Part shown: positions 1 through 64,000 of the stretch, piece by piece
How the letters are laid out: each line of letters begins with the position of its first letter
Position numbering within the stretch: position 1 is the stretch's first letter
Sequence record: MF158045
Source of the DNA: Shigella phage Sf22
Reading direction: 5' to 3' (one strand)
Length of the DNA: 64,000 nt
Position numbers and translations under genes: made by a program
Notes under the pieces: generated by a model
Told to the model about the DNA's origin: nothing
Database searches by the model: none
What the model saw: only the letters and a program-made list of their open reading frames with translations

Positions 1-2
1 GT

Positions 3-833
3 ACTGTAATGCCAATAAACATTAATGCTTCCGGTTTGATGAATGTTAATGGCGTTGCAACATTTGGTCGTTCAGTCACAGCCAATGGTGAATTCATTAG
101 CAAGTCTGCAAATGCTTTCAGAGCAATTAGCGGTGATTACGGATTCTTTATTCGTAATGATGCTGCTAATACCTATTTTATGCTTACTGCATCCGGTGAT
201 CAGACCGGTGGATTTAATGGATTACGTCCTTTGGCTATTAATAATGCATCTGGCCAAGTAACGATTGGTGAAGGCTTAATCATTGCCAAAGGTGCTACTA
301 TAAATTCAGGTGGTTTAACTGTTAACTCGAGAATTCGTTCTCAGGGTACTAAAGCATCTGATTTATATACCCGTGCGCCAACATCTGATACTGTAGGATT
401 CTGGTCAATCGATATTAACGATTCAGCCACTTATAACCAGTTCCCAGGTTATTTTAAAATGGTTGAAAAAACTAATGAAGTGACTGGGCTTCCATACTTA
501 GAACGTGGCGAAGAAGTTAAATCTCCTGGTACACTGACTCAGTTTGGTAACACACTTGATTCGCTTTACCAAGATTGGATTACTTATCCAACGACGCCAG
601 AAGCGCGTACCACTCGCTGGACACGTACATGGCAGAAAACCAAAAACTCTTGGTCAAGTTTTGTTCAGGTATTTGATGGAGGTAACCCTCCTCAACCATC
701 TGATATCGGTGCTTTACCATCTGATAATGCTACAATGGGGAATCTTACTATTCGTGATTTCTTACGAATTGGTAATGTTCGCATTATTCCTGACCCAGTG
801 AATAAAACGGTTAAATTTGAATGGGTTGAATAA
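3..833 (+). CDS. 34: Long tail fiber proximal subunit gp34, C-terminal fragment (5-prime end lies outside window)
   Basis: ORF open to window start with no in-frame stop upstream of the first Met; sits directly upstream of 35-36-37-38 in T4 order. Confidence 0.55.
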   Translation, partial: TVMPININASGLMNVNGVATFGRSVTANGEFISKSANAFRAISGDYGFFIRNDAANTYFMLTASGDQTGGFNGLRPLAINNASGQVTIGEGLIIAKGATINSGGLTVNSRIRSQGTKASDLYTRAPTSDTVGFWSIDINDSATYNQFPGYFKMVEKTNEVTGLPYLERGEEVKSPGTLTQFGNTLDSLYQDWITYPTTPEARTTRWTRTWQKTKNSWSSFVQVFDGGNPPQPSDIGALPSDNATMGNLTIRDFLRIGNVRIIPDPVNKTVKFEWVE

Positions 834-841
834 GAGGTATT

Positions 842-1957
842 ATGGAAAAATTTATGGCAGAGTTTGGACAAGGATATGTCCAAACGCCATTTTTATCGGA
901 AAGTAATTCAGTAAGATACAAAATAAGTATAGCGGGTTCTTGCCCGCTTTCTACAGCAGGACCATACGTTAAATTTCAGGATAATCCTGTAGGAAGTCAA
1001 ACATTTAGCGCAGGTCTTCATTTAAGAGTTTTTGACCCTTCCACCGGAGCATTAGTTGATAGTAAGTCATATGCTTTTTCGACTTCAAATGATACTACAT
1101 CAGCTGCTTTTGTTAGCTTCATGAATTCTTTGACAAATAATAGAATTGTTGCTATATTAACTAGTGGAAAGGTTAATTTTCCTCCTGAAGTAGTATCTTG
1201 GTTAAGAACCGCCGGAACGTCTGCTTTTCCATCTGATTCTATATTGTCAAGATTCGACGTATCATATGCTGCTTTTTACACTTCTTCTAAACGAGCTATT
1301 GCATTAGAACATGTTAAACTAAGTAATAGAAAAAGCACAGATGATTATCAAACTATTTTAGATGTAGTATTTGACAGTTTAGAAGATGTCGGAGCTACCG
1401 GGTTTCCAAGAAGAACGTATGAAAGCGTTGAGCAATTCATGTCAGCGGTTGGTGGAACTAATAACGAAATTGCGCGTCTACCAACTTCAGCTGCTATAAG
1501 TAAATTATCTGATTATAATTTAATTCCTGGAGATGTTCTTTATCTTAAAGCACAACTATATGCTGATGCTGATTTACTTGCTCTTGGAACTACGAATATA
1601 TCCATTCGATTTTATAATGCATCAAATGGATATATTTCCTCAACACAGGCTGAATTTACCGGGCAAGCTGGGTCATGGGAATTAAAGGAAGATTATGTAG
1701 TTGTTCCAGAAAACGCAGTAGGATTTACGATATACGCGCAGAGAACTGCTAAAGCTGGTCAAGGCGGAATGAGAAATTTAAGCTTTTCTGAAGTATCAAG
1801 AAACGGCGGTATTTCAAAACCTGCTGAATTTGGCGTCAATGGTATTCGTGTTAATTATATCTGTGAATCTGCTTCACCTCCGGATATAATGGTACTTCCT
1901 ACGCAAGCATCGTCTAAAACTGGTAAAGTGTTTGGACAAGAATTTAGAGAAGTATAA
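842..1957 (+). CDS. 35: Long tail fiber hinge connector gp35
   Basis: 371 aa (T4 gp35 about 372 aa); synteny between 34 and 36. Confidence 0.75.
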   Translation: MEKFMAEFGQGYVQTPFLSESNSVRYKISIAGSCPLSTAGPYVKFQDNPVGSQTFSAGLHLRVFDPSTGALVDSKSYAFSTSNDTTSAAFVSFMNSLTNNRIVAILTSGKVNFPPEVVSWLRTAGTSAFPSDSILSRFDVSYAAFYTSSKRAIALEHVKLSNRKSTDDYQTILDVVFDSLEDVGATGFPRRTYESVEQFMSAVGGTNNEIARLPTSAAISKLSDYNLIPGDVLYLKAQLYADADLLALGTTNISIRFYNASNGYISSTQAEFTGQAGSWELKEDYVVVPENAVGFTIYAQRTAKAGQGGMRNLSFSEVSRNGGISKPAEFGVNGIRVNYICESASPPDIMVLPTQASSKTGKVFGQEFREV

Positions 1958-1962
1958 ATTGA

Positions 1963-1986
1963 GGGAGCCTTCGGGTTCCCTTTTTC
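1963..1986 (+). terminator. Hairpin with UUCG loop plus T-run between genes 35 and 36
   Basis: GGGAGCC-TTCG-GGTTCCC followed by TTTTTC. Confidence 0.55.
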
Positions 1987-1988
1987 TA

Positions 1989-1996
1989 TATAAATA
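1989..1996 (+). promoter_or_regulatory. T4-type late promoter (TATAAATA) for gene 36
   Basis: Exact TATAAATA about 24 nt upstream of the gene 36 ATG. Confidence 0.7.
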
Positions 1997-2019
1997 CTAT
2001 TAAAATAAAGGGGCATACA

Positions 2020-2679
2020 ATGGCTGATTTAAAAGTAGGTTCAACAACTGGAGGCTCTGTCATTTGGCATCAAGGAAATTTTCCATTGAATCCAGCCGGT
2101 GACGATGTACTCTATAAATCATTTAAAATATATTCAGAATATAATAAACCACAAGCTGCTGATAACGATTTCGTTTCTAAAGCTAATGGTGGTACTTATT
2201 TAAATAAAGTAATTTTTAATAAAGGAATGACTGTTCCTGGCGCAGGGTCAGGTGACAATGGTATTTTTGCTGGTCCTGGTGATAATGCCACGTATGATAC
2301 TACAAATATGGATATTGTTTCGTGGTATGGTATTGGTTTTAAATCATCACAAGGATCAGCAGCCAGAACTGTGGTAATTAATACACGTAATGGCGATATT
2401 AGTACAAAAGGCGTTGTGTCGGCAACTGGTCAAGTAAGAAGTGATGCGGCTGCTCCTATAGCAGCGAATGACCTTACTAGAAAGGACTATGTTGATGGAG
2501 CAATAAATACTGTTACGGCAAATGCAAACTCTAGAGTGTTGCGTTCTGGCGACACTATGACAGGTAATTTAACGGCGCCAAACTTTTTCTCACAGAATCC
2601 AGCATCTCAACCTTCACATGTTCCACGATTTGACCAAATCGTGATTAAGGATTCTGTTCAAGATTTCGGCTATTATTAA
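2020..2679 (+). CDS. 36: Long tail fiber distal connector gp36
   Basis: 219 aa (T4 gp36 about 221 aa); preceded by late promoter TATAAATA; synteny. Confidence 0.8.
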   Translation: MADLKVGSTTGGSVIWHQGNFPLNPAGDDVLYKSFKIYSEYNKPQAADNDFVSKANGGTYLNKVIFNKGMTVPGAGSGDNGIFAGPGDNATYDTTNMDIVSWYGIGFKSSQGSAARTVVINTRNGDISTKGVVSATGQVRSDAAAPIAANDLTRKDYVDGAINTVTANANSRVLRSGDTMTGNLTAPNFFSQNPASQPSHVPRFDQIVIKDSVQDFGYY

Positions 2680-2687
2680 GAGGACTT

Positions 2688-5600
2688 ATGGCTACTTTAA
2701 AACAAATACAATTTAAAAGAAGCAAAACCGCAGGAGCACGTCCTGCTGCTTCAGTATTAGCCGAAGGTGAATTGGCTATAAACTTAAAAGATAGAACAAT
2801 TTTTACTAAAGATGATTCAGGAAATATCATTGATCTAGGTATTGCTAAAGGCGGTCAAATTGATGGAAATGTAACTATTGATGGAACTTTACGCGTCAAT
2901 GGACCAATAAACAACTTTGGAAATTTTTCTACAAGTGGTACTATTACGGCAAGTAATATTGTTTCTGCTACAGTATTCAGATCAACATCCGGTTCATTTT
3001 ATACAAGAGCAATAAATGATACTGCAAATGCCCATCTTTGGTTTGAAAATACGAATGGATCGGAGAGAGGGGTTTTATATTCAAAACCACAGTCTGAAAA
3101 TGAAGGCGTAATTACAATGCGCGTTCGCCAAGGAACCGCAGCAGGGGCTCAAAATTCAGAATTTCATTTCATTTCTACTGATGGCGGTATCTTCCAGGCA
3201 CGCAAATTAACTGCTTTAACTTCTATTAGTACACCAACTATTAGTGTTAATTTAATTAATCATGATTCTAAAGCCTTTGGACAATACGATTCACAATCAT
3301 TAGTTCAGTATGTTTATCCTGGAACCGGTGAAACAAATGGTGTAAACTATCTTCGTAAAGTTCGAGCTAAATCAGGTGGAACTATTTACCATGAAATTTG
3401 TACAGCTCAGACTGGGCTAGCTGATGAAGTTTCTTGGTGGACTGGTAATATACCGTTATTTAAACTATACGGTATTCGTAACGACGGTAGAATGATTATT
3501 CGCAATAGCTTGGCCATTGGTACTGTGACGGAAGGGTTTCCGTCAAGCGATTATGGAAATACTGGGGTAATGGGAGATAGGTATTTAGCTCTTGGCGATA
3601 ATGCTTCTGGACTTAAATGGGTTCGTACTGGCGTTATTGACTTAATGGCTAACGGTATTTCTGCGGCGTCTATTATTAATAATGGTATTAACAGTACTAA
3701 AAAATTAATGGTTGGTTATAGTCGAGATTCTGGTTCTACTTGGGATTTCCCAAATAACAACCAAGCAATGTTTACTGCGCGTACCGATGTTGATGGTAAT
3801 AATAACGGTGATGGTCAAACTCATATCGGTTATAGCAGTAATTCTAAAATGTATCACTATTTCCGTGGTACAGGTCGTATGTCCGTTAGTATGGGCGATG
3901 GACTTCTTGTTGAGCCTGGCATTTTAGATATTAAAACTGGTTCAAATTCATTAAATTTGCGTGCTGATGGTACTGTTGCATCTACTCAAGAAGTTAAGCT
4001 TAATAATGGGTTATTCTTTAATAGTAGTTCTTCTAACGCCGGTCTTAAATTTGGCGCTTCTTCTTCTATAAATGGAACTAAGACAATACAATGGAACGCA
4101 GGCACCCGCCCGGGTCAGAACAAAAGCTATGTGACCATGAAAGCATGGGGCAATGCATTTGAGGATAATACTAATAAAAACAGAGAAACTGTATTTGAAT
4201 TAGGCGATGGACAGGGTTGGCATTTTTATTCACAGCGCGTTGCTCCTGCAGCAGGTTCTACTGCCGGTTCTGTTGAATTTGCGATGGCCGGTAGTTTATT
4301 AACTTCTGGTTCTATTACAACAAGATCTTCCCTGAATGCTGATAATGGATTGTCTGTAAATGGACAAGCTAAATTTGGTGGAACGGCTGATGTATTAAGA
4401 ATTTGGAATGCTGAATACGGTGCTATTTTCCGTCGCTCAGAAAGTAATCTTTATATTATACCGACTCCTAAAGATGCTGGAGAATCGGGCGGTATAAGTA
4501 ATCTTAGACCATTGATAATAGAACTGAACACTGGCACAGTTAAAATGTCGCATGATGTTCATTTAGGAGATTCTGGATCTGGTACAGGACTTTTACAAGT
4601 AAGTAATAGTCTTAAAACTATTAAAATGATATGTCCAGTAACTATTAATGAACGCAATGCAGCGCTTACCCTGGATTCTCCTTCATCTTCTTCTGCTAAT
4701 TATTTACAGGGTTCTAAAGCTGGAACTAGATCATGGTACGTTGGTCTTGGCGGCGCTGGAAATGATTTATCTCTTTATAGCCAATCTTATGGACATGGTC
4801 TTGTTATAAGTGATAATTTCACGTCAATCACTAAGCCTCTTAAAGTCGGCAATGCCCAATTAGGAACTGACGGTAATATTACCAATGGTTCAGGAAACTT
4901 TGTCAACTTAAATACCACGTTAAATCGTAAAGTTAATTCTGGATTTATTACTTATGGAGCAACCTCTGGATGGTATAAGTTTGCAACAGTAACAATGCCA
5001 CAATCCACTTCGACGGTCTTCTTTAAAATAGTTGGAGGTTCTGGATTTAATAGCGGATTATTCACACAATGTAATATTGCTGAAATTGTTTTACGTACTA
5101 GTAATGAAAGACCTTCTGACTTAAATGCTGTATTATACACAAGAACAACTGGAATGTATAGCGCAGCATTTAGAAATATTGCAGTTAACAATGTCTCTGG
5201 AAATACATATGACATTTATGTTTATGCTGGAACATATTGTAATCAACTAGTTTGTGAATGGTCATGTACCGAAAATGCTACTGTTAGCGTTATTGGTATT
5301 AACTCATCTACCCAATCACCTGTGGATGCTCTTCCAGATACAGCAGTTGATGGGCAAGTTGCTAATGTTCTTAATAACTTGGTTGATCGTGGTAAAGTTA
5401 AGCGTTATGAAGCCGATTCTGAAATAGCTATTAATAGCCAAACCGGTATTCGTATCAGAAGCAATGCCGATAAAACTGGTTCTGTGGCTACAATGTTACG
5501 AAATGACGGTGGCAGTTTTTATATTCTGTTTACAGATAAAAATGCCACTGATGGCGCAGCAACTGTTAATGGTGATTGGAATAGTAAACGTCCTTTCGCA

Positions 5601-6377
5601 ATTAACTTAACAACCGGCGAAGTGATGATGAATAACGGCATAGCTGTTCGCAGCGCTGCTTTATTCTATAATAGCATAAACGTCAAAGATAATGGTTCTA
5701 TTAACTTTGATAAGTCCGGCGCTAACCCGAGAAACATGCGTATATTCCATGCAGGTGATGGCACTCGTGGTAATCGCATTGAAATTGCTGATGAAACAAA
5801 CTATATTGCTTACTTCCAAAAATTACCTGGTGGTCAAAATCAGGTTTCATTCAATAGTGCTACACTTTCTGGATTAACACAGTGTAATCAATTTGGTGTT
5901 AACACAACAAACGCACTTGGTGGAAACAGTATAACATTTGGTGATACTGATACTGGTATTAAGCAAAATGGCGATGGATTATTAGACATATATGCGAACA
6001 ACGTGCAAGTGTTCCGTTTCCAAAATGGTGATTTGTACTCATATAAAAATATAAATGCTCCAAACGTTTATATTCGTTCTGATATTCGTTTAAAATCTAA
6101 CTTCAAACCTATCGAAAATGCACTTGATAAAGTTGAAAAACTCAATGGTGTCATTTATGATAAAGCTGAATACATCGGTGGAGAGGCAATTGAAACTGAA
6201 GCGGGTATTGTAGCTCAAACGTTACAAGACGTTTTACCAGAAGCCGTCCGTGAAACAGAAGACAGCAAGGGTAATAAAATACTCACTGTTTCTTCTCAAG
6301 CCCAGATTGCTCTTCTGGTTGAAGCTGTGAAAACGCTTTCTTCTCGTGTAAAAGAACTTGAATCTAAACTTATGTAA
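2688..6377 (+). CDS. 37: Long tail fiber distal subunit gp37 (T2-type, with C-terminal chaperone-like segment)
   Basis: 1229 aa, Gly/Ser/Asn/Thr-rich fibrous composition; follows gp36; longer than T4 gp37 (1026 aa) as in T2-type fibers. Confidence 0.9.
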   Translation: MATLKQIQFKRSKTAGARPAASVLAEGELAINLKDRTIFTKDDSGNIIDLGIAKGGQIDGNVTIDGTLRVNGPINNFGNFSTSGTITASNIVSATVFRSTSGSFYTRAINDTANAHLWFENTNGSERGVLYSKPQSENEGVITMRVRQGTAAGAQNSEFHFISTDGGIFQARKLTALTSISTPTISVNLINHDSKAFGQYDSQSLVQYVYPGTGETNGVNYLRKVRAKSGGTIYHEICTAQTGLADEVSWWTGNIPLFKLYGIRNDGRMIIRNSLAIGTVTEGFPSSDYGNTGVMGDRYLALGDNASGLKWVRTGVIDLMANGISAASIINNGINSTKKLMVGYSRDSGSTWDFPNNNQAMFTARTDVDGNNNGDGQTHIGYSSNSKMYHYFRGTGRMSVSMGDGLLVEPGILDIKTGSNSLNLRADGTVASTQEVKLNNGLFFNSSSSNAGLKFGASSSINGTKTIQWNAGTRPGQNKSYVTMKAWGNAFEDNTNKNRETVFELGDGQGWHFYSQRVAPAAGSTAGSVEFAMAGSLLTSGSITTRSSLNADNGLSVNGQAKFGGTADVLRIWNAEYGAIFRRSESNLYIIPTPKDAGESGGISNLRPLIIELNTGTVKMSHDVHLGDSGSGTGLLQVSNSLKTIKMICPVTINERNAALTLDSPSSSSANYLQGSKAGTRSWYVGLGGAGNDLSLYSQSYGHGLVISDNFTSITKPLKVGNAQLGTDGNITNGSGNFVNLNTTLNRKVNSGFITYGATSGWYKFATVTMPQSTSTVFFKIVGGSGFNSGLFTQCNIAEIVLRTSNERPSDLNAVLYTRTTGMYSAAFRNIAVNNVSGNTYDIYVYAGTYCNQLVCEWSCTENATVSVIGINSSTQSPVDALPDTAVDGQVANVLNNLVDRGKVKRYEADSEIAINSQTGIRIRSNADKTGSVATMLRNDGGSFYILFTDKNATDGAATVNGDWNSKRPFAINLTTGEVMMNNGIAVRSAALFYNSINVKDNGSINFDKSGANPRNMRIFHAGDGTRGNRIEIADETNYIAYFQKLPGGQNQVSFNSATLSGLTQCNQFGVNTTNALGGNSITFGDTDTGIKQNGDGLLDIYANNVQVFRFQNGDLYSYKNINAPNVYIRSDIRLKSNFKPIENALDKVEKLNGVIYDKAEYIGGEAIETEAGIVAQTLQDVLPEAVRETEDSKGNKILTVSSQAQIALLVEAVKTLSSRVKELESKLM

Positions 6378-6379
6378 AA

Positions 6380-6407
6380 GAGGGCTTCGGCCCTCTAAGG
6401 ATTTTTA
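6380..6407 (+). terminator. Hairpin with UUCG loop between genes 37 and 38
   Basis: AGAGGGC-TTCG-GCCCTCT then T-rich run; may act as attenuator or RNA stability element. Confidence 0.5.
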
Positions 6408-7202
6408 ATGGCAATTGTAGGTGTTCCTGGCTGGATTGGTGAATCTGCCGTGAATGAAACTGGACAGCGTTGGATGGATGCTGCGATGAGAGCAGTTCGT
6501 GTTTCAGTTCCTGGTTGGATGAGCTCAATGGCTGGGCAATCTAAAGAAGTATATTATAGCATTGGTGCTAGCAATTCTTACAATAAAGACACACTAATAA
6601 ATTATCTCAAATCTCAAGGTAGTACTCCTGTTGTTGTTACTATTACTGGTAACCTAGTTTCTTCATCTGCAAGGCAACCTTGCTTAGATTTTCCTAGCTC
6701 ATTAACTAATGCTTATGTAACGCTTATTATAAATGGCGGTGTAACAGTATATGGTCGCGGAGGACGCGGCGCGCAAGCGGGAAACCAGGCGGGTGAAGCT
6801 GGTGGTACTGCAATTAACAATGGTATAGGTACTCGTCTACGAATCACTAACAATGGAGCAATCGCTGGCGGTGGTGGTGGTGGCGGCGCCCAATCAACTG
6901 ATAATGGATGGGGAGGTAAATATGTTTCTGGCGGCGGCGGCGGACGTCCTTTCGGAGCTGGTGGTAATAATGGAGCAAAAGCTCCGGGTGCATCAGCATC
7001 TTTAACATCTCCAGGCGCAGGTGGAAAAATGTATTCCGGCGTTGGATACTACGGTGGTGACGGTGGTAATGTTGGTGAACGAGGTAAGGATGCGGTTAGA
7101 TTGAACGGCTATTCGAACTCACCTGGCGCAGCAGGTAAAGCTGTTACTGGTAACGCACCAACATGGACTAAGGTTGGTACAATATATGGTTCAAGAGTAT
7201 AA
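6408..7202 (+). CDS. 38: Receptor-recognising tail fiber adhesin gp38 (T2-type, glycine-rich motifs)
   Basis: 264 aa with several poly-Gly blocks (GGGGGGGAQ, GGGGG) separated by variable segments; immediately downstream of gp37. Confidence 0.85.
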   Translation: MAIVGVPGWIGESAVNETGQRWMDAAMRAVRVSVPGWMSSMAGQSKEVYYSIGASNSYNKDTLINYLKSQGSTPVVVTITGNLVSSSARQPCLDFPSSLTNAYVTLIINGGVTVYGRGGRGAQAGNQAGEAGGTAINNGIGTRLRITNNGAIAGGGGGGGAQSTDNGWGGKYVSGGGGGRPFGAGGNNGAKAPGASASLTSPGAGGKMYSGVGYYGGDGGNVGERGKDAVRLNGYSNSPGAAGKAVTGNAPTWTKVGTIYGSRV

Positions 7203-7208
7203 TTTTTG

Positions 7209-7216
7209 AATAAATA
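7209..7216 (+). promoter_or_regulatory. Possible late-promoter-like box (AATAAATA) upstream of t
   Basis: One mismatch to TATAAATA, about 19 nt before the t ATG. Confidence 0.3.
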
Positions 7217-7234
7217 TCCTTAAAAGGAGGGTCT

Positions 7235-7891
7235 ATGGCAGCACCTAGAATATCATTTTCGCCCTCTGATATTCTATTTGGTGTTCTAGATCGCTTGTTC
7301 AAAGATAACGCTACCGGGAAAGTTCTTGCTTCCCGGGTAGCTGTCGTAATTCTTTTATTTATGATGGCGATTGTTTGGTATAGGGGAGATAGTTTCTTTG
7401 AGTACTATAAGCAATCAAAGTATGAAACATACAGTGAAATTATTGAAAAGGAAAGAAATGCACGCTTTGAATCTGTCGCCCTGGAACAACTCCAGATAGT
7501 TCATATATCATCTGAGGCAGACTTTAGTGCGGTGTATTCTTTCCGCCCTAAAAACTTAAACTATTTTGTTGATATTATAGCATACGAAGGAAGATTACCT
7601 TCAACAATAACTGAAAAATCACTTGGAGGATATCCTGTTGATAAAACTATGGATGAATATACAGTTCATTTAAATGGACGTCATTATTATTCTGACTCAA
7701 AATTTGCTTTTTTACCAACTAAAAAGCCTACTCCCGAAATAAACTACATGTACAGTTGTCCATATTTTAATTTGGATAATATCTATGCTGGAACGATAAC
7801 AATGTACTGGTATAGAAATGATCATATAAGTAATGACCGCCTTGAATCAATATGTGCCCAGGCGGCCAGAATATTAGGAAGGGCTAAATAA
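7235..7891 (+). CDS. t: Holin T (lysis, lysis-inhibition sensor)
   Basis: 218 aa; N-terminus MAAPRISFSPSDILFGVLDRLFKDNATGKV and one N-proximal TMD match T4 holin as I recall it; strong SD AAGGAGG. Confidence 0.95.
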   Translation: MAAPRISFSPSDILFGVLDRLFKDNATGKVLASRVAVVILLFMMAIVWYRGDSFFEYYKQSKYETYSEIIEKERNARFESVALEQLQIVHISSEADFSAVYSFRPKNLNYFVDIIAYEGRLPSTITEKSLGGYPVDKTMDEYTVHLNGRHYYSDSKFAFLPTKKPTPEINYMYSCPYFNLDNIYAGTITMYWYRNDHISNDRLESICAQAARILGRAK

Positions 7892-8164
7892 TTATTTGTT
7901 CGTATACATCTCTAGATATCGATATACACCCTCAAAACCCTCGTTGAATTCGTCGATGAGGGTTTTCTTATCTTCTTGAGTTAATTCAGAAACAATTTTA
8001 CGGAATGAATTCTGATTTAATTTTCTACCTTCATGCGTTACTCCAATCTCATTCAGAAATGCAATAAAATTAGCACGATTCTCAACAATATCTTCTCTGG
8101 AAAATTTAATCAAAATAGACGCAACAGTAATAATTTCACGAACTGTATCAATGTTTTTATTCAT
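7892..8164 (-). CDS. asiA: Anti-sigma70 factor AsiA
   Basis: 90 aa, MNKNIDTVREIITVASILIKFSREDIVENRANFIAF matches T4 AsiA as recalled. Confidence 0.95.
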   Translation of the reverse strand: MNKNIDTVREIITVASILIKFSREDIVENRANFIAFLNEIGVTHEGRKLNQNSFRKIVSELTQEDKKTLIDEFNEGFEGVYRYLEMYTNK

Positions 8165-8170
8165 TAACTA

Positions 8171-8329
8171 TACCACTCAATTAGTTGACTTTGTTATAAT
8201 ATCATCAGACGCTTGATTTGTAAACTGGTCTGTGTTATTTTCTTCAAAAATTTTTTCTACGAATTCTTTGAACGACTCACGTTCCTGAGCTACATTATGC
8301 TCAATTACCATTTCAAGATTATGACTCAT
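8171..8329 (-). CDS. Small hypothetical protein (52 aa)
   Basis: Manual minus-strand translation MSHNLEMVIEHNVAQERESFKEF...; start ATG overlaps arn stop (ATGA). Not in ORF track (under 60 aa). Confidence 0.4.
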
Positions 8330-8604
8330 TCGAAATAATCTTCAATTTCGTAATCATGGACATAAATCATTATAGTTTTTAATACATCATCGATACTTTT
8401 TCCTGGAGCTGGAATTACGTAAAAATATCCTGCTTTTGAGAGGTCTTTATAAGTTCCAATCAAGAAATCATTATTCTCGAGATGTAGTTCTTCAACTAAT
8501 TCATTGACAATTGAGTGGTATAAATTTGGTAGAAACTTATATAGCTTTTCTAGAATATCAATTTTGATTGTATATTGAACCACGGATTGAGAATCAATAA
8601 TCAT
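8326..8604 (-). CDS. arn: Anti-restriction nuclease Arn (McrBC inhibitor)
   Basis: 92 aa, position between asiA and motA and sequence consistent with T4 Arn. Confidence 0.85.
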   Translation of the reverse strand: MIIDSQSVVQYTIKIDILEKLYKFLPNLYHSIVNELVEELHLENNDFLIGTYKDLSKAGYFYVIPAPGKSIDDVLKTIMIYVHDYEIEDYFE

Positions 8605-8687
8605 AGACCTTCCCCTTATGTTTCTGTTTGCGATTAGATTCTTTAAACGCTTTCTTCTTATCCTTATGAACAGAAGCTTTATTAAAA

Positions 8688-8906
8688 TTATGTTTTGCGA
8701 CTAAATTGTTCATAGTGCTGAATTACCTCTCTTAAACATTTGCGTGTGAATGAAAACTTTTTAGCTACACCACATTCAAATATATGTTCTCTTAAATCAC
8801 GTGTATCGGTATATCCCATCTCAACAATAAAATGCCGTATTAAATTTTTATCTTTATCATTGAGAGAATTAAAATAGTCAGATTTTGAATTAATTTCCCT
8901 GGCCAA
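8688..8906 (-). CDS. Hypothetical protein (72 aa)
   Basis: ORF track; in arn-motA accessory cluster. Confidence 0.5.
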   Translation of the reverse strand: MAREINSKSDYFNSLNDKDKNLIRHFIVEMGYTDTRDLREHIFECGVAKKFSFTRKCLREVIQHYEQFSRKT

Positions 8907-9186
8907 ATTGAATCACCTTCAGTTGACGTTTTAATTCTTTTATCATTTCTTCGTTCATCGCAATATAAAGATCGCGTAAAGCAGGTTTTAGCATTCCATT
9001 TATTGGAGAACTAAATGGACATACATAATCTTTTCCTACGAGCTTTTTGGTGAATTCCATATTACAGAACTTAAATCCCGGTTCATTGGCATAAATTCCC
9101 CAATTAGTTGACATCATTTTATTGGCATATTCCAATGCCTGGATTTGATTCATAATTCCATCAATTTGAAACTTTTTAATATTCAT
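8890..9186 (-). CDS. Hypothetical protein (98 aa)
   Basis: ORF track; tightly packed with neighbours on minus strand. Confidence 0.5.
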   Translation of the reverse strand: MNIKKFQIDGIMNQIQALEYANKMMSTNWGIYANEPGFKFCNMEFTKKLVGKDYVCPFSSPINGMLKPALRDLYIAMNEEMIKELKRQLKVIQFGQGN

Positions 9187-9647
9187 TAGTAAAGGTCCTC
9201 AGAGTAAAGTTCTTTTTCACTACCACCGCGTTCAATACGTACTTGTCCGGCGTAAGTTGCAATAATCATTGCTTCTTCACGTGTCCAATAATTACTATAT
9301 TGGTCAATAAACCCTTGGTCATCATCACAAACTTGCTGAGTAACTAATTGAGGTTTAACTACATCTAAAACTTCTGCCATATCTTTAGAATAATGACGAG
9401 CACCTGGAATAATAAGAGTTCGTCCATCTTTTAATTTAAAACGGTTGGCTGCGCAAACAATTCGTCGTTGATATTTTTGATTTTCGTCCCAATATGCAGA
9501 CTGCCAACAGATTTCAGGAACTTCTTTCAGAATATCTTCTTCTGTGCATTTATAACCATGCGCTTTAAATTTTTCAACAAGACTTTCTGGAGTCTCACGA
9601 GATAAAGGAACATTCAACATTTTTAAACGATTAATAAATGGGTTCAT
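9186..9647 (-). CDS. Hypothetical protein (153 aa)
   Basis: ORF track; stop/start overlap with neighbours. Confidence 0.55.
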
Positions 9648-9973
9648 TTAAACCATCCTTTAATACGCTGCCACAAAGTTTTCTGTTGAGCTTTGTTAAC
9701 ACCAATTGAGCGAATAACTGGTTGAGATTCCTGGAATTCTTTATAATCAGCAAGGTAAATTTCATAAGCCGCTTGAACAAAAGTACTGATCGCTGCCATA
9801 AAGTTCTTGCGAATTCCCATAGAGGCTTCAGAACCGCCACGGATGATTAAATATTTACCAGTCTTAATCTTTACGATACTTCCAAGATAAGCTCCATGGT
9901 ACCAGATATCCCAACCCTCTTGAGTAGGTTCTGCACAACGACGAAGTTCATTGATAATTTCTAACTTGTTCAT
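9644..9973 (-). CDS. Hypothetical protein (109 aa)
   Basis: ORF track; 4-nt overlap with downstream ORF. Confidence 0.55.
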
Positions 9974-9983
9974 TATTTATTCC

Positions 9984-10619
9984 TCACAGTTCAGATGCTA
10001 CAGTGATTACAGCTTCAATGTTTTCTGCTGAACGTTTAATGTCAAGATACACATTACCGTTTTTAGCGATTTTACATGACATTCCGATATCAGTAAATTT
10101 CTGAATATGATGTTCCATCATTTTGTATCCAAAAATTCGCATATTTCCATTATTGTTAATTTCAAAATTACGAATTCCGTGAGTGCGTTTTTCTAAAATA
10201 GCGAGATAGTTACTGCGATAAGTTTCAACCTTTTTAAGAACAAATCCATTTTCATCTAAAAGTTTTAACATGAAGTCTTTATCTTCTTCCATATCAGAAG
10301 TAATCTCACGAGATTTACGAGTTGCTCGTTTTTTCAGCAGTTCCGGAGCATTTTCCTGTGCGTATAAAGTTGCTGCGTTTGAAATAATATCCTGAGCTTC
10401 ACCAGTAATGATTAATCCATCACCAGATTTCTCTACCAGGCCCTTTTTAATCAATACACCAATATTACTATTAACTACTGCGTTACCTAAATCTGGATGC
10501 ACCTCACGAACTTCTGCAGCTGTAATGAAATCTTTCTTAGCAATAGTAATTAAAATCGCAGCAGTTTTTTCATTCAGAACATCGTTAGAAGCTTTGATGA
10601 TGTAAGTTACTTTAGACAT
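9984..10619 (-). CDS. motA: Middle transcription activator MotA
   Basis: 211 aa, N-terminus MSKVTYIIKASNDVLNEKTAAILITIAKKDFITAAEVREVHPDLGN matches T4 MotA as recalled. Confidence 0.95.
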   Translation of the reverse strand: MSKVTYIIKASNDVLNEKTAAILITIAKKDFITAAEVREVHPDLGNAVVNSNIGVLIKKGLVEKSGDGLIITGEAQDIISNAATLYAQENAPELLKKRATRKSREITSDMEEDKDFMLKLLDENGFVLKKVETYRSNYLAILEKRTHGIRNFEINNNGNMRIFGYKMMEHHIQKFTDIGMSCKIAKNGNVYLDIKRSAENIEAVITVASEL

Positions 10620-10660
10620 TTTCTAATCTCCGTAATTCTGTATCAGTAGTTGATAGTTGT

Positions 10661-10690
10661 ATAGTACCACAGTATGCTTTGGTTGTAAAC
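10661..10690 (-). promoter_or_regulatory. T4-type early promoter upstream of motA
   Basis: Minus strand GTTTAC, 18-nt spacer, TACTAT. Confidence 0.65.
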
Positions 10691-10699
10691 CGTTTTGTG

Positions 10700-10739
10700 A
10701 AAAAAATTTAAAATAAAAAGGGAGAGCCGAGGCTCTCCC
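10700..10739 (-). terminator. Intrinsic terminator-like hairpin downstream of gene 52 cluster
   Basis: Minus strand GGGAGAGCC-tc-GGCTCTCCC followed by U-rich tract; lies just upstream of the motA promoter. Confidence 0.6.
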
Positions 10740-10744
10740 TAAAA

Positions 10745-10894
10745 ATTACTGCATGACTGTGATAACTGTCATGATAACACGTTGAATTCCGAACGCAAGA
10801 AGACCTCCTGCTACGGCTGGAACAACGCCTAAACCCGCCAGTAAAATGCTACCAGATACTAATGCCGCGCTTGTAATACCTATGAATGGACTCA
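10745..10894 (-). CDS. Small hydrophobic membrane peptide (50 aa), translationally coupled to gene 52
   Basis: Manual translation MSPFIGITSAALVSGSILLAGLGVVPAVAGGLLAFGIQRVIMTVITVMQ; ATG overlaps gene 52 stop (ATGA). Confidence 0.5.
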
Positions 10895-12220
10895 TTTGAT
10901 TTCCTCTAAATCTTTGGTGTATTCTGTAACTACATCAGTAGTTTTCCAATATTCGTTTTCTTCTTTTTTAGCTTTAGCTTCTTCTGCAAGTTTCTTTGCT
11001 TCGTCGGAAGTCATATGAAAAATATTCATTCCGACTAGTTTATCAACATAAGAAGAATACATCTCAATTTTAGAAAGTTCTTCAGTCAGTTCTTTACGAG
11101 TTTTACCCTGTACAACAATTTCACCTGAAATTACTTTCTTAATGAAATGTGCCTTGGCAAAGGCTAAACGAAATGCTGATTCAGTTTCTTTAATTTTGTT
11201 ATCAATTCGTTTTTGGACATAAGTTTTACGAACTTCAACAAAGTCTTTAATTAAATCAACTACGTTATCGTAAACTTGTAGCTTTCCTTTCTCATTAATG
11301 ACTGTAATATTTTGGGAACGACGCTCAATCAACCCGAAGTCTTTCATAATTTTTGCATGGCGTTCTTCTTCGTTATCGCTCAAAGAATATTCTTTACGGA
11401 ATTTAACTTTGAATCCAAACCCGTGCTCACCGCAAGCATCATCCCATGTAATGAAGCCTTTATCTTCAAGCGGGTCTAAGATTTTACTCACATAAGTTTC
11501 ACGATCATACTTATACGGAATCTCGGTGATATGCATTTGAGTTCGTGAAGTAAACTTATATGTTCCACGAATTTCATATTGCCCATCAATTTCAACGACT
11601 TCACCACGAAATTCTGGGAATTCTACCTTCGGTTTAGTTACTTTCTTTCCTTGAAGAGCTTGCAGTACAGCTTTCTTAACAGAAGAAACACTATGAGGAA
11701 GAATGTAAGTTGCATAACCAGTTGCAATACCGGAAACACCATTAAGAAGAACAGTAGGAATAATAGGCAAATAGAAAGCAGGCGGAATGTGTTCTTTATC
11801 TTGATGTACCGGAGCATATTCAGTATCTTTATATACGTTATAGAAATTTTTACTTACACGAGCAAAAATATAACGACTTGCCGCTGCCTTTTGGACAGTA
11901 CGAGAACCAAAGTTTCCTTGACCATCTAACAGAGGAAAGTTATTATTCCAAGTATTAGCCATCAAAGCACCTGCATCTTGTGCAGAGTTTTCGCCATGGT
12001 GATATCCAAGGTCCGCTACACCGCCTGCAATAGAAGCGAGTTTGTGAAACTTATCTTTATTTCCTCGTGCCAAATCAAGAGCTCGAGCAATAACAAATCG
12101 TTGAACTGGCTTAAATCCGTCAATCATATTTGGGATAGCACGATTTTCAACCGTGTACATAGCATAAGCCAGTGCTTCATTATCAATGATACTTTTTAAA
12201 TCGCGATTATTCAGTTGCAT
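10892..12220 (-). CDS. 52: DNA topoisomerase II medium subunit gp52
   Basis: 442 aa (T4 gp52 442 aa); GyrA/ParC-like N-terminus (GFKPVQRFVI). Confidence 0.95.
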   Translation of the reverse strand: MQLNNRDLKSIIDNEALAYAMYTVENRAIPNMIDGFKPVQRFVIARALDLARGNKDKFHKLASIAGGVADLGYHHGENSAQDAGALMANTWNNNFPLLDGQGNFGSRTVQKAAASRYIFARVSKNFYNVYKDTEYAPVHQDKEHIPPAFYLPIIPTVLLNGVSGIATGYATYILPHSVSSVKKAVLQALQGKKVTKPKVEFPEFRGEVVEIDGQYEIRGTYKFTSRTQMHITEIPYKYDRETYVSKILDPLEDKGFITWDDACGEHGFGFKVKFRKEYSLSDNEEERHAKIMKDFGLIERRSQNITVINEKGKLQVYDNVVDLIKDFVEVRKTYVQKRIDNKIKETESAFRLAFAKAHFIKKVISGEIVVQGKTRKELTEELSKIEMYSSYVDKLVGMNIFHMTSDEAKKLAEEAKAKKEENEYWKTTDVVTEYTKDLEEIK

Positions 12221-12357
12221 AAATTTACCATACTAGTGAATGTAGTGCCATAATAACATCAGAAATGAAAAGCACGACTTGAATTAATCCGAACATTACT
12301 CCATAATATAGTGCTACCAATAAAGTAGCAAGGGCTAATGAATAGCCCAAGATTTTC
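12221..12357 (-). CDS. Small hydrophobic peptide (about 45 aa)
   Basis: Manual translation MIKKILGYSLALATLLVALYYGVMFGLIQVVLF...; abuts the next small ORF. Confidence 0.35.
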
Positions 12358-12516
12358 TTAATCATTAGTAGATAACAACACAAATGTTAAATATGCACAC
12401 ATACCCTGGGCTAAAGCTTGTGAAAACACACTGCTAGCATCGATACAGATAGTTAAAACACATGCTACTATCCAACAAATAAATGAAATAACTCCTAATA
12501 ATTTTGCGATATTCAT
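12358..12516 (-). CDS. Small membrane protein (52 aa), paralog of adjacent ac-like ORF
   Basis: Internal Met start MNIAKLLGVISFICWIVACVLTICIDASSVFSQALAQGM preceded by SD GAGGAG; the ORF-track 62-aa start is probably artefactual. Confidence 0.5.
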   Translation of the reverse strand: MNIAKLLGVISFICWIVACVLTICIDASSVFSQALAQGMCAYLTFVLLSTND

Positions 12517-12526
12517 AATATTCTCC

Positions 12527-12682
12527 TCAACTATTTTTAGAACCAATGTACGCGAATAATGATAAAATCGCTAATACACCCTGAGCTGATGCTTGCAAAA
12601 ATACTGAAGTTTCTCCAGTTATTACTGTTCCGATGCATAAAAAGAACCAACAGAAAAAGGCTATACCGTGAACAAATTTCAT
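12527..12682 (-). CDS. ac: Small membrane protein (51 aa), ac-like by position
   Basis: Manual translation MKFVHGIAFFCWFFLCIGTVITGETSVFLQASAQGVLAILSLFAYIGSKNS; located between stp and 52 where T4 ac lies; size as I recall for T4 ac. Confidence 0.45.
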   Translation of the reverse strand: MKFVHGIAFFCWFFLCIGTVITGETSVFLQASAQGVLAILSLFAYIGSKNS

Positions 12683-12689
12683 ATTTTCC

Positions 12690-12770
12690 TCACTGGCGTC
12701 CGAAGACGCCTTTGGTTTTAAGATTGTTACGATAAAACTGCATCACATGTTCGTTATGGAAATTACTCAT
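12690..12770 (-). CDS. stp: Stp peptide (activator of host PrrC anticodon nuclease / restriction-alleviation peptide)
   Basis: Manual translation [26 protein letters not shown], 26 aa, matching T4 Stp as recalled; ATG overlaps ndd stop (TAATG). Confidence 0.9.
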
Positions 12771-13213
12771 TAATATGCCTGCAAAACAAATTTAAAGTTA
12801 TCAGCCAACATACGGTTCATTTCTTCAAGTGTTTGATACTCAGAATGATGATTACGAGTAAACGCTAAAGCTAACTGACCTTTTCCAAATCCCGTCGTCA
12901 GAGGTTTCATCTTAGAAGCAGGCAGATAAAACACCGTGTATACCATATTATTATTTGCAATAGTACGCGCAAGTTGAGACCGTCGTTGACGAATATGACT
13001 TAAAACCGCGCTGAATCCTTGCTTAGAACGCTGATTACCTACATAAAATCGTGCAGATACACATGAACCATCGAATTCACTTACTAAAAAGTAAAATCCA
13101 GGTTTAGACAAAATGTCTTTGTGTGGAGTTCCCAAAAACCACTCACCGCCCTTGATTGTACCAATAACAGTAGCGCCTGCGTTGTTCAGATCAGTAACAG
13201 CCATATATTTCAT
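12770..13213 (-). CDS. ndd: Nucleoid disruption protein Ndd
   Basis: ORF-track 163-aa frame; internal start [33 protein letters not shown] resembles T4 Ndd N-terminus, so the start was moved to 13213. Confidence 0.85.
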
Positions 13214-13273
13214 TTTAATTTCCTCTAAATTATTTTCTACTCCAAGGCCGCATGAATACATACGGCCGATAAA

Positions 13274-13489
13274 TTAATCGTCGCAGTCGACGCTCAATTC
13301 CCAAAACTCTTCTACAGTATAAGTTTCAGTATCATTTTCAATACAGAAACGTTCATTACTGTTATTTGCTAAAGTAGCGTTAACTGTCGGTTTCTCGCTA
13401 GTGCTCTTAAGAGGTGAAATACGAATTAACTGATCACCGTTATCTAAACAAAAAATTTCACCAACTTTTACATCTTTAAAACTTTTCAT
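13274..13489 (-). CDS. Hypothetical protein (71 aa)
   Basis: ORF track; in ndd-denB accessory cluster. Confidence 0.5.
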   Translation of the reverse strand: MKSFKDVKVGEIFCLDNGDQLIRISPLKSTSEKPTVNATLANNSNERFCIENDTETYTVEEFWELSVDCDD

Positions 13490-13604
13490 AATTCACCTCA
13501 AGGAGTATAAAATCCAAATGCAGTTGTTGACCATCCCATCCAATATGGGAAATTTGCACCAATGTAAAACATAAGAATATAAAACCAACCGCTCAACAAA
13601 TTCA

Positions 13605-13823
13605 TCATTTTACACCATTCCAAATTGTTTCAACTACGGATTTTAAACCATTTTGATGAATATCCATTCCGACTACCGCCATCAAATAGATTCCAACTAC
13701 AACTGAACCTAAGGCAAAAATCAGCATGAAAATGAATAAAGCCGGAAAAATATTATCGAAAAACCATTCAATAAATGTAAAAGCACTACGTTTACGCTTC
13801 ATATTTTCCTCACATAAATCCAA
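13605..13823 (-). CDS. Small membrane protein (up to 72 aa)
   Basis: ORF track; hydrophobic segment FPALFIFMLIFALGSVVVGIYLMAVVG. Confidence 0.45.
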   Translation of the reverse strand: MDLCEENMKRKRSAFTFIEWFFDNIFPALFIFMLIFALGSVVVGIYLMAVVGMDIHQNGLKSVVETIWNGVK

Positions 13824-13923
13824 AGTAAACGTTTAATACATCAATCATTAAAACGATTGGGAATATACTCAAAACTATTAGTATTATAACTACATTCCAT
13901 ATAGCTTTAATAATCTTTTTCAT
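13810..13923 (-). CDS. Small membrane peptide (37 aa)
   Basis: Internal start MKKIIKAIWNVVIILIVLSIFPIVLMIDVL with SD GGAGG; the upstream part of the ORF-track frame overlaps an early promoter. Confidence 0.45.
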   Translation of the reverse strand: MKKIIKAIWNVVIILIVLSIFPIVLMIDVLNVYFGFM

Positions 13924-13951
13924 TTTCTGTTCCTCCGTAGTTGATAGGGTA

Positions 13952-13981
13952 ATAGTACCACGGAAGAACAGTCTTGTAAAC
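13952..13981 (-). promoter_or_regulatory. T4-type early promoter upstream of small membrane peptide ORF
   Basis: Minus strand GTTTAC, 18 nt, TACTAT. Confidence 0.55.
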
Positions 13982-14166
13982 AACTTTTTTAAAAATATTC
14001 GTAATAAATGTGAATACCAACTACTACCGCTGAAACCTGTGCAACCCACCACGCGCAAGCAATAAGTACAGAATTCAAAATTTTCATAATAACCTCATTA
14101 CAAAAGTAAATGTTAAACAAATTACTGGAATACTAATTAACCAAACAAAACACCACCATAATGAAC

Positions 14167-14442
14167 TCATAGCTCAATCTCAGCGATTTTCATTTCATTA
14201 CTATTAATAGCCTCTTTAAGACTATCTGAAAGAATTACATTCCAGTGGTCATTCATATGACCATTAACTAAGCGTGTAATTTCTTCAGGAGTTGAAAAAT
14301 AAGGCTGATCAGACTCCCAATGCGATAATCCTAAGCGAGTATAAATCATGCCTTCATCATCGCTCGAATATTCAACTGACACAAACTCATCAGTTATTTT
14401 ATGTTTAGCGTAATAAAATTTAAATTTCATTTTATTCTCCAA
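14167..14442 (-). CDS. Hypothetical protein (91 aa)
   Basis: ORF track; early promoter immediately upstream. Confidence 0.55.
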   Translation of the reverse strand: MENKMKFKFYYAKHKITDEFVSVEYSSDDEGMIYTRLGLSHWESDQPYFSTPEEITRLVNGHMNDHWNVILSDSLKEAINSNEMKIAEIEL

Positions 14443-14467
14443 ATCCGTATCAGTAGTTGATAGTTGT

Positions 14468-14497
14468 ATAGTACCACGGTCCTTGTGGTATGTAAAC
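14468..14497 (-). promoter_or_regulatory. T4-type early promoter upstream of ORF 14167-14442
   Basis: Minus strand GTTTAC, 18 nt, TACTAT; same leader motif as the motA promoter. Confidence 0.6.
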
Positions 14498-14512
14498 TGT
14501 TTTGTGAAATTT

Positions 14513-15070
14513 TTAAATGGAAAGATACCATCCGCTGTAGTTGCTTTTTCTTACAACTTTACGAAGGTCTTCTCTGTCACCGATGAACTTCGGAGTGTAC
14601 TGGATGACACCTGGATGAATTTCTTTAGTGTTGAATATAATTATACAGTCAGCGACTTGATGATTTAGAATGGGCCCTAGATTTATTCCAGAACCATATG
14701 GATACTCTCCGCTGCATCCTGTTGTTACCGAAATCCAACGCGAGTCAGTTTGATGTGTCTTAACTTCTACGCGAAGCCCGCAGTATTTTGGATGCGCCAA
14801 TACATCCCATGCATATGTGTACGGATCATCGACATCTTCTTGGCCTTTATTGACATATCCGCTTAGCCAATCTGCCACAAAAAACTCTGCGTACACAGCG
14901 ATACGGCATCTTTCGATAACTTCTGCCTTATCCTGATTTGGATTTTGTTTTAAAGAGTATCTTGCTGTATCAGCAATTTTGACCTTCATTTCACTAGTCA
15001 AGTCACTGTTCGATAGGGTAAATGTCGGAATCTGAAATAGTCTCCGTAAACCCGGATTCGTTTTCTGCAT
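14513..15070 (-). CDS. denB: Endonuclease IV DenB
   Basis: 185 aa (T4 DenB 185 aa); position between ndd cluster and rIIB. Confidence 0.8.
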   Translation of the reverse strand: MQKTNPGLRRLFQIPTFTLSNSDLTSEMKVKIADTARYSLKQNPNQDKAEVIERCRIAVYAEFFVADWLSGYVNKGQEDVDDPYTYAWDVLAHPKYCGLRVEVKTHQTDSRWISVTTGCSGEYPYGSGINLGPILNHQVADCIIIFNTKEIHPGVIQYTPKFIGDREDLRKVVRKSNYSGWYLSI

Positions 15071-15099
15071 TAAACTTTCCTTTATGTCGGAATCATAAT

Positions 15100-15130
15100 T
15101 TCTCTTAAAACAAAAGGGCCGAAGCCCTTA
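15100..15130 (-). terminator. UUCG-loop hairpin downstream of the 64-aa ORF
   Basis: Minus strand AAGGGC-UUCG-GCCCUU plus U-rich tail. Confidence 0.5.
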
Positions 15131-15132
15131 TT

Positions 15133-15327
15133 TTATTTGAATTGTGCGATTCTTTTCTCTAGACACTCAGCATAAGATTTCATTGAGATGAACTGTGAAA
15201 GCAGCAGTTCTTGCTCAACTGCACTAACCGTTAGAAACTTTGTGCTTTCTAAAAATTTGCTCAGTGCATTAATTTTGAGCATTAATTGATCGTATTCTTC
15301 TTTTACTCGTGCTTGATAACCTAACAT
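15133..15327 (-). CDS. Hypothetical protein (64 aa)
   Basis: ORF track; flanked on both sides by near-identical GGGCCGAAGCCC hairpins. Confidence 0.5.
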   Translation of the reverse strand: MLGYQARVKEEYDQLMLKINALSKFLESTKFLTVSAVEQELLLSQFISMKSYAECLEKRIAQFK

Positions 15328-15346
15328 AATTTTCCTTAATATGATA

Positions 15347-15362
15347 AGGGCCGAAGCCCTTA
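15347..15362 (-). terminator. UUCG-loop hairpin downstream of rIIB
   Basis: Same AAGGGCTTCGGCCCTT element as at 15114-15129. Confidence 0.5.
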
Positions 15363-16298
15363 TTTAAATTGTTCAGTAACGTCTTCAACTACTTCGTATT
15401 GGCAGGTACGCATTTTAGCATCGTTGTAATCAATCGGAATTGATACTACATCACGCGGATGTACTTTAACTTTTACAACTCGGCTGGTTGAACTGCCAAA
15501 GTGACGAATATAAGATTTAGAACACACATGCAGACCACGAGAACAAGTTTGTGTATCATCGTCATTTACACGAGTACGTGGCATTTTAACTACTTTACCA
15601 GGACTGTTATCAAAGGTATTTGAGTGACAGTCAAAGTAATTGCTACGAACTACTTTCCAAGCATAGAAGTAACCATCTTCTGTAATTTCAATATCGTTTG
15701 CTACCAAGAAATCAAAGAGTCGAGATACCGCTTTCTGGCTTGGGTTTTCCAGCAGATTTTCCAAGAACGGAAAATAAAATTCAAAGTTTTCGCCTTTTTC
15801 CATCGAGTCAAGAATACGATCAACCAAACCAGACCGCAATTCGATATTTTGATAGAACAAGCTTCCACCTTCAATTCGAACATCGCCGGAAATATATTTT
15901 TCAACAGCGCGACGAACATTAATTTTTTGTGCCGCTTCTTCCAACTTATCTGCTACGAGCAGATTAAGAATTTCCTGGAAGTTTGAATGAGTATTAGGAG
16001 TTGCGTTATAAGTTACGCCATCAACAGTAATTGAAATGAATTTTTTAGATGCATTCCAAATAATGTCAGATTTAGCAACTGGAGCAATAACTGCATCGCT
16101 ATTAACTTTAACTGTAATATCACCGCTAATAGTAACTTTAGGGTGTTTAGCTTCTTCAGCATTTTTCAAAACACGACGGATTGTGTCAACCGATACATCC
16201 TTCCAATAAGCTAATTCCTGCTGAGTGTAATTACCACTTGAATACAGTTTAACAATTTCAGCTTGTTCGTTTTTGGTCAGGCATTTAATATTGTACAT
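15360..16298 (-). CDS. rIIB: rIIB protein
   Basis: 312 aa (T4 rIIB 312 aa); directly downstream of rIIA. Confidence 0.9.
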   Translation of the reverse strand: MYNIKCLTKNEQAEIVKLYSSGNYTQQELAYWKDVSVDTIRRVLKNAEEAKHPKVTISGDITVKVNSDAVIAPVAKSDIIWNASKKFISITVDGVTYNATPNTHSNFQEILNLLVADKLEEAAQKINVRRAVEKYISGDVRIEGGSLFYQNIELRSGLVDRILDSMEKGENFEFYFPFLENLLENPSQKAVSRLFDFLVANDIEITEDGYFYAWKVVRSNYFDCHSNTFDNSPGKVVKMPRTRVNDDDTQTCSRGLHVCSKSYIRHFGSSTSRVVKVKVHPRDVVSIPIDYNDAKMRTCQYEVVEDVTEQFK

Positions 16299-16309
16299 AA
16301 TTTTCCTTA

Positions 16310-18487
16310 TTAGGCCGCAAGGGCCTTCATAGTTTTGGCGATTTGGGAAACTTCATCATCACTTAAAGAGTTGCGATATCCGATGAAGTCGGAAACAATA
16401 CGGAATTTCTTGGTAAACTCAGCAACCATTTTATCACTATTTTTTGAAGCATTACGTGATAATTCATCAAAAAGATTAGTTACCGTCCAGATGTCATGAC
16501 CGATGGTATCTTTTCCACCATTAAAATATACACCACGCAATGAACTAACTATATTAGCGAGTCGTGTATATTCTTCAGAAACTTCATCTGTACTGAAGTA
16601 CTTCATCATAAAATCTAGTTCAGGATACTTGATAATTTTATCAATATATCGTTGAGCTGAACTTGAATAACCTACGTACTTATCATAATCTACATCATCA
16701 AAAGCATCTACATATAAATCACGCAAAGCTTCAAAAATACATTGGCACTGACCGAGTTCTTTTACCTTTTTCTGTAAAAGCGGACGAATAACATAAAATT
16801 CATTAATGCCAATAAGATTAGCCATACGAATCAAAATATTCATAGATGGATGACAAAGAGATGTAGTACCATCCATAGAGAAAATATCAGAACGATGCAT
16901 ATACGCTACATACCCAGTAATTTCATCTGCTTCTGATGTGAGCGTAAATAATTCCTCTTTTTCCCAGCGCCCGTCTTTAATTTCAAACTTAAATGCTGTA
17001 GCAGCTTTAGGACGAGGAGCTTTACTTTTAACTATCTTTGGAATATAGCTTTTAACTAAAGCTTCAATTTCTGACAAATAATGAATGTTAACTTCATCAC
17101 TTTCAAACATCGCCATAATATCAGGAAGCAAATCAATCTGCGATTCTACTTCTGGATTAATAAACAGAAGGCGTTCGTTGTGATGAATATTCAAAGTGTT
17201 ATTAAATTCACTATCATCTAGCGCATGTGCTAATCCACGGACAATATTAACACGATTTTTAATATTATCAATAACGATATTAATTTTTGTTGTATTAATA
17301 CCAAACAGACGATAACTTGACGCAACGGCTGATGTTTCATGACTTTGCTTAATGCGTTTCAGTCGAGGGTCAAGATTTACTTCATACACAACTCCTGCAT
17401 TGCATAACTTACTGTCAGGTTCAAACATGCTCTGCATCTTTTTATATGACAGATTTTTAGTCGTGAATTTGACTGAATTACTAATCATATAATCTCGAGC
17501 AGAATACCCCATCTTCATTAATTCGCGATATGCGTGACGAGGAGATGTAGATTCTTTAAATCGTTTTACATCTTCATTAAATGCTTTCTCACTGAGTTCT
17601 TTAACTCGTTCAATGATATTTTTACGAGTGCGATCATCTAGTGAAAGAGCCTCGCGAGATGGAGCAATATCAAGTGAACCCATTGGAAACTTAATGTAAT
17701 TCACTTCATTGCGAATGCTTAGCCAGTTACGGTCTCTAATAACACCATCGATAGGATAAACAATACCGCCATAGATAGCATATAATCCACCACGATCAGG
17801 CCAGTATCTTTCTGGATTTACACCATAATAATCATCAAAATCAGGAAAATAATCAATTTCGCGGTCAAGACCATTAATGATAGCCAAATCTTTGAACGGT
17901 CGCATGATATAAGAAACTTCATAAGCAAAGTTTCTAAAGTCTTTTTCTTCAACTGGAACTACGATTTCAATACCAGTTTTATCATCTGGACCCATTTCTT
18001 TTACGAATGTAGGTTTAATCTGTGGGCCATCACCATCCATGTAAGCTACATAACCACGAATTTCACCTTTATGATACGAAGTAATACTAAACGTATCAGT
18101 ATAACTAAACGGAGATTTAGAACCTAAACCAAATCCGCCAATAAAGTCATTAGATTCAGCCTTAGATGAACTGAAGTATGAATTATACAGCCCAGGAGAA
18201 TTATCATCACCCTGAATATCAAAATCACTCATACCCGGACCAAAATCTCGACAAACAAATCGTGGATCTAATCGTCCTGGAACTTGAATGATAAATTTTT
18301 CAGGATTTCCATTAAGTGCATGAGCATCAATCATGTTAGTAATCAATTCACGGACTACTGCGCGAATCTTGTTTGTATACAAATCAGATGACAGAATTTT
18401 AAATACTTTAGGATTTGCTGCGATGCTAAATGCTTTTGATTTAGAACCATTGCCAAGAATTGTTTCTTTTTCAGTGGTGATAATCAT
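16310..18487 (-). CDS. rIIA: rIIA protein
   Basis: 725 aa (T4 rIIA 725 aa); ATPase-like N-terminal region; synteny. Confidence 0.9.
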
Positions 18488-18497
18488 AATTTCCTCA

Positions 18498-18701
18498 TTA
18501 ATTCATATTACGTTTAATAACTTCAGCAACTTCTAGTAGTTCATCTTTAGTTGCGGTGTCGGATTGAATTTTATCTCTAATATCTTTAAAGCGGTTTTTA
18601 AATTCTTCGGCTTCTCCCATATCGAAAAAGCGTTGAATGATTCTATATTCTCGATGAACTGCTTTATCAAAAAGTTCTAAATTTACTCTATATGATTTCA
18701 T
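18498..18701 (-). CDS. rIIA.1-like small protein (67 aa)
   Basis: ORF track; strong consensus early promoter upstream. Confidence 0.6.
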
Positions 18702-18727
18702 TTCAATATCCTCATTTGCCCAATTAA

Positions 18728-18756
18728 TTATACCACATCCTTGTGGTAAAGTAAAC
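18728..18756 (-). promoter_or_regulatory. T4-type early promoter upstream of rIIA.1
   Basis: Minus strand GTTTAC, 17 nt, TGgTATAAT (perfect extended -10). Confidence 0.75.
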
Positions 18757-20576
18757 TACTGGCTCATCCATTCTTTACGAAGGTCAGCATTATCTCCCAT
18801 GAGCATTTCAAAAAGCTCTTTCCAATTCTCAGGAAGTTTAACAACATCATATACTGGATTTTGAATCATCTCACGATATTCAGATTTTTCCAAAGAGCCA
18901 AGTCCCTTAATATAACGGATGCTATGTTTAGGTAGAGCATCTTTGGCACTCTCATATTCAGCGACTGTATAAAACCATTCTTGTTTTTTACCGACCTGAG
19001 CGATGATTACAGGAGTTTTGACAAAGCGAATTCGTCCTTGCTCAAACAATTCTGGCCAATTACTAAAAAATCCGAGCAGAGAAGGATAAATGCTTCCTAA
19101 ACCATCATGGTCAGCATCAGTCATAATAGCAATATTATGATAATTCAAGTTTTCAGCTTTTTCACCGAGAACTAGACCAGTGATTGCGCAAATATCAAAT
19201 AATTCTTTGTTTTTAAGCATATCTGCATAAGACATACCCCAACTGTTGAGAACTTTACCACGCAATGGATAACCACCGTGAAGTTCTTTATCACGAACAT
19301 CAATAAGATATCCGATAGCCGAATCACCCTCAGTCAAGAAAAGAGTAGTATCAGCATCTTTACCGCAAAGATTCGCTTTGATATGTTTATGAACTTTAGC
19401 TTTAGAAGCCTTTTTAGCTGCTTTAGTTTCAGCTGCTTTTTCTGCTGCCAATTTACGGGCCAAGGCAGCTTCAATAATCGGCATTAAAATTGCTTCATTA
19501 TTTAGAATAGCGCGTGAAATCTTTTTAGCATCAAGCTGAATATGACTACGAATTTCGCCAAATGGAGAAGTCAAACGCTCTTTAGTTTGAGAATCAAATC
19601 GCATGTTTTTCATATCACGGACAAACATAACGATAGTCAAACATTCTTTGACACGTGCTTTAGTTACATCAATTTTGAACTTACGTTTGATTTGTGGAAT
19701 AAGGTCTTCACAAATATCATCCATAACACAGTCAATGTGATGGCCACCATTCTTAGTGTGAATGTTATTCACATAAGTTAATTGGCGAAATCCATCCGGT
19801 GAACGACCAACCGCAATAGAACAATTTTCTTGTTCTTGAACAATAGCATGTTCATCATACTGTCGTGCATATTTCTTAAAATTGCCCTGAACCTTTTTAC
19901 CATTAAAGGTAAATTGAATATCAGGATAAACTACTGCAAGTGTCTGGAGACGATCCAGTGTAATGTCAAGATAAACTTGGGACAGCTCATTAGTTTCAAA
20001 TGACATAAAATCTGGAATGAAAGTAACACGAGTTCCTTTCCATTTTCCAGGAATAGTTTCCCAGGATTTATTTTCCATGCCATTTGAACAACGAACTACA
20101 ATATTATTTTGACCATCGCCAGTTTCACCGACAAACATCACAGAAAAAATGTTAGTTAAACTAGAACCAACACCATTCATACCACCGGTGACACGTTCTT
20201 TATCATCACCAAAGTTACCACCCGCTTTTGGAATAGTCCAAGCAGCAACTGGACCAGGAATTTCTTCACCGGTAGGTGTTTTAACCATCGCTTGTGGAAT
20301 ACCACGACCGTTATCTTCAACTGTTACTTGATTGTTTTTGATAGTAACATTAATTTTATTTGCGAATTTAAACTTAGTACGAATACCTTCATCTACTGAG
20401 TTATCGATAATTTCATCAATAAGCTTAACAAGACCAGGTACATACTGAACACTTTCCCATTTACCAAACAGAAAGCGCTCATGCATTTCATTAGCAGAAG
20501 AGCCAATATACATGCCGCTACGCTTTTTGATATGTTCAATATCGCTCAGAATTTTAATTTCATTCTTAATCATCAC
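18756..20576 (-). CDS. 39: DNA topoisomerase II large (ATPase) subunit, uninterrupted gp39/gp60 equivalent
   Basis: 606 aa, GHKL ATPase plus Toprim-like regions in one frame; T4 splits this into gp39 and gp60. Confidence 0.9.
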   Translation of the reverse strand: MMIKNEIKILSDIEHIKKRSGMYIGSSANEMHERFLFGKWESVQYVPGLVKLIDEIIDNSVDEGIRTKFKFANKINVTIKNNQVTVEDNGRGIPQAMVKTPTGEEIPGPVAAWTIPKAGGNFGDDKERVTGGMNGVGSSLTNIFSVMFVGETGDGQNNIVVRCSNGMENKSWETIPGKWKGTRVTFIPDFMSFETNELSQVYLDITLDRLQTLAVVYPDIQFTFNGKKVQGNFKKYARQYDEHAIVQEQENCSIAVGRSPDGFRQLTYVNNIHTKNGGHHIDCVMDDICEDLIPQIKRKFKIDVTKARVKECLTIVMFVRDMKNMRFDSQTKERLTSPFGEIRSHIQLDAKKISRAILNNEAILMPIIEAALARKLAAEKAAETKAAKKASKAKVHKHIKANLCGKDADTTLFLTEGDSAIGYLIDVRDKELHGGYPLRGKVLNSWGMSYADMLKNKELFDICAITGLVLGEKAENLNYHNIAIMTDADHDGLGSIYPSLLGFFSNWPELFEQGRIRFVKTPVIIAQVGKKQEWFYTVAEYESAKDALPKHSIRYIKGLGSLEKSEYREMIQNPVYDVVKLPENWKELFEMLMGDNADLRKEWMSQ

Positions 20577-20600
20577 TTATCCTCGTTTGGTTTCGGGAAT

Positions 20601-20625
20601 ATTATACTCCGGTAATCATAAAGCT
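20601..20625 (-). promoter_or_regulatory. Possible middle/early promoter upstream of gene 39
   Basis: Minus strand imperfect MotA box AGCTTTA, 12 nt, TATAAT. Confidence 0.35.
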
Positions 20626-20641
20626 AAAGGCCCGAAGGCCT
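20622..20641 (-). terminator. UUCG-loop hairpin downstream of lipoprotein ORF, upstream of gene 39
   Basis: AAAGGCC-TTCG-GGCCTTT (minus-strand reading). Confidence 0.45.
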
Positions 20642-20642
20642 T

Positions 20643-20912
20643 TTATTTAAAACGAATAGTTGAATCCTTAAAGAACAGCCCAGAACATACTGTTCCTTCT
20701 ACTTTCTGCCCAGTAGGTCCAACAGCACGAAATCCAGTATGTTGGAAATCATTTTCAGAGCAACCAAACCAATTATATCCAGTGATTTCAATATTAGTAA
20801 AACCGCTTGATGACAAAATTTTGGTTGCATTATCAGCATCAGTACATCCTGCTAAAGACACTGCTAATACTAATGCTGCGATAGAACGATTAATATATTT
20901 CATAATTTTCAC
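20643..20912 (-). CDS. Putative lipoprotein (89 aa)
   Basis: Signal peptide with lipobox LAGC (AALVLAVSLAGCTD). Confidence 0.55.
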   Translation of the reverse strand: MKIMKYINRSIAALVLAVSLAGCTDADNATKILSSSGFTNIEITGYNWFGCSENDFQHTGFRAVGPTGQKVEGTVCSGLFFKDSTIRFK

Positions 20913-21280
20913 TTAAATTTAATGGCTTGAAGAAGACTAATAATTCTCAAGCGACTTCTTTCATCTTTAACTGTAAAAGAAAGAGGGTCACCAGATTTCA
21001 TAGTAATAGTACATTCAAAATCAAAATCTTCGGAAACTTCTTTGAAGAAGTCAAATTCTTCATCATAAATTAGAACATTACTCTGACAACTATGAAGAAT
21101 TTTTCCATCATTTCCGGATGCTGTACTAATCATTGTAACATTATGACCTTTCATATCTTCAACGATAAATTCGCTTGTAGATATTACAGCATTAATAGAA
21201 CCATTCCTATAAATAGCAGACATTAGATATTTCTTTTCTTCGCCTTTGCGAATACGATACTTCTTACCGATTTTAAACAT
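20909..21280 (-). CDS. Hypothetical protein (123 aa)
   Basis: ORF track. Confidence 0.5.
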   Translation of the reverse strand: MFKIGKKYRIRKGEEKKYLMSAIYRNGSINAVISTSEFIVEDMKGHNVTMISTASGNDGKILHSCQSNVLIYDEEFDFFKEVSEDFDFECTITMKSGDPLSFTVKDERSRLRIISLLQAIKFK

Positions 21281-21282
21281 AA

Positions 21283-21459
21283 TTATCCTTTAAGTAAGTC
21301 GTAAAATCCACCATTCACATGCTTAGGAGCAGAAGGCCGACGAATAGACAGACGATGACATTTAGGGCAAACATCATTTTCTCGTTCAGAAATCTTTTTA
21401 ATTTTTTCATATTCATGCCCGCAATCTTCGGATTGGCATTTATAATCATACATTGGCAT
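21283..21459 (-). CDS. Small zinc-ribbon protein (58 aa)
   Basis: Manual translation MPMYDYKCQSEDCGHEYEKIKKISERENDVCPKCHRL... with CxxxxC...CxxC spacing. Confidence 0.45.
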   Translation of the reverse strand: MPMYDYKCQSEDCGHEYEKIKKISERENDVCPKCHRLSIRRPSAPKHVNGGFYDLLKG

Positions 21460-21461
21460 AA

Positions 21462-21887
21462 TTATTCCTTAAAGTGAGCTTTCAACATCTGATACAAGGA
21501 CCATGCCTGTTCATTATTTTCAATAGTAACTTTCATGACTGGGAATTCTGTGAAATCTTCTATTTGTTCTTGCTCTTTCTCTTCCTGCTCTTGCTCTTCA
21601 ACTGCCTGATATGGATTTTCCACTTCATCAAAGAACTCGGCTTCGTTAGTAGAGAGCCAGATAAAGTTTTCGTCAAGGATATCACCATGTGTTGCATATC
21701 CAATTGTGCCAGTAAATGACATAATTTTAGTAGGACGACCAAGATGGTCAACATCTAAAATTTTAAAAGGATGCATACCTAAACGTCGTGCATAAATTCC
21801 ATTATCAGTATGGTCTTTAATAAAAGCTTCTTGAGCTTGTTTATTTTTAAATTGATACCATTTATTAACTTCAAATTTAATAGCCAT
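21462..21887 (-). CDS. Hypothetical protein (141 aa) with acidic [11 protein letters not shown] tract
   Basis: ORF track. Confidence 0.5.
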
Positions 21888-22102
21888 TAATAAATTTCCT
21901 TCCAGTAAGTTGTGCCATCTTCAGTAATTTCACGAAATACACCGTAAATTGGTTGTTTATCACCAACCTTTTCATACACATAAACCGAAGTCAAGTGAGT
22001 AAACTTAACGGTATGTTCCTTTTGAACCACTACCAAATCTGGATCAAATAATACATCTTCAAATTCGTCATTAGTGCAATTCTGAACAATTTTACGTTTC
22101 AT
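21887..22102 (-). CDS. Hypothetical protein (71 aa)
   Basis: ORF track; stop/start overlap with upstream ORF. Confidence 0.5.
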
Positions 22103-22208
22103 TACAATTTCCTCATTAATTAAACATTGGAGCGATACGTTTCAGAAGAGTAGCAGCACCTTTAGCGAATTTTACATCATGAAAAACAGTTTCTTCTTCT
22201 GTAACAAC

Positions 22209-22397
22209 TCAAACTTTAATATTTTCACAATCCCAATTTTTACGAACAATCTTCAAAAGCTGCAGTAAATCTTTACATTCAGCAATATCGATAACACATC
22301 CACGAGAATCTTCCATTATCGCACGATAACCGTAAGCCATACCATAATCATTAAAAGATTGCTCGATGATAATTAAGTTTTCCATTTTATTCTCCAA
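22209..22397 (-). CDS. Hypothetical protein (62 aa)
   Basis: ORF track; leader contains a 13-bp inverted repeat. Confidence 0.45.
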   Translation of the reverse strand: MENKMENLIIIEQSFNDYGMAYGYRAIMEDSRGCVIDIAECKDLLQLLKIVRKNWDCENIKV

Positions 22398-22408
22398 GTT
22401 GTTTTCTG

Positions 22409-22451
22409 TATCAGTAGTTGATATTGATATAGTACCATAATCAACTACTGA
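22409..22451. repeat. 13-bp perfect inverted repeat with 17-nt loop
   Basis: ATCAGTAGTTGAT at 22409-22421 and ATCAACTACTGAT at 22439-22451. Confidence 0.85.
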
Positions 22452-22482
22452 TGTATATAGTTTTATGAAAAAATTTTAAACT

Positions 22483-22974
22483 TTATGCATAGCGAGCTTT
22501 GCTGTAGTGTTTAATCCAACTTTCAGGAATGACTTTGTATGTTCCTAAAAATACCGCGTTGTATAACTTAACGCCATCTTCTACCCATTGATCAGTAATG
22601 TATGCACACATAGCGCGAGTACGGTTAACAACACCTTCCTCACCTTCAGTAAATTCAAACTCATAAGGAGCAACGAACTTGATAGCTTGACCGAGTTTCC
22701 ACTTAAAGTCTACACCTACATGCGAAGTATCAATCGTTTCAATTCCTTTAGCGGGAACAGCTTTCAAAAACGCAGGCTCAAGAAATTTCCATCGAACATA
22801 ACCAAACTGAGGTTTAGACATTCCATCTTTAGGAATGATACGCACTTTTACTTCAGAATCTTCATCTTTAACACCATGTTTAAGCTGAATGCTTACGACT
22901 TCAACCAATTTTCCTGCTGCCTTAGAACGGGATTTATCAGATACACGAGCAATTTCACCGATATTAATATTCAT
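22483..22974 (-). CDS. Hypothetical protein (163 aa), possibly MotB-like by position and size
   Basis: ORF track; consensus early promoter upstream; C-terminal domain shared with the neighbouring 145-aa ORF. Confidence 0.5.
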   Translation of the reverse strand: MNINIGEIARVSDKSRSKAAGKLVEVVSIQLKHGVKDEDSEVKVRIIPKDGMSKPQFGYVRWKFLEPAFLKAVPAKGIETIDTSHVGVDFKWKLGQAIKFVAPYEFEFTEGEEGVVNRTRAMCAYITDQWVEDGVKLYNAVFLGTYKVIPESWIKHYSKARYA

Positions 22975-23018
22975 AATTATCTCTCACTTGTTAAAAAGAT
23001 TTTATACTCCACGGGACC

Positions 23019-23048
23019 ATTATACTCTGGTCCCAAGAGTTTGTAAAC
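23019..23048 (-). promoter_or_regulatory. T4-type early promoter upstream of ORF 22483-22974, -10 inside an inverted repeat
   Basis: Minus strand GTTTAC, 18 nt, TATAAT; TATAAT lies in the loop of GGGACCA/TGGTCCC (23013-23034). Confidence 0.65.
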
Positions 23049-23485
23049 TAGCTTACACGAACATTAATCACTGCGCTGCGAGGAACTACAGAGTACTCTC
23101 CAGCATGAACTACGTTCAGAAGTTCAACACCATCTTCAATCCACTGATCAGTCACCCATCCACCCACAGGATTCGCGAATGGACGACGAATATAAACTGC
23201 CTTACACAGCAGATCAGTTGGATCTTCAGGTTTTTCAATTTCTGTCAATAGACTAAAATCTTTTTCATAAATAATAAGCGGTGATACCATTCCATAATAG
23301 TTTCTAATTTCAATATACATCATACCGATAAGAATTCCGCTATTAACACTAATAACAGTAAAAGGATATCCGCCAGTTAAACCAAGAAGTTCACAAAACT
23401 TATTATGAGCTGTATTAGACAGTACCGAAAAATTCTTAATTTCATCAAATTTTTTCAATTGATAAACAGCATTATTTTTAATCAT
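23048..23485 (-). CDS. Hypothetical protein (145 aa), paralog of 22483-22974
   Basis: Shared C-terminal motif VTDQWIEDGVELLNVVHAGEYSVVP vs ITDQWVEDGVKLYNAVFLGTYKVIP. Confidence 0.5.
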   Translation of the reverse strand: MIKNNAVYQLKKFDEIKNFSVLSNTAHNKFCELLGLTGGYPFTVISVNSGILIGMMYIEIRNYYGMVSPLIIYEKDFSLLTEIEKPEDPTDLLCKAVYIRRPFANPVGGWVTDQWIEDGVELLNVVHAGEYSVVPRSAVINVRVS

Positions 23486-23495
23486 AATTTTCTCT

Positions 23496-24038
23496 TTAAT
23501 CTAAGGTAATAAAGCCTTTTAATTCGGCATGGGATTTACGGAACATTACTTGGTGCCCGCCAATGATAACTTGATCATCTGGAACTTCGTATACAGCGAG
23601 ATAAAATCCTTTAGAAGATAATTCTTCACGCTCTTCTCGTGTGAACCATCTCATCATATCATATTCGCTAGCGAAAGCAAAATGATAAAGAGCTATAAAC
23701 CATCCTGGAATATAGTGATCTACGCCTACATATTCTTCTTTCTCAAAATTAGTATTAATTGCTATATTAGCATTTTTAACTAATAATTTGTCTTCGTGTG
23801 GAAGAGGAATTCTTTTATTATCATTACTATGATGCATAAAATTAGGTCTGTCATAACCTACGTGTAATAACCACTCTTCGCTCCATGAATCTATTATACT
23901 CCTGTATGGCGTTATTTGAACACAAAGATCTCGACGTATTGTTATAGCATCTTCATAATTAAGAATACTAAACGATGATTCAACACGATAAATTTTCATT
24001 TTATTATCCTCAGTAGCTATGGTGTTATAATACCACAA
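23496..24038 (-). CDS. Hypothetical protein (180 aa)
   Basis: ORF track; early promoter upstream. Confidence 0.5.
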   Translation of the reverse strand: MWYYNTIATEDNKMKIYRVESSFSILNYEDAITIRRDLCVQITPYRSIIDSWSEEWLLHVGYDRPNFMHHSNDNKRIPLPHEDKLLVKNANIAINTNFEKEEYVGVDHYIPGWFIALYHFAFASEYDMMRWFTREEREELSSKGFYLAVYEVPDDQVIIGGHQVMFRKSHAELKGFITLD

Positions 24039-24056
24039 CTAACCGAGGAAGTAAAC
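24027..24056 (-). promoter_or_regulatory. T4-type early promoter upstream of ORF 23496-24038
   Basis: Minus strand GTTTAC, 18 nt, TATTAT. Confidence 0.6.
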
Positions 24057-24062
24057 AACTTT

Positions 24063-24746
24063 TTATCGTTTAGTTGGAAGAGATAGAGGATCGCATTCTT
24101 CCTCTGACGGAGCATCTTCAAGACCCATAGCATATCGCAAAGCATACTTCATCATCAGGATGTCTTTCGCACAGTCATGAATAGAATCATGTGCAACGAA
24201 TCCATCTAAAGTTCCTTTTGGAAGAGGACACGTGGTCATATCACGAACAAGCAGAAGTGCTTCAATTCTGGTACGAATATCACGCTGATTCCAGAATTTA
24301 CATGGTTCTAACTTAAATGTATCAAGCTCATTCTCGGAAACGCCATTAAGACGTTGAATATCGCGAATGAGATCGACTAAAATTGGAAAATCAAACGACA
24401 TTCCACGGCACCAGCCTTGAGATTTCCAAGGATCGATATTATGTGCATTGATGTAATCGTTGAATTTTGCAATACCATCAATGGTGCTTACATCTTCATC
24501 GGATGGTGCAATATTTTTTCGAGCTTCAGGAGACTGATTTTTCCACCATTCGATAGTGCTTTTAGTAAAAAGACGATGTCCTTTTTGGCTTTTTAAATCA
24601 AATTTGATTTTAATGCCACGTGAAACTAGTTCATCGAATGATTCAACTACTTCTGGGTTAGGGTCAAAAGCAATTACAGCCAAATCAATAACAGCTGCTT
24701 TTTCACCGCTTCCCATTGTTTCAAAATCTATAATAAAATCAAACAT
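24063..24746 (-). CDS. dexA: Exonuclease A DexA (DnaQ-like 3-prime to 5-prime exonuclease)
   Basis: 227 aa (T4 DexA 227 aa); N-terminal DFETMG-type exonuclease motif; adjacent to dda. Confidence 0.85.
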   Translation of the reverse strand: MFDFIIDFETMGSGEKAAVIDLAVIAFDPNPEVVESFDELVSRGIKIKFDLKSQKGHRLFTKSTIEWWKNQSPEARKNIAPSDEDVSTIDGIAKFNDYINAHNIDPWKSQGWCRGMSFDFPILVDLIRDIQRLNGVSENELDTFKLEPCKFWNQRDIRTRIEALLLVRDMTTCPLPKGTLDGFVAHDSIHDCAKDILMMKYALRYAMGLEDAPSEEECDPLSLPTKR

Positions 24747-25003
24747 TAAATTTTCCTCGCTAAATCACGAATTTGGCCTACAGTATAGTCTTGAATATAA
24801 ACTTTATTAATAGGCTCATCAATAAATTTTGCCATAGATTCAATATCTTTTTGTATCTCTTCAAGACTGTATACTATCTTTAAAGCTTTTTCGCGAATAG
24901 TAACATTATCAGGTCCTGAATTTTCTTGAATGACAGCTTTAACATTTGCCATAAGAGATTTAAACTGGTACCAACTTAATTCAATCATTAATAATCGCCT
25001 CAT
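24746..25003 (-). CDS. Hypothetical protein (85 aa), member of tandem paralog trio
   Basis: ORF track; shares a LEEIxxDI ... VxIxDYxxGxI pattern with the next ORF. Confidence 0.5.
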   Translation of the reverse strand: MRRLLMIELSWYQFKSLMANVKAVIQENSGPDNVTIREKALKIVYSLEEIQKDIESMAKFIDEPINKVYIQDYTVGQIRDLARKI

Positions 25004-25241
25004 AAAGATAGCTAATTTCGCCTAAAACGTAATCATTGATTGTAACAGTTTTCACTTCACCACAAAAGAATTCTAACGCAATTAAATCTCGTTCAATTTC
25101 TTCTAATTGAAGCATCAACTTACTAGATTCAATTTTTACAGTTTCACGATTTTTACCATGAGCAATTTCATAAATTTCGCTAACTTTATCCTGAAGAAGA
25201 TAAAACTGATCTTTAGTTATTTCCACGAATAGCTTCCTCAA
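24981..25241 (-). CDS. Hypothetical protein (86 aa), member of tandem paralog trio
   Basis: ORF track; similarity to neighbours. Confidence 0.5.
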   Translation of the reverse strand: MRKLFVEITKDQFYLLQDKVSEIYEIAHGKNRETVKIESSKLMLQLEEIERDLIALEFFCGEVKTVTINDYVLGEISYLYEAIIND

Positions 25242-25473
25242 ATTTAATTAGTAATTTACAGACACTTTCATCTAGTGTAATTACCGTATCTGTATTACTG
25301 TGATATGATTGTTTTTCAATTCGTTTAATTGCTAATATAGTATCACTTATAAGATAAAGCTTATGAAGGAGCTCAGCTCCTGTTACCATAACATTAAGAT
25401 TATCTTGCTTATTAGTATGCTTCCTTATACCATCTATTAGACGATTTAAATATTTTGAATTGATGTTAATCAT
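25213..25473 (-). CDS. Hypothetical protein (86 aa), probable third paralog
   Basis: ORF track; same size class and weaker similarity. Confidence 0.45.
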   Translation of the reverse strand: MININSKYLNRLIDGIRKHTNKQDNLNVMVTGAELLHKLYLISDTILAIKRIEKQSYHSNTDTVITLDESVCKLLIKFEEAIRGNN

Positions 25474-25479
25474 ATATCC

Positions 25480-26799
25480 TCACACATAAAACACATCATA
25501 ACGACCACGAGTGACACCTACATAAAGAAGTTGCTGAGCTAATTCAGCATCTGCATAATGAATACAAGGCGTATAAATGAAAGCACGGTCTACAGACATA
25601 CCCTGAGCTTTATGGAATGTTGATGCAGGAAGTGCTTTCACTTTACTGAACTGTGATTTAGCATCCCAAAAATCACTCCATGGAGCTTTTCCGCCTTTGT
25701 TCCAATTTTTATAAGTTTCTGCCGTTTTACCTAAAAATAGGTTAAACTTATATAGCTCTTCATCAGATGAAATTATTTTAATCTTTTCACGATAATATTC
25801 ATCATCGCCGTAAGTTTCTACTGTTAAATCCCAATGACGAATTAAGTATTCTCCAGGAACACCACGAGCTTTAACAAACGTTGATGTATACTCTGCTTCT
25901 ATAATACGAACTAATTGTCCATTATTAAAAATAATTTCTGATACAGGCTTTCCATCAATTTTATATGTTTTAATTAATGGTTCCTGCATTACAATAATTT
26001 CACCGACAATAAAATCTTTATCAGTTTCAAAAATCTTTTTACGAATAATGCTATTTAACTTGTCAACAGATTTATTCGTAAATGCCATTACGCGATTTTC
26101 AAACAAATCATCTAGAGATTTGACGATTGAAAAATAATTTACCATAAAATCGCGTAAAGCGGTATCACCAGTAAATCCACGTACTCCATGCCCGTCAACA
26201 ACTTTATCATAAATCCACTTACCGTTGCGAACATCAGTAGCTACATCAATAATAGGAGCATTACTGCGTTTAACTTCAGTGAGTTCACACTGATAAAAAT
26301 CTTTATGTGTAAAGAATGGACTGATATAAGCAGTGTTTTCTCCTGGGTCAACAGGTCTAATTTGCTTATTATCGCCTATTCCAATTATAGTACACCACGG
26401 TGGGATAGTTGAAAGCAAAATTTTGAAGAGCTTTCTATCATACATTGACACTTCGTCGCAGATTAATACCCTGCATTTAGCTAAATCTGGTACTTCTTTT
26501 TGTTCAAAAAGAACGTTTTCTTCATACGTAACTGGGTTAATTTTAAGAATACTGTGAATAGTACTCGCTTCTTTCCCCGACAGTTTTGAAAGAATCTTTT
26601 TAGCTGCATGAGTAGGAGCTGCTAAAATAATACCAGTTTCACCCGTAGATATTAAAGCTTCAATGATGAATTTTGTAAGAGTAGTCTTACCAGTACCAGC
26701 AGGTCCATTAATAGTTACATGATGTTTCTTTTCTTTAATAGCCCTCATAACGATGTTAAAGGCATTTTTTTGGCCTTCTGTCAAATCATCAAATGTCAT
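25480..26799 (-). CDS. dda: DNA helicase Dda (SF1B)
   Basis: 439 aa (T4 Dda 439 aa); Walker A GPAGTGKTT. Confidence 0.95.
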   Translation of the reverse strand: MTFDDLTEGQKNAFNIVMRAIKEKKHHVTINGPAGTGKTTLTKFIIEALISTGETGIILAAPTHAAKKILSKLSGKEASTIHSILKINPVTYEENVLFEQKEVPDLAKCRVLICDEVSMYDRKLFKILLSTIPPWCTIIGIGDNKQIRPVDPGENTAYISPFFTHKDFYQCELTEVKRSNAPIIDVATDVRNGKWIYDKVVDGHGVRGFTGDTALRDFMVNYFSIVKSLDDLFENRVMAFTNKSVDKLNSIIRKKIFETDKDFIVGEIIVMQEPLIKTYKIDGKPVSEIIFNNGQLVRIIEAEYTSTFVKARGVPGEYLIRHWDLTVETYGDDEYYREKIKIISSDEELYKFNLFLGKTAETYKNWNKGGKAPWSDFWDAKSQFSKVKALPASTFHKAQGMSVDRAFIYTPCIHYADAELAQQLLYVGVTRGRYDVFYV

Positions 26800-27107
26800 C
26801 GGAAAGTCCCTGCAATTGGAATACTAACAATACGCCCAGTATCTAGAATTCGTTGATATAATCTTTGTGTATCTACATCAGGCTTAACATGTTTAACTTC
26901 TATTTTATTAAACCAAAACTTGCGTGGAGTCTCAACTAATCTTGGAATTCCTTTACCTAAAGCTAATCGATACTGCTCTTTAAGAGTAGTAAATACTTTA
27001 TCAGCAATATTCCATTCAAAAAATACAGCAGGACGATGTTCATCAAGCGGAACTGGCGCCGTAAATCCGTCTTTGTCTCGGTAAACTATCGCATATACAT
27101 AAACCAT
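26796..27107 (-). CDS. Hypothetical protein (103 aa), dda.1-like by position
   Basis: ORF track; overlaps dda start. Confidence 0.5.
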   Translation of the reverse strand: MVYVYAIVYRDKDGFTAPVPLDEHRPAVFFEWNIADKVFTTLKEQYRLALGKGIPRLVETPRKFWFNKIEVKHVKPDVDTQRLYQRILDTGRIVSIPIAGTFR

Positions 27108-27108
27108 A

Positions 27109-27855
27109 TTATCCTCGGATAAGTTTAAAAATTGAACAATTCAGCGGATATCCTCTTTTCAGTTTAAGTTTATCAATAAAAGACAAGTTTTGATACCGCT
27201 CTACACCTTGAATAATTTTATCACACATATCATATTGCATTTCTGCTTCTGACAACTTTTTCACAGTTTTCCAATCCGAGCCTTTAAGAAGAACGTTCAG
27301 TTTAACAACTTCAGCGCCTTCTGCTATGCGAGAACCATCAATACGAGCTTTAAGTGCTATAATTCTTAGCTTAATGTCAGAGGTCTGTTTTGATTTAGAA
27401 AGCTGAGAAATGTGTTCAATTCGGTTTTCACGTTTTTTCTGTATAGCTTTAATTTGATTATAAGTCTTTTTGATTTTAGCCCATTTCTTTTCATCTAAAT
27501 TTAGTTTATGAACTTTTTTCGCAGATGAACGACCAATTCGCAAAGCAAATAAATCACGCTTTTCAATCAACTCTTCTAAAGTATAATCAGAACGAAATGT
27601 ATTATACTTTTTCTTTACTGCAATAACATTCCCTTTAATGTATCCAACGTTATTATCAAAACGTTCTAATGATAATTTCTCTCCTTCAATACGATTATCA
27701 AAAGGTTCTCCCGAGTAAGCGCAAACTTTCTGATCTAAAATGTTCTTAATGTAATTGAAGTCTAAGTTAAAATCTTTAGAACGTCTTTTTGCAGATGCCT
27801 GAGTATGCTCTAAACGACGTTTAATTTTACGAATTTGATTATTAGACAGTTTCAT
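27109..27855 (-). CDS. srd: Srd-position protein (248 aa), lysine-rich, with degenerate HNH/EndoVII-like motif
   Basis: Position between dda and modA as for T4 srd; segment CAYSGEPF...LSLERFDNNVGYIKGNVIAVKKKYNTFRSD resembles an HNH core lacking the Cys ligands. Confidence 0.45.
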   Translation of the reverse strand: MKLSNNQIRKIKRRLEHTQASAKRRSKDFNLDFNYIKNILDQKVCAYSGEPFDNRIEGEKLSLERFDNNVGYIKGNVIAVKKKYNTFRSDYTLEELIEKRDLFALRIGRSSAKKVHKLNLDEKKWAKIKKTYNQIKAIQKKRENRIEHISQLSKSKQTSDIKLRIIALKARIDGSRIAEGAEVVKLNVLLKGSDWKTVKKLSEAEMQYDMCDKIIQGVERYQNLSFIDKLKLKRGYPLNCSIFKLIRG

Positions 27856-27890
27856 ATTTTTCTCACATCTTACGGACGATTGACTACTAT

Positions 27891-27920
27891 ACTATAACAT
27901 TTTTACTTTAACTTGTAAAC
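27891..27920 (-). promoter_or_regulatory. T4-type early promoter upstream of srd-position ORF
   Basis: Minus strand GTTTAC, 18 nt, TATAGT. Confidence 0.55.
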
Positions 27921-27933
27921 AACTTTATGTAAA

Positions 27934-27960
27934 AATGCTTTAAAAATTTCATGGTATAAT
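27934..27960 (+). promoter_or_regulatory. Plus-strand MotA-box plus extended -10 promoter-like element, antisense to modA
   Basis: Plus strand AATGCTTTA (MotA box), 12 nt, TGgTATAAT. Confidence 0.4.
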
Positions 27961-27977
27961 GAATCTAAGTCCTTCCA

Positions 27978-28580
27978 TTATAGATTAAATCCTTCAAAAT
28001 CAAGAGTATAGATAGTGTATGTTGAATACTTTTTGTACTCATATCTATCTGCAATTTTAAATACACTTCCAGCTGGTATCATTACTTCTTGTTCATCTGA
28101 AACTAATTCCATATTACGATAACGATGGCTATCCGGAAACTTAAAGTTTGGATTGTATTCTTTACAGCGTAGAGCTTTTATAGCATACTCCTGGAAATTG
28201 AATACCATAGGAGCTTTGAATTCAAAAATAACTTGTGTGTTATACTCTAAACCGGAAGCAAAATGTAGAGCTATATTTTTATCATATGAAGCTGATACTA
28301 CTTTATCAAATGTAATAATATCAATTCCTTGATTTAATATTTGTTTAGTCTCAACTGGAACACCTCTCCAAAGAGGTTTATCGTTTGGAACCAAACGAGA
28401 TTTGATTATTTCATTTAACCAAGTATGGTCATCTGGCTTATTAGTAATACAATGAATTAAAAGTTCAATTTCAGATAAATTAAACCCTTCAGAAAGTAAT
28501 TCTTCACGAATAGAAGCACGCACCGATGCATCCATTGATTTTATTTTAAAATCTTTTAGTTGCATTACTGAGTATTTCAT
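27978..28580 (-). CDS. modA: ADP-ribosyltransferase ModA
   Basis: 200 aa (T4 ModA 200 aa); ART-like R...S...E-x-E pattern (LWRG, QEVMIPAG). Confidence 0.8.
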   Translation of the reverse strand: MKYSVMQLKDFKIKSMDASVRASIREELLSEGFNLSEIELLIHCITNKPDDHTWLNEIIKSRLVPNDKPLWRGVPVETKQILNQGIDIITFDKVVSASYDKNIALHFASGLEYNTQVIFEFKAPMVFNFQEYAIKALRCKEYNPNFKFPDSHRYRNMELVSDEQEVMIPAGSVFKIADRYEYKKYSTYTIYTLDFEGFNL

Positions 28581-29200
28581 TCAACTACCTCAATATCATA
28601 AACTTTAAATGTTCCAAATGAATCGTGTAATTTTTCTTTTGAAATAGAAGTTATTTTATACTTTCCAATTGGAATCATCCATTCTTGTTCATGTACAATC
28701 ATCATTAAGTTATCAGTACGCTCTGAATCTAATCCATCAGTATCTTCATACGTGTACTTAAACTCAGTATTAGGAGAAGAAAGTATAATATCGCTGATAT
28801 GGTCAGAGTAATTAAAAGCTTTATCAGTTTTTAAACGAAGTATTGTTTCAGTGAAATATTCAGCATAAGAAAAAGAACACGCTGTATGCAAACTAGTAGT
28901 AAATGAATCTACCCTGTTCGTTGAAAACACTTCTCCAACTTGTAAATCTTTAATAAGTTCTTTTGTCGATTTTGATATACCACGATATAACTGATAAGGC
29001 GATTTAGTTAAATGCTTTTTAATGATTTTATTCAATTGCCGATGAAGAGCTTCATTCTTTTTAGCTTCCATACATTGCCAAAGAACAGACTGCTCAAAAT
29101 CAGTAAATTTTTCACAGACCTTTTTATACATATCATATTGAAAATCAACGCTTTCAGCTTTTATAGATAACTGTTCAACATCTGCAAGATTAATAATCAT
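28577..29200 (-). CDS. modB: ADP-ribosyltransferase ModB
   Basis: 207 aa (T4 ModB 207 aa); paralog of modA (LYRGIS, QEWMIPIG); early promoter upstream. Confidence 0.8.
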   Translation of the reverse strand: MIINLADVEQLSIKAESVDFQYDMYKKVCEKFTDFEQSVLWQCMEAKKNEALHRQLNKIIKKHLTKSPYQLYRGISKSTKELIKDLQVGEVFSTNRVDSFTTSLHTACSFSYAEYFTETILRLKTDKAFNYSDHISDIILSSPNTEFKYTYEDTDGLDSERTDNLMMIVHEQEWMIPIGKYKITSISKEKLHDSFGTFKVYDIEVVE

Positions 29201-29226
29201 GATAGCCTCCGTATACTTCAGAAGCT

Positions 29227-29256
29227 ATCATATCATCGTTAGAAAGGAAAGTAAAC
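29227..29256 (-). promoter_or_regulatory. T4-type early promoter upstream of modB
   Basis: Minus strand GTTTAC, 18 nt, TATGAT. Confidence 0.6.
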
Positions 29257-29267
29257 AACTTTTTGAA

Positions 29268-29450
29268 TTATTTTGCCCAGGGAGCCCAGGGCGGAGGGTC
29301 AAGATGGTATGAAGCTAGTTCTTCTAGAAGAGCATCTGGGGCTTCAATTCCATAATTCTGTAATACTATACGGTACTCTTTCTTATAATCACTAGAATCA
29401 TTCTGGATATTCGTAGAATGATTATCTTCTAACATCTCAAATAAATCCAT
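29268..29450 (-). CDS. Hypothetical protein (60 aa)
   Basis: ORF track. Confidence 0.45.
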   Translation of the reverse strand: MDLFEMLEDNHSTNIQNDSSDYKKEYRIVLQNYGIEAPDALLEELASYHLDPPPWAPWAK

Positions 29451-29458
29451 ATTAATTC

Positions 29459-29929
29459 CTAGCGATAAAAACCAAAGTGACGATTAGCTTCAACAATCTT
29501 TCTTTCTTCTTCAGACATTCTCCAGCGTAGTCCAACATCAAAATGAGCCCAGACCATCTTAACAAATGCGTTTATATCTTTAATATCTTCAATAATGAAT
29601 GTTTTACTTTTAGAAGGTTGACTCGCTAATTTAACTTTATCGTCTTCAAACATGTCAAAAAGACCATATTCATGAGCTCTTTTATAGCCTTTAATAGTTA
29701 AAGCTTCAGAAGAAGAAAATGGTGAATCTGTATTCTGCAAAATATCTTCAGTATGCTTTATAATTAGAATAACATTTTCTGGATATTTTCTTTCTTTTAT
29801 ATCTTTAATTAAAATATCCGGATTTTCTGCTAAAGGAATAATTAACGAGCATTTTTTATCAAGTGTATTTACTGATTTACCTTCTTTAGACATAAATTCT
29901 ATTGAATATAATTTTGCTACTTCAATCAT
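29459..29929 (-). CDS. Hypothetical protein (156 aa)
   Basis: ORF track. Confidence 0.5.
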
Positions 29930-30082
29930 GTGATTTCCTTTTGCCTACTAATGGACCGTCAGGAATTTTGTTTTCCTGAATGTATTTCTCATTTTCTTCC
30001 ATCATTTTACTACCGATTTTAAGAAGCAAATCTAAGGCTTCATTTGCTTTAGCTTTAGCCTCTTCTAACGTCATGTTCTTGT

Positions 30083-30286
30083 TCATGATTTATCCCCATA
30101 GATATCTCTCATCAATTTAAGTGCTGAGCGTTCTAATTTCTTTTCTTTCTCAGCACTAATCATTGATTTCATCCATTCTTCCGATTCGTTCTGCATTTCT
30201 TTATTTGCCTGTTCAACCCAACCATCGTCAATATACATTGAGTTTGGTCTACTGAACCATTCAAGCATCTTCTTCAGAACTTTCAT
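30083..30286 (-). CDS. Hypothetical protein (67 aa)
   Basis: ORF track. Confidence 0.45.
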
Positions 30287-30746
30287 TTGTTTTACCTAAA
30301 ACAATAGTAGGAGCATCGTCAAATTCATGAATTTTTAGCAATTTTGGATTTAAATTATTCCATACATAATAAATAAAGTATGATAAAGCATCTTCACTCG
30401 CAATTATAAATTTATTTCCTTCATTTATTTTCCAGTCATATACTGAATCGTACGAATAAAAAGATAAAGGATTACCATTATATTGTTCTGCGCTAACATT
30501 AATGTATTCGGATTTAGTAAATGCTTCAATTGCTCTAAACGGACTATTTGGCACAGTTTCAATAATTCCGATCTTTTTAAGTTTTATTTCAACATCTTCT
30601 GGAACTGGCATTGAAACGAAATTTTCTACGAGATACATAGGGTTACAATAACCCTTATCAATCACTACGGCTACAGTAATTGGAACATCTTTAGCAAACG
30701 ACATGCTATTACTGCTAATATACATTTCAAACAAAATCGCTTCCAT
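30261..30746 (-). CDS. Hypothetical protein (161 aa)
   Basis: ORF track. Confidence 0.5.
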
Positions 30747-30754
30747 AATTTTCC

Positions 30755-31249
30755 TCAGTCACAAGATGTAGATGAACAACCAGAATCACAAGAACTTCCA
30801 CATGAATCACCAGTCCAAGAACTAACAGCCGTGACTGTTATAATAGGAGCGGTATCGATATAGCTTTCTGAACGTCTTGAATCTAAATGTTCTTTTAACT
30901 TTTTAGAATTCAATGGAAGCGCACCTGCACCAACATTACCAGCTTTTTCTGGTTGACGAATAATTTCTTCCATCGTATCGTCGCTCGCATAAACATTAGT
31001 ATCATATGAATCAGAACTAGACTGTGTATTAGATGATGTAGTAGGTACTGACCAGCGCCAAGGATTTTTATAATATTCTTGGGCTTCTTCATAAGTCATA
31101 GTAACTGCTTCTACTGTTCCATCTCCCATATAAACATATTCAACTACAGTTAAAGGAAGATAGTCATTTGAAATAGGAACTACACCTTCTCCCGGAGTTG
31201 TAGAGAAAAAATCTGTAAAGAAATTTTTAAACCAATTAAAGATAAACAT
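30755..31249 (-). CDS. Hypothetical protein (164 aa) with Cys/Ser-rich C-terminal tail
   Basis: ORF track; C-terminus [17 protein letters not shown]. Confidence 0.5.
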
Positions 31250-31455
31250 TACAAAAAGCCTCTTTTGAATTCGACCTGCTTCTCACCATAATCATATCGA
31301 ATCTCTGCGTTAAATTCAACAGAACCATCTGCGTACATCATAAATGAATGCACAACAACTTCTGTAGACCATGGTTGCAATTCATATTTCTTCATTACAT
31401 GCCGTGAAATGATAATATCTAAATCTTCATTTGGTTTAATCCAACGATTTAACAT
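31249..31455 (-). CDS. Hypothetical protein (68 aa)
   Basis: ORF track; consensus early promoter and UUCG hairpin upstream. Confidence 0.5.
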   Translation of the reverse strand: MLNRWIKPNEDLDIIISRHVMKKYELQPWSTEVVVHSFMMYADGSVEFNAEIRYDYGEKQVEFKRGFL

Positions 31456-31481
31456 AGTGCTCTCCTCTATAAGATAATTCT

Positions 31482-31511
31482 ATTATACCATACTCATTTT
31501 GATATGTAAAC
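31482..31511 (-). promoter_or_regulatory. T4-type early promoter upstream of ORF 31249-31455
   Basis: Minus strand GTTTAC, 18 nt, TGgTATAAT. Confidence 0.7.
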
Positions 31512-31520
31512 CATTTAAAT

Positions 31521-31545
31521 GAAAAAGGACTCCCGAAGGAGTCCT
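31521..31545 (-). terminator. UUCG-loop hairpin downstream of soc
   Basis: Minus strand GGACUCC-UUCG-GGAGUCC then U-rich tail; followed by an early promoter. Confidence 0.55.
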
Positions 31546-31553
31546 TAAATTAT

Positions 31554-31811
31554 TTAACCACCTACACCTGGTGTAGGTGTAACAGTCCAAAGACCTTCAT
31601 TAGCAGTGATCCATTCAGTACGCTGATTTTCTTCATATACTGTAGAATATGCTGCTTTTTCAGAAGGGAATGTCTGATAATGAGCACCAGAAATTTTGTG
31701 AACATCAGAATAAAGAGGGAAAGCTACAGAAATTTCTTTACCCTGAATTGTACCACCATCAACTGCTTGGTCAAATGTTTTGATATTAACATAACCGCGA
31801 GTACTAGCCAT
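31554..31811 (-). CDS. soc: Small outer capsid protein Soc
   Basis: 85 aa, MASTRGYVNIKTF...KEISVAFPLYSDVHKISGAHYQTFPSEKAAYSTVYEENQRTEW matches T4 Soc as recalled; late promoter TATAAATA upstream. Confidence 0.9.
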   Translation of the reverse strand: MASTRGYVNIKTFDQAVDGGTIQGKEISVAFPLYSDVHKISGAHYQTFPSEKAAYSTVYEENQRTEWITANEGLWTVTPTPGVGG

Positions 31812-31827
31812 GTAATTCTCCTTTTAT

Positions 31828-32037
31828 TTAAATTACATGATTATTTATAATAAATTCTCGCGGAACGTTAAAATACCCGATTTTAGTTAATATAACAACA
31901 TCACCGTTAATAATTACCGGAGAATAATCTTCTGGAGCATTAAATTTCCAATGGGCTCTAATATTATATCCATCAGAACCAAATGCTCGAGTAGCCGGTC
32001 TCCCGGCTTTTTGCCACGCGTAGAAATCAAATTTCAT
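31828..32037 (-). CDS. Hypothetical protein (69 aa)
   Basis: ORF track. Confidence 0.45.
   Translation of the reverse strand: MKFDFYAWQKAGRPATRAFGSDGYNIRAHWKFNAPEDYSPVIINGDVVILTKIGYFNVPREFIINNHVI
31842..31849 (-). promoter_or_regulatory. T4-type late promoter (TATAAATA) for soc
   Basis: Exact TATAAATA on minus strand about 30 nt upstream of the soc ATG. Confidence 0.7.
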
Positions 32038-32228
32038 TTTGAATGCTCTATAATTAATTTTAAAGCTTCTTCACTGACAAAAATTTCGTCAGGACCTTCT
32101 ATAACTTCAACCATACGAAGTTGATTAGTTAAGAGCTCACATACGAGCTCCTTGTTATAATCTTTAAATAGCTGGTCAATACGTTTCTTGTGGGCTTTCT
32201 TAAGCTGGCGTTTATTTAAACGAGCCAT
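32034..32228 (-). CDS. Hypothetical protein (64 aa)
   Basis: ORF track; stop/start overlaps on both sides. Confidence 0.45.
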   Translation of the reverse strand: MARLNKRQLKKAHKKRIDQLFKDYNKELVCELLTNQLRMVEVIEGPDEIFVSEEALKLIIEHSK

Positions 32229-32746
32229 TAATAACCTCGGTCTTGACGAGCGAAGTTTTCAGCATTTTTCAGATAATAAAGTTTAAAGATTTCTTCAGCC
32301 GTAAGACCGAGACCTTGGAACATGTTCAGAACGAAATGAAGAATATCAATCATTTCGAATTTAATTTCCAACTGGTCTTGTGGAGACAAATCAGTAATTA
32401 AAGTTTCACGACGTTCACCATGTTGAGCTTTCCAAGGCTTCCATACAGCAGATGCATCTTTTTCGCCATTGCTCATACCACCAAGAGAAGTCAATAGTTC
32501 GCGGAATTCATCATCAATATAATCTTTCTGATTACGCAGCCAATCAACAACTTCACCCGCAGTAGCCAAATCATCAGGATGACGGTTATATTCAGGTTTA
32601 TCTTTAGCTAAACGAACCTGAAGAGATTTCTGCATATCAAGCATAACTTGCAGCGGGTCTTTTTCATCACCGAGAATATCCCAGTATTCATTTTGAGCTT
32701 TATCAGCGCCTTCAATCAGTTGTGAACATTCATTAAAGTATGCCAT
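32228..32746 (-). CDS. 56: dCTP pyrophosphatase gp56 (MazG-like)
   Basis: Internal start MAYFNECSQLIEG gives 172 aa (T4 gp56 171 aa); the ORF-track 5-prime extension is unlikely. Confidence 0.8.
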   Translation of the reverse strand: MAYFNECSQLIEGADKAQNEYWDILGDEKDPLQVMLDMQKSLQVRLAKDKPEYNRHPDDLATAGEVVDWLRNQKDYIDDEFRELLTSLGGMSNGEKDASAVWKPWKAQHGERRETLITDLSPQDQLEIKFEMIDILHFVLNMFQGLGLTAEEIFKLYYLKNAENFARQDRGY

Positions 32747-32817
32747 TATTTTTCCTTTCAATTCATGGGTTAGTAGATTAATTATACAATAAATATATAA
32801 AGCAATAAGGAGGACAT

Positions 32818-33018
32818 ATGGTACAAAAATTAATGGCACTTGTTAATGCCATAAAAGGTAATAAAAAACGTATAGCTTTTACTATTTCTGCTATGGTAGG
32901 AATTTTACTCTGGAACTTTATTCTATCACCTGTTGCAATTGCGCATGGTATTAATATTCCAGTAGTTACTCTTGATACATTTGTAGATTTAGCATTTGCT
33001 TTAGTTGGGTTGATTTAA
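32818..33018 (+). CDS. Small membrane protein (66 aa) on plus strand
   Basis: Strong SD AAGGAGG 6 nt before ATG; two predicted hydrophobic helices; only plus-strand ORF with a good RBS in the early region. Confidence 0.5.
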   Translation: MVQKLMALVNAIKGNKKRIAFTISAMVGILLWNFILSPVAIAHGINIPVVTLDTFVDLAFALVGLI

Positions 33019-34043
33019 ATCTTAGCATATTTAGATAGCCGCATTTTAGCCATCAACCCTTGGGCAATATTATTTTTCATATATTCCATAATTTGTTTAG
33101 GGGTTGCACCTTCCTTTCTAATCATATCATTGACATCTTTTGATTTCCAGGGAGATTTATCCCAAAACATAACCCTTTCTCCTGCATCAACTAATTTAGT
33201 CATTCGCTTAATAGTGTCAGGATGACGAGGTTCATTATCTAAAACCCACACACGTCTATCTTTAAATGGAACAACTTCTAGGTCTAATTGACCACCCGTA
33301 ATAGCTATACCATTTTCAATAAAAAGTGAATCTATAGGTCCTTCTAGAACATATACATCACCATCTTTAACTCGTTCGACTCCATAGATTTTTGTTGCTT
33401 CAGGATAAGCTTTGATGGTGATATATTTTTGAGGAGCATCTTTCTTTAATGCACGTCCTTGAAAAGACTCAGCTTTTCCATTAGCATTATAAATTGGAAT
33501 AACAAGACGAGGCTCAGAAATTTCCTTTTTGTATGTTCCTGGTGCTATGCTATTAACTAATTTAGGCCATTCGGTTGTAAACCAAAGATATTTCCATTTA
33601 TCCTTTGGAATACAACGAGCTTTTACATATTTTATAATTGCATGGTCTTCCGCCAGTTTATCTAATCGAACACATGACGGAAGAGATTTAATTATTTTCT
33701 TCTCAGGTTGTTTAGGAAGTTCTTTAGGTTTTTCTACTGGACGACTTTTACCTTTTTCTTTTCTTATTTCAAAGATATACTCACGATATAAATCAGGTTC
33801 AAACTCCTTTAAATATATTCCGATTGGTGCATGATAGTTACAGTTATAACAATGAATATTTCCTTCATTATTATCACCATAATACCATCCACGAGCTTTA
33901 TTCTGGTCGGTTTTTGAATCTCCACAAACAGGACATCTAAACCGTAATTTAAAAGTTGAACTATTATTTACTTGTGTGAATTTAGGTAAATGAGCTAATG
34001 CACGGTATGCAAACTCATTATCAATCCAAGGTATTGATGACAT
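33015..34043 (-). CDS. 61: DNA primase gp61
   Basis: 342 aa (T4 gp61 342 aa); N-terminal zinc ribbon CPVCGDS...CYNCNYH. Confidence 0.9.
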   Translation of the reverse strand: MSSIPWIDNEFAYRALAHLPKFTQVNNSSTFKLRFRCPVCGDSKTDQNKARGWYYGDNNEGNIHCYNCNYHAPIGIYLKEFEPDLYREYIFEIRKEKGKSRPVEKPKELPKQPEKKIIKSLPSCVRLDKLAEDHAIIKYVKARCIPKDKWKYLWFTTEWPKLVNSIAPGTYKKEISEPRLVIPIYNANGKAESFQGRALKKDAPQKYITIKAYPEATKIYGVERVKDGDVYVLEGPIDSLFIENGIAITGGQLDLEVVPFKDRRVWVLDNEPRHPDTIKRMTKLVDAGERVMFWDKSPWKSKDVNDMIRKEGATPKQIMEYMKNNIAQGLMAKMRLSKYAKI

Positions 34044-34046
34044 TTT

Positions 34047-34211
34047 TACTCTTCTTTTTCTTTAGATTCCTCTTTTTTCTTTTTAGGAATCTGCTCAGGG
34101 CCTTTATTTACTACAGCGCCTGACGTTGTTCCAGTAGAGATATTTTCAGGATTACCACCTGAATCTCCAGCGACCATATCTTCTTTAATAAATTCTTTAT
34201 ATGTTTTCATA
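34047..34211 (-). CDS. Small hypothetical protein (54 aa), Lys/Glu-rich C-terminus
   Basis: Manual translation MKTYKEFIKEDMVAGDSGGNPENISTG... Confidence 0.35.
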
Positions 34212-34256
34212 TTAACCTCTATTCATAAAAGCATTAAAAATTTGGTCATCAATAGA
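34211..34256. repeat. 46-bp direct repeat, copy 1 (3-prime end of 61.1-like ORF)
   Basis: ATTAACCTCTATTCATAAAAGCATTAAAAATTTGGTCATCAATAGA, one mismatch to the copy at 34569-34614. Confidence 0.9.
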
Positions 34257-34568
34257 TGGAATAGCAACCTTTTCGGCATCATTTAGCAAATCATTAATTT
34301 CATCAGATAGCATAACACATGTGCCTTTATTTCCTGTAATTGTTACTGCACAATTACGAACGTTTTCTTTATCAAATTTTAGGTTAATATTTTCGTAGTG
34401 AAAATCCTTTAATGCCGAATATATCTTTAAAATGAAATTGTCTTTTACTACAATAAACCCAACTTCACTATTAAAACGTGGTTCATGGAAACTGTAATAA
34501 ACCTTTTCATCTATAAAATCGTATGAAATTTTTTCCATTTTTAAATATGAAAATTCAGAACTATACAT
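34212..34568 (-). CDS. Hypothetical protein (118 aa), 61.1-like
   Basis: ORF track; C-terminus SIDDQIFNAFMNRG shared with the next ORF. Confidence 0.5.
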   Translation of the reverse strand: MYSSEFSYLKMEKISYDFIDEKVYYSFHEPRFNSEVGFIVVKDNFILKIYSALKDFHYENINLKFDKENVRNCAVTITGNKGTCVMLSDEINDLLNDAEKVAIPSIDDQIFNAFMNRG

Positions 34569-34614
34569 ATTAACCTTTATTCATAAAAGCATTAAAAATT
34601 TGGTCATCAATAGA
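34569..34614. repeat. 46-bp direct repeat, copy 2 (3-prime end of 61.2-like ORF)
   Basis: Near-identical to 34211-34256. Confidence 0.9.
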
Positions 34615-35196
34615 AACATTTACTTTAGACTGTTTTTCAGATGGCAATTCATATCCACATATTACAATTTTATGATCAATATTAAAATACACAGAAGCAA
34701 TATGATTAATGATATTTTCAGTGAAGTCTAAATCGACATCAATATCTTTTTGACCAAAGCCCAAAGGATAAATAATGCGAGTAATTCGATTATCTTTAAC
34801 AAAGATTCCACCGACATACTCTGTACTGCGTTTAAAGTCTACACGCCGACGAAATGAAAAATATTCAGGCTCTCTATGAGCTCGGCTCATAGGACACAAC
34901 GAGTAACTAGAATAAGAGATGTCAAATCCTACACCTTCGATATGAGCCAAAGTGTTATGATTAAACCAATTATAATCGTACGCCAAATCCATTAGATTAT
35001 AATATGTAAAAGGCACCGGATTAACATCATTAGTCACAAGCATGTAATTAGCAACTGCTATAATTTCATTGTTTTTAACGAATACAAACCGTGATTGATG
35101 CGAATGACCTGGACCCGCGTTTTCACGATTAATGATATAACACTGGGCACCTTTATATTTGTATGTATCTTTGCACTTGTGCATTTGATAGAGCAT
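34570..35196 (-). CDS. Hypothetical protein (208 aa), 61.2-like
   Basis: ORF track; C-terminus SIDDQIFNAFMNKG shared with the previous ORF. Confidence 0.55.
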   Translation of the reverse strand: MLYQMHKCKDTYKYKGAQCYIINRENAGPGHSHQSRFVFVKNNEIIAVANYMLVTNDVNPVPFTYYNLMDLAYDYNWFNHNTLAHIEGVGFDISYSSYSLCPMSRAHREPEYFSFRRRVDFKRSTEYVGGIFVKDNRITRIIYPLGFGQKDIDVDLDFTENIINHIASVYFNIDHKIVICGYELPSEKQSKVNVSIDDQIFNAFMNKG

Positions 35197-35489
35197 TATT
35201 CACCTACCACTTCAGCGATGATATTTTTGTTATTAAAGTTTTTATCGCAATACAGAACATAATTATACTGCATTACACCACCAGACTTAAGTTGTTTTTG
35301 CACTTCAGCTTTCATTTCAGGACGATCACGCTCAACGATATTCATAATATCCGCTTCAATTTGAGTTTCAACTTCAGTCTGATCCGCAGTCATAGACCAT
35401 TCGCACAAATCTTTATCATAACCTGCCATAGCAGGCTGAGCAGCACAAGAAGCTAAAGCAAAAATTGTGGCAAAGATAAATTTTTTCAT
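35196..35489 (-). CDS. sp: Spackle periplasmic protein (superinfection exclusion, gp5 lysozyme inhibitor)
   Basis: 97 aa with signal peptide MKKFIFATIFALASCAAQPAMA; position between 61 and 41; T4 Sp is 97 aa. Confidence 0.75.
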   Translation of the reverse strand: MKKFIFATIFALASCAAQPAMAGYDKDLCEWSMTADQTEVETQIEADIMNIVERDRPEMKAEVQKQLKSGGVMQYNYVLYCDKNFNNKNIIAEVVGE

Positions 35490-35549
35490 GATAATCTCCT
35501 CAGTAGTTTATGTTTATATAGTATCTCAATTTCCAACAAAAATAAACAG

Positions 35550-35849
35550 TTATTTTAAAACTTCTGCGTAATCACATGTTACAAACTGTTTCTCTAGCTT
35601 AACGATCTTACGAAAATACCTTTTACACTGACGAATCTGTCGCTTCGTAGGACGTACAGCAAACTTAATAAATTCCACTAGACCAAATGGAGGACTTTCT
35701 TCTGCTGGAATATCTAACACCAATTCCCACGTATCTGCAATAAGTGCTTTGAATTGCGTATTTTTCCTGACGTTATACGGAGTAGGTTTAAATAAAACAA
35801 TATGCATATTATCCTCGGCAATCCACTTCGCACACTTTCTTGTCATCAA
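35550..35849 (-). CDS. Hypothetical protein (99 aa), 61.4-like
   Basis: ORF track; position. Confidence 0.5.
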   Translation of the reverse strand: MMTRKCAKWIAEDNMHIVLFKPTPYNVRKNTQFKALIADTWELVLDIPAEESPPFGLVEFIKFAVRPTKRQIRQCKRYFRKIVKLEKQFVTCDYAEVLK

Positions 35850-35991
35850 TGAAAGCTTTAACTAATGCTTTATTAACTTCAGCATACTGAGTAGTAGCCC
35901 ATTGAACGTCATCTTTCATCATTGTGGTTTCTTTAGTAAACATGCTTTCATTCTTAAACCACCCCATAAAAACTACCTTTACCAATTCCAT
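35809..35991 (-). CDS. dmd: Dmd antitoxin (inhibitor of host RnlA/LsoA toxins)
   Basis: 60 aa, MELVKVVFMGWFKNESMFTKE...; size and position adjacent to gene 41 match T4 Dmd. Confidence 0.8.
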   Translation of the reverse strand: MELVKVVFMGWFKNESMFTKETTMMKDDVQWATTQYAEVNKALVKAFIDDKKVCEVDCRG

Positions 35992-36049
35992 AACAATCTC
36001 CTCATTTAACCAACAAGACTACTATACCATAGTCTCGTCAGCTTGTAAA

Positions 36050-37477
36050 CTAAAATTTTAATTCATTCGCCAAAGCATCTAACTGAGCTCGAGTCGATTC
36101 GTTTCTTTGATAGCGATTCTGTTCAGCCTGAATCTGTTGTGAACCTGCTACCTCACTCACTTCAGTTGGAGTAGAATCTTGTTCAATTTCTACCCATTTC
36201 TGATTTCCCTTTTGAACACCCATCAAAAACTTATTCCACTTATTCTTATCGCCATATCGTGATTTGATTTGCTTAATGAGTTGTTGTTCAGCAGCTGCTA
36301 GCTCCTCGGTTTCAATGACCGCAAGCATAAAATCAGCTGTTGCTGGAAGACCAGCAGATTCTGCAATATCGCTCATGTTAACATCAGAAGAGTCCCAAGC
36401 TTGTTTACCGACCTGTGCTGCAGTCCAAAGAACAGTTTCGGTTTCAACAGCCAGAGCACGCAATTCCTCTGCGATAGCTTTAACAGTTGTGTAACTATTT
36501 TCTGAATAAACTCGGATGCGACAAGATTTACAAATACCCAGATAGTCGACAATAATGATTGTTGGAACAAAATTCTTTTTGAGCTTTAATTCATTTAAAA
36601 GTGATCGAAATGTATTAGCATCTGCTCCACCAGTAGGGTACTGTTTAACGATTAAACGACCAAGAGTAGATTTCTCACGCCATTTTTCCATTTTTCCTTT
36701 ATACTCGGCGTAAGAAATATGTCCATCATCAATATCGTCAAGAGAAACATCGAGCATATTAGCATCAATACGTTTAGCGCAGACTTCTTCTGCCATTTCC
36801 ATGGAGATATAAAGAACGTTATGACCAAGCTGCAAATAATCTGCTGCTAATGAACAAAGTCCTAATGATTTACCAACGTTAACGCCAGCCATTAAAACGT
36901 TCAGTGTTCCAGTCTCAGCTCCGCCTTTAGTAATTTTGTTTAGAATTCTGAGTTTAAATGGAACCTTACGAGCTTTATTCATATAAGATAGCCAACGCGC
37001 TTCGTAGTCATCCATCCAATCATGACCAACGTAACTATCAAATGAAATTGATAATGCTTGGCGCATGATGTCAGGAATAGCACCAACATCCGGCATTTTC
37101 TTATTTCGTTTTTCCGGAGGAAGTTCAGCATTAGTTTGAATTTCGATTATTTTAGACGTAGCATTAAACATCGCCCTTTGCTGAACATATTTTTCTGTTT
37201 CTTTTACTAACCAACTGTGGTCTTCCGGAGAATCAGCTAGTTTTGAAATAAGTGTTTTTACACCAGAATATTCTGTTTCAGTAAATGAACTATTTTCTAA
37301 TGCAACATTTAACGCATTAATAGATGGAACGCTATGGTACTCATTAACATGAGATTTAATTAATTTGAATGTATTTTTAGCTGGACCACTTTCAAAATAT
37401 TCTGAATCCATATATGGCCAAACTTTTGAAAAATAAGCTTGATCAAATATAAGATGAGAAAGAATAATTTCTACCAC
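36050..37477 (-). CDS. 41: Replicative DNA helicase gp41 (DnaB-like)
   Basis: 475 aa (T4 gp41 475 aa); Walker A GVNVGKS. Confidence 0.95.
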   Translation of the reverse strand: MVEIILSHLIFDQAYFSKVWPYMDSEYFESGPAKNTFKLIKSHVNEYHSVPSINALNVALENSSFTETEYSGVKTLISKLADSPEDHSWLVKETEKYVQQRAMFNATSKIIEIQTNAELPPEKRNKKMPDVGAIPDIMRQALSISFDSYVGHDWMDDYEARWLSYMNKARKVPFKLRILNKITKGGAETGTLNVLMAGVNVGKSLGLCSLAADYLQLGHNVLYISMEMAEEVCAKRIDANMLDVSLDDIDDGHISYAEYKGKMEKWREKSTLGRLIVKQYPTGGADANTFRSLLNELKLKKNFVPTIIIVDYLGICKSCRIRVYSENSYTTVKAIAEELRALAVETETVLWTAAQVGKQAWDSSDVNMSDIAESAGLPATADFMLAVIETEELAAAEQQLIKQIKSRYGDKNKWNKFLMGVQKGNQKWVEIEQDSTPTEVSEVAGSQQIQAEQNRYQRNESTRAQLDALANELKF

Positions 37478-37486
37478 ACTTACTCC

Positions 37487-37849
37487 TTAAAAGAATTTAA
37501 ACTTTTTCTTTGACCTTTTATTAAATGCATCTTGTAGTTGCATTGTAATACATTTTTCTACATGAGGAGCTAACTCAGCTTTTCTTTCTTGGTCAAGAAC
37601 AGCAAAGTCCATTACAACCTTTCCATCAACCCAATCCAGTTTAGTTACATACACTATATGTGTAGAACCATCTTCTAGTTTAATGACAATCTCCTGGATA
37701 ACATTTTCCATGGCAGATTTAATTATCTTAAGAGATTCATTAAAAAGACGTTCTTTTCTTTCTTCTTCCCCCTCCGAAGAGGGGGATTCATCGATAATTT
37801 CTAGATCTAAATCTAAATCATCTTTATTCATTAAATTCTTCCATATCAC
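37487..37849 (-). CDS. 40: gp40-like protein (head vertex assembly chaperone) by position
   Basis: 120 aa between 41 and uvsX. Confidence 0.6.
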   Translation of the reverse strand: MIWKNLMNKDDLDLDLEIIDESPSSEGEEERKERLFNESLKIIKSAMENVIQEIVIKLEDGSTHIVYVTKLDWVDGKVVMDFAVLDQERKAELAPHVEKCITMQLQDAFNKRSKKKFKFF

Positions 37850-39005
37850 TTAACTGCTCGAGGTCAGTTTCTAAATCAGCTGCTGATTTACTTTTACTTT
37901 CTGGAGATTTAAATTTTTCAACCTTTGAGTTAATCAATTCATCAACTTCCGCTTCAACAATTTCATTACTATCAATAGCACCTAACTGATAAGCACGCTT
38001 AATAGCATCTCGGAATGGTTGATGCTTAAATAAAGGACCCCAGAATGTAGTGCAGTTAGTATCTTTTGCACGCCAAGATTTTTCTTCGCGAATCATCTCG
38101 CCAGTTTCTTCGTCAAGAAATTCACGCGCATACCAACCATTTTTAGGTTTTACTACAAATCCTAATTCTAGAGCCATATCTAACAATCCAGAATAAGGAT
38201 CGATACCACCGTCAAATTTAACATCAATAAAGAATTTACTTTTTTCTTTAACGGTACGAGATTTTTCTACATTTAGAACAAATTGATACCCCTGAAGATC
38301 AGAACCATCTTTAATCTGACGCTTACCGATAATGAATACAGTATCAGCCGAATACATTACGCCTGTACCACCTGTCATCACGGTTTTACTAAACATTTCA
38401 ATTGTTTCAATTGTATGGTTAACCGCAACACATGGAATATTTTTAATGCTAAAATAAGGAGTAACAATACGGAATAATGACTTCAGTGATTTAGCACGAG
38501 TCATATCTGCCACAGATTTTTCATTCAAGGCATCTTCAGTTTCTTTCTTAGAAGCCATATTACCGATTGAGTCGATGAATACAATAACTTTTTCACCGCG
38601 CTCAATAGCTTCAAGCTGATTCACCATATCAATTTTCAGCTGTTCAACTGACTGGATTGGCGTATGAATTACTCGTTCCGGGTCAACTCCCATGGATCGC
38701 AAATAAGCTGGAGTAATACCAAATTCGCTATCATAGAATAGACAAACCGCGTCAGGATATTTGTTCAAATACGCCGCAACCATAGTCAAAGACATATTTG
38801 ATTTAAAGTGTTTAGAAGGACCTGCAAAAATAGTTAAACCAGACTGCATGCCGCCATCAATCGCACCAGAAATAGCAATATTAAGCATTGGGATTTTTGT
38901 ACGGATTACATCCTTTTCATTAAAGAATTTAGATGTAGTCAGTTCAGCAGTCATTTTAGAAGTGGAAGCTTTAATCAAACGGGATTTTAAATCTGCAATA
39001 GACAT
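37824..39005 (-). CDS. uvsX: Recombinase UvsX (RecA-like)
   Basis: 393 aa; RecA-fold nucleotide-binding loop (GPSKHFKS); synteny. Confidence 0.95.
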   Translation of the reverse strand: MSIADLKSRLIKASTSKMTAELTTSKFFNEKDVIRTKIPMLNIAISGAIDGGMQSGLTIFAGPSKHFKSNMSLTMVAAYLNKYPDAVCLFYDSEFGITPAYLRSMGVDPERVIHTPIQSVEQLKIDMVNQLEAIERGEKVIVFIDSIGNMASKKETEDALNEKSVADMTRAKSLKSLFRIVTPYFSIKNIPCVAVNHTIETIEMFSKTVMTGGTGVMYSADTVFIIGKRQIKDGSDLQGYQFVLNVEKSRTVKEKSKFFIDVKFDGGIDPYSGLLDMALELGFVVKPKNGWYAREFLDEETGEMIREEKSWRAKDTNCTTFWGPLFKHQPFRDAIKRAYQLGAIDSNEIVEAEVDELINSKVEKFKSPESKSKSAADLETDLEQLSDMEEFNE

Positions 39006-39082
39006 TCATTTTTTCCATAGGCATCATTATATTTTCCTCACTGGTTAAAGATAGAGTAATTATAACACAATAAATTTAGGCA

Positions 39083-39931
39083 TTAATCAACTGCTATTGG
39101 ATGAATAGCATTAAACTTATGAAATGCTTCTGATTTTTCTTTACGCGAAACACACATGCGAAGAACCTTTAATGGCTCGTCTTCTTCACCCAACGATTTT
39201 CGTTTTTCAATATTAGAAGTTTTCCAACGAGCTTGCTCTGGAAACTCTCTATTGATTTGCTCAAGCGCTCTATTATGTTTAGAATTACTACGAATTGAAC
39301 TGCACCCGCCAGGAGCTTGTGCTTTTCCAGATACAACCAGATATTTGAACAAGGCCAAATGCGGATAACCTTGATTAATTAAATTGAGAAATGCATACAT
39401 ATCTTCGCACAAATCAATTTTTCCATACCCAATTTGTTCTGTCGTAAGTTTTCCGAGGTCATACCATGTATTCGTGAATCCATATGAATTTTCACGATAA
39501 TTACCCCAAGATGAAGTAATTTTAAAAATAGGTAGACGAGCATGGCCATGATAATACCCACAATCCATGGCATCCTCAACATATTGAATCAATTCATAGA
39601 ACTGTTCACGGGTTAATTGATTGACTTTATCTACACAACGACGGTCATCTCTTTTTCGCATTGAACTCATACGAATAGTAGTATCATCGTCAATCATCCA
39701 GATTCGTTGACCTGTATACATATCAGTAATTGCTTTACGAGTACCGGCAATTCCGTTTACATCATCAGGAATAGTTATAATTTTAGCTCTAGACCCATAA
39801 GCGTCATGATAAGCTTTTTCTTCATGTTCACGCACTACAATATGGGGTTCATAATCAGTCGGAAACATATTAAGGGCAGAAACTGCCCCTACACGCTGAT
39901 AACTTGGAATTACGAATTGAATCATTTCCAC
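39083..39931 (-). CDS. Putative glycosyltransferase at the beta-gt locus (candidate beta-glucosyl-HMC alpha-glucosyltransferase of T2/T6 type)
   Basis: 282 aa; DxD-like motif IWMIDDDTTI; occupies the uvsX-42 interval but does not resemble T4 beta-gt (351 aa). Confidence 0.5.
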   Translation of the reverse strand: MEMIQFVIPSYQRVGAVSALNMFPTDYEPHIVVREHEEKAYHDAYGSRAKIITIPDDVNGIAGTRKAITDMYTGQRIWMIDDDTTIRMSSMRKRDDRRCVDKVNQLTREQFYELIQYVEDAMDCGYYHGHARLPIFKITSSWGNYRENSYGFTNTWYDLGKLTTEQIGYGKIDLCEDMYAFLNLINQGYPHLALFKYLVVSGKAQAPGGCSSIRSNSKHNRALEQINREFPEQARWKTSNIEKRKSLGEEDEPLKVLRMCVSRKEKSEAFHKFNAIHPIAVD

Positions 39932-40662
39932 TCACCGTTATAATCTTTTTTCACAATATGAGTTTCGCCAGTATTCCACCAATGATCAACCAAGTAAAAA
40001 TGACGAGAATATACATGAAGACTTCCAACATTCCATATAATAGAACCCGCTTTATACTGACGAGTTGAATCGCCTGCATTCAAATCAGATACTAATTTAT
40101 CTAATACGTATTTTTGCCATGCATAATCATTACGGAATCCGAAGACCACGTCATTTGAGCGCATGCTTACTACTGCATTGACTTTCTTATCACGAATCAG
40201 GTACTGTACTGTATTAGTACACATGAAATCTGACATACCATCTTTATTGTAGTCAAATTGCATGGATGGACGAGTATAAATCATGATACCACGTCGAGAA
40301 TCAGGATTTTGACCAAGTTCAGCTAAACACATATCATACTGGGCATAGTTATCTTCTGACCAAATAGCCCAACCATAGTTCGAGTTAATTTCGCCTTTAG
40401 AAGATGCTACTTGTTGCCAAATCTTCGGTGTTTCACCTGGAATATCTTTAACAAACAAGCTCTTAGATTTATACCATTCAAGTTCACGCTGAATGTATTC
40501 ATCATTAAGAGCGCCAAAAATAAAGGGTTCATCTGCTACAAATGATGCGCCAATAATTTCAATAGTTTTAACGCCAGTTTTATCAACTACGAAATCTTTT
40601 TCTTTTAATGCAAGCCCCAAATGAAGACGGATTTCTTCAACTGTCATAGAGTCACTAATCAT
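39922..40662 (-). CDS. 42: dCMP hydroxymethylase gp42
   Basis: 246 aa (T4 gp42 246 aa); synteny. Confidence 0.9.
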   Translation of the reverse strand: MISDSMTVEEIRLHLGLALKEKDFVVDKTGVKTIEIIGASFVADEPFIFGALNDEYIQRELEWYKSKSLFVKDIPGETPKIWQQVASSKGEINSNYGWAIWSEDNYAQYDMCLAELGQNPDSRRGIMIYTRPSMQFDYNKDGMSDFMCTNTVQYLIRDKKVNAVVSMRSNDVVFGFRNDYAWQKYVLDKLVSDLNAGDSTRQYKAGSIIWNVGSLHVYSRHFYLVDHWWNTGETHIVKKDYNGEWK

Positions 40663-40667
40663 TTAAA

Positions 40668-40817
40668 CCTCAATTGATACATTCATATTTAAATTGTAAC
40701 AGTAATAAACCCCACCCTATGATAAGAGTTGGAATCATAGCAGGAACTGTTACGCTATAGTATATACTTATTATAACCATCAAGATTAAAAGCAACACTG
40801 TTATAATTTTGCTTTTC
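40668..40817 (-). CDS. Small membrane peptide (about 49 aa)
   Basis: Manual translation MKSKIITVLLLILMVIISIYYSVTVPAMIPTLIIGWG... Confidence 0.35.
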
Positions 40818-41067
40818 ATTCTTTCTCTCTGATGATAATTACCTGATTTGGCTGTGCAGACTTTTTAGTTTCACCAGCAATTGACCAAATAAATGTAATA
40901 AACCAACCAATAATTGACCAGTTAAACAGTAAAGATGTGAAAAAGATTCCTACTGTCGATTTTGACCCACGCATCAAGGCGATAAACCATGGAAGCATGT
41001 ATATAATAATAGCCAACACACCTGAAACTAAAACCATAAAAATTGAACCTGCTACTAAAGTTTCCAT
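40816..41067 (-). CDS. imm: Immunity protein Imm (superinfection exclusion membrane protein)
   Basis: 83 aa, two TMDs; T4 Imm is 83 aa; position between 42 and 43. Confidence 0.8.
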   Translation of the reverse strand: METLVAGSIFMVLVSGVLAIIIYMLPWFIALMRGSKSTVGIFFTSLLFNWSIIGWFITFIWSIAGETKKSAQPNQVIIIREKE

Positions 41068-41074
41068 GTTTTCC

Positions 41075-41446
41075 TCACTTAGTCAAATTTTTTACACATG
41101 AATTATAAGAATTCACTACATACTCCATCGGAGCATTTTTACCAGTACGCCATTGGTAATTATTAGCCCAAATTTCGGCGCAGTAGTTTTCAATTTTTTC
41201 TTCGCGTGTAATTACATCAGAATTACGATATGCTTGAGCAGATTCATCTGGACGAATAGCTTCGTCAAAATTCGCCTGCATTTGTTCGACTGTTTGCTTT
41301 GGAGCTTCTTTATAACACTTGACATTAGGATTATAAAATTTGCTTGAACAGTTTACAATTTTTCCTACATCAGACTGATTTACTACCGGTCCTTGAGCTA
41401 CACAACCAGTAAGACCTAATGCAATAACCAAAATAGCGATTTTCAT
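41075..41446 (-). CDS. Putative lipoprotein (123 aa), imm.1-like
   Basis: Signal peptide with lipobox LTGC (MKIAILVIALGLTGCVAQ). Confidence 0.55.
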   Translation of the reverse strand: MKIAILVIALGLTGCVAQGPVVNQSDVGKIVNCSSKFYNPNVKCYKEAPKQTVEQMQANFDEAIRPDESAQAYRNSDVITREEKIENYCAEIWANNYQWRTGKNAPMEYVVNSYNSCVKNLTK

Positions 41447-41456
41447 AATAATTTCC

Positions 41457-41705
41457 TCAAATGCAAGTAGTAATTACTCCAGTAGTGCTTATGCAGGTAT
41501 TACCCATTTGCACACCTAAAGATCCATTTGTATTCACATGAAGATTATCATCAATTTTAACTGATATTTTACCATTAGTGTGAATAACGGTGCTAGATTC
41601 AATCACAGGTTGAGTATCATTTTCAACACTAACAAATGGAACTGCTGCTAATGCAACTAAACAAACTGCTAAGCATCCCATAACAATTTTCATTTTATTC
41701 TCCAA
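41457..41705 (-). CDS. Putative secreted/membrane protein (82 aa)
   Basis: N-terminal signal-like segment MKIVMGCLAVCLVALAAVPFV; early promoter upstream. Confidence 0.5.
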   Translation of the reverse strand: MENKMKIVMGCLAVCLVALAAVPFVSVENDTQPVIESSTVIHTNGKISVKIDDNLHVNTNGSLGVQMGNTCISTTGVITTCI

Positions 41706-41727
41706 ATCCGTATTAGTTGATAGTTGT

Positions 41728-41757
41728 ATAGTACCATGGAAGAACAGTCTTGTAAAC
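41728..41757 (-). promoter_or_regulatory. T4-type early promoter upstream of ORF 41457-41705
   Basis: Minus strand GTTTAC, 18 nt, TACTAT. Confidence 0.6.
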
Positions 41758-41844
41758 AGTTTTGTGAAAATTTTTTAGGGAATTCTAAAGGTCCAGAATC
41801 ATCTGTTTTTCATAAGTATAGATTTATATTACTTGTATGAAAAA

Positions 41845-41860
41845 GGGACCCGGAGGTCCC
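41845..41860 (-). terminator. Hairpin downstream of gene 43
   Basis: GGGACC-tccg-GGTCCC (minus-strand reading). Confidence 0.45.
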
Positions 41861-41873
41861 CAGATTTATTCTA

Positions 41874-44570
41874 TCAGCCAAACAGGAAGTCTAACGAAGC
41901 TTTTTCTTCATAGTCCATACCAGCCGATTCACACATACCCGCAAGCGGTTTAACAAACGATTTTTGGAACAAAGTTGAGTAGTCAATCCAAGACAGTACG
42001 TCAGAACGAATTTCTTTTGGAAGTTCTGTGCCCGACGGCCAAGCAATACACTTGTCACCAAATGGATTTCCTTCACGTAATGGAAGAACCATTACTTTAT
42101 TTCCATCCAAAATTGGAGCTACACCCAGACCATTAACAGCTCGACGATAAGTTAGCACACCACGAATATGGAACGGGCATTTAAATCCTGGCCAACCTTT
42201 ATCATCATATTTCGCTATATCGTTCGCAGTTTTTACTTCAGCAATAACTTTATAGTCAAGTTGACGATATTCTTTCTCGAAGTTCTTGTAATATTCTTGG
42301 ACAGACTCTTCACCTTCCTGAAGAATACGACGAATACTTTCTTCGAGAGCTTCTTGCACTGCTTTTGGTGTTGAACTCTGCTGAGTTTCCATACCCATGA
42401 TTTTTAGATGCGGTTCAGCAAATCGCTTATCTTCCATATCATAAACGTTCAGAGCATAACGCTTTTTCGCTTTCCAAAATCCGCCAACGCCTTTTGAACC
42501 AAGTGGAGGGCAAGAAATAGCTTCACGGTCCATATGCATCAGATGCTCGCGGTTATTCATATAATCACATAACTCACGATATGCAACATCAATCATAGGT
42601 TCCATCTTTTTCTTACCGAACTGATTCATGAATTCAACTAAATCGTTCTGCTCTTTGAATCGGTCAAGACCAACTTTTTCAATAACTTTATCTACACAAA
42701 CATATACCGAATCAGTATCACCTGCTGCGATGAAATCTTCGCCATTAGTTCCACATACTTTATTCAGATACTCATTAATTTTACGAGCAATCCACTGAAT
42801 ACCGACTTGACCAAAAATTGTAATAGCAGTAGCATTTCGCAAATCATAGTAGCGGAAATGAATATTACCAAGAGCACCGTAAAGGCTGTTAATAAGAATT
42901 TTACGGTTCAGCTGATTTGTATTAGCAAGTGTAGCCGCTTTTTCACATTCTTCAATCAAACTATTGAGAACAGATTCAGTATAATTCGATAGTTCATTTA
43001 AGAAATCATCACTGAACTTAACATATCGTTCAACTTCAGGTTTAGTTGAACAAGACCCTGCGCCTTTCATAATAATCTTTTTAATAGCTTCGGCATTCAT
43101 TTCTTCAGCGAACATTTTCTTTTTCCAATCTTTACGCTGGAAAAATACTTTAGCGATTTCCTTTGGAATGATACCTTCTTGATGCTTATCATACATCCAT
43201 CCATTCGGAGAACAAGAATATTCATCACTCGGTTTAGGAGCTGTTCCTGCGATATATTCATGAATTGGATGAACTTTAAACTGCCCACGAATAGTCTCAG
43301 GACTAATGTTAACCTGACGAATAATGCTCGGATACAGAGACGTCAAGTCAAAACTCATAATATATCGACGAGCAATTGGTTTAGGTTCAAACACAAATGC
43401 ACCCGGAAAACTCTGTTTAACATGCGAACCTTGTTGAGGAATAACCTTATGTTCACCTTTCAATGAGTTAAAAATAATAGCATCCCAGGTTTTAATAGGA
43501 CTCATTACACCGGAAAAAGGCATTTTAGCGTAATAAGACATACTTAAAACTAGATCGATAAACCCGCGAATTTTATCAATTGCTTGAACTGATTCTACGT
43601 CAATGATGTTATAACTAATGTATCGTTGATGATTAGTCTCACGAAGTTTATTAATAGGACCGTCGTATGGTAATTTACCTTTTTTGGTTTCATGTTGAGC
43701 AACTGATTCCAAAGAGAATGACGGCAAATTAGTAAAAGCGAATTTCTTGTACAAATCTAAATAATCAAGAATAGATACGCCATCAATAGAATAAATTTCT
43801 TTGCTACCGTACATATTTTGAATTAATTTAGATTTTACTCGACCGATTGGAGAGAAGCGTTTCATACTACGTTCACCGAGAACCATTTTAACGCGATTCA
43901 TGATATACGGAACGTCAAATCCCTCAATATTCCAACCGGTAAAAATAGCAGGTCGTTTCTGTTCCCAAAGATTAATATATTCCATGAGCATATCACGCTC
44001 ATTATCGAATGGCATATAAATTACTCGGTCAAGAATTTCTTGAGGAACTTCATCACCACCTTCACAGTCAAGCTTAGCAGCTAACTTTGCATCCCATTTT
44101 GATACTGAACCATACATTGAATTCAAAAGGTCGAAAACATAAAAACGATCATCAATTGAATCGTAATGAGTGATAGCATCAATTTCATATTCAGCTTTCA
44201 TTGGGTCAGGAAATTTATCACCAGTAACCTCAATGTCACAGTTAGCTACACGAACAAATTTTCGGTCATAAACAATTTCTGAACCGTATGTATCACTGAT
44301 ATAAGCGAGTTTAAAATCGTTCATACCGAGAGCTTCGAGACCGATGTCTTCCATTCGTTTCATCCAATCTCGAGCATCTTTCATTGATGAAAATTTTTGA
44401 GGAGCGCAATTTTTACCATAGATGTCTTTGTACTTTGACTCTTCCTTACAATGCCTAAACATAGTCGGAAGATATTCTACTTCACGAGTACGTTCCTTTC
44501 CGTTTTCATCAATATAACGTTCAACAATGTTATTTCCGACTGTTTCGATAGAGATATAAAATTCTTTCAT
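41874..44570 (-). CDS. 43: DNA polymerase gp43 (family B)
   Basis: 898 aa (T4 gp43 898 aa); polymerase motifs SLYGALG and AAGDTDSVYV. Confidence 0.97.
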   Translation of the reverse strand: MKEFYISIETVGNNIVERYIDENGKERTREVEYLPTMFRHCKEESKYKDIYGKNCAPQKFSSMKDARDWMKRMEDIGLEALGMNDFKLAYISDTYGSEIVYDRKFVRVANCDIEVTGDKFPDPMKAEYEIDAITHYDSIDDRFYVFDLLNSMYGSVSKWDAKLAAKLDCEGGDEVPQEILDRVIYMPFDNERDMLMEYINLWEQKRPAIFTGWNIEGFDVPYIMNRVKMVLGERSMKRFSPIGRVKSKLIQNMYGSKEIYSIDGVSILDYLDLYKKFAFTNLPSFSLESVAQHETKKGKLPYDGPINKLRETNHQRYISYNIIDVESVQAIDKIRGFIDLVLSMSYYAKMPFSGVMSPIKTWDAIIFNSLKGEHKVIPQQGSHVKQSFPGAFVFEPKPIARRYIMSFDLTSLYPSIIRQVNISPETIRGQFKVHPIHEYIAGTAPKPSDEYSCSPNGWMYDKHQEGIIPKEIAKVFFQRKDWKKKMFAEEMNAEAIKKIIMKGAGSCSTKPEVERYVKFSDDFLNELSNYTESVLNSLIEECEKAATLANTNQLNRKILINSLYGALGNIHFRYYDLRNATAITIFGQVGIQWIARKINEYLNKVCGTNGEDFIAAGDTDSVYVCVDKVIEKVGLDRFKEQNDLVEFMNQFGKKKMEPMIDVAYRELCDYMNNREHLMHMDREAISCPPLGSKGVGGFWKAKKRYALNVYDMEDKRFAEPHLKIMGMETQQSSTPKAVQEALEESIRRILQEGEESVQEYYKNFEKEYRQLDYKVIAEVKTANDIAKYDDKGWPGFKCPFHIRGVLTYRRAVNGLGVAPILDGNKVMVLPLREGNPFGDKCIAWPSGTELPKEIRSDVLSWIDYSTLFQKSFVKPLAGMCESAGMDYEEKASLDFLFG

Positions 44571-44630
44571 AGATATTCCTTAGTTTATAGCCCGAGTTAT
44601 TAGGCTCTTGATATATTATACTCCAAATAA

Positions 44631-44645
44631 GGGGCCGAAGCCCCT
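44631..44645 (-). promoter_or_regulatory. UUCG-loop hairpin in regA-43 intergenic leader
   Basis: GGGGC-TTCG-GCCCC (minus strand) just upstream of a TATAAT and the gene 43 RBS. Confidence 0.4.
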
Positions 44646-44648
44646 TGC

Positions 44649-45017
44649 TTAATTACCAATCGTATATTTAGGAACGAGTTTCCATTCATGTTTTTGTTTA
44701 AAAGAAATAACTCGGAAGTTATTAGTTAAATCTTTCATAAAAGTTCTTTGACCAGGAACGATTTCAATCAGTCCCCAATCTTCTAACAACCATGCAATCG
44801 AATCACGACGAACTTCATCTTCTTCTGTCATTTCAACTTGACGGCCATCCATACGAAGCATTTCTTTAAAATGAACGATATAGTATAGTCCTTTTTTCTG
44901 AAGAATATGACAGGACTGATACAGAACTTTATCTTTATTATTAGCAATTCCCATACGAGTCAAAGTTTCTTTTACTTTCAGAAAATCTTCAGGTTTTTTA
45001 AGAGTAATTTCAATCAT
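44649..45017 (-). CDS. regA: Translational repressor RegA
   Basis: 122 aa (T4 RegA 122 aa); synteny 43-regA-62. Confidence 0.9.
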   Translation of the reverse strand: MIEITLKKPEDFLKVKETLTRMGIANNKDKVLYQSCHILQKKGLYYIVHFKEMLRMDGRQVEMTEEDEVRRDSIAWLLEDWGLIEIVPGQRTFMKDLTNNFRVISFKQKHEWKLVPKYTIGN

Positions 45018-45018
45018 T

Positions 45019-45582
45019 TTACCATTCCAATGCTAGTTTTTTGAGTTGTTTCTGTTCTTTTACGTTCTTAGTCACTTCTTTCAAAAAATCATCCGTGACT
45101 AATCCTTTAAGTTCTTTTAATACTAAAGGTAGTTTTCCATTTTTAGTAAGAATTGATTTATAGTTAATTGCATCATTTGTATTAACTTGATACCGCTTAG
45201 CAAGTAACTTAATAATCAATACTTCGGTGGAATCTTCGACCAGTTTTGCCCATTTACCATATCTTTTACCACGAGGAACTGCAGCCATCAGATAATTAAA
45301 ATGGGCTTCATCACTTAAACCTGATCCAATTAAATTCATAGCATATACAGCTGGCATGCACTCTGGAAATTGTGATAATGCATTTTCGACCATGAATTTT
45401 GAATAATCTTTTTGAGCAATAGAGCATTTAGTTTTATTATTAATAGCTCCAATTATTTCAAAAAATTCATTTTCAGCTTTTTCTTTAAAAGAATCAGCAG
45501 CGGATTGGACAGCTGTCCAATCTTTTGAATACCAAGCAACTTGATGCTCGTTTAATTGAATATCATCTTCAAATAAGCTCAT
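45019..45582 (-). CDS. 62: Clamp loader small subunit gp62
   Basis: 187 aa; synteny. Confidence 0.9.
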
Positions 45583-45583
45583 A

Positions 45584-46558
45584 TCACTTCCACTGCATTT
45601 CGCATGCTAATTGAATGAAAAGATAAACTAAATGTAATTCAGTGTTAGCTGCAATTCCATGATACTGATTATTTTCACCAACAATTTCGTACATACGAAT
45701 AATACTTTGTGGAGTTACACGTGAATAGATTTCTTCGGCAAGTTTACCCACGAACCACGAATAATCAGCTGCATATTTTGGTGCTAAAGCTCTGAGTTGT
45801 TTAACATCTTTATTTTTGAGAGACTCAAGAACATCATCAATAGCACCACGATCGTTAGTAACCAGTGATAAAATACCAGCATCCAAAACACCTTTAGATG
45901 AATAACTATCGAGCTCGCCAATAGTTTTACGAAAATCAGGAAAATTCTTTTTAACCAAAGCTGCTACAACTTTCATATCAGCTATAGCAATACCTTCATG
46001 TTTACAGATTTCAGTCAATCGACGAATCATCTGCTTCATCATTTCAATTTTATCTTCATCGGTCGGTTGACCGAACGTAATAACTCGGCAGCGTGACTGA
46101 AGTGGTTTAATAATACCATCAATATTGTTAGCAGTAATAATAATACTACAGTTCGAACTATAAGCTTCCATAAAGGAACGAAGATGTCGCTGAGACTCTG
46201 CTAGCCCTGAACGGTCAAATTCATCAATAACGATTACTTTTTGACGACCATCAAATGAAGCTGCACTAGCAAAATTAGTCAAAGGACCACGAACGAAATC
46301 AATTTTACAGTCTGATCCATTCACAAACATCATATCAGCATTTACATCATGACACAATGCTTTTGCTACAGTTGTTTTACCTGTTCCTGGAGAAGGAGAA
46401 TGAAGAATAATATGTGGAATTTTACCTTTACTTGTAATAGATTTAAAGGTTTCTTTATCAAAGGCGGGAAGAATACATTCATCGATAGTAGATGGACGAT
46501 ATTTCTGTTCAAGAATGTGTTCTTTTTCATTTACGGTAATCATAATTTCCTCATTCAA
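45584..46558 (-). CDS. 44: Clamp loader ATPase subunit gp44 (AAA+)
   Basis: 324 aa; Walker [11 protein letters not shown]. Confidence 0.95.
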
Positions 46559-46577
46559 GTTTTAGTGTAAATTATAA

Positions 46578-46591
46578 AGGGCCGAAGCCCT
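46578..46591 (-). terminator. UUCG-loop hairpin between genes 45 and 44
   Basis: AGGGC-TTCG-GCCCT (minus-strand reading). Confidence 0.4.
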
Positions 46592-46594
46592 CTA

Positions 46595-47281
46595 TTAAAA
46601 ATCGTGGGTAGAATCAGCTTCAAGAGCTACTACATAATTCGCGTGTTCACCTTCAAATTTAGCAGCACCTTGTTTACCTTTTGCCCAGAGCAGAAGTTTA
46701 TAATTTCCTGGTTGCATTTTCATATTTGCCATATTGATAATGAAATTAAATGTATTTTCACCATCATAATCACCAAGAGTCAAAGAATATTTAACACGGG
46801 TAAGAGCAGAATCTTCTACTTTATTAAAACCGTTAATTACGATTTTACCTTCTTTTACCGTGATAGCAATTGTATCAATCTGCAGACCACGAGATACACG
46901 CAACAGCTGTTGAAGGTCTTCAGCTTTAATTTCAGTAACAACAGATGCTACCGGGAATGGAATTGGTTTATTAGGAGCAACTACTGTACTCGGATCGGCT
47001 GCTGGCCAAAAAATTGTTGAACGGGCATCAGCAATTTTAATATTACCATCTTCTGACTGGGAAATTTCTGCATCGTCATTAACTAGAGACAGAATACCGA
47101 GAAAACCGTTCAAATCGTAAATCGCTACATCAAAATCAATAGTGTCAGAAATATTTGCTTCCGCATAAGTTGTACCATTAACTGCGCGAGTCATAATAAA
47201 TTGACCGGATTTAAGCATAATACCAGAGTTAATAGTAGCGAAATTTTTAAGCAGAGCAGTAGTATCTTTAGACAGTTTCAT
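46595..47281 (-). CDS. 45: Sliding clamp gp45
   Basis: 228 aa (T4 gp45 228 aa); MotA-box middle promoter upstream. Confidence 0.9.
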   Translation of the reverse strand: MKLSKDTTALLKNFATINSGIMLKSGQFIMTRAVNGTTYAEANISDTIDFDVAIYDLNGFLGILSLVNDDAEISQSEDGNIKIADARSTIFWPAADPSTVVAPNKPIPFPVASVVTEIKAEDLQQLLRVSRGLQIDTIAITVKEGKIVINGFNKVEDSALTRVKYSLTLGDYDGENTFNFIINMANMKMQPGNYKLLLWAKGKQGAAKFEGEHANYVVALEADSTHDF

Positions 47282-47310
47282 GTAATTTCCTTCAATTCAA
47301 ATGAGATTTA

Positions 47311-47335
47311 ATTTTATAACTAATTTAATAAAGCA
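47311..47335 (-). promoter_or_regulatory. MotA-dependent middle promoter upstream of gene 45
   Basis: Minus strand MotA box TGCTTTA, 12-nt spacer, TAAAAT. Confidence 0.65.
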
Positions 47336-47336
47336 A

Positions 47337-47726
47337 TTAACGATTAAAATCAGCCGCAATTGTTTCCGCAACAATTTGTGCAGCAACAATTAGGCGTTCA
47401 TCTGCATTACCGCAATAATCATCTTCAAGGCGTTCACCACATGAAGTCATAATAAATTTAGCACCGGCGTTTAGAGATTCTGTAGTATGTTTGCGCATTA
47501 GTTCAATCCATTTATTACTTACTTCACGATCGATAGCTTCATAATACGCATGACGAGCAGGTGCAGATTTAATTTTGTTCTGAATAACTTCCATTGCGTT
47601 ATCAGAAAGAGACAAAACCCATGCTCGACGGATTTTATTTTGGTTTTGTGGATTTGATTCAGAACGCACGTGTTTTGGCTGAATATCTTTTACATCAACA
47701 GTATAATTCACAGTAATTTTAGTCAT
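47337..47726 (-). CDS. rpbA: RNA polymerase binding protein RpbA
   Basis: 129 aa; position between 45 and 46. Confidence 0.8.
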
Positions 47727-47735
47727 AATACACCT

Positions 47736-47924
47736 TTAGTCATAATAATCAGTAACAGTCCAAGCTTCATTTCTATTGGACATTATTTTTGTATATTCTG
47801 CTTTAAATGCATTCCTAAGCATATATTCAGTAACTATATGCTCTTCATTAGAAAAATTATTTCTCAGAATATATCGTTTTATTTCAGGAATAGTTAATAG
47901 ATGCTGTCCAGTTGAATATTCCAT
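47736..47924 (-). CDS. Hypothetical protein (62 aa), 45.2-like
   Basis: ORF track; position. Confidence 0.5.
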   Translation of the reverse strand: MEYSTGQHLLTIPEIKRYILRNNFSNEEHIVTEYMLRNAFKAEYTKIMSNRNEAWTVTDYYD

Positions 47925-47979
47925 GTTTTTCCTCCATAGAGATTATACTCTAATAAATTAAAGCATAATCTCTTATAAA

Positions 47980-49662
47980 TTAAACCATTACAGTAAATCG
48001 ACCAACTTTCTTCATTTGAAGATGCTGACCGTATGCTTGCGGGTCATGGTCTCTATGTGAAATAACAAAAACATTAGTATTTTTTAAACTATCTAAAATA
48101 GTTGAAATAGCTTTTACACCTTCAACGTCGGTCGCTGAATCAAAAACTTCATCAAGAATTAGTGTGTTTATTTTAACACCTGAAACTTTTTCAGCAATAT
48201 CACGCCAAGTAAATAAAAGAGCAATATCAATTCGTGCTTTTTCACCTTGACTAAATGAAGCATAACTAAAATCTTCACGACCACGGGATTTAATTGTCTC
48301 ATTAAATTCTTCATCTAATGTAAACACATAATCCGCTTCCATTATTTTAAGATAATGGTTAATCTGCTTATTAAATAATGGAATGTACTTTTTAATAATA
48401 GCACCTTTAATACCAGAATCTTTGAGCATGTCAGTCAAAATTCCTCTGTGGTATTTTTCCATTACTAAATTAGTTTTTGTCTTAACAATTTTATCAAGTT
48501 CTTCTTGAAGCAGTGCTATTTCATCAGCATGGTCAATAAACTCGGATGATGCTTTTTCTATAGCTGCTTTAACTTTTTTAGCTTTATCTACCGTCGTGAT
48601 TAGAGATTGCTTTTTATTGCAAATATCATTTGCCAACGTCTGCTGGGTTTTAATATTATCTCGGTATTCATCAACAAGAACTTTTAAATTATCACGATGT
48701 GTTGAAAGCTGTTCAAATGAATGCGTGCATTCAGAAACTTTATCTTTAATTTTAGAAACAACTTTATCACCGGAACTTAATTGTGACAAACAGGTTGGAC
48801 ATAATCCACCTTCGTGATACATATTAATGACTTTATTATACGAATCAATTTTTGATTTAATTAAAAATGCTTCTTGACCGATTTTATTAAATGCATCAGT
48901 CGGGTCTTCATCCAAAACAATATTAACTAATCTTTCGTTAGCTTCTTCTATTTCCGATTTTAGCGTTCTAGCTTCTTTTGCCAAATCATCATACATATTT
49001 TGAAGACGTGTAAGGTTGTCACCCGTTAATTTTTTCTGGCGTTCAACGTTATCATTATATATTTTAATTTGTTGGATAATACTATCTTTTTTAACATCAA
49101 GCACTTGGTTTTGTGAATTTAATTCACGTATTAGTGCTTTATTAAGCTTATCCATTTCAGCTAATGTTCCTACCTCAAGCAGGTCTTCCACAAGCTTTCT
49201 TCGCGCAGGGGTCGACAAACCCATGAAAGGGGTATACCCTGCTGTACCAAGGACAACAATCTGCTTGAAACTGGCATATGACATTCCGATAAGCTGTTCA
49301 AATTCTGCTTGGAAATCTTTACTGCTGGCAGATTCATTAAGACGTGTACCGTTAACGGTGATTTCGAAAACGTTTGGTTTTTGTCCTCTTTTGATATAGT
49401 ACTTTTTCTCATCATATTCCATCCACAGTTCAACTAAAAGTTCTTTCTTATTTGTGCTGTTTATTAATTGACCTTTCTTTACATCACGAAATGGCTTACC
49501 AAAAAGCCCAAATGTGATGGCTTCTAGCATAGTAGACTTACCACCGCCATTTCGTCCAGTAATAAGAGTTTTTTGAACCTTATCTAGTTGAATGTCAATA
49601 GGATTTCCACCTACTGACATTATATTTTGATACCTAACTCGGTTTAGTTTAAAATTCTTCAC
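47980..49662 (-). CDS. 46: Recombination nuclease subunit gp46 (SbcC/Rad50-like)
   Basis: 560 aa (T4 gp46 560 aa); Walker A GRNGGGKST; coiled-coil middle. Confidence 0.9.
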   Translation of the reverse strand: MKNFKLNRVRYQNIMSVGGNPIDIQLDKVQKTLITGRNGGGKSTMLEAITFGLFGKPFRDVKKGQLINSTNKKELLVELWMEYDEKKYYIKRGQKPNVFEITVNGTRLNESASSKDFQAEFEQLIGMSYASFKQIVVLGTAGYTPFMGLSTPARRKLVEDLLEVGTLAEMDKLNKALIRELNSQNQVLDVKKDSIIQQIKIYNDNVERQKKLTGDNLTRLQNMYDDLAKEARTLKSEIEEANERLVNIVLDEDPTDAFNKIGQEAFLIKSKIDSYNKVINMYHEGGLCPTCLSQLSSGDKVVSKIKDKVSECTHSFEQLSTHRDNLKVLVDEYRDNIKTQQTLANDICNKKQSLITTVDKAKKVKAAIEKASSEFIDHADEIALLQEELDKIVKTKTNLVMEKYHRGILTDMLKDSGIKGAIIKKYIPLFNKQINHYLKIMEADYVFTLDEEFNETIKSRGREDFSYASFSQGEKARIDIALLFTWRDIAEKVSGVKINTLILDEVFDSATDVEGVKAISTILDSLKNTNVFVISHRDHDPQAYGQHLQMKKVGRFTVMV

Positions 49663-49922
49663 AAAAGATTCCTTTTAATGTATCTTTTAGACCATTCTAT
49701 CATATCATCATAATCTAAAAAGTATTCATCAAATTCAGCCATGCAAACAACGCCTTGTGCTGTTTTTGATGTGATATAAATTATTCCAACATATCTAGAA
49801 TCTTCTTCGGTATAATCAATGTTTGCTATGAATTCATCATTAATGTCAAATGTCGAAAACTTCACAGTATGCATCCTTAATACAAGATACAGCCATATCT
49901 TGTAATGATTTAGGTGTGTCAT
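49659..49922 (-). CDS. Hypothetical protein (up to 87 aa), 46.1-like
   Basis: ORF track; overlaps the next ORF in another frame, so the true start is probably internal. Confidence 0.4.
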   Translation of the reverse strand: MTHLNHYKIWLYLVLRMHTVKFSTFDINDEFIANIDYTEEDSRYVGIIYITSKTAQGVVCMAEFDEYFLDYDDMIEWSKRYIKRNLL

Positions 49923-50109
49923 TATCTAAAATGTTGAAGTTAAAAGATACAGCCCAGTCAGTGCAGACTGTAACCTTTTTAATACAATTATCTTCAACCT
50001 CTAACGGTTCAAACCAATATTCAATAATTTCTTTATGACCAATATCATCTTTTACTTCGCATTCAAAATGCTGACTCATCATAACATTTTTAAATTCATC
50101 AAAAGTCAT
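49846..50109 (-). CDS. Hypothetical protein (87 aa), 46.2-like
   Basis: ORF track; 4-nt overlap with gene 47. Confidence 0.5.
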   Translation of the reverse strand: MTFDEFKNVMMSQHFECEVKDDIGHKEIIEYWFEPLEVEDNCIKKVTVCTDWAVSFNFNILDNDTPKSLQDMAVSCIKDAYCEVFDI

Positions 50110-51125
50110 TGCGTTGCCTCTACATATAACTGATTTGCATATTGAATAAGTGCTTCGCGGTCAGAATCAGTGATGTCTGGAATTGCATTAATGTATTCTT
50201 CCATCAACGTCTGAAGAGATTGAACTTCAACTTCTTCACTGTCATCTGACTCGACAGAGTTATCAATCTTTGACACAACTCGTAACGAATGCACAACTTT
50301 TTCTAGTTCAGATTCGAACTTCGTTAGATTTTTGTCTACTTCAGTTACTATAACACGTACTGATAGATTTGTAAAATCTTTATAGTCAATTTTTCCTTTA
50401 AATGGATAATGAATTCTACGATGCCAGGTAGTGTTGTTTGGAATAAATTCCATTCGTTCTGTTTCTGTATCAAACATCCAGAACCCACGAGGGTCATTCT
50501 CGTCACCTGCAGTTAGTGTCCATGGTGTCCCAATATATCTGACGTTTGCAGCCTCAGAAATAGTATGGAAGTGACCAGACCACACCTCTTTATAAGTCTT
50601 AAGGAAATCAGGTTCAAGACCGTGAGATTTCATTCCTTTATAAAAATAAAATCCATTCAGTTCCCAGTGACCAACACAAAAAGAAGCAGAAGAAGTTTTT
50701 ATGTGCTCGAGAATTTCACCAGTATTTTCTTCACACATCCAAGGAATTAAATCAATTAAACATCCGTCAAAATCTACTGTAGTAGGCTTATCATATACTT
50801 TAACATTAGGATATTTAGCCAAAAGCTCAGTAGAGGCATTTGGAGTTAAAGTATTTTTAAAGTGCATATCATGGTTTCCTACAACAGTATGCAGGGTAAT
50901 ACCAGCATCATCAAGCATTTGAACTATTTCACGAGCGAACTCCATAGTTTTATGTGTGATTGCTTTTCGCACATCAAAAATATCGCCGTATTGAATCCAT
51001 GTAGTAATTCCATTTTTCTTAGAATATTCTATTGCTTGTTTAATTCCATCTAACTGAATGGATTGAACCCACTCATCATCGGCTTTAACGCCTAAATGCC
51101 AATCACCTAAATTTAAAATTTTCAT
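50106..51125 (-). CDS. 47: Recombination nuclease subunit gp47 (Mre11/SbcD-like)
   Basis: 339 aa (T4 gp47 339 aa); N-terminal phosphoesterase motif LGDWHLG. Confidence 0.9.
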   Translation of the reverse strand: MKILNLGDWHLGVKADDEWVQSIQLDGIKQAIEYSKKNGITTWIQYGDIFDVRKAITHKTMEFAREIVQMLDDAGITLHTVVGNHDMHFKNTLTPNASTELLAKYPNVKVYDKPTTVDFDGCLIDLIPWMCEENTGEILEHIKTSSASFCVGHWELNGFYFYKGMKSHGLEPDFLKTYKEVWSGHFHTISEAANVRYIGTPWTLTAGDENDPRGFWMFDTETERMEFIPNNTTWHRRIHYPFKGKIDYKDFTNLSVRVIVTEVDKNLTKFESELEKVVHSLRVVSKIDNSVESDDSEEVEVQSLQTLMEEYINAIPDITDSDREALIQYANQLYVEATQ

Positions 51126-51287
51126 ATATCAAGAACCGTCATTGAAATGCAAAATAAAATTATTGAAATAAATCCATCTGGAGTGCTAAAGAACCCAATC
51201 CAGCATGCTCTAGTGAATAGATAAAATGCAAGAAAAAGTATCACATATCCAAGAAATATCATTATATCAAACTCCGTATAAAGCTAA

Positions 51288-51303
51288 AGGGCCGAAGCCC
51301 TTT
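51288..51303 (-). terminator. UUCG-loop hairpin at 3-prime end of a-gt
   Basis: AAGGGC-TTCG-GCCCTT overlapping the a-gt stop codon. Confidence 0.45.
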
Positions 51304-52504
51304 ATTTTGTAATAATGTCAAACTGTTCTTTAAAGCAGAAGCTTGAATCTTGATGCTGATACAAAAATTCATATGCTTTTTCTCGCTCACGGTCATAAAG
51401 AGCTCGGTCAGATGACAGTTCTTTAATACGCTCGAATGTTGATTCCATATCATTTTCATCAAACCAAACGATACCGCTATCATGCGAAATTAGCGGAGTA
51501 TTATCAACACGGAATTTTAAATTTTCGCCAGTAGATTTCCAAAATACCGGAATTGTTCCACATGCACCAAGCTCGAGATGAGTATATTCTAAAGAGCGCT
51601 GTAGATATTTTTTATCCAACTTACTCAGCTGATAACCAAAACCGGATTTACTCATACGTTCAAGCATTTCGCTATTTACATAACGGTCAAGAATTTGCGT
51701 TGGCAAATTAGGAGCAATTTTAATTTGGTCTACTTGATGAAGACGATAATACTCGTATGGAATTCCTTTTTCTTTAATAGGAATGAACGCTGGAGAACGT
51801 TCCAGACCTTCCATAATAGTACTTAGTCCTGCAGGTTTAAGATGTTTTTCATGAAAATCAAACATCTGATAAAAACCTTTCCATGTAGTCGTACGACCAA
51901 TCCAACGGTTGATATTCATGTTAATTTCAGAAACATCTTTCCAGTAAGTTGACCGAACCTTCGCAATATCCATAGGAGGCTGAAAGTTATATACTGTCGG
52001 TGCTTCTTCAATATCATCAAACAGAGAAACAGTTTCTGGATACCATTCTTTCATCAGAACTTTATTAAAATCACCATTATCAGAATGGCTAAAAATAACA
52101 TCAGCTCGACGAACAGTTTCTTCTAATCCCAAATTTCGACGCAAAGAAAGAGAAGAATGGTCATGCTGATAAACTACAACACGAACCGAAGGTTTAATGT
52201 TATCAATAATTTTTTTATAGTTATTAATAGTGTCTTCTTCAACCGAAGTAGCAGGAACTGAATTGATAATTAGAATATCACAATCATTTACCAGCTTAAG
52301 TGTTTTATCATATTCTTTTGCCAATAAAACCGGAATTGAAAATGATTTATAATCATGCGCGCAATTACGAGTAAATGATTTATCTTTAGCATAAACCAAA
52401 GTCACTTCATGACCATTTTTAATAAACCAATCACGTTGCTCGAGTGAGAATTTTGTTACACCACAACCTTCAAGACCTCGAGCCATAAAAATACATACTT
52501 TCAT
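51302..52504 (-). CDS. a-gt: Alpha-glucosyltransferase (HMC-DNA alpha-glucosylation)
   Basis: 400 aa; N-terminus CIFMARGLEGCGVTKFSLEQRDWFIKNGHEV matches T4 AGT as recalled. Confidence 0.9.
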   Translation of the reverse strand: MKVCIFMARGLEGCGVTKFSLEQRDWFIKNGHEVTLVYAKDKSFTRNCAHDYKSFSIPVLLAKEYDKTLKLVNDCDILIINSVPATSVEEDTINNYKKIIDNIKPSVRVVVYQHDHSSLSLRRNLGLEETVRRADVIFSHSDNGDFNKVLMKEWYPETVSLFDDIEEAPTVYNFQPPMDIAKVRSTYWKDVSEINMNINRWIGRTTTWKGFYQMFDFHEKHLKPAGLSTIMEGLERSPAFIPIKEKGIPYEYYRLHQVDQIKIAPNLPTQILDRYVNSEMLERMSKSGFGYQLSKLDKKYLQRSLEYTHLELGACGTIPVFWKSTGENLKFRVDNTPLISHDSGIVWFDENDMESTFERIKELSSDRALYDREREKAYEFLYQHQDSSFCFKEQFDIITK

Positions 52505-52528
52505 TTAATATCCTCTTTGTTTTGGTTT

Positions 52529-52552
52529 ATTTTACCAAAAATTTATAAAGCA
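52529..52552 (-). promoter_or_regulatory. MotA-dependent middle promoter upstream of a-gt
   Basis: Minus strand TTGCTTTA, 11 nt, TAAAAT. Confidence 0.55.
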
Positions 52553-52557
52553 ATATA

Positions 52558-52571
52558 GGAGCCGAAGCTCC
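52558..52571 (-). terminator. UUCG-loop hairpin upstream of a-gt middle promoter
   Basis: GGAGC-TTCG-GCTCC (minus-strand reading). Confidence 0.4.
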
Positions 52572-52747
52572 TATCCGCATAATACGCCATACAGAGGCTC
52601 GTTAGAACTTTTAAATTTTATGCGCTTATATTTTATAGTTCCTTCTGCTTTAGCTTTATCATGAGACTCTTTAAAGCGTCTCATCATTTCCTCTTTAGAG
52701 GAACGAATTTTATTATAATCTATTTCAGAAGTCTGGGTGTTCATCTT

Positions 52748-52954
52748 TCATAGTTGCCACCATTTTTTGACTTGATAGGAATCAACCCACACTTTCATAT
52801 TAGGGTCTGCTCTTACAATAGGAGGATTAACTTCTTTAATTGAACTATCATGGTATTCTTTTTCAGAAATTTTCACACAAAGATGACCATTCAAAGATTC
52901 AGTAAATCCTGCATTAATTTTAAGACGCTTGAATTTTACGTGTGTAAGCATCAA
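52748..52954 (-). CDS. Hypothetical protein (68 aa)
   Basis: ORF track. Confidence 0.45.
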   Translation of the reverse strand: MMLTHVKFKRLKINAGFTESLNGHLCVKISEKEYHDSSIKEVNPPIVRADPNMKVWVDSYQVKKWWQL

Positions 52955-53237
52955 TCATATCCTCAATTTGCGATCTAGTAGTCTTCCAAAGAATACTGAT
53001 GAGTTCATCGTTATATGGCTGTTTTAGAATATCCCGACTTTTCTTGATAGCATATTCGTATTGAGCAAAATTATTGTTTTCAGCTGCGATCTGAGCGTGC
53101 TTATAAAGACGATTCAGTTCGCGTTTGTTTTTAGACAATAACTTATTTGCTTTTCTTTCTGCTTCAAGACGGTTCTTTTCTTCAATAGAAGAAATAAGCT
53201 TTTCCACTTCATCATTAATTTCGGGTTTATCAGTCAT
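52920..53237 (-). CDS. Hypothetical protein (105 aa)
   Basis: ORF track. Confidence 0.5.
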   Translation of the reverse strand: MTDKPEINDEVEKLISSIEEKNRLEAERKANKLLSKNKRELNRLYKHAQIAAENNNFAQYEYAIKKSRDILKQPYNDELISILWKTTRSQIEDMIDAYTRKIQAS

Positions 53238-53238
53238 A

Positions 53239-53457
53239 TTATTTCTCTAATATAAAATAAAAATCATCATCTGTTAAATGATACCGATAGTTTAATTCTA
53301 CACCATTAGATTTAAAAGCGGTATCATACGGATTTTCTGGATCAATATCAATGTCAAGAGCTAAAACTTCCCTGAGATACATTTTAAGTAAATAGGGAAT
53401 AGCTTCAACTTCAGGTATTTCTTCCAAGAATCCGGAGAGGTTAATCGTTAGCCTCAT
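53239..53457 (-). CDS. Hypothetical protein (72 aa)
   Basis: ORF track. Confidence 0.5.
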
Positions 53458-53998
53458 ATAAAAAATCCAAACTAGGAGAATCGTCTACAACACTTTTCTT
53501 TTCAGCCCCCGGTGTTCTATAGGTTGATTCTTCGTAATGCGTCATTTTATCGTAGATGTCTTGAATAAAAGTTTCATCTACTAACGCAACCATATCGTCG
53601 TCACGACTGTCATAGACATTGTGAACGAAGTAACTGTATTTCTTTGCAACTTCCTTACGTTCTTTTTTAATACGTTGGACGAATGCATTAAAACAAGCTT
53701 GAGTTATATATGCATGTGGGTTTTTATATTTCGTTTCATCAAAATTATGAAGCCCCTTAATAGAAGCTTCTATACCATCTGCAATCATTTCTTGTTTCCA
53801 GGATTGGGTGTATCCTGAAAAGTTGAAACGTTTAGATAAGCCTTCTGCGATAAGCATAATGGCCAATCCGATAGTATCATTCTGACGAACTACTTTATTT
53901 GGGTCTTTATTATTTGCTAATTCTGTTTTCCAATCAATAATAGCTTGTAAAAGCTCTTTATTGTTTACGTAATTATATTTAGGCTTAGTTTCTGACAT
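53441..53998 (-). CDS. 55: Late-transcription sigma factor gp55
   Basis: [24 protein letters not shown] matches T4 gp55 N-terminus as recalled; start set at second Met (185 aa). Confidence 0.9.
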
Positions 53999-54076
53999 TT
54001 TCACCTCTTAGCTCAATTCATAGATCTATTATATCATAATATTTGAAGATCTATCTTAAAGCATAGAGGATATCAG

Positions 54077-54346
54077 TTATCTAAGTAAGCAGTATGCTTG
54101 GAATACTTTCTCCATCATCTTTTTAAATTCATGAATATCTATATAATGACTAGTTAAATCAGCATGATATAAAAAGTCTAAAAACTTTTCATGTGTGCTA
54201 GCATATTCACTTTCATTTAATTCAGAAACATGGCTTTCCCAATATCCAACACCAGTCTTATTTGGGAAAAATGAAATTTTCATGTATTGGTCAACATAGA
54301 AAATGCCATAATTTTCAATAGTAATAGAAATATTAATAAATTTCAT
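54077..54346 (-). CDS. Hypothetical protein (89 aa)
   Basis: ORF track. Confidence 0.5.
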   Translation of the reverse strand: MKFINISITIENYGIFYVDQYMKISFFPNKTGVGYWESHVSELNESEYASTHEKFLDFLYHADLTSHYIDIHEFKKMMEKVFQAYCLLR

Positions 54347-54558
54347 ACATTCATCAACTTAGCCGCTTCAAGAGCTGCATCTAATGAATCAAATTGATCA
54401 ACATATTCAATCAATTCGCCGTAATTGGCATATAACCACCATTGGCTAAATTCATACTCAAGGATGAATCCGTTTCCTTCAATTTGAGTTAAACCAATGC
54501 CATTTGTATTTACTTCATACCCAGCAAGACGTAAATCGTTAATAAGAGCTTCGTTCAT
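54343..54558 (-). CDS. Hypothetical protein (71 aa)
   Basis: ORF track. Confidence 0.5.
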   Translation of the reverse strand: MNEALINDLRLAGYEVNTNGIGLTQIEGNGFILEYEFSQWWLYANYGELIEYVDQFDSLDAALEAAKLMNV

Positions 54559-54560
54559 AA

Positions 54561-54887
54561 TTATACCTTAGTAATTTTCAGGTCTGCAAATTTTTTCTTG
54601 CGTTGATTTTTCATGCGACGAATAGTTTTATCGGAAATTTCATGCTTTTGATAAGCTTTAGATTCTACGCCAAAAGCTTTAACATCAAATTCCGACAAGA
54701 TATATTGAACCAGCAATTCACGGACAGTATTACGTCCAATCTTCTGATCATTCTGTTTCATCGTCTGATGAAGCTCTTTTTCCCATTTATCCAAAATTTG
54801 AGGAGTTACAATATCGCCTTTTTCTAGCAAAGAAACTACTTTATCATATGCGTAAGAATTAATGACGTTTTTAATTTGAATAGTCAT
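54561..54887 (-). CDS. Hypothetical protein (108 aa)
   Basis: ORF track. Confidence 0.5.
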   Translation of the reverse strand: MTIQIKNVINSYAYDKVVSLLEKGDIVTPQILDKWEKELHQTMKQNDQKIGRNTVRELLVQYILSEFDVKAFGVESKAYQKHEISDKTIRRMKNQRKKKFADLKITKV

Positions 54888-54926
54888 ACATTATCCTCAA
54901 TTACGTTAAAATTTTATTATCCAAAA

Positions 54927-54942
54927 AGGGCCGAAGCCCTTA
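54927..54942 (-). terminator. UUCG-loop hairpin between ORFs 54940-55140 and 54561-54887
   Basis: AAGGGC-TTCG-GCCCTT. Confidence 0.4.
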
Positions 54943-55140
54943 GCTAAACTTTTTGGCGCCCTTCCAGCCTTCATACATCATTGCGGCTGATATTAATATT
55001 GCTCCTGAGCAACTTGAATATTTGTGATTCCAAAACCAGTTTAGAAAAACTTCGTCATCAATACCTTGTGCTATCATATTTTCAAAGAACTGACGACGAG
55101 CTTCGGCAATTCGCTGCGATAATTTAGATTCAGGATTCAT
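54940..55140 (-). CDS. Hypothetical protein (66 aa)
   Basis: ORF track; UUCG hairpin upstream. Confidence 0.45.
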   Translation of the reverse strand: MNPESKLSQRIAEARRQFFENMIAQGIDDEVFLNWFWNHKYSSCSGAILISAAMMYEGWKGAKKFS

Positions 55141-55272
55141 TTAAATTTCCCAATTACCATTTTCATCAATGAATTTAATCCAGTCATTTACTGACCACTT
55201 AGTTGTATCGCCTTTTGGAGTAACATTTAAAGTATATAGCCCTTGCTTAAAAAGCATTCGTTTGATATTCAT
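55141..55272 (-). CDS. Small hypothetical protein (about 43 aa)
   Basis: Internal start MNIKRMLFKQGLY with SD GAGGAA; the ORF-track 71-aa frame overlaps its neighbour. Confidence 0.35.
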   Translation of the reverse strand: MNIKRMLFKQGLYTLNVTPKGDTTKWSVNDWIKFIDENGNWEI

Positions 55273-55279
55273 AATTTCC

Positions 55280-55573
55280 TCAGCTGTAACGATAACACTC
55301 GTTTGATTTACGTTTAGCAACTCGTTGAGAAGTATTATAATCAAAATCATCGTCAATGTAAACTGATTTTTTCAACTTTCTTACTTCACCACGTAATTGG
55401 CGATTTAGCTCATCTTTAACTTCTGAATCAATACCTTTCATTCTACGCCATTTATCTGAGCGAAAAATGTTTTCAACCATATCTTTATGACTTACCCCAT
55501 CAGGAGCTTTACGCTTTCCGAAATAGTCATAATCACGAACTTTCAAGTCTTTACGACGATACGTTTTACCCAT
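55280..55573 (-). CDS. Small basic protein (about 97 aa)
   Basis: Internal start MGKTYRRKDLKVRDYDYFGKRK; highly basic. Confidence 0.4.
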   Translation of the reverse strand: MGKTYRRKDLKVRDYDYFGKRKAPDGVSHKDMVENIFRSDKWRRMKGIDSEVKDELNRQLRGEVRKLKKSVYIDDDFDYNTSQRVAKRKSNECYRYS

Positions 55574-55748
55574 GGAGTTTAATTTCCTTAGCAACTGAAC
55601 TAAATGCAGCACGATCGCAAATCATGCGTTTATGTAACTTGAGTATAATATAGCAAACTTCAAAACTATTTACATGAGTAACACGAACAGCATTACCATT
55701 AATGAGATAATACTGTCCCTTTTTAATTTCTTTATCAACCACAACCAT
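55566..55748 (-). CDS. Hypothetical protein (60 aa)
   Basis: ORF track; consensus early promoter upstream. Confidence 0.5.
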   Translation of the reverse strand: MVVVDKEIKKGQYYLINGNAVRVTHVNSFEVCYIILKLHKRMICDRAAFSSVAKEIKLHG

Positions 55749-55777
55749 ATCAATTCCTCAAAAGTAATTCATATGTT

Positions 55778-55807
55778 AATAATACCATGGTTTGAACTTG
55801 TTGTAAA
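55778..55807 (-). promoter_or_regulatory. T4-type early promoter upstream of ORF 55566-55748
   Basis: Minus strand GTTTACA, 18 nt, TGgTATTAT. Confidence 0.6.
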
Positions 55808-55905
55808 CAACTTTGTGAAAATATTTTAGGGAATGACAAGAAGGGAACGATAGCTTAGAATGGTAATATACAGAATGCGAGAAAGAAAGGCCCAGAGGGC
55901 CCGTC

Positions 55906-56214
55906 TTAATCTTCTATGATATCTCTATCATATCCAAGTGAAATGAGAGTTTCTTTGAAGTGTTTAATGTTCTTTTGCCTAGAATCATTAATGAAAATGA
56001 CCGGATACCGAATATTAAGAGATGTGAATCCGGCGCGTTTGGCAAGAGATACAATCAGTGGACGATCATACTCAATCTTACCATTATTAGTAAGAACTTT
56101 ATAGAAAGTAAAAGGAGCATTGAGCTCCTTTAGAAGTTTTGTAACTGATTGACATCCAGGACAACGACCTACTTCATCTGGAATTCCATAGACTTCAATC
56201 TTATTTTGTTTCAC
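55906..56214 (-). CDS. nrdH: Glutaredoxin-like protein NrdH
   Basis: 102 aa with redox motif CPGC near the N-terminus; adjacent to nrdG/nrdD. Confidence 0.7.
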   Translation of the reverse strand: MKQNKIEVYGIPDEVGRCPGCQSVTKLLKELNAPFTFYKVLTNNGKIEYDRPLIVSLAKRAGFTSLNIRYPVIFINDSRQKNIKHFKETLISLGYDRDIIED

Positions 56215-56216
56215 AA

Positions 56217-56429
56217 CTATTCCTTACTAAGAGCAGCATTCAGCTTGTTAGTAATTTTATCCAGACGCTCATTGAACTCACTAGAAGATAAGCCCTTTTC
56301 TGGAGAAATTAAACTAATCACGAAAAATATAGCAATAAAAGGAATAAGGAAAATAGCTCCAACTGCCATAAACAGAAAGAATGTTACAGTTGTAAGAAAA
56401 TCAGCTAAACCTTTACGAAATTTATACAT
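56217..56429 (-). CDS. Small membrane protein (70 aa)
   Basis: ORF track; two hydrophobic helices. Confidence 0.45.
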   Translation of the reverse strand: MYKFRKGLADFLTTVTFFLFMAVGAIFLIPFIAIFFVISLISPEKGLSSSEFNERLDKITNKLNAALSKE

Positions 56430-56544
56430 ATTTTACCCTTAATTGATTAACCAAGCATTGATAAGCACTAAACTATATTGCGAATAAAATTCTGGACCAA
56501 AATGAAAAATCATATCATTTATAGTATCCATAATGTAATTCAAT

Positions 56545-57015
56545 TTAATCATGTGTCCACACCCCATCGGTATTTGACCAAAGTCGCTGATTATCTGATC
56601 CTCGCCACAGCTTTTTGGTCGGAAGATTTTTCTCATACTTCCCATCAATAATAACATCAACATATTTAAGCATTTCTAGTTGTTTAATATCTTCAAACTT
56701 ATATCCTGTCCACAACCAAATGCTTTTACTGGGATAAAGATTTTTTACTGTTTGAACGATGCAATGAATAACATCTCGGTTATCAGGATAGAGAGGGTCT
56801 CCTCCAGTTATAGTTAATCCTTCTATATAATCATTATTCAAACATTCAATTAATTGCTCTAGTGTTTCACCAGTGAATGGAATACCATTTCTAGCATTCC
56901 ATGTTGATTTATTATAACACCCTTCACATTTATGCAAACAACCTGTAACGAAAAGAACGACCCTGCAACCAGGGCCATTCACAAAATCACAGGGATAAAA
57001 TCTATCGTAATTCAT
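56545..57015 (-). CDS. nrdG: Anaerobic ribonucleotide reductase activating protein NrdG (radical SAM)
   Basis: 156 aa; radical SAM cluster motif CLHKCEGC; overlaps nrdD stop. Confidence 0.9.
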   Translation of the reverse strand: MNYDRFYPCDFVNGPGCRVVLFVTGCLHKCEGCYNKSTWNARNGIPFTGETLEQLIECLNNDYIEGLTITGGDPLYPDNRDVIHCIVQTVKNLYPSKSIWLWTGYKFEDIKQLEMLKYVDVIIDGKYEKNLPTKKLWRGSDNQRLWSNTDGVWTHD

Positions 57016-58829
57016 TGGTGTTTAACCCTATGCATGATTTCTTTATTTTTACCGAGATTAAATCCGCGCTCGTTCGGATTTCCCAAATAACCACATGTTC
57101 TTCTTATGGTATTCATCTTTTTAGGATCAGTTTCTCCACAAATAGAACAAACAAATCCGTTTTCAGTAGGAGTCATTTCATGGGTACTTCCACATGTAAA
57201 ACATTTATCTACTGGCATATTAACACCAAAATAATCTAAATGTTGTGCAGCATAATCCCATACGGCCTCAAGACCTTTTAAGTTATTTTTCATATCAGGA
57301 AGTTCAACATAAGAAATGTGACCACCTGTCGCAATGAAATGATATGGCGCTTCACGAGAAATCTTTTCAAACGGAGTAATATTTTCTTCTACTGAAACAT
57401 GGAAACTGTTAGTGTACCAGCCTTTATCGGTAACATCTTTTACACTTCCATATTTTTCTGTATCAAGTTTACAGAAGCGATAACAAAGGTTTTCAGCAGG
57501 AGTCGAATATAAACTAAAAGCAAATCCAGTTCTTTCAGTCCACTGTTTAAGATGAGCATTCATTTTAGTTAAAATTTCTCGTCCAATATCACGACCGACA
57601 AGAATATTCAATTCGTGAATACCAATGTATCCTAAAGACACTGAACTTCTACCGTTTTTAAATAACTCAATTATGTCGTCATCAGGTTTAAGACGAACCC
57701 CGAATGCACCTTCTTGGTAAAGAATAGGAGCAACAGTAGCTTTAACTCCTTTTAAGGAACTAATTCTACACATCAAAGCTTCAAAACATAAATCCATTCG
57801 TTCATTGAATAATTCAGCAAATTTCTGTTCATTGAACTGTGTTCCAATATAAGAATCTAACGCGATGCGAGGAAGATTCAGTGTTACAACACCAAGATTA
57901 TTACGTCCATCAAGAATTTCATTACCAGTCGAATCTTTCCATACGCTCAAGAAACTACGGCATCCCATCGGAGAAACAGGAACAGATGAACCAGTGATAG
58001 CTTTATTGTTCTTAGCTGAAATAATATCAGGATACATCCTTTTGCTTGCACACTCTAGAGCAAGTTGCTTAATGTCGTAATTCGGATCGTCTTTATAAAG
58101 ATTAACGCCTTCTTCAACGAACATAACAAGCTTAGGGAAAATAGGAGTTATTCCATCACGACCAAGACCTTTAATACGATTTTTCAGAATTGCTTTCTGA
58201 ATCATTCGTTCAGTCCAGTCAGTTCCCGTACCAAATGTAATTGTTACAAAAGGCGTTTGTCCGTTTGAACTAAAGAGAGTATTTACTTCATATTCATAAG
58301 CTTGGAATGCATCGTATACGTCTTTTTCTGTTTTAGATTGAGCATAATTCAACGCATCAGCGATTTGCCATTTTTCTGCATCCTCAATATGTTTTGCATA
58401 GGTGCGTTTAACATAAGGAGAAAGTACTTTATCTACATTCGCAAAAGTCGTTCCGCCATATTGATGGGAAGCAACTTGCGCAGTAATTTGTGCCATAATT
58501 GCAGTAGCAACGCCAATTGATTTAGGAGTTTCAATCTGTGCATTACCAAGCTTAAATCCGTTCTCAAGCATTCCTTTTAAATCTACTAAACAGCAATTAG
58601 TAAATGGAAGAGCAGGGGAATAATCAATATCATGGAAATGAATAATTCCGCTTTCATGCGCTTTCATAATAAAAGACGGGACCATATTTTTGGCAATGTG
58701 TTTAGACACAATACCAGCCATAAGGTCCCGTTGAGTTGGAAAAACACGAGAATCTTTATTAGCATTCTCGTTTAAAAGGTCTTTATTAGTTTTATGAATC
58801 AATCCTTCAATTTCTTTTTCAATTGTCAT
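57012..58829 (-). CDS. nrdD: Anaerobic ribonucleoside-triphosphate reductase NrdD (uninterrupted)
   Basis: 605 aa; C-terminal glycyl-radical motif RTCGYLG and zinc ribbon CFTCG...CSICG; single continuous frame. Confidence 0.95.
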   Translation of the reverse strand: MTIEKEIEGLIHKTNKDLLNENANKDSRVFPTQRDLMAGIVSKHIAKNMVPSFIMKAHESGIIHFHDIDYSPALPFTNCCLVDLKGMLENGFKLGNAQIETPKSIGVATAIMAQITAQVASHQYGGTTFANVDKVLSPYVKRTYAKHIEDAEKWQIADALNYAQSKTEKDVYDAFQAYEYEVNTLFSSNGQTPFVTITFGTGTDWTERMIQKAILKNRIKGLGRDGITPIFPKLVMFVEEGVNLYKDDPNYDIKQLALECASKRMYPDIISAKNNKAITGSSVPVSPMGCRSFLSVWKDSTGNEILDGRNNLGVVTLNLPRIALDSYIGTQFNEQKFAELFNERMDLCFEALMCRISSLKGVKATVAPILYQEGAFGVRLKPDDDIIELFKNGRSSVSLGYIGIHELNILVGRDIGREILTKMNAHLKQWTERTGFAFSLYSTPAENLCYRFCKLDTEKYGSVKDVTDKGWYTNSFHVSVEENITPFEKISREAPYHFIATGGHISYVELPDMKNNLKGLEAVWDYAAQHLDYFGVNMPVDKCFTCGSTHEMTPTENGFVCSICGETDPKKMNTIRRTCGYLGNPNERGFNLGKNKEIMHRVKHQ

Positions 58830-59299
58830 TTTAAACTCTTTCTAAGCTGCTTCTTAAATGAAGCTATTAATTGTGTTTTAGTGTCAGATTCATTATATTC
58901 AAATCCTCTTTGAAGCATCTCAGCCATCATTTCCTCTTTTCCTAAACGAGAAAATTCCTTTGATTTATCTCCAACGAAGTTAGGGTGAATATTATTTTGG
59001 GTGTAATCGGATTTTAAATAAGTAAGTAAATTTTCTAGCCATTCAAGATAATCAACGCCTTGTCCCTTTAAGCCAGAACGATTAAATTTATGCTTCATTT
59101 GACCTTCCGCAGCATTGCAGAGATTACAGAGCAATCCACGTACCTTTCCTGCTTTTGGTCCATTTAATTCATGGTCATGGTCAAGGTGATTAGCTTGAAC
59201 ATCAGGATTTAGTTCTCGTTGGCAAATTAAGCATTTACCGTTTTGTGCATTATAAAATTTTTGTTTTTCTTCTTTATATAATTTGCCAGTCAATAACAT
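58826..59299 (-). CDS. 49: Recombination endonuclease VII gp49
   Basis: 157 aa; MLLTGKLYKEEKQKF...CLICQ...HLDHDH...LCNLCN matches T4 EndoVII as recalled. Confidence 0.9.
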   Translation of the reverse strand: MLLTGKLYKEEKQKFYNAQNGKCLICQRELNPDVQANHLDHDHELNGPKAGKVRGLLCNLCNAAEGQMKHKFNRSGLKGQGVDYLEWLENLLTYLKSDYTQNNIHPNFVGDKSKEFSRLGKEEMMAEMLQRGFEYNESDTKTQLIASFKKQLRKSLK

Positions 59300-59348
59300 A
59301 ATAAAACCCTTACCTTAAATAGATAAGGGTATTTATTATTTTCAAGTA

Positions 59349-59813
59349 TTAAAACGCTCGGTCAGAAAAAGAAATTTGAGTTTCAAGCCATTCAATATAT
59401 TCTGCCGCGGCTTGCATTAAATTTCCTTCATAATCATCAATATCTTTTTTCAACGCCGATTTAGATAATGCATATGAAATTCGTTCACCCTGAAATCCAG
59501 CTTTAGGTTTATGAAGAACTTGATCAATTCGTTCTACAACTTCTTCAATTTCGCCATTTTCTGCGGATTCAGTATTCCACAAGCACCAATACGTAATTGG
59601 CTTATCATAGATGTTAATAATCTTTCCATCAGAAAGTTCAATTTCAATAATTCCAGTATCAGGTTCTATATCATCTTCGCATTCTTTTGCAAGTTCACGA
59701 ACTTTAAAGACAGTACCTGCACTAAGTTCCGGCCAGTAATTACACAGCCCTTTATCAGCACGATTAATTCTAAACCACTTATCTACTGCAATCATGTCCC
59801 ATCTCCATATCAA
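59349..59813 (-). CDS. Hypothetical protein (154 aa), possibly Pin-like by position
   Basis: ORF track; downstream of gene 49 where T4 has pin. Confidence 0.4.
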   Translation of the reverse strand: MIWRWDMIAVDKWFRINRADKGLCNYWPELSAGTVFKVRELAKECEDDIEPDTGIIEIELSDGKIINIYDKPITYWCLWNTESAENGEIEEVVERIDQVLHKPKAGFQGERISYALSKSALKKDIDDYEGNLMQAAAEYIEWLETQISFSDRAF

Positions 59814-59918
59814 TTAAGTCATTTATTGTTGGTTCATTATATACTGTTTCTTCATCAGTGTAAACCGGTTCTTCCGGCTCTGGCTCTACAGTTTCCCATC
59901 TAGCCGCCCACCAGGGTT

Positions 59919-60239
59919 TTATAGCGTAATCCATTCTCGTACTGTCTGAGTTACTACACGTTCATGGGGCTCGACTAGTTCAACAGTCGGAACTGCATAA
60001 TACCAGTCAGAATGATAAGAACCTGACCGAGATTCATTTACAGCCACATGTACATTATGTTTTGGACTAAAGTAAACACACTGACGATATTGACATTTAC
60101 CATCTTGCACCCAGTCTTCTATTTCGACAGGTTTAAGATAATCGGAAAAATCGAAATCATAGTTTTCCGAAAATGCATCATGGTCTTCAATGATTTCGCT
60201 CAGAACTGCATCAACATCTAATTTATTTTCAATAGTCAT
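59919..60239 (-). CDS. Hypothetical protein (106 aa)
   Basis: ORF track. Confidence 0.5.
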   Translation of the reverse strand: MTIENKLDVDAVLSEIIEDHDAFSENYDFDFSDYLKPVEIEDWVQDGKCQYRQCVYFSPKHNVHVAVNESRSGSYHSDWYYAVPTVELVEPHERVVTQTVREWITL

Positions 60240-60422
60240 TTTTCACCAATTAATTTCGCAATTTATTAAGTTCTTCATCATCAATCCAGGATTCTAGTCC
60301 TGATGGCAGGGCACATTCAATTTCCCAAAGAAGTTCTTCAATTTTCTGAAGACGTTCTAGTTCTTCGGCTGGAATAGCAACCATTGACGGAGCTCGTGAT
60401 ACATTAATATCGTAAATCATAT

Positions 60423-60638
60423 TTACCCCAATTTAACCATACAATCGCCGTATTTCCACTTAGAAATAGACTTTTCACCATTAGAATAATAAACTTCGAG
60501 TTTAGCACGATTATTTTTAATTTGAATAACCTTTGCTGTCATCAAAGTTCCATACCCATAATAAACTGCAACTTCATCACCTACATATACCGCGCTTCCA
60601 CGATAATCATGGATATAATCAGTTCCTTCGAACATCAT
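60423..60638 (-). CDS. Hypothetical protein (71 aa)
   Basis: ORF track; 4-nt overlap with nrdC. Confidence 0.5.
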   Translation of the reverse strand: MMFEGTDYIHDYRGSAVYVGDEVAVYYGYGTLMTAKVIQIKNNRAKLEVYYSNGEKSISKWKYGDCMVKLG

Positions 60639-60898
60639 TTAAAGTATTCTCGCAGTTGGTCAAATCCACCAATATGACTTCCATCAGGAGCAAATACCTG
60701 AGGCATTGTCAAGCCGATTTGAGTATCACGACCTAGTTTAGTCAGAAGCTCAGCGATTTTCTCATCATCAAAAACACCTTTTTCCGGCATAATGTTGATA
60801 AATTCAAACGGCTGTTTCTTCACAGTCAAAAGACGTTTTGCATTATCGCAATACACGCATTTATGAATGTTGCTATCATAACCATATACTTTAAACAT
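60635..60898 (-). CDS. nrdC: Thioredoxin/glutaredoxin NrdC
   Basis: 87 aa; redox motif CVYC; matches T4 NrdC as recalled. Confidence 0.85.
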   Translation of the reverse strand: MFKVYGYDSNIHKCVYCDNAKRLLTVKKQPFEFINIMPEKGVFDDEKIAELLTKLGRDTQIGLTMPQVFAPDGSHIGGFDQLREYFK

Positions 60899-60899
60899 A

Positions 60900-61142
60900 T
60901 TATTCCTTAATTCCTAGTACTTGTTTAAAAGTCTCGTCGTAATCAAGACTTTGGCCCGTTTGTTCTTTATGTTTGTATATAATATCACTTACTTCTGATA
61001 GCATATTTTTATATGAACGAGTTAAAGCAGATTTAAGCACGCTGTATCTATCAGGAAATTTACCATGTTCATTATAATAAGCTATTGCTAATTCACGGAC
61101 TGCCTTTTCAGCAGTCTCCATATATTCTTTACGCTTGGTCAT
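60900..61142 (-). CDS. Hypothetical protein (about 80 aa)
   Basis: Internal start [18 protein letters not shown]; the ORF-track 133-aa frame overlaps the upstream ORF. Confidence 0.4.
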
Positions 61143-61446
61143 TTTCTTCTCGGTCAAATCGGTGTTTACAATGGCGACATTTATAACGAAGATTATTAGT
61201 CTGCCAATGGACCAATTGCACCTGTTCAGTTCCACATTCAGGGCAATTAGGAACGTTTTTAGAAGCCCTTTCGCGACGTTCAACCATAGCCATAATAGCA
61301 TCCCATGCTGGAGGTTTAAAGTCTAAATCATCACAACCATGAATCTTTCCACGCATTTCCAGATCGTCTTCTTCACCAGCCATAATAATTTTAATTAGAC
61401 TGGAATTACTTGAAGCTGCAATATCTTCTAATAGACGCTTTTTCAT
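61129..61446 (-). CDS. Zinc-ribbon protein (105 aa)
   Basis: ORF track; C-terminal CPECG...CRHCKH four-Cys pattern. Confidence 0.5.
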
Positions 61447-62372
61447 TTCAATACCTCAATAGCATTACGTAAACCATTTGCTTTTGCATTAAGAGCTTTT
61501 AACAATTTGGTGTGTTCGGCAATCTGGGCTTCAACTTCAATCAAACGGGCATTGAGATATTCACGTTCTTCACTCAGATTATCAACCTTTTCTACTTTAG
61601 GTTCTTTTACAACTGTCTTATATGTATTAGGGTTCTTCAGTTTAATTAGAATGCGTGAACTGTATAACATTGAACCATTATCTTCGGTTTCGTCATACAT
61701 TTCCACTACGTCCATAATTTTTAACATCATGCGGAGTTTATAAGACAACGAACGAATAGTTTTGTTGTGCTTATTAATTTCTTTAGCTGTCATGGTGCCA
61801 AGATTACGTGAGTAATAATAAGGAACCTGGATATTAATTAATACTGATGAACCACCTGGCTTGTGTGTTACTTCATCAGCAATAACCCAGTCCTTAACAT
61901 GAACTGTATTTGTACGGTCATCGCCCGCGGTAAATAGTTTGCGAGCATGCTTAAAAAGCATATTCACTTGGTCATTGAATTGACAAGCAAATTTATCAGC
62001 AAATTTAGTTTCAGGAATGGTAGAAAACCAATCAGCCAAATGAGTCTTTTTAACATCATTAACAATAGTAAATTCAACCAAATCGGTTATAGATGTCTCA
62101 GATTTAATAAAGCTCGGCTTCATAAAGTTTTTAATGTTCTCATGAGCTACAGTAGAAGATAACATACGAGAACGTTTAAACCATTCAAGCAAATTGCCTA
62201 ACGAATGAGAATAAGCGTTTTGAGTATCTTTACAGATATGATTTTCCTGACCAACATATTGAAGGAAATCACGAAGAATATTATTGATTACTGCTCTGTG
62301 CCCGATCTGATAATTACGGTGTTTAGTAATAAGACTGTCAAAATAATCAATATAATGTTTACGAGTTTTCAT
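61443..62372 (-). CDS. Hypothetical protein (309 aa) with C-terminal coiled-coil
   Basis: ORF track; heptad-like C-terminus; nrdC-distal region. Confidence 0.55.
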   Translation of the reverse strand: MKTRKHYIDYFDSLITKHRNYQIGHRAVINNILRDFLQYVGQENHICKDTQNAYSHSLGNLLEWFKRSRMLSSTVAHENIKNFMKPSFIKSETSITDLVEFTIVNDVKKTHLADWFSTIPETKFADKFACQFNDQVNMLFKHARKLFTAGDDRTNTVHVKDWVIADEVTHKPGGSSVLINIQVPYYYSRNLGTMTAKEINKHNKTIRSLSYKLRMMLKIMDVVEMYDETEDNGSMLYSSRILIKLKNPNTYKTVVKEPKVEKVDNLSEEREYLNARLIEVEAQIAEHTKLLKALNAKANGLRNAIEVLK

Positions 62373-62424
62373 ATTCTTCTCACTTGGTTAATGGTTTATA
62401 CTCCGAGCCATCCTTGGCTTTAAA

Positions 62425-63426
62425 TTACTTAATTAACTGTAAAGCTTGTTCAAGACGATCAAGACGATTAACGGATTCTTCCCAAATCTTTTTAGCCTGC
62501 TCATATTCTTTCTGCGCTTTATTAGAAATTTCTAGAACTTCTTTATAAGCTTTTTCTAATGCAATAACTTCTGGACGAATTTCTACCGGTTCAGGTGAAT
62601 CATCAAGACATTCCATTAGTTCCTCAAGGGTAGTTTCTTCTTTAGGAGTATTCACAATTTCATCACATTTTTGTTGGTAAATTTCTTTACTAGTAGGTGA
62701 ATAAGCACATTTCACTTCACGAAGACTAATTACAATTTTATATCCTTCCCATCCGCATATATTCTTAAAAGGATATGTATGAATATTTTCTACTGTTTCC
62801 ATACAAAGTAATGCAGTCTCTAACTGACGAGTTATAGTGCTAGCAATTGAGAAAAATTTATTAATATTCTTTTGGTTAGCGTTTGGTGTAAAAAATCCAT
62901 AATTCACAAAAATAGCTACTTTATTTTCATCAAGCTCATATTCTTTTACGATAATCATATCAGAAGCCAAAGGATGAATTTGACGATAATCGCCATAACA
63001 TAATTTAGAAGCTGATTTTAGAATTTGTCCTTTGAAAAGTCTGAAATTACTAATCCAACGACGAGTAAAAATATTCTCAGGGTCTTCTTTATTATTAAGA
63101 TGATAAGAATTAACATCACCGAACCAATTATATCCTACTACATCTTTGGTTCGTTTAATTTCTTTCCCAAAATTACCAAGAATATCCCGATTAACCAAAT
63201 ATGAAAGAAGACGAGACTCTTTAAAAGTTTTCTTGATAACATCTTTATCTACACGGCTAGAAATTTTACGAATTTCATGAATAAATTTAGTAGAAGAAAC
63301 AATACTTGCATCAACACTATTGAGCCATTGATTGATAATAGAAAGAACGATATTTTGACCAAACATCGGTATAGCTTTATCATCAATAACGCTATTGAAT
63401 GATTTGATATATTCGTTACGAGTCAT
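62425..63426 (-). CDS. Hypothetical protein (333 aa)
   Basis: Start at MTRNEYIKSF preceded by SD GAGGAG and a consensus early promoter; the ORF-track 5-prime extension runs through the promoter. Confidence 0.55.
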   Translation of the reverse strand: MTRNEYIKSFNSVIDDKAIPMFGQNIVLSIINQWLNSVDASIVSSTKFIHEIRKISSRVDKDVIKKTFKESRLLSYLVNRDILGNFGKEIKRTKDVVGYNWFGDVNSYHLNNKEDPENIFTRRWISNFRLFKGQILKSASKLCYGDYRQIHPLASDMIIVKEYELDENKVAIFVNYGFFTPNANQKNINKFFSIASTITRQLETALLCMETVENIHTYPFKNICGWEGYKIVISLREVKCAYSPTSKEIYQQKCDEIVNTPKEETTLEELMECLDDSPEPVEIRPEVIALEKAYKEVLEISNKAQKEYEQAKKIWEESVNRLDRLEQALQLIK

Positions 63427-63454
63427 ATTAATCTCCTCAGTAGAAAGTAAGAAC

Positions 63455-63484
63455 ATTATACCACATCCTTGTGGCAAAGTAAAC
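63455..63484 (-). promoter_or_regulatory. T4-type early promoter upstream of ORF 62425-63426
   Basis: Minus strand GTTTAC, 18 nt, TGgTATAAT; nearly identical to the promoter at 18728-18756. Confidence 0.75.
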
Positions 63485-63948
63485 TAGTTCAGTGCATTTA
63501 GTGCATTGTTCAGTTTAGAACGTTGCTTCGTGAGATTTTTGACTTTTTCTTGTGCTTTTTCTAGCATCTTTTCAGCTTCTAACACTTCATTGGTCGCTTT
63601 AACGAGTTCATCATCTACTGCCTTAAGGGACTTCTCAATCGCATCCGCGTGCCATTTTTCAACAGGTTTAAGACTCGGATTTTCAATAGGAAGAAAATTC
63701 ACTTTATTGAATTTCCATGCATCTTTATTACCTGAACTATACATCCAAAATTTAGGATCATTTGACGAGTAATTAGATAAATTTAAGTTATCTTGCACTT
63801 CCTGCTTTTTCTCTTGCGGGACTTCGTCCTTTCTCAAAAAATCGTATTTAAATGAAACGATCATATCAAGTTCATATGTTGTCGTATCTAATTTAAATCG
63901 TTCGAAATGCGGCGAAATCTTAGATTGAACAGCAGCAACAACATCCAT
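63484..63948 (-). CDS. Hypothetical protein (154 aa) with coiled-coil C-terminus
   Basis: ORF track; in-frame stop upstream of the Met, so it is complete within the window. Confidence 0.5.
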   Translation of the reverse strand: MDVVAAVQSKISPHFERFKLDTTTYELDMIVSFKYDFLRKDEVPQEKKQEVQDNLNLSNYSSNDPKFWMYSSGNKDAWKFNKVNFLPIENPSLKPVEKWHADAIEKSLKAVDDELVKATNEVLEAEKMLEKAQEKVKNLTKQRSKLNNALNALN

Positions 63949-64000
63949 ATACTTAAATGCTTCTGTCAGCTGTGATTTAAGACATTCACAAATTGAAAGA

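Follow-up and report, generated by a model that had tools for sequence, protein, structure and literature searches.

Gene 39 of Shigella phage Sf22, an uninterrupted topoisomerase large-subunit gene at the site where T4 carries the MobA element

The gene 39 locus and its product

The 64-kb stretch of phage DNA analysed here, called the window below, carries on its minus strand the gene for the large subunit of a type IIA topoisomerase (Table 1). In the list of open reading frames, the frame lies at exactly 18756..20576 and counts 606 codons from a GTG. Its translation contains one stop only, the terminal one, and at the base composition of the window a run of 606 codons free of stops would arise by chance with a probability of about 1.5e-21. 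The earlier note had described a single uninterrupted frame here and its coordinates are exact, the strand being the one element that it lacked; neither a premature stop nor a frameshift breaks the frame. The length of 606 amino acids which it gave holds as a codon count from the GTG, but most likely not for the product. Codon 2 of the frame is an ATG at 20573. Because the GAGGA motif lies 6 nt from this ATG and the homologues in T4, T2 and T6 are annotated from MIKNEIK, translation most likely starts at the ATG and yields 605 residues.

Table 1. Positions of the features discussed, in window coordinates
Feature	Position	Strand	Remarks
Gene 52 (gp52), GyrA-like DNA breakage-reunion subunit	10892..12220	minus	442 aa; phrog_551, E=5.4e-221
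Gene 39, large (GyrB-like) subunit of phage type IIA topoisomerase	18756..20573	minus	605 aa plus TAG stop
64-nt segment replaced in T4	19092..19155	minus	From the third base of codon 473 through codon 494; blastn breakpoints
Site matching the 50-nt bypass insertion of T4	19100..19101	minus	Between Gly491 (GGT) and Leu492 (TTA); uninterrupted
TOPRIM acidic cluster D486-A-D488-H-D490, metal binding	19104..19118	minus	Motif position
Glu415 (EGDSA), partner of the acidic cluster	19329..19331	minus	Motif position
In-frame GTG, taken as codon 1 in the earlier note	20574..20576	minus	Probably not the initiation codon
GAGGA, Shine-Dalgarno / ribosome-binding site	20584..20580	minus	6 nt to ATG, 3 nt to GTG
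TATAAT	20606..20601	minus	Read by eye
TAGCTTTA, resembling a MotA box	20626..20619	minus	Read by eye; 12-nt spacer to TATAAT
GGCCTTCGGGCC tetraloop hairpin with T-rich tail	20640..20617	minus	Read by eye; immediately after 39.1
39.1 homologue	20643-20912	minus	89 aa
ORF between 39.1 and 39.2	20909-21280	minus	123 aa; phrog_622
beta-glucosyl-HMC-alpha-glucosyltransferase	39083-39931	minus	phrog_842, E=9.7e-89
Sites of five other T4 homing-endonuclease elements	31850-32264; 38994-39939; ~52496-52519; ~56995-57015; 58291-58294

Upstream of the gene, TAGCTTTA and TATAAT with their spacer form an arrangement which, from the T4 middle-promoter consensus, we take to be a putative MotA-dependent middle promoter for gene 39. 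It is overlapped by the hairpin and its T-rich tail, presumably a terminator. A generic scan for sigma-70 promoters and terminators over 18400..21000 returned 6 sites, compared with 9.2 in shuffled sequence, and did not report this TATAAT.

The neighbourhood is that of the T-even phages, with rIIB, rIIA and rIIA.1 downstream and 39.1, 39.2, goF and cef upstream; the flanking genes are the same in T4, and the T6 order rIIA - rIIA.1 - 39 - 39.1 is that of the window. Two of the small upstream frames deserve a remark of their own. The 39.1 homologue has a lipoprotein-like N-terminus (…AVSLAGC…), and its counterpart is annotated with 65 aa in the T4 reference as opposed to 261 nt (86 aa) in T4T and T6. 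The ORF between 39.1 and 39.2 shows weak similarity to goF-type families and has no T4 counterpart (a 372-nt window-specific gap), while T6 has an ORF of the same length at the same position, annotated as similar to RB69ORF005c.

Over its whole length (residues 1-605), the protein matches phrog_543, 'DNA topoisomerase II large subunit', in PHROGs (E=1.6e-295). Pfam recognizes a GHKL (Bergerat-fold) ATPase domain (PF02518 HATPase_c, scoring 38.4 bits where the cut-off is 26.4), a transducer domain (PF00204 DNA_gyraseB, 51.1 against 27) and PF16898 TOPRIM_C (30.7 against 29). The ATPase motifs EIIDNS (54-59), DNGRG (87-91) and GGMNGVG (130-136) are intact, as are the QTK loop lysine motif of the transducer (329-331) and the motifs EGDSA (415-419), PLRGK (436-440) and DADHD (486-490). 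The Pfam Toprim model itself gave no match at E<=0.001 in this protein, and the TOPRIM assignment is made on the basis of the motifs, the TOPRIM_C match and the identity to the T6 structure. In that structure the metal pocket is formed by E415/D486/D488 (PMC11461880). Both halves of the metal site, E415 on one side and D486/D488/D490 on the other, are present on one chain here, in contrast to T4, where they sit on separate polypeptides.

A search of the PDB gave a full-length match (1-605) to T6 gp39 (8ylu_C) and a match in two stretches to an engineered T4 gp39-gp60 fusion (8yo3_C). The window also encodes gp52, which matches the 'DNA topoisomerase medium subunit' of PDB 8yo3_A/8ylu_A over its full length (E=5e-297). 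Among the features of a type IIA B-type subunit, a GHKL ATPase, a transducer, the TOPRIM residues on one chain and an A-type partner in the same genome were found.

The T4 insertion point and the MobA element

The earlier note had proposed that one frame encodes what T4 divides between gp39 and gp60, and protein alignment bears this out. Residues 1-473 correspond to T4 gp39 1-473 with 98.3% identity, and residues 472-605 to T4 gp60 27-160 with 95.5% identity. Residue by residue, about 477-605 are the counterpart of gp60 32-160, and the C-terminal part is clearly related to gp60. Alignment with the two T4 proteins and with gp39 of T2, T6 and RB69 locates the insertion point after Ala473. At the DNA level, blastn pairs window 20905..19156 with T4 5661..3911, and window 19091..18400 with T4 2793..2102. 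Between these blocks, 64 nt of the window (19155..19092) face 1117 nt in T4 (3910..2794); the homology stops after Ala473 and high identity returns at codon 495.

The 1117 nt in T4 contain the coding sequence for the C-terminal tail of gp39, mobA and the coding sequence for the N-terminal tail of gp60, together with a recoded version of the replaced segment and the 50-nt bypass. T4 gp39 has a 43-aa tail past Ala473, and gene 60 opens with a 30-aa head that is unique to it; then come the recoded copy of N477-G491, the 50-nt coding gap and L-G-S. The 64 nt of the window, which hold the MobA homing/nick region, are of the parental type and not the recoded copy (homR): the window is one base off T2 over the segment, at codon 492, and 80% identical in nucleotides to T4 homR. 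The mobA gene is a pseudogene in the T4 reference and intact (272 aa) in T4T.

This arrangement has been described in detail. The MobA element of about 1.1 kb removes a 64-nt region and gives the first ORF a C-terminal extension (CTE), and the second ORF an N-terminal extension (NTE) together with the bypass cassette; in the T4 clade, 9 further nt are recoded beyond the bypass, and genomes without the element are termed 'parental' Topo2L alleles (bioRxiv 10.1101/2022.08.31.505936). A 2010 review, comparing T4 with related phages, likewise attributes the splitting of its large-subunit gene to the mobA insertion (PMC2988022). The breakpoints in the window agree with the published 64-nt deletion.

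No trace of the element was found in the window, in keeping with the earlier note, which had reported neither a bypass element nor a mobA-type endonuclease. With intact MobA from T4T (272 aa) as query, the best tblastn match in the 64 kb had E=3.1 over 32 aa, away from gene 39; the T4 gp39 CTE and gp60 NTE gave nothing better than E=0.7 over the same span. The 50-nt bypass element had no significant blastn-short match in the 64 kb, the longest match inside the gene being 8 nt. The bypass site reads GAT GGT TTA GGA AGC in the window, uninterrupted, as against GAT GGA (TAGCCTTCGGGCTATC...ATTATTGGA) TTA GGT in T4. Neither a UAG nor a take-off hairpin is present at this site in the window, nor do matched GGA codons for take-off and landing occur there. 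In the multiple alignment, a gap of 71 columns in the window, T2, T6 and RB69 stands opposite the T4 tails. An Rfam scan at gathering thresholds returned no hits in the window or in a T4 1-8000 control, Rfam having no model of the gene 60 bypass.

The T4 alignment brought up one further difference, unrelated to the insertion. Codons 326-328 of gp39 read L-I-R in the T4 reference (NC_000866) but F-D-S in the window (19596-19588) and in T4T. These codons adjoin the QTK loop, and the DNA of the T4 reference has a one-base deletion there with a compensating one-base insertion, most likely an old sequencing error.

As cited in the same preprint from its ref. 19, T2 acquires a copy of the cassette through intact MobA in mixed infection, and the bypass shields the invaded genome from further nicking (bioRxiv 10.1101/2022.08.31.505936). 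The site in the window is predicted to be a natural homing target of MobA, one that would be nicked and converted in mixed infection, because it is nearly identical to T2 over the target, with a single different base in the 64 nt and two over codons 466-500. The two changes are synonymous (CTC in the window for CTT in T2 at codon 469, TTA for CTA at codon 492), and that at codon 492, where T6 also has CTA, directly adjoins the bypass insertion point. These differences could formally still affect recognition by MobA. That TTA at codon 492 alters recognition and that, in addition, the lack of all six T4 homing-endonuclease elements over 50 kb marks a lineage that resists or purges such elements, as opposed to one that never met them, is, taken as a joint reading, very improbable.

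Relatives and the ancestry of the uninterrupted state

To judge from its sequence, the source of the window is a T2/T6-like Tequatrovirus. The protein is identical to the topoisomerase large subunits of at least four sequenced phages, all Tequatroviruses. Gp39 of T6 (AXN58044.1) has 605 aa, is collinear and is identical at 604 of 605 positions, the exception being Q526H, and the genes differ at 50 of 1818 nt, in changes that are synonymous or nearly so; gp39 of T2 (PV648363.1), also 605 aa, differs by F70L and T173D only (603/605, 99.7%). RB69, of the genus Mosigvirus, has one uninterrupted gene for a protein of 606 aa with 481 of 604 positions identical (about 20% divergence), and the alignment runs on without a gap where T4 has its insertion; several RB-type phages carry the annotation 'gp60plus39'. 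Over this locus, the DNA is 98.5% identical to that of phage MLF4.

The uninterrupted form is also the common one in databases. A direct search with the T4 insert found it in 43 phage records, and the locus is matched at 90% DNA identity or more by about 499 records, both counts including duplicate RefSeq/GenBank entries. The uninterrupted gene would thus be present in roughly nine tenths of Tequatrovirus records. We rejected, as a count of uninterrupted genes, the 518 of 537 records having the locus in one place, since the matching joined pieces separated by as much as about 1800 nt and T4-type records are possibly included. Among 50 evenly sampled rows of the 2208 phage homologue records, 46 gave a full match in a single piece. 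The four exceptions are PEC04 and S16, of the MobA type, a Campylobacter phage with the N-terminal part only, and CT01, which presents another oddity.

Shigella phage CT01 (OK018184.1) was considered as a near-identical allele bearing MobA and rejected, its gene being duplicated over 398 nt around foreign DNA. The insert (1817-2462, 646 nt, 45% GC) is flanked by the 398-nt direct duplication of the gene 39 homologue. One of its frames reads MTQTFIPGKDAALEDSIARFQQKLSDLGFQIEE and looks like host-derived coding sequence; the insert could be a chimera of the assembly or else a genuine insertion of host DNA.

Such a record raises the question of whether a continuous ORF might itself be an artefact of assembly or annotation, or a pseudogene, hiding a split or inactive gene. 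For the window this is extremely improbable: identical 605-aa proteins occur in independent phage records, 497 of the 537 matching records are at least 90% identical in DNA, all catalytic motifs are intact and an ORF of this length has a chance expectation of about 1e-21.

We conclude that 18756..20573 is almost certainly the intact single-chain gene 39 of a T2/T6-like Tequatrovirus, a parental allele without the MobA element; in T4 and a minority of its relatives, the element has replaced the 64 nt and given rise to genes 39 and 60. The earlier note had called the locus ancestral and uninvaded, and this polarity is upheld because the outgroups are contiguous (T2, T6, RB69, most of the 2208 phage homologues, and the cellular and eukaryotic enzymes) and the insert is mobile, a homing-endonuclease cassette. 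The word ancestral is, on the sequence, strictly assertable for the 64-nt segment only and not for the whole lineage. The segment must itself derive from uninvaded DNA, since insertion of the element removes it and leaves no more than a recoded version in its place.

A secondary re-fusion, in which the lineage once carried the element and later excised the endonuclease and the bypass, has a precedent, as such 'hit and run' events have been reported for a clade of Aeromonas phages (bioRxiv 10.1101/2022.08.31.505936). The Aeromonas ORFs, however, keep residues derived from the CTE and NTE, whereas the protein of the window shows no similarity to these tails and no residue in excess of T2, T6 and RB69, and its DNA retains the parental 64 nt and not the recoded T4 copy. 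With a gap-free alignment to T2, T6 and RB69 and no tail-derived residues, re-fusion is effectively refuted and has next to no probability.

The parental allele could also have been restored: an ancestor may have had the cassette, and homologous recombination with a naive phage in the same cell would then have removed it. Tequatroviruses are mosaic, no record being identical to the window over 25 kb and the best match (about 96%) coming in 5 pieces, and MobA insertions have been argued to be recent, with loss balancing spread (bioRxiv 10.1101/2022.08.31.505936). Such an event would be traceless, and nothing in the window speaks positively for it. Moreover, all six homing-endonuclease elements that T4 has over the corresponding 50 kb, that of mobA among them, are missing from the window: the proteins of segF, segA, mobB, mobC and the nrdD group I intron with I-TevII have no tblastn match at E<=1e-3 there. 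The absence of the five others makes a never-colonised lineage the simpler explanation, and we regard restoration as quite unlikely.

Other differences from T4 were noted in the same span. At the position of segF, the window has two small ORFs with PHROG matches to head or virion proteins. The dam methyltransferase gene, between genes 56 and 61 in T4 (16846-17625), is absent at window 32787-32806, where the flanking homologies lie 20 nt apart. A search of the 64-kb window found no homologue of Dam; the gene could have its place in another part of the genome. In place of the T4 beta-glucosyltransferase stands a beta-glucosyl-HMC-alpha-glucosyltransferase, and alpha-gt is kept with 91% identity to T4, a combination which we take to be the T2/T6-type set of DNA glucosylation genes.

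A predicted two-subunit enzyme among known topoisomerases

An uninterrupted gene 39 is already known and is the normal state for most T4 relatives; T2 and T6 provide the reference for this form, with solved structures for the latter. The present locus has little importance beyond its correct annotation and adds one more naive target for MobA. As the genome also lacks the other homing endonucleases of T4 in this region, it offers a comparison point for the population genetics of homing elements.

Gp39 of the window is inferred to act with gp52 as an ATP-dependent strand-passage enzyme. Given 99.8% identity to the T6 protein, which has been characterised in structure and activity, the two would pair into a gp39(2)gp52(2) heterotetramer that binds and bends the G-segment and cleaves it through the gp52 tyrosine, with the Mg2+ for cleavage held by gp39 E415/D486/D488; ATP would then drive passage of the T-segment and lead to relaxation. 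To our knowledge, the phage enzyme relaxes DNA and does not supercoil it.

The closest known system is the T6 enzyme, the gp39 of which is represented in PDB entries 8YLU, 8YO1, 8YO5, 8YO7, 8YOD and 8YON. The enzymes of T2 and T6 consist of two subunits (gp39 and gp52) and that of T4 of three; in the T4 enzyme, the tails project from the TOPRIM domain as a pendant that changes activity little (2024 cryo-EM study, PMC11461880). Beyond phages, cellular GyrB and ParE and the N-terminal half of eukaryotic Topo II share the domain order GHKL ATPase, transducer and TOPRIM. Although distant in sequence, human Topo II alpha and beta align continuously to residues 10-603 (E about 1e-59) and ParE to residues 6-603.

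Follow-up and report, generated by a model that had tools for sequence, protein, structure and literature searches.

The two nearly identical promoters found 45 kb apart in the genome of Shigella phage Sf22 are, very probably, T4-type early promoters that represent inherited copies of an old, selected Tevenvirinae core that is now fixed in Tequatrovirus. This reading builds on the observed sequence and position of the pair, the orthology of both sites with T4, the conservation of their flanks and the distribution of the core. The finding is real and largely known, as it combines ordinary strong T4 early promoters with an already published hypothesis of promoter-linked gene exchange, the PeSL (promoter-early stem-loop) model.

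The analysis covered 64,000 nucleotides of record MF158045 (hereafter, the window). The window is a segment of a Tequatrovirus (T4-like) genome, and a 3-kb piece around the pair matches about 500 Tequatrovirus genomes at 95–99% identity. Alignment to T4 (AF158101) places the window between about 153.8 kb and, past the genome origin, about 51.5 kb of T4. Because genes lie on the minus strand from about 7.9 kb of the window onward, all features described in the initial annotation are on this strand. The promoter pair and the elements directly associated with it are as follows.

18727–18756, minus strand: early promoter 5′ of rIIA.1, GTTTAC-TTTACCACAAGGATGTGG-TATAAT; ortholog of T4 2429–2458
63455–63484, minus strand: early promoter 5′ of nrdC.4, with the core of the rIIA.1 site but G at position 10; ortholog of T4 50944–50973
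18498–18701, minus strand: rIIA.1 homolog, the first gene served by the 18756 promoter
62425–63426, minus strand: nrdC.4 homolog, the first gene served by the 63484 promoter
18731–18748, minus strand: inverted repeat inside the spacer, TACCACA-AGGA-TGTGGTA (7-4-7); second copy at 63459–63476, with TGCCACA

The two promoters, GTTTACTTT(A/G)CCACAAGGATGTGGTATAAT, are identical at 29 of 30 positions. The initial annotation described them as near-identical, which is accurate, although it placed the start of the first one nucleotide off, at 18728. The identity block is in fact 32 nt long, because both 30-mers follow the first two bases (TA) of a TAG stop codon, and it ends with TATAAT; no similarity between the flanks was detected outside this block. 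No third copy of the 30-mer with three or fewer mismatches is present in the window, and none is expected from shuffled sequences. At both sites, the first base of the −35 element is the last base of the stop codon (TAG/TTTAC). At site 1, this stop codon ends the topoisomerase II large-subunit gene, which is unsplit in this phage, and rIIA.1 lies on the other side; site 2 is located between the nrdC.5 and nrdC.4 homologs, and its −35 G closes the TAG of the nrdC.5 homolog.

Both sites contain a GTTTAC −35 element, an 18-nt gap, the extended −10 element TGG and the −10 element TATAAT. The distance from TTTACW to the −10 element is 17 bp, with TGn and TAnnnT in place, and an ATG preceded by a Shine-Dalgarno (SD) sequence follows the −10 element at 26 nt (rIIA.1) or 29 nt (nrdC.4). 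Both 30-mers are found unchanged in T4, A/G difference included, and at the corresponding junctions. The T4 ortholog of 63455–63484 is labeled ‘early promoter 50.0’ in GenBank record U76612, and other depositors, too, annotated a ‘promoter’ at both sites. The label, the promoter elements and the position of the start codons bear out the identification of the sites as early promoters in the initial annotation. T4 early promoters are UP/−35/TGn/−10 promoters for the host σ70 polymerase (PMC2988021). Like the T4 early promoters, ‘early promoter 50.0’ among them, with whose orthologous members they agree in sequence and junction, the Sf22 sites precede early genes on the early strand and contain GTTTAC, TGn and TATAAT. 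From the T4 annotation, the literature and the quality of the motifs, we infer that both sites are active as σ70-dependent early promoters of the T4 type.

Unlike typical T4 early promoters, however, neither site has an A/T-rich UP element, which most T4-type members carry at about −40 to −60. The 24 nt upstream of the two promoters are coding, with A+T contents of 58% and 62% and no A/T run of 6 or more, whereas the remaining intergenic early promoters of the window have 62–88% A+T upstream, with A/T runs; the two are the only intergenic early promoters in the window without such a run. UP elements are missing because the −35 element overlaps the upstream stop codon and the sequence further upstream is coding. 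The pair would thus be compact promoters in which the placement of the −35 element over TAG leaves no room for an UP element.

The pair belongs to a larger set of early promoters in the window.

8196–8225, minus strand: early-promoter motif 5′ of asiA (T4 161.2 kb)
10661–10690, minus strand: early promoter of motA; promoter/leader family member
13952–13981, minus strand: early promoter, ndd.4 (T4 166.8 kb); 29/30 match with 41728–41757
14468–14497, minus strand: early promoter, ndd.6 (T4 167.09 kb); promoter/leader family member
22429–22458, minus strand: degenerate early promoter (−35 ATATAC) with family leader, 5′ of an inserted 58-aa ORF and cef
23019–23048, minus strand: early promoter, motB (T4 7.2 kb), with TAG/TTTAC stop overlap
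24027–24056, minus strand: early promoter 5′ of motB.2 (T4 8.2 kb)
27891–27920, minus strand: early promoter, srd (T4 11.85 kb)
29227–29256, minus strand: early promoter, modB (T4 13.19 kb)
31482–31511, minus strand: early promoter, mrh.2 (T4 15.29 kb), the only one with a UUCG hairpin directly 5′
36021–36050, minus strand: early promoter, dmd (T4 20.6 kb), with TAG/TTTAC overlap with the gene 41 stop
41728–41757, minus strand: early promoter after gene 43 (T4 27.08 kb, imm.1)
55334–55363, minus strand: early-promoter motif within the 55.5 homolog (T4 41.26 kb)
55779–55808, minus strand: early promoter, 55.6 (T4 41.7 kb)
59836–59865, minus strand: early-promoter motif within a coding region, 5′ of pin (T4 47.45 kb)

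The motif GTTTAC-N18-TAnnnT is present at 16 sites on the minus strand (about 3 expected by chance) and at 18 on both strands, compared to 3.3 ± 2.0 in shuffled sequences, where 18 sites were reached in 0 of 100 shuffles. The GTTTAC promoter set proposed in the initial annotation is therefore genuine. The overlap of the −35 G with the last base of a stop codon is found at four of the 16 early promoters (18756, 23048, 36050 and 63484). Across the 120 promoter pairs, the mean spacer identity is 4.6 ± 2.1 over 15 positions, with two outliers at 14/15: the rIIA.1/nrdC.4 pair and the pair 13952–13981 with 41728–41757, which the initial annotation does not mention. The spacer of this second 29/30 pair is AAGACTGTTCTTCC(G/A)TGG; its copies are 28 kb apart, and T4 has both. 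The 41757 promoter is a mosaic, with a spacer like that of 13981 and flanks like those of 14497 and 10690, and the spacer of the 14497 promoter, TACCACAAGGACCGTGGTA, is a relative of the rIIA.1/nrdC.4 core shifted by 1 nt. A motif search of the window with CCANAGGANTGG yielded nothing further. A palindrome, GCCAAGGATGGC, is located in the nrdC.4/nrdC.3 intergenic region (62405–62420, minus strand) within a TTTAAA-N18-TATAAA frame, and its center, AAGGATG, resembles the spacer of the pair.

Generic promoters of the form GTTTAC-N15-TGGTATAAT in assorted viral contigs have 136 distinct spacers among 141 sites, so that shared spacers imply copying rather than convergence. Chance as the source of the likeness within the pair was rejected, given the 0 matches in shuffles, a spacer identity 4.4 standard deviations above the mean and the uniqueness of these generic spacers.

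According to the initial annotation, such promoters are usually paired with UUCG hairpins, and many are immediately preceded by one. The hairpins relevant to this claim are the following.

10719–10740, minus strand: terminator-type hairpin with a 9-bp stem, CUCG loop and U-rich tail, −18.6 kcal/mol
31525–31546, minus strand: terminator-type hairpin with a 9-bp stem, UUCG loop and U-rich tail, −15.7 kcal/mol
41844–41861, minus strand: hairpin after gene 43 with a UCCG loop and U tail, −13.9 kcal/mol, 87 nt before the 41757 promoter

When up to 90 nt upstream of each of the 16 promoters were searched for hairpins with loops of 3–8 nt and stems of at least 5 bp, a strong hairpin was found at only two (31511 and 10690). 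No hairpin with a stem of at least 5 bp and at least three G-C pairs is present within 90 nt upstream of 18756 or 63484. Thus, the claimed coupling does not hold for the set, nor for the pair. The two examples cited for it are located where they were reported; the loop near 10690, however, is CUCG, not UUCG, and the C-G-closed UUCG loop is found at 31525–31546. The latter hairpin lies 13 nt before the −35 element of the 31511 promoter (z = −4.2; tail UUUUCAUUU), and that at 10719–10740 lies 28 nt upstream of the motA promoter (z = −4.6; tail UUUUUAUUUU). Both have the features of intrinsic terminators, a stable, G+C-rich stem-loop with a U tract behind it on the transcribed strand.

C(UUCG)G tetraloop hairpins and intrinsic terminators were reportedly described in T4 intercistronic regions by Tuerk and colleagues in 1988. 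The window resembles T4 in this respect, with 11 G+C-rich UUCG hairpins on the transcribed strand, compared to about 1.7 in shuffled sequences, several of them with U-rich tails. These hairpins are mostly not coupled to early promoters. Among the 13 strong minus-strand hairpins, two or three are located before early promoters, three before MotA-box sites resembling middle promoters and one before a TATAAT alone; six are followed by no more than a ribosome-binding site and a start codon. The UUCG hairpins at 20626–20643, 51285–51304 and 52555–52574 (minus strand) are immediately followed by (T/A)GCTTTA, with a −10 hexamer 11–12 nt further on; these are units of a terminator and a MotA-type middle promoter, comparable to the ‘PmSL’ of phage nt-1.

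The conservation of the pair was assessed by comparing a 361-nt probe across each junction with related phage records. The flanks are contiguous in 482 of 497 records (97%) at the rIIA.1 site and in 464 of 492 (94%) at the nrdC.4 site, where all record counts, here and below, are inflated by database redundancy (many near-identical isolates). The genes flanking the pair are essentially fixed within relatives. Flank comparison was the check proposed in the initial annotation, and its outcome is close to the fully conserved arrangement that the annotation itself named as incompatible with shuffling. About 6% of the records lose homology approximately 20 nt inside nrdC.4, just past the promoter. 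In the one such record examined, Tequatrovirus phage PD112 (1801–2044), nrdC.4 is missing directly after the ‘50.0’ promoter, and a gene of the size of nrdC.3 is next.

Exact matches to the 32/33-mers, counted at the best place per record and not split by site, were found in 574 records for the A-variant query and in 404 records for the G-variant query (the site 2 33-mer). Given that the 33-mer is exact in 404 records, whereas the 361-nt region around site 2 is only 90–95% identical in 315 of 492, conservation of the promoter element and its spacer exceeds that of the sequence around them. These identity-band counts point to purifying selection on the spacer. In all genomes inspected (T4, five IMG/VR genomes and the matches listed, T2 for example), the rIIA.1 site has the A variant and the nrdC.4 site the G variant, and T4 and the window carry identical alleles at every orthologous promoter, the mosaics included.

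The early region of the window differs from that of T4 in about 17 places. Six of the differences are homing-endonuclease or intron blocks (gene 60/mobA, segF, segA, mobB, mobC and I-TevII), and three are small, unrelated ORFs that are not in T4, located directly behind members of an approximately 100-bp promoter/leader family (at 14.4, 22.4 and 41.7 kb).

14167–14430, minus strand: small ORF not in T4, between the family leader and the ndd.6 start, with junction microhomology AATGAAA
22209–22385, minus strand: small ORF not in T4, fused to the family leader, 5′ of cef
41457–41693, minus strand: small ORF not in T4, between the family leader and imm.1, with junction repeat ATGAAAAT
32786/32807, 31849–32265, 38993–39940, 52495/52520, 57015/56995 and 58291/58294: sites of losses or replacement relative to T4

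Several other differences from T4 were noted. The topoisomerase II large subunit is encoded by a single unsplit gene (18756–20576, minus strand), and the T4 2806–3911 block with the gene 60 translational-bypass region, 60.1 and mobA is absent. The window also lacks T4 dam, segF, segA, mobB, mobC and the nrdD intron with I-TevII, and a different 282-aa ORF (39083–39931) is present in place of the T4 beta-glucosyltransferase. The distal tail-fiber/adhesin region (genes 37/38; 3598–7210, plus strand) has diverged strongly and is 65–79% identical to T4 or does not align.

The common downstream leader described in the initial annotation is confined to the five promoters at 10690, 13981, 14497, 22458 and 41757, and the rIIA.1/nrdC.4 pair is outside this family. 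Its members share an UP-like block, AAAATTTTCACAAAAC, as well as GTGGTACTAT, ACAACTATCAACTACTGATAC and TTGGAGAATAAAATG, about 100 bp in total, with a variable spacer. Each of the three ORFs is inserted precisely where the family leader meets the T4 gene, and the junctions show ATGAAA(AT) microhomology. Relatives are polymorphic at the two loci tested; some have the ORF, while others lack it, have another in its place or have a longer version. Only 399 of 517 records cover the locus at 14.2–14.5 kb completely, and 318 of 513 that at 41.4–41.8 kb. In T4, ndd.6 and imm.1 (166996 and 27013 regions; window 14199 and 41452) have the promoter, the leader and the first four codons (ATGAAAATCGCT) in common; because these codons are shared, the repeated cassette reaches into coding sequence.

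The idea that promoter cassettes mediate modular shuffling is already published as the PeSL model (PMC2839356, PMC4122927). PeSL cassettes of about 100 bp (A/T block, −35, −10 and SD) in T4-type phages, located in hyperplastic regions, mediate ORF insertion, deletion and replacement (Arbiol et al. 2010, PMC2839356), and mini-circles, the product of recombination between neighboring cassettes, have been demonstrated experimentally in RB49/phi1 (PMC2839356). The model was extended to T4/PST, with the consensus TTTACW-N17-TAYWAT, and illustrated with the ndd region (Comeau et al. 2014, PMC4122927). Two features of the window are PeSL-like. Units of an early promoter and an upstream stem-loop are present (10719–10740 with 10661–10690, and 31525–31546 with 31482–31511), and the promoter/leader family, whose shared block is of the PeSL length, flanks ORFs that vary among relatives, the ndd region included. 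In contrast to PeSL, most family members at variable loci have no adjacent stem-loop. The rIIA.1/nrdC.4 pair differs from PeSL throughout: it lacks the upstream stem-loop and the A/T block, shares 32 bp rather than about 100, and its flanking ORFs are conserved rather than different between relatives. PeSL-type gene turnover is thus visible in the window, but at the long promoter/leader family, where the long shared flanks of this group would provide the homology for gene gain and loss beside promoters. The suggestion in the initial annotation that promoter cassettes are substrates for shuffling stands for the family loci and fails for the pair on which it was centered.

The core of the pair is not restricted to Tequatrovirus. 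With its spacer, (A)CCACA(A/T)GGATGTGG, it is also present, at junctions that are not orthologous, in a Rosemountvirus and in no fewer than five further genera of Tevenvirinae; the 37 unique contexts come from Jiaodavirus, Karamvirus, Winklervirus, Dhakavirus, other T4-like genomes and the Rosemountvirus. It is found after the DNA polymerase gene 43 in Jiaodavirus, Karamvirus and Winklervirus, 5′ of a cef-like gene in Jiaodavirus, and after alt, again as TAG/TTTAC, in Dhakavirus. Scans in which one half of the spacer was fixed recovered the other half in most promoter-context matches, and as the cross-genus examples were retrieved by core similarity, the apparent invariance of CCACA...GTGG is partly due to ascertainment. 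In Jiaodavirus KPV15, the core is present in two of the 13 early-type promoters of the syntenic 50 kb, at loci unlike those of T4, and the possibility that it is the majority early-promoter type elsewhere was rejected on this count. Only Tequatrovirus-type records contain the second 29/30 allele (AAGACTGTTCTTCC), and the wide spread is therefore specific to the CCACA core.

In the unrelated, 52-kb Salmonella phage rivia (Rosemountvirus), the sequence GTATAC-TTTACCACAAGGAAGTGG-TATAAT is located 5′ of a DEAD-box helicase gene (2501–2531). This site is identical to the T4 core at 29 of 31 aligned positions, spacer included. A search of 185,579 bacterial and archaeal genomes yielded three matches to the core, approximately the number we estimate for chance, none of them in a GTTTAC context. 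A host origin of the core was rejected on the basis of these chance-level matches. The spacer sequence was not found in a phage context in the literature searched; Nolan et al. (2006) note no more than a GT-rich stretch 5′ of −12. Sensing of the spacer sequence near −18 by σ70 has been described (PMC3130263).

Several explanations for the likeness of the two promoters, other than old inheritance, were considered. That they form a PeSL-type cassette, with both copies serving as live substrates of homologous recombination that shuffles the flanked genes, appears unlikely. Exchange of this kind is documented in T4-type phages, T4/PST among them (PMC2839356, PMC4122927); in the window, three non-T4 ORFs abut promoter/leader cassettes, with both tested loci polymorphic; the loss of homology inside nrdC.4 in about 6% of relatives and the absence of nrdC.4 from PD112 are in line with it, as is the presence of the core at different junctions on the subfamily scale. 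Yet the pair has only 32 bp in common and no stem-loop, A/T block or shared leader, and its flanks are kept in 97% and 94% of relatives. Moreover, the copies are direct repeats, so that a crossover between them would delete 45 kb with essential replication genes, and the A/G difference is identical in T4, T2 and Sf22. This last observation also bears on recent duplication or ongoing gene conversion, that is, concerted evolution that keeps the copies alike. The very active recombination of T4 and the existence of mosaic promoters, such as 41757, which combines the 13981 spacer with the 14497 flanks, would be compatible with conversion, but T4 and window alleles are identical at every orthologous promoter, mosaics included, none of the genomes inspected has the A or the G variant at the other locus, and there is no flank homology for conversion tracts. 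We regard this process as very improbable.

The inverted repeat in the spacer raises the question of whether it is recognized as such. If the dyad TACCACA-AGGA-TGTGGTA were an operator, a dimeric phage or host protein would shut the promoters off in a manner similar to lambda PR/PL. The 7-4-7 repeat between the −35 and −10 elements is perfect and its location recalls lambda PR/OR1 (a comparison of working principle only), other genera and the unrelated Rosemountvirus have a conserved spacer core, an A-to-T change in Karamvirus extends the palindrome to CCACAT-GG-ATGTGG, and the mechanism of T4 early-promoter shut-off is stated to be unknown (PMC2988021). Unlike in lambda, however, the symmetry is partly forced: the TGn/−10 consensus largely dictates the right arm. 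Nor is the symmetry kept by compensatory change, as the two outermost bases of the left arm may be TA, TG, CG, CA or GA, and T-to-C changes disrupt the inner A-T pair in four or five contexts, in both cases without compensation, whereas the non-symmetric center AGGA is conserved. The promoters do not serve a coherent regulon, no protein is known to bind the dyad and no candidate for one was identified, and bacterial genomes contain the core only as the three chance matches without promoter context. Together, these observations make an operator quite unlikely. The least probable explanation, which we consider hardly credible, is an RNA-level element, with the dyad on read-through transcripts folding as a 3′ hairpin that stabilizes or processes mRNA. 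A 7-bp stem is part of the minimum-free-energy fold (−8.2 and −9.2 kcal/mol) and lies immediately past the stop codon, but the fold energy is ordinary (z of about −1.3, with 16–24 of 200 shuffles folding as well), there is no U tract, it is the sequence and not the pairing that is conserved, and no Rfam family matches anywhere in the window.

By the preferred explanation, the inheritance of an old promoter core, host RNA polymerase, unmodified or Alt-modified, would use both promoters in the first minutes of infection, with the rIIA.1–rIIA transcript starting at one and the nrdC.4-to-nrdC transcript at the other. Their near-identity would be inherited, not recent, as T4 carries both sequences at both junctions. 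The core, composed of the −35 element, (A)CCACA(A/T)GGATGTGG and the −10 element, is spread over different junctions in the Tevenvirinae, where purifying selection would keep it, and would have been copied between promoter positions at some point in the history of the T4 superfamily. Both copies would now be fixed within Tequatrovirus and would not be active substrates of shuffling.

A further, tentative proposal, which we consider doubtful, is that the spacer (A)CCACA(A/T)GGATGTGG has a function of its own in Tevenvirinae early promoters and is under selection for it, and that it was copied, as part of an approximately 30-bp unit, between non-orthologous junctions in at least six genera and into the Rosemountvirus. 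It might be read by RNA polymerase, compensating for the missing UP element where a compact promoter abuts a stop codon, or be the binding site of a putative factor. A role of the spacer in polymerase recognition of compact promoters lacking UP elements is possible.

Thus, the rIIA.1/nrdC.4 pair is a poor example of the PeSL hypothesis, and following it up located the promoter-linked gene turnover of Sf22 at the promoter/leader family, at 14.4, 22.4 and 41.7 kb. The cross-genus conservation of the spacer core is the part of the finding worth noting, because promoter spacers normally vary freely. If the spacer is directly recognized by RNA polymerase or a regulator, this would be relevant to the success of T4 early promoters in competition with host promoters, as well as to their shut-off.

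Follow-up and report, generated by a model that had tools for sequence, protein, structure and literature searches.

T4-type early promoter cassettes on either side of motB in Shigella phage Sf22 carry their -10 elements within predicted RNA hairpins

Why should the -10 element of an early phage promoter lie inside an inverted repeat? The question is raised by two sites next to motB in a window of 64,000 nucleotides from Shigella phage Sf22 (MF158045). The initial annotation had described them as early promoters with embedded -10 elements and had offered three interpretations: cruciforms, RNA-hairpin regulatory elements, or footprints of promoter-cassette rearrangement. The observation is confirmed here and is stronger than stated; its interpretation is only partly supported. 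The window comes from a Tequatrovirus: in a sequence search, the 1.8 kb surrounding both repeats matched 583 phage records, with Escherichia phage JLBYU22 closest (99.4%) and T4 at ~91%, and both elements are present in T4 nearly base for base, at about 7,180-7,215 and about 6,590-6,650 of NC_000866. The genes concerned lie on the minus strand (topoisomerase gp39, goF, cef, a small ORF, motB, a MotB paralog, dexA and dda), and we read both promoters and their hairpins on this coding strand. All +1 positions are predictions, placed at the usual spacing of 7 nt from the -10 element. A literature search for T4 start-site maps returned no mapped start or 3' end at either promoter, the promoters mapped in the MotB papers are others, and the records AF158101 and NC_000866 list no promoter features. 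The promoter upstream of motB is annotated as such in phage wV7.

This promoter, PmotB, has the form TTTACA-17-TATAAT on the minus strand. It is a sigma-70-type early promoter and the top sigma-70 match in 20.5-25.5 kb (11/12 to consensus). Its layout is TAG/TTTACA - AACTCTTGGGACCAGAG - TATAAT - GGTCCC - G(+1)UGGAGUAUAAAA ... GAGAG ... ATG. The -35 element (G-TTTACA, with the hexamer at 23042-23047) is abutted by the stop codon TAG of the upstream MotB paralog, and the 25 nt upstream are only 64% A+T. The 7-bp repeat around TATAAT that had been pointed out is found as GGGACCA (23013-23019) and TGGTCCC (23028-23034), separated by an 8-nt loop; on the minus strand the -10 element (23024-23019) is spelled out within the loop, GAGTATAA, taken together with the T that opens the 3' arm. 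By itself this repeat is unremarkable, as the window holds 128 perfect 7-bp repeats with loops of 3-12 nt vs 76 +/- 11 in shuffles. It is the core of a 13-pair stem with one bulge (23006-23040; ACUCUUGGGACCA / UGGUCCC-G-UGGAGU), which folds with a dG of -21.6 kcal/mol (z = -4.0). The inner 7-8 pairs (23013-23035) fall at -23 to -1, before the predicted start at 23012 (the G of GUGGAG), and in the outer helix CUCU of the spacer pairs with GGAG at +3 to +6 (23007-23010). This GGAG, followed by an A-rich UAUAAAA, is a RegB-like site and not the Shine-Dalgarno (SD) sequence of motB; the latter (GAGAG) and the ATG (22974-22972) together span 22972-22985, outside the hairpin.

The second cassette lies just downstream of motB, between that gene and the small ORF, and has the form TATACA-17-TGG-TACTAT on the minus strand. 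After the motB stop codon it runs A/T-rich block - TATACA - TCAGTAGTTGATTATGG - TACTAT - ATCAAT - A(+1)UCAACUACUGAU ... GGAG ... ATG. The A/T-rich, UP-like region directly past the stop codon is AAAGTTTAAAATTTTTTCATAAAAC (22458-22482). The hexamer TATACA (22452-22457) is the -35 equivalent and aligns with GTTTACA of paralogous cassettes; it is one base off TTTACW, and the same variant occurs in the Dhakavirus orthologs and in a JK45 copy. An extended -10 element, TGG plus TACTAT (22429-22437, with the -10 at 22434-22429), sits at the apex of the hairpin. The ORF served by this cassette, whose GGAG SD and ATG lie at 22383-22395, has an in-frame TGA in this window and is deleted in T4. A promoter farther upstream (TTTAAA ... 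TATATA), which would give a transcript with the whole 13-bp hairpin at its 5' end, was considered and rejected, because in the alignment this sequence corresponds to the UP region of the paralogs, and both the hexamers and their spacing are poor.

A perfect 13-bp repeat does surround the TACTATA of this cassette, one base away from where it had been placed: its arms ATCAGTAGTTGAT and ATCAACTACTGAT lie at 22410-22422 and 22440-22452. Through a 2x2 internal loop the pairing extends to 18 pairs (13 perfect and 5 further ones) that bracket TACTAT, and the 5' arm of this hairpin (22410-22452) is the promoter spacer. It is the sole perfect 13-bp repeat in the window, where 0.08 are expected, and folds with a dG of -20.2 kcal/mol (z = -6.5). 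The 3' arm, AUCAACUACUGAU, is a conserved leader motif that begins at the predicted +1 (22422). This motif, CAGTAGTTGATA, has 24 matches with at most two mismatches in the window vs 6.4 expected. Copies at 10644, 13935 and 14451 (exact or one mismatch) and at 41711 (two mismatches) sit just 3' of the early promoters 10689, 13980, 14496 and 41756, so the repeat was correctly described as holding an inverted copy of a leader motif from other early promoters. These four promoters belong to a family of six copies (D1): the second cassette aligns over its full length with five paralogous early-promoter cassettes in the window, its A/T-rich block with the UP region of theirs. Unlike these paralogs, it has a spacer exactly complementary to the first 13 bases of its own predicted transcript.

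Could these be middle promoters, for which the proposed in vitro transcription with and without MotA/AsiA would matter? The MotA box has the consensus (a/t)(a/t)(a/t)TGCTTtA and, centred at -30, replaces the -35 element (PMC1524935). The core TGCTT is absent from both spacers, AACTCTTGGGACCAGAG and TCAGTAGTTGATTATGG, and both promoters have -35-type hexamers, which places them in the early class and makes MotA/AsiA irrelevant here. Their -35/-10 anatomy and their folds thus support the description of early-type promoters with -10 elements in inverted repeats.

Both cassettes share one architecture: the spacer between the -35 and -10 elements is occupied by the 5' arm, the -10 element is found at the loop, and the 3' arm coincides with the predicted start or immediately precedes it. 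We folded an identical 73-nt frame at 19 promoter-like sites and found a strong hairpin that includes the -10 element and reaches into the leader at six of them (13980, 22457, 23047, 24055, 29255 and 36049). These 6/19 promoter frames fold at <= -19.5 kcal/mol, an energy that only 2.7% of arbitrarily placed frames reach (P = 7.7e-6). When the entire minus strand was scanned, the promoter hairpins came out among the most stable structures, on a par with the canonical terminators with UUCG tetraloops. Five of the six have their 5' arm within the spacer and a stem that brackets the -10 element. Early promoter 13980 has a 15-bp hairpin around its -10 (13927-13971, minus strand) with the SD GGAGG in the 3' arm. 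Downstream of dexA, at 24055 (24007-24049, minus strand), UCCUC of the spacer pairs with the SD GAGGA, a design that is kept in Dhakavirus with different sequence, as an anti-SD/SD stem with other filling. Site 36049 has a 14-pair hairpin around its -10 TATAGT (36009-36042, minus strand); in the segment folded for the two-strand comparison below, it has 15 pairs, 5 of them G.U. The exception is 29255 (29198-29232, minus strand), where the -10 TATGAT is itself part of the 5' arm and pairs with both the SD and the ATG of the gene that follows.

Does the repeat act in the DNA or in the RNA? In a DNA-level element, a cruciform or a site for a dimeric protein on the duplex would switch the embedded promoter on or off. 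The repeat at 22410-22452 is perfect and A/T-rich, as such an element would have it, its -10 element would be single-stranded at the tip of a cruciform, and the shut-off of T4 early promoters is incompletely understood (PMC3014915; PMC2988021). The pairing, however, is strand-asymmetric. We folded 17 promoter hairpins on both strands and compared them with genome-wide baseline windows. Sixteen of the 17 are more stable as sense RNA vs 68% of structured windows genome-wide, and the mean dG difference (sense - antisense) is -5.6 kcal/mol vs -0.8 for all windows and -1.9 for structured windows. The 17 hairpins contain a total of 38 G.U pairs in the sense and 4 in the antisense orientation (baseline 1.4 and 1.0 per window), and each sense G.U is an A.C mismatch on the other strand of a cruciform. 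One-sided changes in 12 PmotB-type stems are likewise all G.U-compatible on the sense strand. The arms differ wholly between promoters and between genera, which leaves no common operator, and in an extruded cruciform the spacer would be folded away and the geometry of the -35 and -10 elements lost. Because the both-strand pairing or shared arm sequence that a cruciform or operator needs fails, the sequence comparisons argue for placing the selected structure in the sense RNA, and we regard a DNA-level switch as highly improbable. The RNA-hairpin option of the initial annotation thus fits the data, and its cruciform option does not. Phage N4 virion RNA polymerase hairpin promoters and Frpo of the F plasmid are DNA hairpins used by a dedicated polymerase or on single-stranded DNA. 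They resemble the present sites in tying promoter elements to an inverted repeat and differ from them in that here an ordinary duplex -35/-10 promoter is used and the pairing signal is in the RNA.

If the structure is selected, its stem should leave a trace in related phages. T4 and 12 other Tequatrovirus loci carry both elements almost unchanged, and five motB loci from IMG/VR are all nearly identical. Across 14 Tequatrovirus loci the hairpin of the second cassette is invariant save one base, and the changes in the PmotB stem within the genus are pairing-neutral in RNA (C to U opposite G at two positions, and one on the bulged base). Dhakavirus and Gaprivervirus have hairpins at the orthologous junctions with different arm sequences; the Dhakavirus stems are GAGAGCCAU/AUGGCUCUC at the PmotB position and GGUAGGGUAGUG/UAUUACCCUAUC at the motB-cef junction. 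PmotB-type promoters with their hairpins also occur elsewhere, preceding e.6, a 'host specificity' gene and other ORFs in other phages, with copies at 3-4 places per genome in some, and the sequence search that located them hit roughly 730 genomes; stems of the dispersed copies are GAGAGCA/UGCUCUC, GGGAGUA/UACUCCC and GGGAGCA/UGCUCCU.

We aligned 12 PmotB-type cassettes, orthologs and dispersed paralogs together, and scored their stems for covariation. Pairing is possible in 99% of cells vs 31-43% with the 3' partner slid (n=12), and 3/8 pairs show a change on both sides (n=12). The covariation score is 0.455 vs 0.278 in shuffles (0/500 reach 0.455) and 0.04-0.12 with slid partners. Since the Tequatrovirus orthologs are near-identical, most of this signal is owed to the paralogs and the other genera, whose number is small and which share common descent. 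The variable columns are the stem columns, besides the -35 element and T13 of the outer helix (changed in one copy); the loop, the -10 element and AAACTCTTG are otherwise invariant in the alignment. This pattern indicates that the PmotB stem is maintained by compensatory substitution and hence is not a passive scar.

The same comparisons bear on a neutral origin, under which the hairpins would be by-products without function, left by cassette duplication, inversion or template-switch (quasi-palindrome) mutation in unconstrained promoter positions. Such an origin would explain why the 5' arm (22440-22452) repeats the paralogs' leader motif exactly in inverted orientation, as a template switch gives, and why the cassettes lie at indel and module junctions. 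It does not sit well with compensatory double substitutions that keep the PmotB stem, with different arms at the same junction between genera, or with the hairpin excess at promoters (P about 8e-6). In Gaprivervirus VR7, moreover, the motB-cef hairpin is retained with no recognisable -35 or -10 element left. We consider a neutral origin very unlikely. The proposed footprints of promoter-cassette rearrangement thus stand in part: the cassettes are dispersed repeats at module junctions, but stems kept by compensatory substitution are more than footprints.

Elements of this kind are already described under the name PeSL (promoter-early stem-loop), and both present instances occur in T4 and hundreds of sequenced relatives. 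PeSL of T4-like phages were proposed as terminators or attenuators of upstream transcription and as substrates for modular shuffling (PMC2839356); the concept was extended to PST/T4 with the promoter consensus TTTACW-N17-TAYWAT (PMC4122927). PmotB fits this promoter form, as does the -10 element of the second cassette, whose -35 element is off by one base. Judged by their sequence, both elements are probably T4-type early promoter cassettes of the PeSL kind (Arbiol 2010; Comeau 2014). Like PeSL, they are intergenic early sigma-70-type promoters, usually with A/T-rich sequence upstream (marginal for PmotB), and follow the order stop codon, A/T-rich region, promoter, SD and ATG, in which the A/T-rich part is clear only for the 22.4-kb cassette. 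Like PeSL, they are repeated through plastic early regions, adjoining indels and gene replacements. Their stem-loops also match PeSL, whose classes include stem-loops between the -35 and -10 elements and over the -10 (PMC2839356). The 2014 figure legend places T-even stems 'just upstream' of the promoter; here they run across the -10, like the RB49/phi1 classes. The present stems also differ in not being poly-G/poly-C. Rfam covariance models gave no match at E <= 1 over 22000-23500. What we add is quantitative support for selection on the published PeSL stems and for their action at the RNA level; the accessible published text does not mention sense-strand G.U asymmetry or stem covariation.

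Are the hairpins then simply classical rho-independent terminators that belong to the genes before them, the MotB paralog and motB, and overlap the next promoter? Each is a stable stem-loop right after a stop codon in the sense RNA, and equivalent sequences in SA20RB and SA79RD carry WebGeSTer and TransTermHP annotations. One RB49 PeSL stem-loop was a strong terminator in a reporter, lowering expression as much as rrnB T1 did (PMC2839356); terminator activity and the formation of mini-circles by recombination between cassettes are shown for RB49/phi1 cassettes only. The structures in the window differ from intrinsic terminators in their loops of 8 and 3 nt (17 nt with the 13 perfect pairs alone), which hold the -10 element, and in having no U-tract. 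Right after either stem there is no U-run: the flanks are ACAGAAAAC and AUAAAAUC / AUAAAAUCUUUUU, with a U-run at least 9 nt past the stem. A terminator scan calls neither hairpin, and the canonical terminators of this genome are of another class, in which a U-run comes after a C(UUCG)G hairpin, and make up a separate repeat family (D2). Neither hairpin is thus a canonical terminator, and strict intrinsic termination is doubtful because there is no U-tract and the scan calls neither; we consider the classical-terminator explanation unlikely.

The reading that we favour combines the PeSL cassette with a hairpin in read-through RNA. The host sigma-70 RNA polymerase would read the -35, TGn and -10 elements of the cassettes. 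Where it does not read individual bases, in the spacer and between the -10 and the transcript start, the promoter would have been shaped into hairpin arms with the -10 at the tip. RNA from a cassette's own promoter would begin past the 5' arm, going by the predicted start, and so could not fold the hairpin. The hairpin would form only in RNA reading through from an upstream promoter, a step that rests on the predicted +1. In such RNA it would stand a few bases past the upstream stop codon as an intercistronic RNA element, and its most likely roles would be to attenuate or end read-through, to protect the 3' end of the upstream message, or both. In some cassettes it may also hide a GGAG or SD site. 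We hold this explanation as a whole to be probable, with moderate confidence. The biochemical role of the hairpin, be it attenuation, 3'-end protection or site masking, we infer.

The last of these roles can be framed as an explanation of its own, in which the GGAG (an SD and/or a RegB site) is hidden in read-through RNA and exposed in RNA from the embedded promoter, so that the two RNA classes differ in translation or RegB sensitivity. RegB is blocked by structure, which shields GGAG from it, and it spares most middle and all late RNAs (PMC3014915). In foldings of PmotB, the accessibility of GGAG is 0.91 in the primary transcript vs 0.03 in read-through RNA, and masking is also seen in T4, VR7 and ABTNLsp5 (empirical P 0.01-0.085). 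In three sister elements (13980, 24055 and 29255) the 3' arm includes the SD, whose accessibility is 0.84-0.91 in the primary transcript and falls to 0.00 when the RNA reads through from upstream. On the other side, the SD region of motB has an accessibility of 0.43 in both contexts, being outside the stem, and the hairpin at 22410-22452 contains neither a GGAG nor an SD. Masking of the GGA(G/U) beside the PmotB stem is absent in UPEC01 and in all GGAU paralogs, and over all promoters the masking of GGAG/SD by upstream promoter sequence has a mean z of ~0. RegB masking is demoted because there is no overall promoter trend, because it is lost in UPEC01 and the GGAU paralogs, and because the 22.4-kb hairpin has no such site. 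We therefore see transcript-specific masking as a rather unlikely primary explanation.

A late or middle promoter in a hairpin hides the ribosome-binding site in long transcripts of lysozyme gene e, soc, gene 49 and I-TevI. There, too, the promoter lies within or after the 5' arm, and long transcripts fold where short ones do not; the sister elements 13980, 24055 and 29255 share the SD in the 3' arm. Both hairpins at motB differ in using early promoters and in leaving the SD free. This translational control by a T4 'promoter inside a hairpin' reportedly goes back to McPheeters et al. in 1986, with later work. Embedding early promoters in hairpins might be a general T4 device for obtaining two kinds of RNA at a single site. 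Transcripts of the embedded promoter would have an exposed GGAG at the 5' end or an exposed SD and be translatable and open to RegB, and read-through RNA would have a paired GGAG and be silent and RegB-resistant; we think such a general device quite unlikely. Where a GGA(G/U) follows the hairpin directly, the hairpin could in addition mark a protected 3' end for the upstream message once the RNA has been cleaved.

The read-through hairpin would also account for the economy of these regions. T4-type early regions consist of tiny genes separated by gaps of 60-90 bases, and each gap has to end one message and start the next. A promoter-embedded hairpin fits both signals, with hexamers that are read by the polymerase and unread positions that carry RNA structure; the two can share a gap of ~75 nt because the arms occupy just those positions whose individual bases sigma-70 does not read. 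Insulation of neighbouring genes by the hairpins, if it occurs, would explain how modules can be swapped at the cassettes without disturbing adjacent genes, which is of relevance to phage genome evolution and to the engineering of T4-like therapeutic phages. Being repeated sequences, the cassettes would also serve as junctions for the exchange of gene modules. PeSL-to-PeSL recombination as the origin of the small-ORF deletion in T4 was considered and rejected, because the endpoints lie inside the ORF at a short AAAA-TT microhomology and no second cassette stands before cef. Depending on the phage, the ORF behind the second cassette is present, deleted or interrupted, and upstream of PmotB two unrelated alleles, motB.1 in T4 and the MotB paralog, meet the cassette exactly at TAG/TTTACA. 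The exact junction and the variable ORF are consistent with module shuffling at these cassettes.

The gene upstream of motB differs between Sf22 and T4: T4 motB.1 is replaced here by a MotB paralog (23048-23485, minus strand), which has a C-terminal ...TDQW(I/V)EDGV... region in common with MotB. Both alleles join exactly at the -35 element of PmotB, the predicted early promoter of motB. Every cassette of the PmotB type carries the motif GGA(G/U)(A/U)AUAA(A) at +3/+4, whatever gene lies downstream, as seen in the window at 22975-23012 and in the paralogous cassettes of other phages (L021, L023 and L026-L029). This motif could be a RegB-type site, or else it could be part of the initially transcribed consensus.

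The second cassette, an early promoter with a 13-bp-repeat hairpin, serves a small ORF on the minus strand (22116-22397). An in-frame TGA at 22206-22208 interrupts this ORF (...IKV*VVTEE...), and the counterpart in Escherichia phage JLBYU22, the best match to this region, has ...IKARVVTEE.... A deletion at an AAAA-TT microhomology has removed most of the ORF from T4 and several relatives, and in several lineages this gene seems to be undergoing decay. The Gaprivervirus VR7 retains the hairpin GAUAGGGUA/UGCCCUAUC at its motB|cef junction (L015, 950-975) and has no recognisable -35 or -10 element there, which suggests that the hairpin can persist after the promoter is lost.

Hairpins also accompany other early promoters in the window. 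A small conserved hairpin, CCACAAGGA(U/CC)GUGG (repeat family D18), is carried by early promoters at 18727-18758 and 63455-63486 and also at 14468-14496; the hairpin is confined wholly to the promoter spacer and TGn region, and these promoters are a second class resembling PeSLs, the published promoter-early stem-loop cassettes of T4-like phages. A further early promoter on the minus strand (29198-29232) has its -10 element, TATGAT, inside the 5' arm of a hairpin, where it pairs with the downstream gene's ATG and its Shine-Dalgarno sequence, GGAGG. That gene is a clear candidate for translation from the proximal transcript only.

Separate from these promoter-embedded hairpins is a family of GGGCUUCGGCCC-type hairpins (D2/D3), each followed by a U-run; these are the terminators with a C(UUCG)G tetraloop that are classical for T4. 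They lie on the minus strand at 15112-15133, 15344-15365, 20625-20646, 44628-44649, 46575-46596, 51285-51306 and 54924-54945. Short perfect inverted repeats are in general excess over the whole window, with 128 perfect 7-bp repeats (3-12 nt loop) compared to 76 ± 11 in dinucleotide shuffles.

Follow-up and report, generated by a model that had tools for sequence, protein, structure and literature searches.

The DNA analysed here, referred to as the window, is a 64,000-nucleotide stretch of Shigella phage Sf22 (MF158045). On its minus strand lie motB, motB.1, motB.2, dexA, three small ORFs, dda, dda.1, srd and modA, in this order. The three small ORFs are flanked downstream by dexA, encoding exonuclease A (24063..24746, minus strand), and upstream by dda, encoding a DNA helicase (25480..26799, minus strand). 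The region belongs to a Tequatrovirus closely related to T4. A 2-kb piece around the array shares 99.7% identity with its closest record, Escherichia phage JLBYU22, and at least 90% identity with nearly all of the 499 matching phage records. The preliminary description reported three consecutive, overlapping ORFs of 85, 86 and 86 aa, and an ORF scan confirmed these coordinates exactly, with longest ORFs at 24746-25003 (gene A, 85 aa), 24981-25241 (gene B, 86 aa, TTG start) and 25213-25473 (gene C, 86 aa), all on the minus strand. The true starts of genes A and B are probably internal, at ATG 24988 and GTG 25226 rather than at ATG 25003 and TTG 25241, as indicated by Shine-Dalgarno-like sites upstream and by the same starts in the T4 and Sf25 annotations. 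With these starts, gene A spans 24746..24988 (80 aa) and gene B spans 24981..25226 (81 aa), so both are probably shorter than the 85 and 86 aa of the longest ORFs.

Shine-Dalgarno-like sequences precede all three genes: GAGG at 25001-24998, 9 nt before ATG 24988 of gene A; GAGGAAG at 25239-25233, before GTG 25226 of gene B; and GAGGA at 25481-25477 for gene C, where it overlaps the dda stop codon. With the internal starts, genes C and B overlap by 14 nt and genes B and A by 8 nt (ATGATTGA), and the stop codon TAA of gene A shares one base with the dexA start codon (TAATG). This tightly overlapping run of genes suggests that the array is translationally coupled with dda and dexA. No support was found for ORFs that overlap the array on the plus strand (24556-24810, for example), and these were set aside. 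No match to RNA families was found in the array region, and promoter-like and terminator-like sites were not in excess there.

Genes A and B are readily assigned. Gene A shares 92.5% amino acid identity with T4 DexA.1 and matches phrog_1700 (E=1.2e-43), and gene B shares 97.5% amino acid identity with T4 DexA.2 and matches the same family (E=6.4e-49). Their orthologs carry PF26837 in the precomputed Pfam annotation of the protein database. T4 DexA.1 and DexA.2 are uncharacterised proteins of approximately 9.3 and 9.5 kDa, and the position, the overlapping arrangement and the internal ATG and GTG starts of their genes are all as in genes A and B. No difference of substance separates the two pairs, and the genome is that of a T4 relative, not of T4 itself. 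Gene C is 100% identical to AR1_017 and matches phrog_4967 (E=9e-59). This gene is annotated as a hypothetical protein just downstream of dda in T6, AR1, RB3, RB14, RB18 and many other phages. In databases it is an orphan with a PHROG of its own and no Pfam match; here it is placed in the DexA.1/DexA.2 superfamily. Gene C has no phrog_1700 match, and its orthologs do not carry PF26837. The paralogy of A and B was already known, since databases group these two long-annotated T4 ORFs of unknown function. The new points are modest: the orphan gene adjoining dda, carried by most T4 relatives, is recognised as a remote third family member, the slot is shown to hold zero to three copies in Tevenvirinae, and T4 and T2 have an identical 232-bp gap where this gene lies. 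We assign gene A to dexA.1, gene B to dexA.2 and gene C to a deeply diverged third copy with high confidence, both as to identity and as to paralogy.

The relationship between genes A and B is direct. The two proteins share 30% amino acid identity over 83 aa by BLASTP (E=3e-10), and both carry LEEIxxD(I/L) and VxIxDYxxGxI. These motifs had been proposed to be shared by all three proteins; they hold for A and B and fail for C, which has LYLISDTI and VITLDESVCKL instead. The LEEIxxD motif occurs only in the branch comprising A, B and the Dhakavirus copy. Protein identity among the three copies ranges from 14 to 30%. Direct comparisons with gene C were negative. BLASTP of gene C against A or B returned nothing (E>20), and hhalign of a narrow profile (A, B and the Dhakavirus type) against a gene C profile gave no alignment. 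An HMM of the A/B core scored gene C at 5.6 bits, a score reached by 105 of 5000 shuffles. A HMMER search of the A/B profile against 1.84 billion representative proteins returned 10 matches, with neither gene C nor any cellular homolog among them; nine of the ten are of the DexA.1/DexA.2 type, and the tenth, the 660-aa repeat protein P0121, was rejected as spurious.

The link of C to A and B emerged only once syntenic genes from other genera were added. Single-copy genes in the same slot of other Tevenvirinae (VR7 'dexA.2', CC31/UFV01, EcS1 ORF015, Mineola gp016 and TG1 gp022) encode proteins of 76-84 aa homologous to A, B and C, sharing 22-34% identity with the window genes and present in one copy where the window has three. 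These genes probably correspond to phrog_5263. In a library of 38,880 families, phrog_5263 was matched by C (E=1.4e-5), by B (2e-7) and by A (8e-4). A bridge HMM was built only from five single-copy syntenic genes of other genera, namely VR7 'dexA.2' (Gaprivervirus), UFV01 (Karamvirus), EcS1 ORF015 (Kagamiyamavirus), Mineola gp016 (Jiaodavirus) and TG1 gp022 (Tegunavirus). It scored B at 29.9, C at 25.9 and A at 25.1 bits, with a full-length, colinear alignment of C. None of 5000 composition-preserving shuffles of C reached the score of C (maximum 11.8 bits), and negative controls, unrelated small ORFs that more distant phages carry in this slot, scored at most 3.6 bits. The similar bit scores indicate that C is as close to the bridge group as A and B are. 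The bridge genes also match A and B by BLASTP, with E-values down to 8e-9, and in a nine-sequence comparison gene C aligned full-length and colinearly with the VR7 and EcS1 genes (26% and 22% identity, respectively, each E=0.002). A wider profile made without C gave it 16.9 bits, which none of 5000 shuffles reached, and ranked C third after A and B among the 374 six-frame window ORFs of at least 50 aa (E=1e-4), the next ORF scoring 10.8 bits. When this wide profile was compared with C by hhalign, a full-length alignment of 76 columns was obtained, with P=0.012 and a probability of 3.5%. All three genes share the features of the wider dda-dexA superfamily (phrog_1700, phrog_5263 and phrog_4967), being located between dda and dexA, on the same strand, and falling within 76-86 aa in length. 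Thus, the sequence evidence placing C in the same superfamily is significant but transitive.

Structure prediction, which the preliminary description had proposed as a check, agrees with this placement. AlphaFold2 models of A and C were built on family alignments; the A model is confident (pLDDT 95.1, pTM 0.83) and the C model is acceptable (pLDDT 82.1, pTM 0.71). In the A model, a strand (residues 2-5) is followed by helices 6-22 and 26-56, a strand at 62-65 and a helix at 67-79; in the C model, the corresponding elements are strand 2-5, helices 6-22 and 26-54, strand 64-67 and helix 69-84. The same strand-helix-helix-strand-helix order with nearly equal boundaries points to a common predicted fold. 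Each gene encodes a protein of approximately 9-10 kDa that is predicted to form a bundle of three helices with a short sheet of two strands. In a Foldseek search of predicted viral structures with the C model, the best matches after its own ortholog were proteins of 76-92 aa from T4-like phages, including those of Erwinia phage Cronus (TM 0.78/0.87) and Enterobacter phage CC31, the Dhakavirus-type copy (TM 0.75/0.81) and DexA.2 (TM 0.69/0.73, probability 0.99). Matches of C with DexA.2 and with the syntenic genes from other genera had Foldseek probabilities of 0.99-1.00. Proteins of this size class from T4-like phages, DexA.2 and the slot genes of other genera among them, are neighbours common to the A and C models. 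The C ortholog was not among the best 50 BFVD matches of the A model, and no solved structure matched.

These results bear on whether gene C is instead an unrelated small helical ORF in a variable slot, resembling A and B by chance or through convergence on a simple fold. The empty BLASTP and narrow hhalign comparisons and the low probability of the wide one speak for such an origin. So do the lack of PF26837 in C orthologs, the absence of C from the A/B profile search and from the best BFVD matches of the A model. The case for C as a member is built on transitive profile matches and on structures that are predicted, and the three-helix bundle is a widespread fold. The phrog_5263 match, the bridge HMM score far above the shuffles and slot controls, the equal length, position and order of secondary structure elements, and the high Foldseek probabilities to DexA.2 and the syntenic genes all argue against it, and we consider an unrelated origin of C improbable. 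The preliminary description, which had the three genes as tandem paralogs, with a clear relationship between the first two and a weaker one for the third, is therefore upheld: the A/B relationship is supported by BLASTP and phrog_1700, and that of C by phrog_5263, the bridge HMM, the wider profile and the predicted fold.

Across Tevenvirinae, the dda-dexA slot holds between zero and three genes, as a comparison suggested in the preliminary description showed. Mosigvirus phi25-307 has none; Dhakavirus, Gaprivervirus, Karamvirus, Kagamiyamavirus and Jiaodavirus have one; T4, T2 and Tegunavirus TG1 have two; and this window, T6, AR1 and many others have three. The second slot gene of TG1 (gp021) has no detectable similarity to the family (3.3 bits), leaving TG1 with one confirmed member. 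The family is confined to T4-like phages of enterobacteria. Gene C was found in 307 phage records at 88-100% identity, including T6, and is missing from T4 and T2. As dexA.1 is present at ≥80% identity in 478 records, C occurs in 307 of approximately 478 Tequatrovirus-level records (about 64%), and three genes is the common Tequatrovirus state. The triplication is thus not a feature particular to this genome, and two of the three genes are the dexA.1 and dexA.2 of T4. The junction, TTTTATGTATGATTAAATTTGAGG, is identical in T4 and T2; 232 bp are missing directly after the dda stop codon, while the last 24 nt or so of C, which carry the ribosome-binding site of dexA.2, are kept. We read this gap as a single deletion in the T4/T2 lineage; a precise insertion in the other lineages is less probable.

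Three same-sized genes arranged head to tail could suggest a recent tandem amplification selected for the dosage of one product, and dosage was among the pressures first proposed for this array. No direct DNA repeat longer than 20 nt was found in it, only chance repeats of 14-20 nt. Together with the protein identities of 14-30%, this shows that the duplications are old and not recent, and the same three genes form separate ortholog sets in hundreds of genomes. Recent amplification is refuted, with virtually no probability left to it, and the dosage proposal falls with it. We infer that the array goes back to ancient duplication, to which exchange between phages may have contributed, and that the copies then diverged and were occasionally lost. 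Alleles are mosaic: for example, the C gene of phage T-01 is 99.6% identical to that of the window and its B gene only 90%. In phage sb1, gene C carries a premature stop. The single Dhakavirus copy was also weighed as a chimera, with the N terminus of B and the C terminus of A, formed by unequal crossover. By segment identities, its middle and C-terminal parts are A-like and its N terminus is only marginally more B-like (8/19 vs 6/20). A 159-aa DexA.2-DexA.1 fusion in phage ime09 was considered as evidence of interaction between B and A and was rejected. The 1-nt deletion that causes it was found in ime09 alone among 190 records, so the fusion is probably a sequencing error, and it explains the 160-position profile of phrog_1700.

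The three ORFs are real protein-coding genes. Pairwise Nei-Gojobori dN/dS values were calculated among five or six diverged Tequatrovirus genomes, with small counts per gene, and ranged over 0.08-0.41 for A, 0.04-0.22 for B and 0.12-0.29 for C, compared with 0.01-0.04 for dexA. A, B and C are under purifying selection, and their proteins evolve roughly ten times faster than DexA. No positive selection was detected, and purifying selection is not specific to an arms race. DexA.2 was detected by mass spectrometry in T4-infected cells, in which the CBASS protein Cap2 conjugated cGAS to its Lys5 (PMC10097602). These data bear on whether the genes have lost their function and are remnants in decay, a reading to which the non-essentiality of dexA.1 and dexA.2 in T4, the loss of C in T4 and T2 and the premature stop in sb1 would all be congenial. 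Such decay is very improbable given that each of the three genes has a dN/dS well under 1 in diverged genomes, that hundreds of genomes retain the reading frames and ribosome-binding sites, and that the DexA.2 protein is made.

The array had also been described as a small early gene in three copies, which does not agree with T4 data. T4 dda.1, dda, dexA.2 and dexA.1 were reported as mainly middle-phase genes, and the one transcription start detected, followed by a 101-nt leader, could serve dda.1 through dexA.1 (bioRxiv 10.1101/2024.04.04.588121). In the window, a -10-like TAAAAT at 27220-27215 and an A at 27208 (27208..27220, minus strand) may correspond to the T4 start described there, judging from a reading of the sequence. 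By analogy with T4, the window genes are probably transcribed from a middle-phase dda.1 promoter.

Large-scale screens in T4 indicate that two of the genes are dispensable. CRISPRi-ART classified dexA.1 and dexA.2 as 'Not Fit' (PMC11879866 supplement), and HIDEN-SEQ classified both as 'Non-essential', with 24/24 TA sites hit (10.1101/2025.11.20.689424 supplement). In the rnlA comparison given in the HIDEN-SEQ supplement, the adjusted p for dexA.1 and dexA.2 is 1 (10.1101/2025.11.20.689424 supplement). The challenges in that study included RexAB, Mokosh type I and clinical isolates (supplement) and CBASS (main text); the name dexA is absent from the main text, which therefore does not discuss either dexA.1 or dexA.2 as conditionally essential (10.1101/2025.11.20.689424). 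Searches of the Pfam, NCBIfam and PADLOC libraries gave no match for the three proteins; the Pfam copy used did not include PF26837, and PADLOC covers defence proteins and not counter-defence. No enzyme-like motif was found in A, B or C. Positions conserved family-wide are for the most part hydrophobic ones of the core, together with a single acidic residue where helix 3, the last helix, begins. Among the copies, the net charge ranges from -10 to +2 and the pI from 4.4 to 8.8. The diversification suspected in the preliminary description is supported by this range of pI, by the variation from zero to three slot copies and the patchy presence of C, and by a dN/dS about ten times that of dexA.

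Colicin-type nuclease immunity proteins such as Im7 and Im9 are helical inhibitors of approximately 85 aa encoded beside a nuclease. The array proteins are similar to them in size, in being helical, in having an adjacent nuclease gene and in apparent translational coupling, which amounts to a functional analogy. Structural similarity to an immunity protein together with obligate co-occurrence with a nuclease, the features of that class, were not found for A, B and C.

The main rival to the role proposed below is that A, B and C are accessory or regulatory subunits of Dda and/or DexA, such as loaders, specificity factors or inhibitors in fixed ratio. Wherever the family was found among the genera examined (Tequatrovirus, Dhakavirus, Gaprivervirus, Karamvirus, Kagamiyamavirus, Jiaodavirus and Tegunavirus), it lies between dda and dexA. 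Overlaps of start and stop codons extend from dda.1 to dexA, with apparent translational coupling, and a single T4 transcript from dda.1 to dexA.1 has been reported (bioRxiv 10.1101/2024.04.04.588121). Against such a role, dda directly adjoins dexA in Mosigvirus, with zero copies, Aeromonas phage 31 has no annotated gene in the slot, and other genera fill the slot with proteins of no detectable similarity to the family. The copy number varies from 0 to 3, T4 and T2 manage without C, and dexA.1 and dexA.2 are dispensable. Vertical transmission of a genome that is colinear in general may be enough to account for the conserved position. We regard dedicated subunits of Dda or DexA as unlikely.

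The preferred explanation is that A, B and C are small modulators that act by binding other proteins. They are most likely not enzymes, and probably are small stoichiometric binding proteins with a stable core and rapidly changing surfaces, a reading suggested by the conserved hydrophobic core, the varying charge and the lack of any enzyme motif or family match. Each paralog would bind a different partner, of the host or of the phage, and modulate or block it. Their non-essentiality in T4 by CRISPRi-ART and HIDEN-SEQ suggests that the proteins may matter only in some hosts or conditions. We hold this mechanism tentatively, at somewhat short of an even chance; the identity and paralogy of the genes and the binding-modulator explanation, taken as a whole, stand slightly better than even.

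An anti-defence role, as raised in the preliminary description, is one version of the binding-modulator model and, like a host-modulating role, a guess. In this version, the family would consist of diversifying counter-defence or host-takeover binders, and part of the known variation among T-even phages in host range or defence sensitivity might be due to C; we give it a low probability. If it were true, the conjugation of cGAS to Lys5 of DexA.2 by Cap2 would be a real immune encounter and not a mere consequence of abundance (PMC10097602). The array does not reveal a new mechanism. Collectively, the dda-dexA slot provides a natural series of zero, one, two and three copies for work on T-even accessory genes, and gene C is a specific candidate for differences between T4/T2 and T6-like phages.

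The names 'dextranase', 'exonuclease', 'tail assembly protein' and 'tail sheath stabilizer', carried by dexA.1 and dexA.2 orthologs in RefSeq and GenBank, are propagated naming errors without sequence support. In phage AR1, dexA.2 (L001:2482-2616) is annotated with a product of just 44 aa, an annotation that overlooks the GTG start; its DNA is essentially identical to that of the window, whose dexA.2 codes for 81 aa. In phage ime09, DexA.2 and DexA.1 are annotated as one fused protein of 159 aa (NC_019503 8960-9439; L019:761-1240), produced by a 1-nt deletion at the overlap of the two genes. Since this junction occurs in ime09 only, among 190 matching records, a sequencing error is the probable cause of the fusion, which seems to account for the 160-position length of the profile of phrog_1700, the PHROG family that holds DexA.1 and DexA.2.

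A few database proteins are themselves unusual. P0119, labeled 'DexA.2', systematically has N in place of D, K in place of E, N in place of G, and I in place of V, as G-to-A changes along the whole sequence would produce. This protein looks like the product of an assembly from chemically converted or damaged reads, and a natural variant is unlikely. Proteins P0005 and P0108 comprise a DexA.2 sequence that is labeled Enterococcus faecalis and comes from a 2.2-kb contig, and a 141-aa ENA protein from a 639-bp contig, which joins a DNA methylase domain (PF02384) to PF26837, the Pfam family found on DexA.1 and DexA.2 orthologs. P0005 and P0108 are probably contamination or chimeric assemblies.

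The dda-dexA slot of Yersinia phage TG1 (Tegunavirus) contains a second gene, gp021 (76 aa; L007:2774-3004). Its product scores 3.3 bits against the profile of the small proteins of this slot, with no detectable similarity. This gene could be another paralog that has diverged even more, or else an unrelated insertion.

Gene C, the dda-proximal member of the array, appears to have left a trace in T4 and T2. The junction 3' of the dda stop codon is identical in T4 (L002, about 1890-1925) and T2 (L018, about 885-925), corresponding to 25213-25482 of the window. Within it lies a 12-codon relic ORF (MIKFEEAIRGNN) that joins the first two codons of gene C to its last ten; the ATG of this ORF and the stop codon of dda overlap (ATGA). 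The C ortholog of Shigella phage sb1 (L012, 1201-1458) has lost its last seven codons to a premature stop, and dda in the sb1 record is broken into three CDS; the sequence may be of low quality, or the decay may be real.

The best sigma-70-like promoter match of the scanned stretch (TTTACA, 17 nt, TG-TATAGT; 10 of 12 positions) lies at 27891-27919 on the minus strand, directly upstream of srd, the expected place for a strong early promoter.

Comparison of dexA.2 (24984-25226) with loci L010, L011, and L012 (sb1) revealed two allele classes, AHGKNRET...IND...SYLYEAI versus AYSKNRKN...ISD...SHLYKAV. Which class a phage carries is independent of its allele of the neighboring C gene, a pattern of shuffling that indicates recombination within the array.
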